Source of the DNA: Bdellovibrionota bacterium FG-2 | GTDB taxonomy: Bacteria; Bdellovibrionota; UBA1018 | Length of the DNA: 19,894 bases | Direction: 5' to 3' | Assembly (NCBI GenBank): GCA_051382305.1 | Contig: JBBCAV010000060.1 | Coordinates: forward strand, 1 to 19,894 | Part shown: positions 1-19,894 of the stretch, piece after piece | Position numbering within the stretch: the stretch's first letter is position 1 | How the letters are laid out: each line of letters opens with the position of its first letter | The notes under the pieces: model-generated | What the model saw: only the letters and a program-made list of their open reading frames with translations | Told to the model about the DNA's origin: nothing | The model's database searches: none | Translations under genes and position numbers: made by a program

Positions 1-97
1 GGTTGCGATTGAACATTTGAAAACAGAAAATTCACACAAAAACATGTCAACACTTTTTTTATTTTTATGAAAATAAATTAGACGGCTGGCCAATTAC
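1..97 (-). mobile_element. Terminus of a probable IS (IS66/ISBst12-like end), left copy, cut by the window edge
   Basis: Exact reverse complement of 19732-19828. It ends inward as ...GGCTGGCCAATTAC, i.e. a GTAA-N5-CAG terminus like IS66-family IRs. It supplies the TAA (96-94) that stops the neighbouring ORF. No transposase is visible in the window. Confidence 0.6.
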
Positions 98-654
98 CTT
101 ATTTCTACCTCAATTTGAGGCGGCTTCCTGCTCAAACTGAGGTGGCTTCCCCCTCGATTTGAGGGAGGTGGTGGACTGGGTGGAGGCGCCTCGTTTCGAG
201 GTGGCTTACCTTGAGGGACCTTACCATCTGGTGGACTCCAGACGGCCTGCGCCGTAATCCGCCAAAGATTGCCCCGCTTGAAATCCGTCTGGACGAGCTG
301 GATCAGCTTCGTCTCTCGAAGAATCTTCAGGGCACGCGAAACGGTGGCATGTGGCATTCCAAGCGCCTCGGTGATGAAGCCGATCGAGGCGCGAACCGTT
401 CCATCGGAGTCTGGGAATCTCCAGCCCTGACTGCTCAGCCACAGATATAGGCGAAACGAGTCGCCAGAAAGATCGCGTAGCTTTCGGTCACGAAATACGG
501 AATGAGCCAGCTGAAAGTAACCCCCATCTGCAACTCCAACTTTTCCTGATGGCTGGCAACACTGAGCCACCTCAGTGAGAGTTCTCTCTTGATTGGCCAC
601 TGTCATGGGGGATTGGACTTCACTTGGATTTGAGGTTCGTCCATTCCCTCTCAT
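94..654 (-). pseudogene. Winged-helix/HTH replication-initiator-like protein, C-terminally truncated by the terminal repeat
   Basis: N-terminal GYFQLAHSVF..LSGDSFRLYLWL..ASIGFITEALGMPHATVSRALKILRETKLI is typical of phage/plasmid initiator HTH domains. A Pro-rich linker encoded by iteron-like repeats follows. GAGGT RBS precedes the ATG. The stop codon lies inside the 1-97 repeat. Confidence 0.65.
108..210. repeat. Iteron-like array (putative oriV) inside the initiator gene
   Basis: CCTCAATTTGAGG (108-120), GCTCAAACTGAGG (130-142), CCTCGATTTGAGG (152-164), CCTCGTTTCGAGG (189-201). The first three are at an exact 22-bp period, and three of four are followed by YGGCTT. Confidence 0.7.
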
Positions 655-746
655 AGGACACCTCTGCTGTAGGCTGATTGAGTTGAAATTGGCCGGTTAA
701 GATTATGATTCGCAATGGCAATGATGGGGCAAAGTGATTGGTTCAT
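651..746 (-). CDS. 31-aa leader peptide (MNQSLCPIIAIANHNLNRPISTQSAYSRGVL) translationally coupled to the initiator gene
   Basis: Own GGAGAG RBS (755-750). Its TGA overlaps the initiator ATG (ATGA, 654-651). It is below the ORF-track size cutoff. Confidence 0.55.
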   Translation of the reverse strand: MNQSLCPIIAIANHNLNRPISTQSAYSRGVL

Positions 747-762
747 ATTCTCTCCATTCGTG

Positions 763-792
763 TTGACAGAGACGGCACCTCTCATTAAGAAT
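763..792 (+). promoter_or_regulatory. sigma70-type promoter firing antisense to the rep leader
   Basis: Perfect TTGACA at 763-768, 17-18 bp spacer, TAAGAAT at 786-792. Confidence 0.6.
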
Positions 793-797
793 AGAGA

Positions 798-943
798 AGT
801 ACCCGCCAGGAGCCGCGTAAAGCAGCTCCGGTTAAGGTTGCAAACATCAGATTCCGGACCTGCGAAGATCGAGATCTGAGCGAGTTAAAGTTTGAAAAGC
901 CTGGAGCCCATTTTAGTAGAATGGCTCTGGGCTTTTTCGTTTT
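798..943 (+). ncRNA. Putative ~140-nt counter-transcribed antisense RNA (ctRNA-like)
   Basis: Lies between the TTGACA promoter and an intrinsic terminator. Internal hairpins GGAGC..GCTCC (809-829) and TCAGAT..ATCTGA (847-879). No ORF-track ORF. Antisense to the presumed rep 5' UTR. Confidence 0.55.
895..943 (+). terminator. Rho-independent terminator
   Basis: AAAAGCCTGGAGCC...GGCTCTGGGCTTTT stem followed by TTTTTCGTTTT. Confidence 0.75.
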
Positions 944-1025
944 ATGTGATTGTGCGCACTAAGATACCTACCTTCTCATTCTTTTTTGCAGGAAGAGGCG
1001 CCTAACCGTGTGAGATGGGGGCGAC

Positions 1026-1285
1026 TTTGTCCTACGTTTTTCACCCGCCGGGAAGTAGGACAAAAACAGGCAAGAATCAGGAAATTCCCGAAATCTAGCG
1101 ACTGACCGGGAAATGCTGAAAGCCACAACTCGATCCTAACTGCTTGAATCGATTACGCTGCGTTTTCCACTTCTTGCTTACTTTTACTCGGTAGGATCAA
1201 CCAGATTTGTTTTTAAAATGGCTGGTTTGACGGGGACTGAATGAAATTAACTACTTAAAGTCGATTTTGTCCTATTTTAGGACAA
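1026..1285. other. attP-like recombination region with candidate integrase arm sites and IHF-like sites
   Basis: TTGTCCTA motif occurs four times as two inverted pairs (1026-1035/1055-1064 and 1267-1274/1278-1285). IHF-like TAACTGCTTGAAT at 1137-1149. A tRNA-like core lies between the pairs. The region is directly downstream of int-yhcG. Confidence 0.6.
1219..1236 (-). other. Candidate att core resembling a tRNA 3' end (…CCAGCCA, tRNA-Gln-like)
   Basis: Minus strand reads TCCCCGTCAAACCAGCCA followed by AT-rich TTTTAAAAAC. It fits T-stem 3' strand + acceptor strand + G discriminator + CCA. No 5' tRNA half is present. Confidence 0.45.
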
Positions 1286-1305
1286 GCATTTGCGTCATGC
1301 AATGC

Positions 1306-2493
1306 CTATTTGTACTTCTTGTCCCTCCTTGAAATTTTCATCGCATCTTTTTGTTTTGGCAGCGGGGAATCCGTCTTGCCCAACTCTGTTTCCAACTGCT
1401 CCACCGTCGGCAAAGTGCCCTTCAGTTCCTTGGGAAGTGATTTAACGATTCGGGTCTCCCAATGCGCGACGCCGATGGGCTTTTTGAGATCACGCAGGGC
1501 GTACTCTACGATTATTTTATTTTTGGATCGGCAGAGTAGTAGTCCGATTGTGGGTTTATCGCCGGAGTGACGAAGGAGATCATCGGCTGCTGAAAGATAG
1601 AGGTTCATTTTCCCGACGAAGGCAGGATCGAAAGCAACAGCCTTAAGCTCGACGACCACGTAACAACGCAATTCCAGATGATAAAAGAGCAGATCCAGGT
1701 AGTAGTCTTGATCGCCCACCTCAAGGTGTACCTGGCGTCCAACAAAGGCAAAACCTGCGCCCAATTCGAGGAGAAAACGCTGAATATGGTCCACGAGGGC
1801 CTGCTCGATCTCGCGCTCGCGGCGGGGATCGGCAGTGCCGAGAAAGTCAAAAAGGTATGGGTCTTTGAAAACCTGTTTAGCGAGGTCCGACTCGGCTGGC
1901 GGAAGCGCTGCCGCGAAGTTGGAGACAGCCTTTCCCTGGCGCTCATGGGCACGGGATTCGATTTGCAGGGAAAGGATGTTGTGCGACCATCCGTGCTTGG
2001 CGCTTTTGTCAGCGTACCAGAGGCGTTCCGCAGGCGTGCGACACTTCTCAATCAGGGCGATATGGTGGTACCAAGGCAATTGTGCAAGAGGCTCTTGCAC
2101 AATTGACCTTTCCGGCCAGGCGGCAGCGAAAGCTCGCATATATTTTAGATTTCGAGGTGAAAGTCCCTTCATTTCAGGGTATTCCTTGCGTAGATCTTCG
2201 GCGAGCCGATCAATCACTCTGGCTCCCCAGCCAGCCTGTTCTTGGCGATCAAGGATCATCCGGCCAATGTCCCAGTAGAGCGAGACCATCGCCGAATTTG
2301 CGGTTAAAACTATTCGTAAACGCTCATCCCCGATACGTCGCTTAATTTCATGCAGAATATTTGCGTAATCGCGAGGTAGGTCTGTTCGCGACCCGCCAAC
2401 AGGGAAGGACGCCTCTTCGCGTGCTCGACCCCGAATGCTTCGTGTTTCGTTTGGTTTCTGTTTTTTAATTGTTTTACCTTGGTTCTTGCTCAT
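1306..2493 (-). CDS. yhcG: YhcG/DUF1016 family PD-(D/E)XK nuclease domain protein
   Basis: LYWDIGRMI..GWGARVIDRLAEDL..GLSPRNLKYMRAFA, KDPYLFDFL, FLLELGAGFAFVGRQ, YLDLLFYHLELRCYVVVELK, PTIGLLLC. Confidence 0.93.
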   Translation of the reverse strand: MSKNQGKTIKKQKPNETRSIRGRAREEASFPVGGSRTDLPRDYANILHEIKRRIGDERLRIVLTANSAMVSLYWDIGRMILDRQEQAGWGARVIDRLAEDLRKEYPEMKGLSPRNLKYMRAFAAAWPERSIVQEPLAQLPWYHHIALIEKCRTPAERLWYADKSAKHGWSHNILSLQIESRAHERQGKAVSNFAAALPPAESDLAKQVFKDPYLFDFLGTADPRREREIEQALVDHIQRFLLELGAGFAFVGRQVHLEVGDQDYYLDLLFYHLELRCYVVVELKAVAFDPAFVGKMNLYLSAADDLLRHSGDKPTIGLLLCRSKNKIIVEYALRDLKKPIGVAHWETRIVKSLPKELKGTLPTVEQLETELGKTDSPLPKQKDAMKISRRDKKYK

Positions 2494-2504
2494 CGATCAC
2501 CTGC

Positions 2505-3710
2505 CTATTTATTCTTAAAATCAAACAAGCTAACCACCTTCTCCATCACGGCCTCGTCTGTCGGAATGAATTTTAACCTCTCCGTCGCTCCGCCCTCGTC
2601 GATACCGGCAAGACGGATATACCGCTGCATGGTCTTCATATCCTTCCAACCACAAATCTTCATTACGACCGTAGCCGGAATCCCTGAAGCAATCAACTGG
2701 GTTGCGAAGCAGGCGCGTAGCGTATGAAATTTAATGGATGGGATACTGTTTGCCTGGCAAAAACCACGCAGGATCATGGCCTGCATTCCAAGGCGCCAAT
2801 CGGAAAAGGGCGGGAGTAGGGGGTCGTCGGACTTTTTCTCGTCGATTTTCAGCTCCTGCACGAGAAACCAATAAAAATCACTCGATACCGGAACGCTACG
2901 CCAATAGCCTGCTTTGGTTGGCCCCAGTTCTTTGAGGCGGGTATTCCAATTCTTTCGAATTCGGATCAGCCCATAGCGTCGTTGCTCTGGAGGCAGTTTT
3001 TCACACGCGATGGCATCCTCGCGTGAAATAATCTCAACGTCACTTCTTTTTAGCGCCTGAAGCTCGCCGCTGCGGCATCCCGTATAGACAGCAGTTACCC
3101 ACACCGGATACCAGGGATGTTGCTGTTCTTTTGCTTTGCGCAGTAGATCGCGGATTTCAATGATTGTAAGAACTTCTGGAACTTTTTCCTCGCGGTCCTT
3201 TTCGATTTCCATTCCGTGAACCGGTGTTTCGTGAACGCCATTAATGAGCTTTTCTTCGATGCCCCAGGTATAAACTAGGCTAATCGTATTCTTTAGATGT
3301 TTGCAGAATCCTCCATTTTTGCCCTCGGCCTGTGCATGGCGTATGATCTCGCGACCATCCCCTCGATTCAGCTCGGATGCGACACGGGGCAACCATGGCC
3401 CCGTCCAGTTTCGGAGCAGTGAACAGTAGTCCTCAATAGTTGTCCTGGCGTAGCGCTTGGTGGGGTAGATTTCCTGATACCGTCCCCAACGATCGATTAC
3501 ATCACGCCATTTGAGGCCCTGCGCCTCCATGGTGGAGAGCTTTTCAGAAAGCTCTCGAAGGACCTTTTTTTCCTCTGCAAGCGCTTCTTTTTCTGAGGTT
3601 AATCCGTTGATCCGCTTTTGGACGCGGATTCGCCGATCCTTTCGACTGCGAATGTCGACATAGACTTGCCAATAGGTTTTTCCATTTTCTTCGTAACTTG
3701 AAACCGCCAT
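2505..3710 (-). CDS. int: Tyrosine recombinase / site-specific integrase
   Basis: Catalytic set R (TGCRSGEL), K (TKAG), HxxR (FHTLRAC), W (CGWKD), Y (TMQRY). N-terminal arm-binding-like region. AGGGGG RBS. Confidence 0.95.
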   Translation of the reverse strand: MAVSSYEENGKTYWQVYVDIRSRKDRRIRVQKRINGLTSEKEALAEEKKVLRELSEKLSTMEAQGLKWRDVIDRWGRYQEIYPTKRYARTTIEDYCSLLRNWTGPWLPRVASELNRGDGREIIRHAQAEGKNGGFCKHLKNTISLVYTWGIEEKLINGVHETPVHGMEIEKDREEKVPEVLTIIEIRDLLRKAKEQQHPWYPVWVTAVYTGCRSGELQALKRSDVEIISREDAIACEKLPPEQRRYGLIRIRKNWNTRLKELGPTKAGYWRSVPVSSDFYWFLVQELKIDEKKSDDPLLPPFSDWRLGMQAMILRGFCQANSIPSIKFHTLRACFATQLIASGIPATVVMKICGWKDMKTMQRYIRLAGIDEGGATERLKFIPTDEAVMEKVVSLFDFKNK

Positions 3711-3724
3711 AAATCCCCCTTTTG

Positions 3725-3946
3725 CTAAAAAGCTGAGGATTCAAGCATTCGGTCGAGTTCGAGCCTACGAAAGTAAAGCCGCCTGTGGAATTTTCTGGGC
3801 CGGATATAACCCCGGTACACCATAATCCGAAGGGCATTGGCCGTTTTTCGGAGGTACTTTGCAGCATCTTTCGAATCTAGCCACGAGAGGTGGTCAAATC
3901 CGACTTCAATCACGTCACGATCAGTCGCAGTTTCGATTGTACTCAT
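3725..3946 (-). CDS. Excisionase/Xis-like HTH protein
   Basis: 73 aa, WLDSKDAAKYLRKTANALRIMVYRGYIRPRKFHRRLYFRRLELDRML matches the HTH_17/Xis pattern. Immediately upstream of int. GGAGG RBS. Confidence 0.8.
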   Translation of the reverse strand: MSTIETATDRDVIEVGFDHLSWLDSKDAAKYLRKTANALRIMVYRGYIRPRKFHRRLYFRRLELDRMLESSAF

Positions 3947-4281
3947 GCTTTTCCTCCTTGGCCACTCGAAAGCAGGACTCCGATGAATTCGTCTTTCGAC
4001 ACCTTGCCATGCTCGGCGCAGTACTCTTGAAAACGCTTCTCCATCCGGTCCTTGTTGGAGAGCGAGCGGTCCTTGAGCTGCTCCAGATGCGAAGGTTGCA
4101 ACAGCGTTATTGCGAGTGAGACGAATTCGTCCGCCGTGACGGCACGCCCGAAATTCTTGCGGTTGATCACCGCAAGCTCGCCTTGGATCTTCTTTTTTGT
4201 CTCGCGCTTGACGCGGAGATTGTCGGTCTTGAGCTTGGTCTTTTTGACTGTTGGTACGGTTTGTGTGGTTCCGGTGTTCAT
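3943..4281 (-). CDS. Small basic protein, possible ribbon-helix-helix DNA-binding regulator
   Basis: TDNLRVKRETKKKI..TADEFVSLAITLL strand-helix-helix pattern. ATG 4281 has an AAGGGGG RBS (alternative ATG 4296 overlaps the relaxase stop). Its stop overlaps the xis start. Confidence 0.55.
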   Translation of the reverse strand: MNTGTTQTVPTVKKTKLKTDNLRVKRETKKKIQGELAVINRKNFGRAVTADEFVSLAITLLQPSHLEQLKDRSLSNKDRMEKRFQEYCAEHGKVSKDEFIGVLLSSGQGGKA

Positions 4282-4292
4282 AATTTCCCCCT

Positions 4293-6149
4293 TCATGGAA
4301 AATGGATTTCTCGCTCTAGGCCCATATCCCGCGACAGCGAGCGCTCATGTGGCGCGGGCGTGGGTGGTTCCCACGTTAAACTGACTTCAATGTGGAACGG
4401 ATTAAGAGAGTCTCGGAGTGAGTCAAAGAATTGCAAAATGTCAGGGGCATGGGTTTGCGACTGTCCGGCACTGTTGATGACAATCACGCGCTCTAGCTCG
4501 CGGTGACGTGCGATAGCTTGGTGAACGGGCTTAAGTGAGGGTGCGAGCAACACTAGCTGGGCAGCGTTGGTCGCCTCGGGGTCGATGTAAAGGTTAGGCG
4601 AGCCTTTAAGAAATGCCTCGGGCTCAAGATACAAGTGCAGCTCTCGCGCCTTCTTGGGGTGAGAGGCGAAGAAATCTCCCTCAGCCTTTCCCTGGCGGCG
4701 TGTTTTGTATCGGCCGTCGTCCTGGGGGATGAAGTCCAGTGCCCCTTCATTGGTGTCTGCTGAAAATAAGTGGATCACCCCGTCTCGCCCGACGTTTACT
4801 CGTTGGCGTTTCAAAAGTTCACCATGGACCCGGTGACTGGGGGAGTGGCCCAGCCACCGGGAGAGGTGGGCGATAGAATCAGCTCGTGTTGTGGGGTCGC
4901 CCTTGGGAATATAACCTCTGGGAATATAAAATGACTGGTAGCCTCGCTTTTCTTCCCCCATATGTTGTTCGAGAAGCATGAGTTTAGGGTTGTTATTAAG
5001 GATCGAAACGGCATGGAGGAATCCCACTTCGCGGTGAGAGGCCACGAAGTCGATCGCGTTGCCGCGTGTTTTGTTGCGGTGGTTGGTCCAGGTGTACTCT
5101 GAAACTTCAACGTAATCGCGCCCACGAAGAACCGTTCGGCCATCCTCGGTGCGTGATAGGCCGATTTTAGTGCGCTCGCAGTAGCCAAGAATGCTTTGCA
5201 TTTTAGCGCGCTGGATCTCTTCAATAGGAATTACGCTTTTGGCCAGCTCGTCTTCGCGTGGGTGACTCACTCCCTCGGCGCGCGTGGATACCAGGGGTGA
5301 CGCTTGAGGCGTATCCTGCTCAGGACTGGTGAGCGCGTGCGGGGGAGTGCGGTAGTCTGCAATCAAGTCGGAGAGGGTCGCACGCAACTCAGGGGATGCT
5401 GCCACTCGTGCGCGGTTGGATTCAAACTTTCGCTCAAGTGCGGGTTTATCCAGTTGCGGATCGAGGTTGCGACCTCGTTTTCCATGGGTTTTGTCGGGGT
5501 AATAGTAGGTGATGTTCTGGGGCTCGATGCGGACTTGAACATCAAAGGCGTTTAAGATCGCAAGATACTCGTCGTAACCTGTGGCATGGCGACTGGCGAA
5601 GTTCGCTTTGTTCGCCATGTCGACGATGTAAGAGCGCCCGCGCATGCGGTCAATACGCTGGACCTTATCGCTCAATCCTGTTCGGCGGTGTTGTGCCCCT
5701 TTAGGGAGAACACTTAATCCATGGGACAGGCAGATTTCATCGCTTAAGTCTCGCAAGGTTTGCAGGTGGCACTTCTTGTTTTGAATACGCTCTCCGGTTG
5801 CAAGGCTTACTGGATTGAGCGCGATGTGATTATGGAGGTGAGGGGTGTCCGTGTGAGTTTGAACGACGTACTGGTGTTGGGGGGCAAAACGAGAAATCAA
5901 TTCCTCACCCATCCCATGAACCTGCTCCGGCGTCAGTCGCTTGCTCTCCTCGGGTGAAAAACTTTGGATGATGTGAATGATCTCGTTGCCCGCTGATCGC
6001 ATCTTCTCTTGCGTGGCCACATAGTCCTTGCGCATCGACTTCAAATGGACGCCTTGCTCAGTCTGAGGATTGGCTTCGCGCTCATTGGAGCGTAGGTACT
6101 TTTCAACCCGAGTCGCGTCTTGAACGAATAGAATTTTAACGGTGGCCAT
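4293..6149 (-). CDS. MOBP-family (VirD2/MobA-type) relaxase with C-terminal primase-like accessory region
   Basis: Motif I Tyr (VEKYL), motif II HIIQSFSPEE, motif III HQYVVQTHTDTPHLHNHIALNPV. C-terminal GNAIDFVASHREVGFLHAVSIL. Confidence 0.92.
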   Translation of the reverse strand: MATVKILFVQDATRVEKYLRSNEREANPQTEQGVHLKSMRKDYVATQEKMRSAGNEIIHIIQSFSPEESKRLTPEQVHGMGEELISRFAPQHQYVVQTHTDTPHLHNHIALNPVSLATGERIQNKKCHLQTLRDLSDEICLSHGLSVLPKGAQHRRTGLSDKVQRIDRMRGRSYIVDMANKANFASRHATGYDEYLAILNAFDVQVRIEPQNITYYYPDKTHGKRGRNLDPQLDKPALERKFESNRARVAASPELRATLSDLIADYRTPPHALTSPEQDTPQASPLVSTRAEGVSHPREDELAKSVIPIEEIQRAKMQSILGYCERTKIGLSRTEDGRTVLRGRDYVEVSEYTWTNHRNKTRGNAIDFVASHREVGFLHAVSILNNNPKLMLLEQHMGEEKRGYQSFYIPRGYIPKGDPTTRADSIAHLSRWLGHSPSHRVHGELLKRQRVNVGRDGVIHLFSADTNEGALDFIPQDDGRYKTRRQGKAEGDFFASHPKKARELHLYLEPEAFLKGSPNLYIDPEATNAAQLVLLAPSLKPVHQAIARHRELERVIVINSAGQSQTHAPDILQFFDSLRDSLNPFHIEVSLTWEPPTPAPHERSLSRDMGLEREIHFP

Positions 6150-6459
6150 AGTCCCTCATGGCGAGTGCGTGCAGGTCCTCAAGGAGCTTGTGCATTGCTT
6201 TGATGTGATCAGAAACCTCTTTGGCGATGCCGCTGTTGACTCCCTTTGCGATCTGGTTGAGGTTGTTGCCAATGGCAGCGATCTGGCGAATGAGTTCTCG
6301 ACTTGTCTCGTAGTCGAATGCGGGTGGTTGCAGTTCGGCTGAGTTGAAGAAACGCGTTTTAAGGAGCCAGGGTATACTACGTCCAGTGAGGAGTTGCTGG
6401 CGCGTGATTCGGCGATATTCAACGGGCGAAAAGCGCACAGTAGTGCGACAAGAACTCAT
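6136..6459 (-). CDS. mobC: MobC relaxosome accessory protein (RHH)
   Basis: TTVRFSPVEY N-terminus and LIRQIAAIGNNLNQIAKGVN signature. Overlaps the relaxase start. Confidence 0.92.
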   Translation of the reverse strand: MSSCRTTVRFSPVEYRRITRQQLLTGRSIPWLLKTRFFNSAELQPPAFDYETSRELIRQIAAIGNNLNQIAKGVNSGIAKEVSDHIKAMHKLLEDLHALAMRDYGHR

Positions 6460-6510
6460 GATCGTGTCCTCGACGCAGAATGCAGGGGGGAAGAAAAGTG
6501 GGGAAAAACC

Positions 6511-6545
6511 TCAGATGCAAGCATGGACTCTGACGTCAGAGCCCC
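6511..6545 (-). other. Putative oriT with nic site
   Basis: Palindrome CTCTGACGTCAGAG (6528-6541) followed on the minus strand by TCCATGCTTG^CAT, resembling MOBP nic sites (RP4 ATCCTG^C, pC221 GCTTG^C). Just upstream of mobC. Confidence 0.65.
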
Positions 6546-6586
6546 GTTACTACCCCGAGGCATGCTGCCCCGGACCCCTGTGACAT

Positions 6587-7948
6587 TCATACTAAACCTC
6601 CAACAGCCTTAGCAGCCAAACCAGCGCCGGAGGAAACGCCCTCGGGCAAAGTGTCGGGCGCCGAATCCGAAAGCAACGGTCGCAGCCCCATAATGAGGGA
6701 GCCCGTGAAGAGCGGACCGATCATAAGTTGAAGCCACGAGTAGACGGCAAATGCCTGATAGAGCCGTGATGAAACGAGGGTCGCAGCATAAAGGGACACT
6801 CCGTCAGTGAGGTGCCCGAAGGCTTCGAGTGTTTCCAAGTTGAGCGCAAGGGTTGTGACGACGTGGTAGAGAAGCGCCCAGAGGGGATTCCAAAGGCAGA
6901 TGCTCAGGTAGGTCATCCACCACCAGACAACGGGTTTCCAATGGCCTGCGGCAAGAAAGAATACGAGGATTGGAAAAAATCCAACGAGAAGCATTTTGAG
7001 GAATCCTGAAACGTGCGGCGCGCGAGCGAAATGATCCGACAATTCCTGTGAGCGCTTTGCCGCGACGGCTGCGCCCTTAAGTTCGCGGCGGCCCAACAGA
7101 GAGAGCACACCGTCCATTGAAAATGCGCGGTTGAGATACTGCATGATTCGTCCGCCAGTGCCAGGAAGCTCAGCGCCCTTCTCGACGCCCATCGTGCCCT
7201 CGCGGCCTTCGAGGTAGTGGTTGACGAGGAGGTTCGACGTCACCCAGTTTTCATAGTTCTGGCCGAAGCCTTGCCAAAATCTAGGAATACCGGAGCCTTC
7301 GGTAACGGCTCGGTCGTAAACGGATGAGTGATGGTGAGCGTAGTCGGCGAGGGCTTGGTTCATTCCTTGTTTTAGCTCCAGGCAATTGCCTAAGGGACCG
7401 TTGCCAAGTGGAATCGCAGCGAGCTTGCGATCGGCGCCGCTTTCGCGTGAGAAGTAGCGGTCGAGGAAGTTGCCGTCGGTCGCGGTGTTATATTGCGGCA
7501 GAACTTTGCTCAGGCATTCCTCAGTGTAGAAGTCGATGCTTGATTTAAGCTCGGGGTCGTCGATGGAGTCAGACGCTGCGCCCAGCATCGCTTTGTAAAA
7601 GAAGTTTGCGGACGTGGCCTGCGGATTGGTCCGGCTAAATGTCGCGTCCACAAGCAGCGCCAGGGCGCGGGCGATCTCTTCAGCCGAGGCCGAGAGCAAT
7701 CGAAAGACGAGACTGACCCGGTACTGGTCTTTGGCGGTTGGGAGGTGATTTGTGATGTAAGGGTTCTGGGTCCACGATCCGCCTGTCATGTTTGCGGGGT
7801 TAACGCTTGCGTCGACCTTGAGGAGCGAGATTCCGACGAAGAGGCAAAATACAAGAACGACGACGCTGCCTACAGGTGCGCGTCGTGAGCGCAAGAAAAA
7901 CGGAACGTAGCGGGAGGCGAAGTGAACGAGGAATGTAAAGAAGGCGTA
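6587..7948 (-). pseudogene. traG: TraG-N-like inner-membrane mating-pair protein, 5' end missing
   Basis: Follows traH-like in operon order. Has TM-periplasmic-multi-TM layout with F..Y..EC and Y....LW.PLWALL motifs. The frame stays open upstream of TTG 7894 as hydrophobic YAFFTFLVHFASRYVPFF, with no ATG/RBS before the stop at 7969-7967. Confidence 0.7.
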
Positions 7949-8730
7949 TATTTCATCTGGTTCAGATCATCGACTCCGTTGATTTCAGCGCCTCGATCAA
8001 CAAGTAGTCTTATCATCTGACTATTATTCTGAACAGCTGCCAGACTTAAGGCTGAAAGAGTGAATTGAGGAACAAAAAAATGCTGATGGTCTTTTCCTTG
8101 TTCAGTAGCAATAATTTGGAACAAACTATTCGCGGAAGCTCCCTCATTTAAGGCTTGCTCTACTTTATTTACATCTCCATTTAGGATTGCCTGGCCCAAA
8201 CGTAAATCTTCAAGCGTATAACTTTGAAGCGAAACAAGTCCGATTTGAGGTGAGTACTCATTCACAGCAAGACGAACGTCTTTCATCATGCATAGGAAAA
8301 GCTTAGAGGAAACTTTGTAGTGTGAATCATCTAAATCGATCATCGAAAAATACTCATGTAACGCAAACGTCATGAGTGTGCTTTGGTCAGTTCGAATTGT
8401 ATTTAACCTGGTAAAATTGAGTTCAATTAAATGCTGATCAGGATGGTTAACGGCGTCTACTTCTTTGTCATCCAAAAAAGTTTTTTCGACGGCTACCACA
8501 CGAGTTGTGTCGATCGCGTTCTCTAGCTTTGTTAGATCTAATTCAGGAATTCGGCATTGATTGGACGTTTTCAAAAGGGCAAGTGCGCCTCTCGCAAACT
8601 GTGTAAACTCTAGGGCGAAAATTCCGCCACCACCACCACTATAGCCACCCTCAGCCGCATACAGTGAGGCCGACGAGCAACTAAGAACCATCGCAATAAA
8701 TCCGACAAACTTCATCGACTTCATGAACAT
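7870..8730 (-). CDS. Secreted protein with C-terminal ankyrin repeats, probably 3'-truncated
   Basis: Signal peptide ending LYA-AEGGYSGGGGG. Ankyrin-like AILNGDVNKVEQALNEGASAN and SALSLAAVQNNSQMIRLLVDRGAEIN. It breaks at KYTP and runs out of frame over traG DNA. GGGGG RBS. Confidence 0.75.
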   Translation of the reverse strand: MFMKSMKFVGFIAMVLSCSSASLYAAEGGYSGGGGGIFALEFTQFARGALALLKTSNQCRIPELDLTKLENAIDTTRVVAVEKTFLDDKEVDAVNHPDQHLIELNFTRLNTIRTDQSTLMTFALHEYFSMIDLDDSHYKVSSKLFLCMMKDVRLAVNEYSPQIGLVSLQSYTLEDLRLGQAILNGDVNKVEQALNEGASANSLFQIIATEQGKDHQHFFVPQFTLSALSLAAVQNNSQMIRLLVDRGAEINGVDDLNQMKYTPSLHSSFTSPPATFRFSCAHDAHL

Positions 8731-8886
8731 AAATCCCCCAAAAGCTCTGTGCGCTTAGCGCCCGTTTTTTAGCACGAATCGTGCGTCCGAGTCACTAAGT
8801 ACCCGTCTCGATCAATCCCGTAAATATAAAGTTTGTAAAATAGTACACTGATATTTTAGTTATAGTAAAATAACGAAGAAACCGAT

Positions 8887-9705
8887 ATGAAGTTATCGAT
8901 GAGCGCGCTTAAAAATATCTATGAATATCAGGACTATAAAACCTATTTGCTGAAGTTTGCGCAAAGCCAGCCCAGAGGGTTTCGCAAGGATCTCGCGCAC
9001 GCATTAAACTGTCAAACTGCGTATGTTTCTCACGTTTTCAATGGAGAGGCCCACTTCAGCCTAGAACAGGCAGAAGCCCTGGCCCGATTCATTAACCTCA
9101 CGCCCGAAGAAACAAGCTATCTCATGCGCTTGATCGAGTTCACGCGGGCGGGGACCCCTCAGCTTAAGAAATTCATTTCGCGCGAACTTGCCCAATTGAG
9201 AGAAAAGCATCTCCTCATTAAGGATCGTGTAGCGGTGAAAGATTCACTGAGCCGGGAGGATCAAGCCATCTACTACAGTGCTTGGTACTATGCTGCGATT
9301 CATGTGGCTCTCACCATCCCCGCGCTCACTACGCGAGAGGCTCTTTGCCACTATTTTCGTCTTTCTTCCAAAACTGTAACTGAGGTTTTGGAGTTTCTTG
9401 TTTCGGTGGGCCTTGCGACTCAATCGGGAGTTCGCTATCAAATTGGAACCAAACAGATACACCTCGAAAAAGATTCGCCACTTATTTCAAAGCACCATAC
9501 GAATTGGAGAATGCAAGCCGTTAGAGCTTTGGAGCAAATGAAATTCGATGAACTTCATTTCTCATCTGTGTTCACTCTGACCGACCAAGATGCGCAAAAC
9601 ATCCGAGAAATTCTCGTTAAGGCGATTGAATCCGCAGTCGGGATCGTCAAAGTAGCAAAAGAAGAAAAGCTTTTCGCAATGGCCTTGGATCTATTTGAAG
9701 TCTGA
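8887..9705 (+). CDS. TIGR02147 / DUF4423 family HTH protein
   Basis: IYEYQDYKTYL..RKDLAHALNCQTAYVSHVFNGEAHFSLEQA, YYSAWYYAAIHV, SKHHTNWRMQA, FSSVFTL, LDLFEV. 272 aa. The family is expanded in Bdellovibrio and Fibrobacter. Confidence 0.85.
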   Translation: MKLSMSALKNIYEYQDYKTYLLKFAQSQPRGFRKDLAHALNCQTAYVSHVFNGEAHFSLEQAEALARFINLTPEETSYLMRLIEFTRAGTPQLKKFISRELAQLREKHLLIKDRVAVKDSLSREDQAIYYSAWYYAAIHVALTIPALTTREALCHYFRLSSKTVTEVLEFLVSVGLATQSGVRYQIGTKQIHLEKDSPLISKHHTNWRMQAVRALEQMKFDELHFSSVFTLTDQDAQNIREILVKAIESAVGIVKVAKEEKLFAMALDLFEV

Positions 9706-9719
9706 CCTTGCTTGTAAAA

Positions 9720-11060
9720 TTACTTTCCGCAAAACACCCCATCCCCACAATCATTCATCCTCACCGCATGTGACGCCTTGCTCTCAGTCCCGCTTTGCAC
9801 CGATAGATTCGAGCGTGTCGCTTCATCCTGAGCATTGAGACCCTCGGCGGTGATGTATTGCATGATTTCGCCCACAGGTTTGGCCTGTTCTTGGCGCAGG
9901 CGGAGAGTGAGGTCGACTTGATCTTTGAGGCCCTGGCGTTTCTGGTCGATCTCCAATTTTCGATTGGGTGGCAGATTTGGATTTTGGGAGGCCACCGTGA
10001 GCACGTCGATGGAGCGGTTCATATCACGTGTGAAGGCCTGCATCGCCATTGCTTGCGAAAGCTTCAGGCAAATTCGGTCGCGTCTCATCTTGGGGAGGTA
10101 CACAAGGTTTCTGACCACATCGGGAGTGAGCATGGGCGTTTCGTCTTCGCCGGGGGCCGACGGTAGCGCCTTCATTCGGCGCACGATCTCAGCGTCAGTG
10201 ATATATTGCGGGTTGGTCGCGAACTCGGGCAACAATTTTCCACAAAACGCTTGAGCAATTTGTTGCTCCATCGAAATCAAATACGACCTCGGCGAATAGG
10301 CGTGTGATCGCGGGCCGTAATCAACTCGGATATTTCCGTTAGAGAGCACGGTATCGCCCACGATTGATTGGAGAAGTCCTGTGATCCGATTCCCCTCATT
10401 GCCCGAAAAGCCTGCCCAACGGGTCGAGTCGGCGAGGAGATTATTGGGGCGATTAGGATCATCAGACGGGCCGCTCCACGCGCCGGCCTTTTTTTCGAAG
10501 ACGCCATTTTGGCAGGAACCCATGGCGGATTCCATATCACCGCCATTGGCCTCAATCGAGCGATGCACGCAGGGCTGGCGCTCACGGTAGTAGTCTTCCA
10601 CGCGCGAATCGACGTACTTATCCACGATCTGGCATTGATTCAGGCGAAGGCCCGCGAGAAAATTTGCGGAGACCTGCGTGTGTTTGAGGATCGCGCACCA
10701 GGTGGGCGACATATAGCAAGCCGCGAGCATCGGTGCGCTTCCTAGAATGTCCTGCGCCATTCCCTTGAAGTAATCTCCGTTTAGAACCTTGCCAAACGCG
10801 GCCCGCAGAGTTCCGTCGATGTTGATCTTGCCGCAATCGGAGCCTATGGCGAGATTCACTCCGAGATCGACGGGCTTGAGCGTCTCGAAGAGGTCGTTTC
10901 GCCGCTCGGGATTGGGTGCATAAAGGTAGTCCTGGGGTTTGAGTCGGCCCTGCATTCTCATGTCGTGGTTGCCCGAGAATCCAAAGCTATCGGCAGCGCT
11001 GGCTGATGCGCTCGCCATAACCGCTGTCACGATCCACGCAAAGCCTATGGCTTGAATCAT
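9720..11060 (-). CDS. traH: TraH-like periplasmic pilus assembly protein
   Basis: Signal peptide, GSDCGKINIDG (cf. TraH GCGGID), several Cys, C-terminal coiled coil, position before traG-like. ATGA overlap with traC. Confidence 0.65.
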   Translation of the reverse strand: MIQAIGFAWIVTAVMASASASAADSFGFSGNHDMRMQGRLKPQDYLYAPNPERRNDLFETLKPVDLGVNLAIGSDCGKINIDGTLRAAFGKVLNGDYFKGMAQDILGSAPMLAACYMSPTWCAILKHTQVSANFLAGLRLNQCQIVDKYVDSRVEDYYRERQPCVHRSIEANGGDMESAMGSCQNGVFEKKAGAWSGPSDDPNRPNNLLADSTRWAGFSGNEGNRITGLLQSIVGDTVLSNGNIRVDYGPRSHAYSPRSYLISMEQQIAQAFCGKLLPEFATNPQYITDAEIVRRMKALPSAPGEDETPMLTPDVVRNLVYLPKMRRDRICLKLSQAMAMQAFTRDMNRSIDVLTVASQNPNLPPNRKLEIDQKRQGLKDQVDLTLRLRQEQAKPVGEIMQYITAEGLNAQDEATRSNLSVQSGTESKASHAVRMNDCGDGVFCGK

Positions 11061-13684
11061 GAGGAATCCCCTGTTTCCGTCGTGCCTTCTGGAAATCGTG
11101 TAACCAAGTCTTCGAGTGCGCGCAGTGGTTCCGTAGGAAACAGAGCCAGTGTTCGCTCGGCCTCAAGTGCATCGGGTCGGTGGGTAGGCATGAGCCAAAG
11201 CTCATGAGCTGAAGGAACGCTGCGGAACGCGCCAGCAAGGGTCTGCGTCTTGTGAACATAAAAAGCGTCTGCGTAAAGCCCCCGTTCGGTGCGCAGGCTC
11301 TTGACGATTTGAGAGGCGGCTTCATTGAGCAGATCGGAGTTCTTGGCGATGAAATTCACGTTGTCGTCTTTCATCGAAAGGAAAATAAAGTGATCCGCGA
11401 CCGCCCACATCGCTTGACCCGCCGAGGTGTCGAAGTAGTTGCGCGGGTTCGGCGTAAGACCAATCAAAAAGAAGCCAAGCTTGCGGAATGTCTCTGCCGC
11501 ATCGATGACAAAGTCTTTGGCGACAGGATTGTTTCGCCCGAGCATTCCGAGTTCTTCAATAACGATAAACCCGCCACGGCTTCGAGCGTCGGTGTCCTTC
11601 ACTTTGCGACGGATGTCATCCACCACACTCATGGTCATGAGCGTCTGAAGTACAGGCTCGCCCGCGAGGGCATCCAGATCATAAACGTAGAGATCGGCCA
11701 GGGGAGTGGCTCCATGAGCACTCTGAGAACCTCTGAAAAACGGACCATAAACCCCATCTGAGTAAAAGGGGCGGAGCTTTTTGGCGAGATCATCAACCGC
11801 CTGCCCATACTTTTCAAAATCAGTTTGCCCAGTTAAGGTGCCAAGCTGCGAGATCACGTCGTCAATTGAAACATCGGCCGCCTCAAGCGCGTTCGCATCT
11901 GCGCCGAGAAGCTCTCCCTGGACATAACGGACCCCAGCAGTTCTGGTTCGCACGTCGTAGGCCTGTCGGATCGCTTGAGTGATACACGACGTGTGCTCAG
12001 AATCGAAAGCAAAGGTCGGCGAGGTCAGTTGAATCGCAGCGGTCAGGAGCTTGATGAGAAAACCAAGCTTCTCTTCATCTAACGGCCCCCTAAATGGTGA
12101 AAACGGCATGGGCTTACCGTGTTCAAAAACCGTAAGCTCAGATGGGAGGAACTTTGAGAGCATCCCGTAGCTTGTTTTGTGGTCGATTACGAAGATCAGC
12201 GGTTTGGGATCACGTCGCAATTCGCCTAACAGCATTCGGATGACCTGCCCACTCTTGCCTGATCCCGTGTCACCCAAGACCGCAGTCATGTGGGAGTTGC
12301 CGTGGGTTCGTAAAGAAAATGGCACAATTCCGTTTTCACGCGACATAAAAATGGACCCCCCTCCGGCGACCATTGGGCAGCCGCGAAACGTGTCCAGCAC
12401 TGGGCAAAAGTGGACGATATCTGAGGCAAGAATTTTCACGGCACGTTGCGCGGTGTAATCCGCAATCGGGTGATATTGGAGGGGGAGGGCATTGAGCCAG
12501 AGCCCAAAGCCGATTTCTTTTTCGACAAGGGCTTCGCATTCCAAGCGTTGTTGAAAACGGGCCAGACACTCTTGCGTGCGTTGTTCAAGCTCGTCTTGTG
12601 TGTTCCCCTCGATCATTAGCGTAAACGTCATGTTAAGTACGCGGTCGTCTCGCAGGAGTTGGTCTTGGATGTCGTCGATTTCCTTTTTTTGTCTGCGCGC
12701 ACGAGCTGTGGGGGTGTTTTGGAGGAAAAATTCTTTCAACGCAAACTGGCGTTTGACCGCACCCGATTTGGGAAACGATATATTGAGGCAAAGCCGAAAC
12801 GGAAAATCCAGGCCCAGGAAATATGCCATTGCGCCCGGATAGGCGAATGAGGGCGCGTTTTTGAGTGAAATCGTGCGCGTGGTGACGCCTTCGCGCGTGA
12901 TTCCTGGATAATCGATCCGGCTTGGGCAAAAGATGACTTGCTCCGAAAGCGAAAGCCCAGGGTTCACAGGTGCAAACGGGCGCTGATAATACGTGACCGG
13001 GTTGAAGGTCCGCCTCAAATAGTCCGTGAGCTCCGTGGCGTTGATTCGTCGAAGCGCGAGCGGAGAAGTTAACTCAAACTGCGACAGCGAATGATTGAAG
13101 GCCCTTGCGCGTTTCAGAAACGCTTGAAGCTCATGTGAGAGAGTCGCATGAGGATTGCCCAGCTCTGCGGCGGCACGCCCGATTCGCGCCTTTGCCGATG
13201 GCGTTTGTTCAAACTGCCTTACGCTAATATAGAGGGTGCGTCGCATCGGTACACCACTCCCGCGCAGGCGCTCCACTTGAGCCAGATGCAGACTCGCCGG
13301 AATGTCGCCCCGGCTTCGGTCAGTGGGGGTTACAAGCATGTCCCACTCCCGATCAAACTTTGACACGATCGATTGCTCGAAGAGCAACGAGAGCGTGACT
13401 TCTTCGGGAAGCCGAAACCATGAGCGAAGGCCCTCAAGGAGGGTGATGATTTCTTGTGACGTTTTGGTTTCGTGCTCGCAAAGCGCTACTTCATAGACGA
13501 CGCCAAGCGAGCCGTCTTTTTGGCGAAAAAGGCCAAGATCGGTCACGTATTCGTCATAGGAGAGGAAGTTGGCCAGGCTTTCGGGCCGTTCCATGAATGC
13601 GCGCGCGAAGGTTTCGTGATTAGCGAGAGCGGCTTCTATGCTTTTTGGTAGGGGCGTTGCCAAAGAGATTGAAAGATTCTTCAC
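11057..13684 (-). CDS. traC: TraC/VirB4 T4SS ATPase
   Basis: Walker A GDTGSGKS, FVIDHKTSY, Walker B-like FIVIEELG, FRKLG. N-terminal SLANFLSYDEY matches TraC starts. Probable GTG start at 13684. Confidence 0.9.
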   Translation of the reverse strand: MKNLSISLATPLPKSIEAALANHETFARAFMERPESLANFLSYDEYVTDLGLFRQKDGSLGVVYEVALCEHETKTSQEIITLLEGLRSWFRLPEEVTLSLLFEQSIVSKFDREWDMLVTPTDRSRGDIPASLHLAQVERLRGSGVPMRRTLYISVRQFEQTPSAKARIGRAAAELGNPHATLSHELQAFLKRARAFNHSLSQFELTSPLALRRINATELTDYLRRTFNPVTYYQRPFAPVNPGLSLSEQVIFCPSRIDYPGITREGVTTRTISLKNAPSFAYPGAMAYFLGLDFPFRLCLNISFPKSGAVKRQFALKEFFLQNTPTARARRQKKEIDDIQDQLLRDDRVLNMTFTLMIEGNTQDELEQRTQECLARFQQRLECEALVEKEIGFGLWLNALPLQYHPIADYTAQRAVKILASDIVHFCPVLDTFRGCPMVAGGGSIFMSRENGIVPFSLRTHGNSHMTAVLGDTGSGKSGQVIRMLLGELRRDPKPLIFVIDHKTSYGMLSKFLPSELTVFEHGKPMPFSPFRGPLDEEKLGFLIKLLTAAIQLTSPTFAFDSEHTSCITQAIRQAYDVRTRTAGVRYVQGELLGADANALEAADVSIDDVISQLGTLTGQTDFEKYGQAVDDLAKKLRPFYSDGVYGPFFRGSQSAHGATPLADLYVYDLDALAGEPVLQTLMTMSVVDDIRRKVKDTDARSRGGFIVIEELGMLGRNNPVAKDFVIDAAETFRKLGFFLIGLTPNPRNYFDTSAGQAMWAVADHFIFLSMKDDNVNFIAKNSDLLNEAASQIVKSLRTERGLYADAFYVHKTQTLAGAFRSVPSAHELWLMPTHRPDALEAERTLALFPTEPLRALEDLVTRFPEGTTETGDSS

Positions 13685-14131
13685 GGAGTGGTCTCGCTCG
13701 GGGGCGTGCGTGACGGGCGCAGCTTTCTTATATTTATGAGGGCGTTTTGACTTTGTTTCTCGAATCCCCGCGACCGGAGGCGCGTCTTCGTCTGACGCCT
13801 CAAACACCCACTGGTCTTGCGCGATCAAAAGCGAAACGTAGCCGCCCCAGAAATAATCTCGCGTGGGAAGCTCATGAGGGAATACGTAGACTTTGGCAAC
13901 CCGAGGGGAGGCCCGCTTCAAAACGCTGTCCTGCGCACGTTTCCCACGCTGGTAGAGCGCGACTTCGTCGTCATCGGGGGCATCTCCGTAACCCGCCCGA
14001 GAGTCGAGCATTCGAATCGATGGCGCGCGGTTCACGCAGCCGTTACCTGCCGCAAGCAACAGACACGCCCCACAGATGAGGGCGATTGTGCTATTCCATA
14101 AGTCTTGTGAAATGCGAATAAATTGATGCAT
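13681..14131 (-). CDS. traV: TraV-like lipoprotein, lacking its own in-frame stop (reads into traC)
   Basis: GGAG RBS + ATG 14131, lipobox-like LAAGNGC, PRVAKVYVFPHE..DYFWGGYVSLLIAQDQW (TraV-type motif). The TGA at 13683-13681 is one base out of frame. Confidence 0.75.
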
Positions 14132-15431
14132 TTTCCACTCCTTCCTCGCCTTGGGCGAAATAGTCTTTTGGGAGATCCACTGAATCTTGCATGATGATCC
14201 ACACGTCTTGGCCGGACCCGACGTTGATAGTGGGAAGCAAGTTTTGAGCTTGTTTGAGATACCACTGCGTGACTTGGCTTGCTGCCTCAGAAGCGCCACC
14301 TGCGCCAATGTACTTGGCTTGATCGCCGGTGACGATTGATTGCCCGCCGCCAAGGGGTGTTGACTGTTGTGTCGTTTGGGATTGTTGAACGGCCTTGCCG
14401 ATTCCGCTTACGACACTCGATAAAAATGCCATCGCGGCAACGCGGTCTTGCTTGGTGTTGACCGTTCCCATGACGGCGAATGAATTGTCCGCGTCGTCGG
14501 CCACGAAGCCATTGACCTCTCGCTCAAAGAATCCGCCCTTTTTCGAGACGCATGAGAGTTTCACGGCCTGCATCTGCACGCGCTCTGTTGAAAGGTCTCC
14601 TTGGGCTTTGGCAATGGCAAAGCACCCGGTGAGATCCAAGCGTTTGTGGTTGGGGATCACATAAGCGAAATCAAGTTGAAGGAGTGCAGGATAGCTCTTG
14701 CCCTCCGGGGCTTCAACGCCAGTGAGGAGCTTGGCTTTGACGTAGCTTCCGCTTGGGAGCACCACACTTGGGCGTTTGAGATACACGGCGCCTGATGTTT
14801 TCACGGGGAAAGATACGACGTTTACGCCGGCTTTTCCCCCTCTGCGGGGCTTATCGATACCTGAAAGGCCAAAACCACCGGTTGATCGCATGGGAGAGGC
14901 GCGTGAAGTGTGAACCGTGTCGCGTATGGGTGATGGGGCGGGGCTAGGGACTGGGGAAGGCTCGTAGGCCGCAGCACCGTACTGAACTTGGCCAGTCTGC
15001 GGGGATTCTGATGGTGTTGGTACAGGTGCCATTGCCAGCGCGGGTTGCGACGGGCTCCCAGATGGCACAATTGATGGCACGCTAGCGGCCCCAGGCACGG
15101 GCGAGGCTGCGCCGGTTTGAATCTGACTAAGTTGTCCCCGAAGTTTGGTAACTTCTTCTTGAAGGACCTTTTGCGTTTCGAGGATTTCTTTTTGCTGACG
15201 ACTAAATAGAGTCTGCTCACCTTGCAGTACTTTTTCGCCGGGGTTGCCGAGGATGCTGGAATGCTTGAAGTCAGGAATTCCATCGGTGCGAACGAGTATT
15301 CGGGTTTGTTCAGTTCCCGTGGCATACGATAGAACGACTGCGAGAGACGCGAGGCCACCGCATACCGCAAGGAGTTTGCGATGCTTCTGAATTACAGCCT
15401 TAAAACGGGTGAAATCGCGATCAAACCTCAC
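14091..15431 (-). CDS. traB: TraB/VirB10 family core-complex protein
   Basis: N-terminal TM, coiled coil, Pro-rich linker, LPSGSYVKAKLLTGVEAP, GCFAIAKAQGDLSTERVQMQAVKLSCV. Confidence 0.92.
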   Translation of the reverse strand: MRFDRDFTRFKAVIQKHRKLLAVCGGLASLAVVLSYATGTEQTRILVRTDGIPDFKHSSILGNPGEKVLQGEQTLFSRQQKEILETQKVLQEEVTKLRGQLSQIQTGAASPVPGAASVPSIVPSGSPSQPALAMAPVPTPSESPQTGQVQYGAAAYEPSPVPSPAPSPIRDTVHTSRASPMRSTGGFGLSGIDKPRRGGKAGVNVVSFPVKTSGAVYLKRPSVVLPSGSYVKAKLLTGVEAPEGKSYPALLQLDFAYVIPNHKRLDLTGCFAIAKAQGDLSTERVQMQAVKLSCVSKKGGFFEREVNGFVADDADNSFAVMGTVNTKQDRVAAMAFLSSVVSGIGKAVQQSQTTQQSTPLGGGQSIVTGDQAKYIGAGGASEAASQVTQWYLKQAQNLLPTINVGSGQDVWIIMQDSVDLPKDYFAQGEEGVENASIYSHFTRLME

Positions 15432-16255
15432 TTTTTGTCCCTCTCACTCTTCAGCGCCACGGGTAGGATGATTCGTTGAGAGGACGCGCCTGGACGAGCC
15501 ACCACACGGAGATAGGCTTCGCGCTCCTCGGGAGTTTTGCCGCCGATGAACGCGCGGTCCACTTGGGCTAAGATGGCGAGGTTGGGTTGACCTATGGCTA
15601 AGGCGTCGAGGGAGATTTCAAAGCTGCTTTCTTTGAGGCCGGTTTTAAGGATGTAGACGTAACCGTTCATGTCGTGGCCTCGGTACACTCGTTTCAACTC
15701 AGCGGTGAGGTTGGGCGATCCCAGCGAGATGGGTTGCGAGTAATTTGTGGAATTAAACCCTGCCACCTGATCGCCACGAATCATCGCGCGCATGAGATCC
15801 AATTCTGAGATCACGATCGGGTCTGCGTGGTCTTTGAGGTTTGGGTTTGTGTCGCCCAGTTCTAACTTAGCTTTGAAATCATAAATCGAGTCGCGTTTGA
15901 GGTTCGAGCGAGTTGCCACTACGAGCTGGGTTCGAATCGGCGTGCCGTCGGAGAGCAAAAATGTCACGTCAGCGGAGCCCTCGGCGAATCTCGGTTTTAC
16001 CGTTAAAACGCTGTAATCCGGCTCATCTGCGTTTGCCGGGCGGATGTCGAACTTGCTCGCTTCAGTGATTGTTTTTACTTCCATGGGAAACCGAAAGATT
16101 GTTTCAGTCCCAAATGCGACGGGAATGGTCTCTCGCGCTTTTCCAAACACAATGTCGCGTGCGAGAGCAGAATGGGTCGCAAAAATTATAGTGAACAGTA
16201 GCGGCGGAACCAATTGAACAACCCGAGTAATATGAAATACAGCGTTATTTCCCAT
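15428..16255 (-). CDS. traK: TraK/VirB9-like outer-membrane core protein
   Basis: Signal peptide, TIFRFP..LTVKP..ELDLMRAM pattern, position between traE and traB, GGAGG RBS. Confidence 0.75.
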   Translation of the reverse strand: MGNNAVFHITRVVQLVPPLLFTIIFATHSALARDIVFGKARETIPVAFGTETIFRFPMEVKTITEASKFDIRPANADEPDYSVLTVKPRFAEGSADVTFLLSDGTPIRTQLVVATRSNLKRDSIYDFKAKLELGDTNPNLKDHADPIVISELDLMRAMIRGDQVAGFNSTNYSQPISLGSPNLTAELKRVYRGHDMNGYVYILKTGLKESSFEISLDALAIGQPNLAILAQVDRAFIGGKTPEEREAYLRVVARPGASSQRIILPVALKSERDKK

Positions 16256-17087
16256 TGATTCCTCCTTGAGTGAGTCCTGACTTCACGCGGAATGCGTTAG
16301 CGTCTTGGCTCGTGAGCTTGATGATTTCGAGATACCAGCGTTTGCCGGCCTTGGGCGGAACGAGGCGCATGACCATTTCGATCACGATGTCCGTAGAGCC
16401 CAAGTGTTCATTGTTGGCGAAGGTGTCCTTGCGACCCACCGCCGTGACTTGGTAGTAGCCGTCTTGGTTCGTGCGGATTTCTTTTTGGGTAACGCTCAAG
16501 ATCTGCGCGATGGCTTCATTCTTTACGCGCGCGACCCAGCTTGAGGATTCCATCTCGAATTGGACCCGTAGTTCAGGGCTCATGCTGTCAGTGAGGCGTG
16601 CGTATTGCTCAGTGATGTTGACGGAGTTGAAGGTGCCAAAAGTCTGAAGAAATTCCATTGCGGCGTTTTGAATGTGAGACTCTGGAACGCTTTGGGGTGC
16701 AACGGGGGTGAAGTCCAGGACGCCTGGGGCGAGAATGAATTCTTTTTCGCGGAGCTTGACGTTTAAGTGCGAGACCTCAATGCGGGAGGTAAGAAAAAGT
16801 GCGGCAAAGGCGACAGACACAAGTGCGAGCGCGTATTGGAGTGACAGCTTTTCTCTAACGAGCGCAGCTCGGTAGCAAATATATTTTGGAAGTATTCGCA
16901 GATCGACGCCGCCGACAACATGGGCGGGGGGAGTTTGAAGGCGTGCGGCTTCGAACCCTTTTTCCATAGGGCCGACGACGTTCGCGTGAAAGGCGAAGGC
17001 GGCTCTTTGGCTTGCGCGTGAGACCGTTGCTTTGGCTTCTGCGCCGAATTGACCTGATTTGGCTTTGATCTTAGTAATCCATTCCAT
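16245..17087 (-). CDS. traE: TraE/VirB8-like protein
   Basis: Single TM followed by ILAPG and a VirB8-like alpha/beta periplasmic domain. Lies between traL and traK. GGGAG RBS before ATG 17087. Confidence 0.75.
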   Translation of the reverse strand: MEWITKIKAKSGQFGAEAKATVSRASQRAAFAFHANVVGPMEKGFEAARLQTPPAHVVGGVDLRILPKYICYRAALVREKLSLQYALALVSVAFAALFLTSRIEVSHLNVKLREKEFILAPGVLDFTPVAPQSVPESHIQNAAMEFLQTFGTFNSVNITEQYARLTDSMSPELRVQFEMESSSWVARVKNEAIAQILSVTQKEIRTNQDGYYQVTAVGRKDTFANNEHLGSTDIVIEMVMRLVPPKAGKRWYLEIIKLTSQDANAFRVKSGLTQGGINGK

Positions 17088-17100
17088 TGATAAGCTCCCG

Positions 17101-17412
17101 TCAGTCCGACATCGGGCGATCACGCCCTGGATTTGTGAGCCCCGGCAACTGAACGCCTGCGCGGCTGTAGGGCCAATGAAAGATCATGCCGCGGTTGAAG
17201 TTGCGGCGAACGTAGGGGAGGCCGACGAGCGCGGTGACGAGAAGCACGCAAAGAAGCGCCCACTGGTAGAACATGGCTCCGAAAATGAGAATGAGTCCGA
17301 GCGCGATGAAGACCTCTGATAGTTCCCAGAACTCAAGCACCATGACAGGCGAGTCGAGAGTTTGGTTTACGGGGCGCCCTAAGGTACGTTTCATATTAGT
17401 GTAATCACGCAT
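17101..17412 (-). CDS. traL: TraL-like small membrane protein
   Basis: ~100 aa, LDSPVMVLEFWELSE then two TMs, then RGMIFHWPY. Follows the pilin. Confidence 0.75.
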   Translation of the reverse strand: MRDYTNMKRTLGRPVNQTLDSPVMVLEFWELSEVFIALGLILIFGAMFYQWALLCVLLVTALVGLPYVRRNFNRGMIFHWPYSRAGVQLPGLTNPGRDRPMSD

Positions 17413-17935
17413 GGTCGAATTCCTTCGCTGCCGGTTCGCTTGAGGCCGGTGCCGTGAATTGCGTCGCGTACTGATTGCGGTCGATGTGCTCGACTTGCGA
17501 GAACACGCTGCTTGAACCGCTTATTGAAAAGATATTTTTGACCCACGTAGGTGCCGTCCCAAACAGAAGTGCGGAAACGATTGCGACGACAGCACTGCCG
17601 AAGCGTGCTTCTTTGAGGCTCCAAGCGGCGCCACCCACACAAAGGCCGCAGAGGAGTCGTGCGACCCAGCCAAAGATTGCCGTATCGACAAATTTTAGCA
17701 GGGTTCCGGCGCCTTCCATTTGGGCCGAGATATCATCACCAGGAAGGCGCACGGAGCTTGCCCACGCGGCGTGCGGATCGATCACCATCACGCAGATGTA
17801 AGTGATGATGGCGACCTCGATGATGATCAGGATCGGGGCAAGACGATAGATGAAATCGACAGCGCCCACGAACCACCGGTCAAGCCAGGTGAGATCGTGA
17901 TTATGGGATAGGAATTGCGTTTCTAATACTTTCAT
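17405..17935 (-). CDS. traA: Conjugative pilin precursor (TraA/VirB2-like)
   Basis: 176 aa from ATG 17935: long leader ending AAWA, two hydrophobic helices separated by KEAR, first gene of the operon. Confidence 0.65.
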   Translation of the reverse strand: MKVLETQFLSHNHDLTWLDRWFVGAVDFIYRLAPILIIIEVAIITYICVMVIDPHAAWASSVRLPGDDISAQMEGAGTLLKFVDTAIFGWVARLLCGLCVGGAAWSLKEARFGSAVVAIVSALLFGTAPTWVKNIFSISGSSSVFSQVEHIDRNQYATQFTAPASSEPAAKEFDHA

Positions 17936-17972
17936 TTTGGTTTCTCTCTTTCTCAAATCTGCAAAGGAGTAG

Positions 17973-17988
17973 AGCAGAGAGCGTGCCA
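17973..17988 (-). promoter_or_regulatory. sigma54 (RpoN)-type promoter for the tra operon
   Basis: TGGCACGCTCTCTGCT = GG-N10-GC, close to TGGCAC-N5-TTGCW, ending about 40 bp upstream of the pilin ATG. Confidence 0.6.
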
Positions 17989-18098
17989 CGGGGGCATTTT
18001 TGCTAAGTGCGCGAGATGATGATGGTCGGGGTTTTCGAGGGCAGGGGTTTTGAGGGGGAAAGTCTATGAGGTGAGACTTTGGCGTAGACTTTCGGGGG

Positions 18099-18138
18099 TG
18101 CGGGCTATTGCGGGATACTGCGGAATACTGCGGGATAC
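18099..18138. repeat. Four tandem 10-bp repeats (TGCGGGATAC consensus)
   Basis: TGCGGGCTAT TGCGGGATAC TGCGGAATAC TGCGGGATAC. Confidence 0.9.
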
Positions 18139-18174
18139 ACTTCCTTCCTCGAAAGAAACTGGGTTGCGCGCCAG

Positions 18175-18313
18175 CAAAGGGGCAAAACAAATTGCCCCTT
18201 TGGCTTAGATCTATAGTTATAACGAATCGGCGTAAAATATGGTGTTTTAGGTGATATGGGGAAGGAATTGCTCCAGGTCATTGCCCCTTTGCTGCCCCTT
18301 TATTGCCCCTTTG
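18175..18313. repeat. 11-bp TTGCCCCTTTG motif x5: one inverted pair plus three tandem copies
   Basis: CAAAGGGGCAA (18175-18185) / TTGCCCCTTTG (18192-18202); TTGCCCCTTTG, CTGCCCCTTTA, TTGCCCCTTTG (18281-18313). Confidence 0.9.
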
Positions 18314-18386
18314 GTTATGGGGCTTAAAAGTTGGTTTGGGACTTGGCCTCTGGGCTTCAATGCGTAACTTTTGGAACTGGGCGAAT

Positions 18387-19166
18387 TCACTTAAAATGAT
18401 AATGTCGATACTCCGCCGCGAGTCGGTCGGGCACGACGGCATCCTTCAATCTAGAATCAGCCAGAACAGCATACCCCACATCAAAGTCCATGCTGACGAT
18501 GAAGGGGCAATGGCTGCATTGGAATGCGTTGAGGATCATTGAATCTGAAAAAGACGCACCGGTTTTTTCAGAGATCCCCATAGCGTTAGGCCAGTCGATC
18601 TTGGTGTGAAAAAGGTGAGATTGAGACCTGTCGTGTTGACTCACGTATTCAATTCCAGAATTTTGGAGATCATCTGCGAGTTCTTGAAGGCGTCCTGAGA
18701 GGAAATCGGCGCACAGTTCGAGCCAGCCTAGTTGGCCAGAGTGGGGACCTGCCGAGATTTCCTTCTTGATTTTTTTGAGCTGAACGTCGCCAAAAACAAA
18801 GTCACGTTCGGGATCGGCCCCCATTGCTGTTTTAAGGGAACCCTTGAGAGTTGAAATCTTCGCGCGTGCGCGTTTTGGGAATTTTAGTTTTGAGTATTCG
18901 TCCACGGCGTCCAAGATTGCCTCGGTCAAGATAATCCTGCGACGATATTCCAGGTACTCAGCTTTTGTGTTTACCGTTGCAAAGAGCCTGTACCCATTTT
19001 CTTCCAGCACAGTCAGTATCTGACGAACGTCACTGTACTCATCTCTTACGTCATAGGTGGCCGTAATAAGGATATTGCTATCAAGGATTGTTGCACGACC
19101 TTTGTCGGAGAGGTTTAGCCGGCGGAGGTAAGTTGGTAACTCCGAAAACGCGATTACCCTTCCCAT
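18387..19166 (-). CDS. PIN-domain nuclease (putative toxin), extended form
   Basis: Acidic PIN quartet: ILDSNILI, KAEYLE, FSDSMIL, IVSMDFDV. About 100-aa insertion between the 2nd and 3rd motifs. Confidence 0.75.
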   Translation of the reverse strand: MGRVIAFSELPTYLRRLNLSDKGRATILDSNILITATYDVRDEYSDVRQILTVLEENGYRLFATVNTKAEYLEYRRRIILTEAILDAVDEYSKLKFPKRARAKISTLKGSLKTAMGADPERDFVFGDVQLKKIKKEISAGPHSGQLGWLELCADFLSGRLQELADDLQNSGIEYVSQHDRSQSHLFHTKIDWPNAMGISEKTGASFSDSMILNAFQCSHCPFIVSMDFDVGYAVLADSRLKDAVVPDRLAAEYRHYHFK

Positions 19167-19167
19167 C

Positions 19168-19359
19168 TTAGACTTCGGCCTCTGGCGAACGAGCGGTTTT
19201 CTTTCGTCGCTTATCTTCTTCAGCGTCCTGTTCCTGGTCGATTAGTTCGAAAATCCGATTCAATTTGTTGATTTGCTCATCTGTTAGAGGGCGCCGGCTG
19301 ATGGCCCGTTGTCTTTCTGCAAGGGTTGCGATTGGCAGTTTCACTCTTGGATTCTTCAT
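19168..19359 (-). CDS. Small charged protein, putative antitoxin/partner of the PIN protein
   Basis: 63 aa, AAGGAG RBS, stop 1 bp before the PIN ATG, acidic patch DQEQDAEED. Confidence 0.55.
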   Translation of the reverse strand: MKNPRVKLPIATLAERQRAISRRPLTDEQINKLNRIFELIDQEQDAEEDKRRKKTARSPEAEV

Positions 19360-19442
19360 TTTAAATCACTCCTTCTCTTCTTATTAAGATACACCCGAAG
19401 TTCCAGTTATAACGGCTTGATTTGCTTAGGGTTTTCCCCTGT

Positions 19443-19731
19443 TTATGGCTTTCTCTCGGCCAACGCCCCCAGCACCGCGCCTGTCGCCTGATACCCCTGC
19501 ATCTTGAAAAATGACTTCTTTTGGAGATCCCCCACGAGCAACACGGGCACACTCTCGATCCCGTATTGCTTCAATTCTTCGGGTTTAGCCGAACTCACCG
19601 GAAAAGGGATCTTCGCTCGGGCGGATTCGTCTCGATCCACTTGGCGCAGCTCAATCCAGTAGCCGAGTGAGGACAGTTCACGAATCGTCGTAGAGAGCAT
19701 GTGTTCGCAATGCGGACAGTGTGAATCAAAA
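19443..19731 (-). pseudogene. Thioredoxin-fold CxxC protein (TraF/TrbB-like), N-terminus removed by the terminal repeat
   Basis: The frame extends upstream of the track ATG as FDSHCPHCEHML. It has the cis-Pro motif YGIESVPVLLV. The repeat begins right before the FD codons. Confidence 0.8.
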
Positions 19732-19894
19732 GTAATTGGCCAGCCGTCTAATTTATTTTCATAAAAATAAAAAAAGTGTTGACATGTTTTTGTGTGAATT
19801 TTCTGTTTTCAAATGTTCAATCGCAACCACGTTGCAAATATGGTTTCAAGCTAACTGCATGACCGCTGTGACCTTCGGAGAGGTGACCGCGAGT
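19732..19894 (+). mobile_element. Terminus of a probable IS (IS66/ISBst12-like), right copy, running off the window
   Basis: Starts GTAATTGGCCAGCC. The first 97 bp are the reverse complement of 1-97. An A-tract plus TTGACA (19779-19784) points away from the cargo, and an ATG at 19859 is open to the window end. Confidence 0.6.

Follow-up and report, generated by a model that had tools for sequence, protein, structure and literature searches.

Genes and features of the locus

The window is the whole stretch of DNA that was analysed, 19,894 bp in length, from a Bdellovibrio-like bacterium. At its left end lies a truncated gene, probably for a replication initiator of the lambda O type, which is followed by the genes of an island, and copies of one insertion sequence (IS) occupy both ends of the contig. 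The features are listed below in window coordinates.

1..97, terminal 97 bp of a multi-copy IS, whose interior lies leftward, off the contig
94..654 (-), truncated gene of a probable lambda-O-type initiator (P0001, 186 aa), ending after ...PPQIEVEIR; matches to PHROG O-like and replication-initiator families
98..107, remnant of an AT-rich stretch (its first 10 bp), coding strand TAGAAATAAG; placed by aligning 17 relatives on the last unit
108..120, iteron 4 in gene order, CCTCAATTTGAGG, coding strand CCTCAAATTGAGG; frame 0 (PQIE)
130..142, iteron 3, GCTCAAACTGAGG, coding strand CCTCAGTTTGAGC; one arm mismatch; frame 2 (HLSLS)
152..164, iteron 2, CCTCGATTTGAGG, coding strand CCTCAAATCGAGG; frame 1 (PSNRG)
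189..201, iteron 1, CCTCGTTTCGAGG, coding strand CCTCGAAACGAGG; frame 0 (PRNE)
203..215, degenerate fifth unit, mismatched at 2 of 8 arm positions, 15 bp ahead of iteron 1
235..516 (-), predicted winged-helix DNA-binding domain (about residues 47-140), from the AlphaFold model of P0008 and Foldseek
708..746 (-), parA stump of 13 codons, MNQSLCPIIAIAN; tblastn (E 0.001) and translations
764..945 (+), conserved promoter-like site (TTGACA at 764-769, TAAGAAT) and candidate small RNA of ~150 nt, ending in a terminator hairpin
1306..19700 (-), island genes overall (Pfam scan), comprising the ten entries that follow
1306-2493 (-), YhcG nuclease (Pfam)
2505-3710 (-), integrase (Phage_integrase, 1.7e-12, above cut-off)
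3725-3946 (-), HTH_17, Xis-like (Pfam)
4293-6149 (-), relaxase (Relaxase, 5.9e-28, above cut-off)
6136-6459 (-), MobC/NikA (MobC, above cut-off)
6587-7894 (-), TraG_N, below the Pfam cut-off
8887-9705 (+), DUF4423 regulator (Pfam)
11057-14353 (-), TraC/VirB4-like (TraC_F_IV, 4.6e-15, above cut-off)
14091-15431 (-), TrbI (4.8e-22, above cut-off)
15428-17412 (-), TraK, TraE and TraL (TraK_C, TraE and TraL, below the Pfam cut-offs)
19732..19894, inverted copy of the IS end found at 1..97, at the opposite end of the contig (97-bp repeat copy at 19732-19828)

The initial annotation had taken the contig for a conjugative integrative element, and the Pfam scan bears this out. A tyrosine integrase, an Xis-like HTH_17 protein, a relaxase, MobC and F-type type IV secretion system (T4SS) genes lie on one stretch, and by this gene content it classifies as an integrative and conjugative element. 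With IS copies bounding the contig at either end, the initiator gene can only be said to belong probably to the same element as the T4SS genes. Searches of the window gave no tRNA, tmRNA or Rfam match, and thus the integration site was not located. A comparable setting occurs at locus L024, where an integrase, an FtsK-like ATPase, TrbI and a VirB4-like gene are all found no more than 14.6 kb from a parA-initiator pair. When the other 19 proteins of the window were compared by tblastn with the 19 loci, none matched (E<=1e-5) at a distance of up to 10 kb from the homologue. The initiator module is thus common to islands with different backbones, and synteny with the T4SS of the window is unusable as evidence.

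The candidate small RNA is divergent from parA and the initiator gene. Copies with 76-79% identity occur near the paralogous modules on contigs C27, C71 and C168 of the same assembly, and their consensus fold contains three compensated pairs; no Rfam family matched it.

Iterons within the truncated gene

As the initial annotation had stated, four units of the form CCTC-N5-GAGG lie inside ORF 94-654(-), and both the sequence itself and pattern scans agree on this. Units start at 108, 130 and 152, in exact 22-bp steps, and the fourth (189) lies 37 bp on; TRF called the repeats with a period of 22 and 2.6 copies. The peptide that they encode is the Pro-rich tail PPRNEAPPPSPPPPSNRGGSHLSLSRKPPQIEVEIR, which follows the winged-helix domain, so that the placement of the units in a linker behind a helix-turn-helix (HTH) domain also holds. 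A unit at the offset of the degenerate fifth one is present in several relatives as well (L018, L019, L020, L022, L023 and L025).

Exact matches to CCTC-N5-GAGG number three in the 19,894-bp window, all inside 108-201, where 0.33 are expected, and one of 200 shuffles reached three. With one mismatch allowed, 14 are found window-wide against 8.3 expected, a count that alone is not significant. The iteron signal is therefore the clustering of the units and, above all, their conservation in relatives.

Truncation by the insertion sequence

Intact relatives of P0001 are 270-530 aa long. The closest full-length relative, P0008, is 367 aa long with 72% identity, and past the break in P0001 it reads EVEIR-NTIPFKK... 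with about 180 further residues. The IS boundary lies 10 bp beyond the last iteron, and the IS supplies the stop codon of P0001, TAA (96-94), as well as base 97, the last base of the final codon. Bases 1-97 have identical copies at 17 further sites of the assembly, mostly contig ends, and the longest part of the IS assembled anywhere is its terminal ~421 bp.

The IS thus displaces the remainder of the AT-rich stretch together with about 180 C-terminal residues, and with these gone the window copy is most likely dead. For the same reason, as the P0001 gene retains neither the AT-rich stretch nor the C-terminal domain, the replicon of the element is probably no longer working. The predicted winged-helix domain, in contrast, is intact in P0001. 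The missing C-terminal half was not found in the assembly, which is 85% complete, with P0003 and P0008 as queries; these searches gave only the paralogues on contigs C27 and C71 and a frameshifted fragment on contig C353. The fragment was considered as the missing half and rejected because it carries a linker of its own.

Conservation of the repeats, their spacing and the AT-rich stretch

Conservation was tabulated over 19 rows, namely the window and the 18 related Bdellovibrionota loci that have the linker part. The 37-22-22 bp spacing is kept in 18/18 of these loci. A unit with at most 2/8 arm mismatches is present at offsets -81, -44, -22 and 0 in 16, 19, 16 and 19 of the 19 rows, respectively, and the family consensus of the unit is CCTCAAA(A/T)(T/C)GAGG. 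The proteins of the compared loci are merely 41-58% identical, and the iterons occupy reading frames 0, 1, 2 and 0. That one spacing and three reading frames are kept across the relatives points to a constraint on the DNA. Units are also dense within the genes, at 2.6-15.7 per kb, and sparse in their flanks, at 0-0.93 per kb.

In 17/17 intact relatives, the last unit is followed by 35-40 bp of AT-rich sequence, at the very place where the initial annotation had expected an unwinding region to be interrupted by the IS. Between +15 and +55 past the last unit, the mean AT content of these relatives is 0.78-0.83, compared with 0.43-0.53 before the unit, and in each gene AT content over 40 bp peaks at this spot. 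Third codon positions within the stretch are 0.83 AT against 0.51 elsewhere, and Arg is encoded by AGA in 16/16 cases against 54/472 elsewhere. The peptides encoded there are rich in Lys, Asn and Ile, which may explain part of the AT-richness.

In the paralogues on C27 and C71 and in the first paralogue at locus L012 (X1), the same two places within the gene hold palindromes of other sequence. As judged from these sequences, site specificity appears to co-vary with the paralogue, and the paralogues would thus form a natural series of specificity switches.

The family was found in 59/401 sampled genomes of the phylum and in 27 of the 57 from the taxonomic family to which the window belongs, frequently with more than one copy per genome. 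No homologue was found in 72,556 plasmid records, and no tblastn match among 50,697 phage records. Because no homologue lies on any record of these collections, a module of this kind is not known to replicate autonomously.

Two other roles were considered for the repeats and rejected. An oriT was set aside because the relaxase and MobC genes are 4-6 kb off and the sites are of the lambda O type. Arm sites of the integrase were set aside because the repeats lie within the reading frame for a DNA-binding protein and are conserved there between islands whose integrases differ.

Domain structure and profile matches

The AlphaFold model of P0008 has pLDDT >90 at residues 50-140, with the element order H-H-E-H-H-E-E. 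When the model was searched with Foldseek, the top seven chains were N-terminal domains of RepA_N initiators (E 8e-4 to 1.3e-2), from entries 4pql, 4pt7, 5kbj and 4pta, with a TM (target) of 0.44-0.50. A VIA comparison against 4pta gave Z 8.8 and rmsd 3.9 over 92 aligned residues, values at which CodY and other winged helices tie, which makes it a generic winged-helix match. In Pfam, P0001 matches MarR_2 (3.4e-4, weak, residues 89-121) and HTH_Crp_2, and it reaches no curated cut-off. HTH_36 is matched by 27/64 family members at E<=0.01. The Foldseek ranking is a point in favour of an initiator, and the tie in the VIA comparison a point against.

P0001 also matches phage profiles, with E-values of 2.9e-7 for phrog_270 and 2.1e-6 for phrog_678 ("O-like"). 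Among the 64 members, phrog_678 ("replication initiation O-like") is matched by 56 (best 4.3e-15), phrog_270 by 43 and phrog_186 ("DnaD-like helicase loader") by 34, all at E<=1e-3. Of the 14 PHROG families listed, 11 are replication-initiation families, two are without function and one is "HTH DNA binding protein" (one member). Phage_rep_O (PF04492) gave no match in P0001 at E<=0.01, matched 5/64 members at that threshold and is passed above its Pfam cut-off by the paralogue L012 X1 (L012:9109-10014), with 31.9 against 28.7 bits; TIGR01610 (phage_O_Nterm) gave E 0.12 and 12.9 bits on P0001 against a cut-off of 45.5. No matches to Pfam RepA_N (PF06970) or to the ParBc domain were found in P0001 or across the 64 members, and RP-C is weakly matched by 1/64.

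The C-terminal domain of the relatives is modelled with a pLDDT of 89.2. Sequence searches gave no likeness to a Pfam or PDB family for it, and in the ESM Atlas only unnamed clusters were obtained at 0.92, the named ones being at chance level (<=0.85). Where the family is annotated at all, it is as "helix-turn-helix domain-containing protein".

Relation to lambda O and its origin

Lambda O itself matches phrog_678 at 1.7e-35, at the same profile positions as the Bdellovibrionota family. With the 56 members that also match, this substantiates the phage O-type relation proposed in the initial annotation and, on sequence grounds, argues for remote homology of the DNA-binding domain. A direct hhalign comparison of the family with the single lambda O sequence is not significant (E 0.18, probability 0.3%).

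The likeness extends to the DNA. Lambda iterons are annotated in J02459 as ATCCCTCAAAACGAGGGA and variants, and their core, CCTCAAAACGAGG, fits the 13-bp consensus of the family. Conservation of the iterons in homologues, which had been suggested as a check, thus comes with fixed spacing, three frames kept and a core that equals that of lambda; the family was found neither to lack the repeats nor to consist of ordinary transcription factors. All points of the initial annotation that were open to computational checking were borne out. In both systems, four palindromic iterons lie in the linker-coding DNA behind the N-terminal domain in three frames, and the lambda peptide IPQNEGKSPKTRDKTSLKLGD aligns with PQIE..SKRGGSHLKL of the family. 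Both also have about 40 bp of AT-rich, purine-rich sequence right after the last iteron; AT content over 40 bp peaks in lambda O (0.80, at nt 436) at the same relative spot as in the relatives.

However, the two systems differ in several respects. The spacing is 37-22-22 bp in the family and 20-24-23 in lambda, and the unit is 13 bp long instead of 18 bp. The C-terminal domain of the relatives has no likeness to that of lambda O. Lambda has a P gene, whereas no lambda-P-like or helicase gene was seen beside the relatives, whose downstream genes are unconserved and gave no helicase-loader match. Lambda O belongs to a phage, whereas the family resides in chromosomal islands of Bdellovibrionota and is coupled to ParA. 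Unlike lambda, many family members also have additional arrays in the 5' portion of the gene, in which sites recur every 15 bp.

Linkage to ParA and the 5' arrays

In 13/13 foreign loci examined, a gene for a ParA-type ATPase comes immediately upstream, overlapping by 4 bp in most of them, and where complete its product matches AAA_31 at E 1e-45 to 1e-53. A ParA gene also precedes each of the two full-length paralogues in the genome of the window. In the window, the stump MNQSLCPIIAIAN corresponds to the first residues of the ParA of loci L012 and L013, up to just before Walker A, and the body of the gene is deleted. The initial annotation had missed the ParA link (13/13 relatives and the 13-codon stump at 708-746) as well as the 15-bp arrays. 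No ParBc gene was found among the scanned neighbours of the relatives, and the two true ParB genes of the window's genome are located elsewhere.

Most relatives begin with a conserved basic peptide, MSKKPxxLRxALxxMRVNEPxRL, which we take to be like the ParA-activating N-terminus of ParB in its general motif; the chromosomal ParB of the window's genome begins ...VLGKGLASLF. A complex of ParA with residues 1-45 was predicted with a score of 0.51 (best control 0.00), which is weak support. This mark is reached by 116/157 solved complexes and 2/215 mismatches, but just 18 of the 157, and both of the mismatches that passed, did so with a score of at most 0.60. Between runs, at least 66% of the contacts are shared, and the pLDDT of the partner is at least 50.

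In the 5' portion of their genes, many relatives have as many as 21 additional units, repeated every 15 bp. They are all in frame 0 and encode xPQNE-like pentapeptides, in which Pro is CCT in 91/112 cases against 65/226 elsewhere, Glu is GAG in 99/112 against 171/355 elsewhere, and the amino acid at residue 2 is one with a CNN codon in 99/112. The window subtype (P0001, P0008, L012-X2 and L013-X2) is without both the N-terminal peptide and the 5' array. At L012, the gene order is parA, X1, X2, where X2 is of the window subtype and X1, adjacent to parA, has the N-terminal peptide and lacks the AT-rich stretch and the C-terminal domain. Together, the ParA link and the 15-bp arrays open a reading related to partition.

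A probable origin inside the putative initiator gene, and alternative explanations

ORF 94-654(-) is probably the N-terminal half of a lambda-O-type initiator with its origin within its own coding sequence. In this mechanism, the winged helix (about residues 47-140) would bind as a dimer to four 13-bp palindromes, CCTCAAAWYGAGG, whose sequence codes for the disordered linker immediately behind it. With the DNA wrapped around them, the bound initiators would then melt the AT-rich stretch of 35-40 bp past the last palindrome, after which the C-terminal helical domain would recruit the host helicase or primase. The module belongs to integrated, partly conjugative islands of Bdellovibrionota, in which it would serve replication of the excised circle, and in relatives the initiator would be co-transcribed with the ParA ATPase. 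What the sequences show is the repeats and their conservation, the constraint on the DNA, the link to lambda O and its iterons, and the truncation; by analogy with lambda, we infer that binding, unwinding and replication are carried out by the module.

The module could instead act in partition, with the protein as the ParB analogue of the upstream ParA and the palindromes as the centromere of the excised island. Such a role would fit the position of the gene directly behind parA, the usual place of a centromere-binding protein, to which the window's parA stump also attests, and it is in line with the finding of no ParBc gene among the scanned neighbours, the ParB-like basic peptide of most relatives, the predicted contact of ParA with residues 1-45 and the abundance of units in the 15-bp arrays. 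However, the subtype to which the window belongs has neither peptide nor array, and at L012 it sits behind a second paralogue that is the one adjacent to ParA. A centromere needs neither an AT-rich stretch nor identity with the lambda iteron core, and the profile matches are to replication initiators, and we regard partition instead of replication as rather unlikely. Very unlikely is an ordinary MarR/ArsR-like winged-helix repressor that regulates itself through operators in its own gene. The best Pfam and PDB sequence matches are indeed MarR_2, ArsR and ZitR-type regulators, and autoregulation is known of lambda O and many plasmid initiators, but these matches are all below curated cut-offs and cover the region of the recognition helix only. 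Fixed 37-22-22 sites, a conserved AT-rich stretch and a conserved C-terminal domain of 170 residues are untypical of MarR-type regulators, and the PHROG matches of most members are to initiators.

That the repeats have no role as DNA and are a by-product of a PxxE peptide, or chance, is scarcely credible. The 5' arrays of relatives, with every unit in frame 0 and one recurring pentapeptide, are what such a by-product would look like; yet the linker units lie in three frames and encode unrelated peptides (PRNE, SNRG, HLSL), the arrays show the codon bias for CCT, GAG and CNN described above, and exact matches in the window number three against 0.33 expected.

The tight coupling to ParA also raises the question of whether one protein serves both initiation and segregation of excised islands. 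It may tentatively be proposed that, in the ParA-linked relatives, a single protein is initiator and centromere-binding adaptor, with both cis sites in one gene, and that the window subtype arose by duplication and division of labour, as in repABC. The 5' array, with up to ~21 sites of the lambda O type at a 15-bp period, would then be the centromere, and in translation it would form a disordered tether from the ParB-like, ParA-activating peptide to the winged helix, and the four linker sites and the AT-rich stretch would be the origin. If this were true, a single gene would provide excised islands with both a replicon and a means of segregation, and would be of the same stock as lambda O and its ori.

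The survival of the lambda iteron core in a distant phylum provides a ready-made, testable pair of protein and site. The window itself is a more modest result, a decayed copy of the module.

Comparison with known systems

Origins inside the initiator's own gene are textbook knowledge for lambdoid phages and are known for RepA_N plasmids. No report of an origin within the initiator gene in conjugative or integrated islands, or in Bdellovibrionota, was found in full-text searches of open-access papers and preprints. The element ICEBs1 replicates by a relaxase-driven rolling-circle mode, to which a replicon of the theta type would be an addition in island biology. In the repABC plasmids of alphaproteobacteria, a ParA-type ATPase, a partition adaptor and an initiator are encoded in succession, and the origin lies inside the initiator gene. 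The parA-X1-X2 order at L012 parallels this arrangement. Unlike in repABC, one winged-helix family supplies both the candidate adaptor and the initiator as paralogues, in most loci a single protein stands for the two, and the family has no sequence relation to RepB or RepC beyond the single weak RP-C match.

Among RepA_N initiators, Rep of pSK41 from Firmicutes is described with four Rep boxes central in the rep gene that are bound by the N-terminal winged helix, the linker peptide of RepA_N initiators is dispensable, their C-terminal domain contacts host replication proteins, and a variant initiator of pPR9 has an HTH_36 N-terminal domain (PMC5703833). It is the N-terminal domains of this group that stand at the top of the Foldseek matches, and the HTH_36 domain of pPR9 is the one matched by 27 of the 64 members. 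RepA_N has direct Rep boxes on plasmids of Firmicutes, whereas the family has palindromic units, belongs to a different phylum, is integrated and gave no RepA_N match.

A further parallel is SGI1, an integrated mobile island whose own iteron replicon works after excision and whose oriV contains four iterons and AT-rich regions (PMC7433901). As described there, oriV of SGI1 lies downstream of rep, whereas the sites of the family are inside the initiator gene; the iterons of SGI1 are direct repeats, GC-rich and 17 bp long, accompanied by a DnaA box, its Rep is of another family (RepA_C), and it is mobilizable rather than conjugative.

Truncated Gene and Its Palindromic Units

The window is the entire contig C60 of an assembly of 433 contigs that is 85% complete. 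An initiator-like ORF in it encodes P0001, in which a winged-helix domain separates a short N-terminal tail from a Pro-rich tail (PPDGKVPQGKPPRNEAPPPSPPPPSNRGGSHLSLSRKPPQIEVEIR), and the DNA encoding this tail carries four 13-bp palindromes (units), numbered here in gene order:

94-654, minus strand: truncated initiator-like ORF, 186 residues
189-201: unit 1, CCTC-N5-GAGG, frame 0, PRNE
152-164: unit 2, CCTC-N5-GAGG, frame 1, PSNRG
130-142: unit 3, CCTC-N5-GAGG with one mismatch, frame 2, HLSLS
108-120: unit 4 (last unit), CCTC-N5-GAGG, frame 0, PQIE

Units 2 to 4 lie exactly 22 bp apart, with unit 1 37 bp ahead of them, and TRF detects a period of 22 in this stretch; coordinates and TRF thus agree with the initial annotation, which had placed such units, three at a 22-bp period, in Pro-rich linker DNA after an HTH. 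All three exact CCTC-N5-GAGG matches in the window fall within the unit stretch (0.33 expected; a count of three arose in 1 of 200 shuffles). Tolerating one mismatch gives 14 matches across the window, which is unremarkable against 8.3 expected. What excludes a chance origin is the clustering and the evidence from relatives rather than the number of matches.

An insertion sequence (IS) truncates the gene. Bases 1-97 are a repeat found identically at 17 further places in the assembly, mostly contig ends, and C60 itself has an inverted copy at 19732-19828. In the final Arg codon, AG are the last native bases, and G and the stop TAA come from the IS repeat. In P0008, which at 72% identity is the closest full-length relative (367 aa), ...KKVPQIEVEIR leads into about 180 more residues beginning NTIPFKKLENSLSE, so about half of the P0001 protein is missing; this C-terminal half was not found elsewhere in the 85% complete assembly. 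A fragment on contig C353 was rejected as the missing half, being a separate, frameshifted paralogue (L034, 1201-1856, minus strand) that comprises a linker with one unit-like site and a C-terminal domain and adjoins a PIN-like gene. The assembly contains no more of the IS than its terminal 421 bp, and an inward-pointing ORF begins about 230 bp from its end. The IS, whose end recurs at least 17 more times, breaks the assembly, and both ends of C60 carry that end in inverted orientation.

Copies of the IS end, by repeat match
Window: 1-97 and 19732-19894
Other contigs of the assembly (G000): C9, C21, C37, C38, C54, C108, C206, C209, C277, C278, C287, C324, C325, C386, C390, C397

Constraint on the Units as DNA

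Iteron conservation in homologues, a point raised by the initial annotation, is evident in an alignment anchored at the last unit (window plus 18 loci, 19 rows; L030 is cut short and L020/L021 are duplicates), in which units with at most 2 of 8 arm mismatches stand at offsets -81, -44, -22 and 0 in 16, 19, 16 and 19 rows, respectively. Their pooled consensus is CCTCAAA(A/T)(T/C)GAGG, and in gene order the linker units are read in frames 0, 1, 2 and 0. Unit density is 2.6-15.7 per kb within the genes versus 0-0.93 per kb in flanks of up to 20 kb. In many relatives, extra units repeat every 15 bp in the 5' part of the gene, L018 having the most with 21; all are in frame and encode xPQNE-like pentapeptides. 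In these arrays (17 loci), Pro is CCT in 91/112 cases versus 65/226 elsewhere, Glu is GAG in 99/112 versus 171/355, and in 99/112 the second residue is one of the CNN-encoded amino acids Q, R, P, H and L. The units, even in the in-frame 5' arrays, are constrained as DNA.

Diverged winged-helix paralogues carry other palindromes at the same two gene positions, GTGTCCAnnnTGGACAC at 16 bp and the AACCnnGGTT type at 18 bp:

L041 (contig C27), 1288-2577, minus strand: initiator-like gene, palindromes before and after the winged-helix coding part
L042 (contig C71), 6438-7727, plus strand: same arrangement
L012 (another genome; gene X1), 9109-10014, plus strand: same arrangement

Since different winged helices carry different palindromes, protein and sites change together, which points to a set of site specificities that may correspond to incompatibility groups.

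AT-Rich Stretch

In 17/17 intact relatives an AT-rich stretch of 35-40 bp follows the last unit, with a mean AT content (20-bp windows) of 0.78-0.83 from +15 to +55 versus 0.43-0.53 upstream and 0.49-0.59 over the loci. The bias extends to silent positions: AT3 is 0.83 (238 codons) versus 0.51 elsewhere (6,514 codons), Arg is AGA in 16/16 cases versus 54/472, and Lys AAA:AAG is 46:23 versus 223:213. The native bases after the last unit of the window, TAGAAATAAG, match the start of this stretch in L012 (CAGAAATAAG-AAATACAATCAC...) and are followed by the IS. This alignment upholds the earlier proposal that the IS landed where an AT-rich unwinding region would be expected.

Relationship to Lambda O and RepA_N Initiators

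The four ori iterons annotated inside gene O of phage lambda, ATCCCTCAAAACGAGGGA, ATCCCCTAAAACGAGGGA, ATCCCTCAAATTGGGGGA and ATCCCTCAAAACAGGGGA, are followed by ACACAAAAGACACTATTACAAAAGAAAAAAGAAAAGATTATT. Their 13-bp core, CCTCAAAACGAGG, agrees with the family consensus at every position, and they too are read in three frames (IPQNEG, SPKTRD, SLKLGD, PSKQGD). The most AT-rich 40 bp of each family gene is the stretch after the last unit, as in lambda O. The iteron peptides of lambda are aligned by hhalign to the family's PQIE...SKRGGSHLKL...PQIEVEIR at an E of 0.18, non-significant against a single sequence. The profile phrog_678 ('replication initiation O-like') is matched by 56/64 members (E<=1e-3; best 4.3e-15; P0001 2.1e-6), phrog_270 by 43/64 and phrog_186 ('DnaD-like helicase loader') by 34/64 at the same threshold. 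Lambda O residues 1-172 match phrog_678 at 1.7e-35 over the same profile positions, so that the suspected kinship of the N-terminal domain with phage O holds. P0001 fell below curated family models; Pfam Phage_rep_O matches 5/64 members at E<=0.01, with X1 of L012 above the cut-off. The family's C-terminal domain gave no match in sequence searches and does not resemble that of lambda O.

In the P0008 model (64-row alignment; pLDDT 82), residues 50-140 form a winged helix and residues 205-365 a helical C-terminal domain, both confidently modelled. The disordered linker between them (141-200) is what the units and the AT-rich stretch encode. Foldseek ranks staphylococcal RepA_N initiators first, their N-terminal domains filling the top seven places (E 8e-4 to 1.3e-2), and MarR-type regulators come next; VIA indicates a generic winged helix only, with Z 8.8 for CodY and 4pta alike. 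According to a review, the pSK41 Rep gene has four central Rep boxes encoding a dispensable linker, the C-terminal domain of Rep binds DnaG and both domains are DnaD-like, an architecture the same as that of the present family (PMC5703833).

ParA Linkage and Candidate RNA

In a linkage that the initial annotation missed, a ParA-type ATPase gene lies directly upstream of the initiator in 13/13 foreign loci examined (L012, L013, L015-L018, L020, L022-L025, L028 and L029; L014, L019, L021, L026, L027 and L030 are excluded), mostly with a 4-bp overlap, and upstream of both full-length paralogues in the genome of the window. In the window only a stump remains, so the body of parA has been deleted:

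746-708, minus strand: parA stump, MNQSLCPIIAIAN, matching the start of the L012/L013 ParA and ending just short of the Walker A box (tblastn E 0.001)

Most relatives share a conserved basic N-terminal peptide, MSKKPxxLRxALxxMRVNEPxRL. A predicted complex of ParA with residues 1-45 scores 0.51 (best control 0.00), with runs agreeing in at least 66% of contacts and partner pLDDT of at least 50; this amounts to weak support. A score of 0.60 or less was seen for 18/157 solved complexes and for the only two mismatches, of 215, that passed. The subtype of the window (P0001, P0008 and gene X2 of L012 and L013) has neither this peptide nor the 5' array. In L012, X2 comes after the ParA-adjacent X1, which has the peptide and its own repeats and is without the C-terminal domain; its AT content peaks (0.70) before the second repeat block, and no comparable AT-rich stretch follows that block. 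In repABC operons, ParA is followed by an adaptor and then by an initiator with an internal origin. The L012 order of ParA, adaptor-like X1 and initiator with internal origin resembles this. Between parA and the window-type gene of L013 (9638-10003), a frame of about 120 codons combines the ParA-type N-terminal peptide with a TQV-type repeat array but lacks the winged helix, which makes it a decayed X1 or else a free tether peptide.

A candidate RNA runs divergently from parA and the initiator:

Window, 764-945, plus strand: candidate RNA with conserved promoter-like site TTGACA-N17-TAAGAAT; about 150 nt predicted, forming three hairpins plus a terminator
L041 (contig C27), 7788-8003: copy, by sequence identity
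L042 (contig C71), 5434-5612, minus strand: copy, by sequence identity
L043 (contig C168), 8175-8391, minus strand: copy, by sequence identity

The four copies are 76-79% identical, with compensating changes at 3 pairs, and 764-945 matches no Rfam family. Such an RNA may control the module.

Replication or Partition

On the best-supported reading, the gene probably encodes an O-type initiator whose lambda-like origin lies within the gene itself; in the window it is inactivated. The main rival, that the units serve ParA-driven partition as their sole function, is improbable: such a role suits the ParA-linked relatives better than the subtype of the window, and it leaves unexplained both the AT-rich stretch and the identity of the units with the lambda iteron core. 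A dual role in replication and partition, confined to the ParA-linked relatives, is the boldest reading and is entertained only tentatively beside that of an O-type initiator.

Distribution and Island Context

An exhaustive HMMER search yields 128 cluster representatives at E<=1e-3 and 101 at <=1e-10, typically of 350-500 aa. A scan of one genome per species gives 19 loci, of which all with an informative title are from Bdellovibrionota; several lie on contigs of 0.3-0.9 Mb and are therefore chromosomal. Matches at E<=1e-10 occur in 59/401 sampled genomes of the phylum, 40/336 of high quality and 27/57 of the window's own family, often with two to four copies per genome. No match to the initiator family was obtained by tblastn of 72,556 plasmid and 50,697 phage records.

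By Pfam, the window encodes a YhcG nuclease, an integrase, an Xis-like HTH_17 protein, a relaxase, MobC, TraG_N, TraC, TrbI, TraK, TraE and TraL, and is thus a conjugative, integrase-bearing element, as the initial annotation had it, bounded in the assembly by two IS copies. None of these proteins gave a tblastn match near the initiator homologues in the loci of relatives, where restriction systems, AbiE, mercury/copper/beta-lactam sensing and efflux pumps are found, with integrases in L012, L024 and C27 and other T4SS genes in L023 and L024. As neighbours differ between loci, the initiator module moves among islands with different backbones. Upstream of parA, L018 (523-4262) and L020 (4715-8455) share the same chromosomal genes (sigma-54 activator, 202-aa ORF, ThiF-rhodanese, glyoxalase), and L024 (455-2216) has ORFs of matching lengths; this suggests that the islands use one insertion site and that the parA-initiator pair terminates the island. 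Downstream of the module, two tandem overlapping tyrosine-integrase genes occur in the unrelated loci L012 (13356-15936) and L041 (4858-7675).

Comparison With Known Systems

In full-text searches of open-access papers and preprints, no description of such a ParA-coupled origin-in-gene island module was found. The island SGI1 replicates after excision and carries four 17-bp iterons on the downstream side of rep (PMC7433901); as an integrated island with an iteron replicon, it makes this kind of element already known. What is new is the lambda-type origin-in-gene architecture on Bdellovibrionota islands, coupled to ParA.

Follow-up and report, generated by a model that had tools for sequence, protein, structure and literature searches.

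Antisense control of plasmid maintenance is textbook biology, and to our knowledge such control is known almost only for the replication genes of proteobacterial and Firmicute plasmids. In the CopA-CopT system of R1/IncFII plasmids, the leader of a maintenance operon faces a short and strongly folded RNA encoded on the opposite strand, and a leader peptide, tap, is part of the arrangement. The ctRNA of alphaproteobacterial repABC plasmids is encoded between repB and repC and controls repC, in a system that includes an S-element. Work on the repABC ctRNA (Venkova-Canova 2004; Cervantes-Rivera 2010) is cited in PMC4485353, passages of which also mention the R1 system and describe RNAII of pMV158 as a 48-nt antisense RNA with a single hairpin, which overlaps the repB initiation region and whose 5' tail is decisive.

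The locus described here lies in a window of 19,894 nucleotides, which is the whole of one contig (C60) in a 433-contig assembly of Bdellovibrionota bacterium FG-2. Its sequence has the general features of a cis-antisense RNA gene, namely a promoter of its own, an intrinsic terminator and a conserved structure opposite a coding transcript. An earlier note on this DNA had suggested a possibly undescribed ctRNA family, and the Rfam results agree with that suggestion. The whole window gave no match at gathering score, nor did the antisense and ctRNA models (CopA, ctRNA_p42d, ctRNA_pGA1, ctRNA_pND324, ctRNA_pT181, RNAI and others) find one at that score. Below threshold, the best match in 500-1350 was an unrelated lncRNA model (14.9 bits against a gathering score of 48), and in eight homologous loci the scan returned tRNA and tmRNA only. 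Full-text literature searches, covering listings and abstracts, brought up no account of small RNAs on Bdellovibrio mobile elements, or of an antisense RNA encoded ahead of parA. On balance, and with slightly better than even confidence, we read window positions 745-945 as the control region of a parA operon in a family of conjugative, tRNA-adjacent mobile elements of the Bdellovibrionota.

The plus-strand RNA gene

The RNA gene has the following parts:

763 to 792, plus strand: small-RNA promoter, with -35 TTGACA (763-768), an 18-nt spacer and -10 AAGAAT (787-792), at 10 of 12 consensus matches
798 to 943, plus strand: predicted small RNA of about 140 nt, its start near 798-799 inferred from the -10
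809-816 with 822-829, plus strand: hairpin P1 (RNAalifold)
847-853 with 873-879, plus strand: hairpin P2 (RNAalifold)
897 to 943, plus strand: terminator, with stem 897-912/920-934 and T-run 933-943 (RNAalifold)

The promoter proposed in the earlier note is present, and it owes its standing to conservation. Alone it is not above chance, as one promoter-like site was found in positions 1-1500 against 1.3 ± 1.1 expected from shuffled sequences. In the 31 homologues of alignment A6, TTGACA is kept in 30 and reads TTGACG in the other, and the -10 is AAGAAT in 27. TTGACA is conserved despite its position in an unpaired loop of the leader on the opposite strand. More generally, the four features that the earlier note had listed are at chance level by themselves, and the module stands above chance because the block that contains it is conserved.

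The conserved block spans window positions 745-945 and was found in 32 distinct loci from Bdellovibrionota genomes and metagenomes. Within the same genome, positions 742-942 recur in three other contigs at 76-79% identity, and the block is present in 11 of 61 related genomes. A scan of species-representative genomes with the pattern of invariant motifs gave 25 loci, 16 of which were judged true by inspection; all 16 belong to Bdellovibrionota, Oligoflexia or Bacteriovoracaceae records. The same pattern gave 17 loci in metagenomes, seven of them true. Three of the copies (L037, L040 and L049) belong to the record of the isolate Bdellovibrionota bacterium FG-1. Inspection led us to discard as chance the remaining matches (9 of 25 and 10 of 17), which came from Aminicenantes, Sulfurimonas, Lachnospiraceae, an archaeon and others. 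At blastn sensitivity, nothing similar to 735-945 was found among PLSDB plasmids.

After removal of duplicates, 25 complete sequences (alignment A2) were used to build a covariance model (R1), with which the window scores 120 bits. The model search found seven more divergent copies (L075, L076, L077, L078, L103, L104 and L079), and true members in 7 of 151 sampled genomes of the phylum. Weak matches of 28-38 bits occurred in 33 genomes. When 24 weak-match loci were fetched and checked, 23 proved to be ordinary terminators that lacked the promoter and parA, and one (L079) was a true member.

The predicted hairpins, terminator and RNA of about 140 nt, also proposed in the earlier note, are well borne out by folding and covariation. 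For the RNA 798-943 the folding energy is -53.5 kcal/mol (z = -3.9), a value that none of 200 shuffles equalled. Over the 25 sequences, 93.6% of helix cells are paired, against 31-50% when the arms are slid, and 14 of 25 pairs are changed on both sides, which none of 500 shuffles reached. Over 31 sequences the figures are 94.5% (30-48% when slid) and 17 of 25 pairs (again 0 of 500 shuffles), although these counts lean towards the model because the alignment was fitted to it. A simple terminator scan did not have the hairpin 897-934 and T-run 933-943 in its output.

The strand was read from wobble pairs, since a G-U wobble on either strand corresponds to mismatched C and A on its complement. 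The terminator has 34 plus-type wobble cells against one minus-type, and P2 has 16 against five; both were therefore assigned to the plus strand. P1, with four plus-type and nine minus-type cells, is undecided. In 28 of 31 loci, the terminator hairpin has its lower folding energy on the plus strand (means of -18.8 kcal/mol on the plus and -15.2 kcal/mol on the minus strand), and only on the plus strand is it followed by a long T-run. Among sequencing runs containing 560-1160, the one listed was of DNA type, probably from the source sample, and none was of RNA. With good confidence, these sequence patterns indicate that the block holds a real plus-strand RNA gene outside every Rfam family.

parA and its mobile element

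To the left of the RNA gene lie:

651 to 746, minus strand: 31-codon open reading frame, a stump of parA (ATG 746-744 to TGA 653-651)
94 to 654, minus strand: truncated winged-helix gene, 186 aa, with its own stop codon within the IS end
1 to 97, no strand assigned: end of a multi-copy IS-like repeat, which interrupts the winged-helix gene

The 31-codon frame is present as the earlier note described it (746-651), overlapping the ATG (654-652) of the frame 94..654(-) as ATGA. Its reading as a leader peptide did not hold up, however, as no such peptide is conserved. From the equivalent ATG, a full-length ParA is encoded in 25 of the 30 loci with enough flanking sequence (267-293 aa, or open to the contig end), and the window retains 13 codons of it (codons 1-13, 746-708). 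The window frame reads MNQSLCPIIAIAN and then diverges; the homology with its closest relative, L013, stops at 706, the last 18 codons are unrelated, the Walker A motif KGGVGKT is absent and the length of about 280 aa is not reached. Among the 25 ParA loci, 24 have a canonical Walker A motif (KGGVGKT/S), and the ParA of L011 matches AAA_31 at 7e-45. The deviant is L013, where the motif reads NQRGGVEKTT instead of NQKGGVGKTT, and this suggests decay there too.

The region around the start codon is conserved beside the RNA gene in 30 of 30 loci with enough flank, including five in which parA is lost or replaced. In L027 and L075, parA is reduced to stumps of 35 and 56 codons, with the start region kept. 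The parA start of L020 is fused in frame to a winged-helix gene like that of the window, and L050 has a different, unrelated frame of 225 aa in place of parA, with the start region and control module retained. We also observed that, in L020 as well as in L046, L053 and L061, parA is replaced and the start region and whole control module are retained. The normal target of the module would thus be parA, the partition ATPase gene; in the window the module is, as judged from its sequence, intact and its regulated cargo genes are decayed.

The gene that follows the stump had been called rep, an identity that the protein comparisons do not uphold. Its best family match is below threshold (MarR_2, 21 bits against a cut-off of 27), and comparison with solved structures gave nothing beyond generic winged-helix regulators. 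The few homologues, of 250-300 aa, stay below the cut-offs of 28.7 bits for Phage_rep_O (scores of 19-25) and 20.3 bits for RepL (score of 17). For HTH_36, the true homologues P0003 and P0005 reach 17-19 bits, and the cut-off of 25 bits is passed (27.1 bits) only by a distant protein of L011. A comparison of the winged-helix protein with the 429-aa protein of L011 gave no significant result (E = 0.25). A replication role for the winged-helix gene is possible on this evidence. In the window copy, the IS end begins at residue 186 and cuts the protein short there. Within the coding region of the winged-helix gene (109-201) there are four palindromic 12-mers of the form CTCRWWYYGAGG, in a 22-nt register, with a related copy at 624-635. 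The winged-helix protein might bind at these 12-mers, as iterons or as a centromere.

The repeat end of about 97 nt is present at both ends of the contig, at 1-97 and, in inverted orientation, at 19729-19828, and the rest of the genome has about twenty more, likewise at contig ends. We take it to be an insertion-sequence end because the copies stop at a constant base and have a different flank each time. The window also encodes a MobA/VirD2-type relaxase, a MobC-like protein, TraG_N, TraC, TrbI, TraK, TraE and TraL-type transfer proteins, a tyrosine integrase and a YhcG/DUF1016 nuclease, a gene set that makes it part of a conjugative element. Two further proteins are encoded amid the transfer genes, one with ankyrin repeats (7870-8730, weak Pfam matches) and one with HTH and DUF4423 domains (8887-9705).

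In four homologous loci (L010, L013, L014 and L017), the end of a second conserved block, block 2, lies 55-65 nt downstream of a tRNA-Ala, tRNA-Gln, tRNA-Asn or tmRNA gene, and this places the module at the tRNA-proximal end of integrated elements. The element end in these loci falls beyond the terminators of the tRNA or tmRNA genes themselves. The window differs from the four, as the nuclease and integrase genes come next instead.

The parA leader and its competing pairings

On the minus strand, the presumed leader of parA contains:

1055 to 1151, minus strand: block 2, with a candidate parA promoter (-35 TCAGCA 1119-1114, -10 TAGATT 1097-1092)
942 to 973, minus strand: mini-ORF (SD-like AGGUAGG 973-967, GTG 959-957, five codons, TAA 944-942)
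774 to 803, minus strand: leader hairpin S1, GGUACUUCUC (803-794) with GAGAGGUGCC (783-774), from pair counts and folding
750 to 798, minus strand: alternative pairing S2, UUCUCUAUUC (798-789) with GAAUGGAGAG (759-750), from pair counts and folding

A minus-strand -10, TATCTT at 966-961, had been put forward in the earlier note. The hexamer is there; it is not conserved, and only the closest relative, L013, shares it. No sigma-70-type minus-strand promoter with at least 8 of 12 matches was found at a conserved position, including inside the block. Block 2, which lies to the right of the terminator and is common to many homologous loci, has a candidate. Its motif TCGACA-N16-nAGATT is present in 14 of 24 loci, and a fifteenth row (L039) has the variant AAAATT. 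The -10 is poor (GAGATT in many loci), and the window has 7 of 12 matches. This candidate overlaps an inverted repeat, TTCCCGG-N14-CCGGGAA, and is followed by three TCCTAC-like repeats 11 nt apart; these features may be a promoter and operator or the arm sites of a recombinase.

Between block 2 and the terminator, on the minus strand, there is a mini-ORF. A strict rule for Shine-Dalgarno sequence and start finds it in 24 of 31 loci, where shuffles give 2.1 ± 1.3. The window is among the seven that fail, its SD-like motif and spacing being beyond the limits of the rule, and its mini-ORF was found by eye. Across the 31 loci the length ranges from 1 to 12 codons, including start-stop forms, and several mini-ORFs end in KPP-stop directly before the hairpin. 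The block-2 motif, the mini-ORF and the plus-biased terminator together point to a parA leader of about 340 nt that would run through the small RNA gene, and a terminator biased in this way would let minus-strand transcription pass more easily. Possibly, the 5' end of the parA mRNA is instead close to 803, in which case the overlap with the small RNA would be a few bases only. The long leader (735-1085) was also folded, and its long-range pairs were not trusted.

The pairing of 798-789 with 759-750, which the earlier note had seen in the window, was found to be conserved, with arms that change in step in divergent members. Two of its ten pairs are G-U, and its 759-750 arm includes the Shine-Dalgarno sequence GGAG (755-752). 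S2 cells are paired in 95.6% of cases against 41-58% when slid. Five of its ten pairs never vary; the arms double as the RBS and the promoter -10/+1 region, both of which are under constraints of their own. Four matched variants were seen (UCUCCAUUC/GAAUGGAGA, CCUCCAUUU/AAAUGGAGG, UCUUCAUUC/GAAUGAAGA and CUUCC/GGAAG), and the divergent loci with matched arms include L076, L077/L103 and L079. In S1, six of 14 pairs are changed on both sides, and 10 of 25 sequences leave one pair (16:35) open. The -10 of the small RNA has its complement in the loop of S1. S1 and S2 are mutually exclusive, as S2 uses part of the 5' strand of S1. When 26 of the 31 leaders were folded intact, the best fold contained S1 in 19 and S2 in seven; with the 5' arm of S1 deleted, this being the stretch that the small RNA would mask, S2 was in the best fold in 24 of 26.

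We consider it slightly more probable than not that the small RNA and this RBS switch form a new cis-antisense RNA family that controls translation of parA. The parA mRNA would start farther upstream, perhaps at the block-2 TCGACA-N16-nAGATT site, and cross the small RNA gene, which would make the small RNA antisense to the parA leader. This overlap of transcripts is inferred from the minus-strand G-U bias in S1 (34 wobble cells on the minus strand against six on the plus) and from the candidate upstream promoter. With S1 formed, the RBS would be free; with S2 formed, it would be buried. The predicted 5' end of the small RNA can pair with the initial 5-6 nt of the S1 5' arm, and the duplex would take this arm away, so that the anti-RBS stretch pairs with the RBS. 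Neither parA nor the gene coupled to it would then be translated.

A broader reading, which we put forward tentatively, is that the tRNA-adjacent end of these elements carries an undescribed multi-part cassette, made up of the mini-ORF, a one-way terminator, the 140-nt antisense RNA and the two-state leader. Here the terminator would end the small RNA and let the parA leader pass, and the 5' end of the antisense RNA would invade S1 and free the anti-RBS strand. Such a cassette would be portable, because it is kept before other genes where parA has been lost (the window, L020 and L050).

The strongest competitor to cis-antisense control, although an unlikely one, is that the small RNA is real and acts in trans on other targets, or conveys immunity or incompatibility among elements that share a host, with S1 and S2 forming a separate thermosensor or protein-controlled switch. 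CCAAGA is conserved in the P2 loop, its CAAG being kept in 23 of 31 loci, and cis-antisense pairing by itself needs no conserved loop. Four diverged copies coexist within one genome, and the parA promoter upstream of the RNA gene is only a candidate. Against action in trans, the RNA gene adjoins the conserved start region in every locus with enough flank, even in the five without parA; its promoter is built into the S1 loop, with the predicted start inside the S1 arm; and the G-U bias points to minus-strand transcription across that promoter.

We hold it to be distinctly less probable that S1 and S2 are DNA operators of a dimeric protein (ParA, the winged-helix protein or another repressor) that controls both the small-RNA promoter and parA, the RNA pairings being incidental. 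Each repeat lies beside or across the -35 and -10 elements of the plus-strand promoter, and both arms change alike in divergent members, as a co-evolving protein site would. Matched arm changes are thus expected for an operator as well as for RNA, and only the strand bias and the fit to the RBS would argue for RNA. The mismatches are strand-biased in S2 (18 minus-type wobble cells, none plus-type) as they are in S1, whereas DNA half-sites should be indifferent to strand; S2 covers exactly the Shine-Dalgarno sequence; and the two pairings compete for bases, with loss of the 5' arm shifting the folds from S1 to S2.

The model of the earlier note, in which the RNA blocks a leader peptide coupled to rep and thereby sets plasmid copy number as in R1 CopA/tap, seems to us quite improbable. 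The ATGA overlap in the window speaks for it, and the full parA of L011 ends in the same overlap with the next gene, which makes translational coupling plausible. As a conserved design, however, it is contradicted by the full-length parA in 25 of 30 loci, of which the window frame is a recent stump. A GAGG of its own precedes the ATG of the downstream gene by 6-7 nt, that gene is truncated and has no match to an initiator above threshold, and no CopA or ctRNA family matches the RNA. Least credible of all is that there is no plus-strand RNA and the block is a structured 5' UTR of parA on the minus strand only, since symmetrical Watson-Crick covariation, the slight excess of minus-type cells in P1 and a minus-strand terminator hairpin that is still stable would fit such a UTR, but the plus-type wobbles of the terminator and P2, the invariant TTGACA-N18-AAGAAT at the right distance upstream and the plus-strand T-run would not.

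Comparison with described antisense systems

Cis-antisense control of parA, read in this way, would add a candidate RNA family with strong covariation, absent from Rfam and found in a little-studied predatory phylum. It would also add a different target, the partition ATPase encoded at that end of integrative conjugative elements which lies nearest the tRNA, and a different proposed action, a switch between competing hairpins rather than coverage of the RBS. The locus offers a testable handle on how these elements set the levels of their maintenance functions, and the covariance model can be used to annotate such elements. For the window itself the annotation changes, from "leader peptide" to parA stump and from "rep" to a truncated winged-helix gene.

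Membership in the R1 CopA/tap, repABC ctRNA and pMV158 RNAII families fails on every feature tested. The likeness to R1 CopA/tap lies in a short, strongly folded RNA encoded against the leader of a maintenance operon, and in the proposed effect on initiation of translation, passed on by coupling. In contrast to R1, however, there is no match to the Rfam CopA model in sequence or structure, the first regulated gene is parA rather than a leader peptide (a conserved leader ORF being absent), the RNA does not cover the RBS and would act through a competing hairpin, and the replication role of the downstream gene is only a possibility.

With the repABC ctRNA, the locus shares an antisense RNA within a maintenance operon that contains parA, and a target whose folding would decide downstream expression. 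It differs in that the RNA gene is upstream of parA, no RepC or ParB domain was found in the scanned proteins of the window, no ctRNA family matches and the host phylum is another. The resemblance to pMV158 RNAII is that the 5' end of the RNA is the part that would invade S1; here, however, the RNA has a length of about 140 nt, comprises two hairpins plus a terminator and ends before it reaches the RBS. According to passages of PMC4485353, a YUNR U-turn is usual in recognition loops; the P2 loop, read in the leader sense, is CUUG in 23 of 31 loci, the window not among them, which we treat as a lead only. Thus, set beside these systems, the locus is best described as a new family with a known working principle, an unusual target and an indirect action through competition between hairpins.
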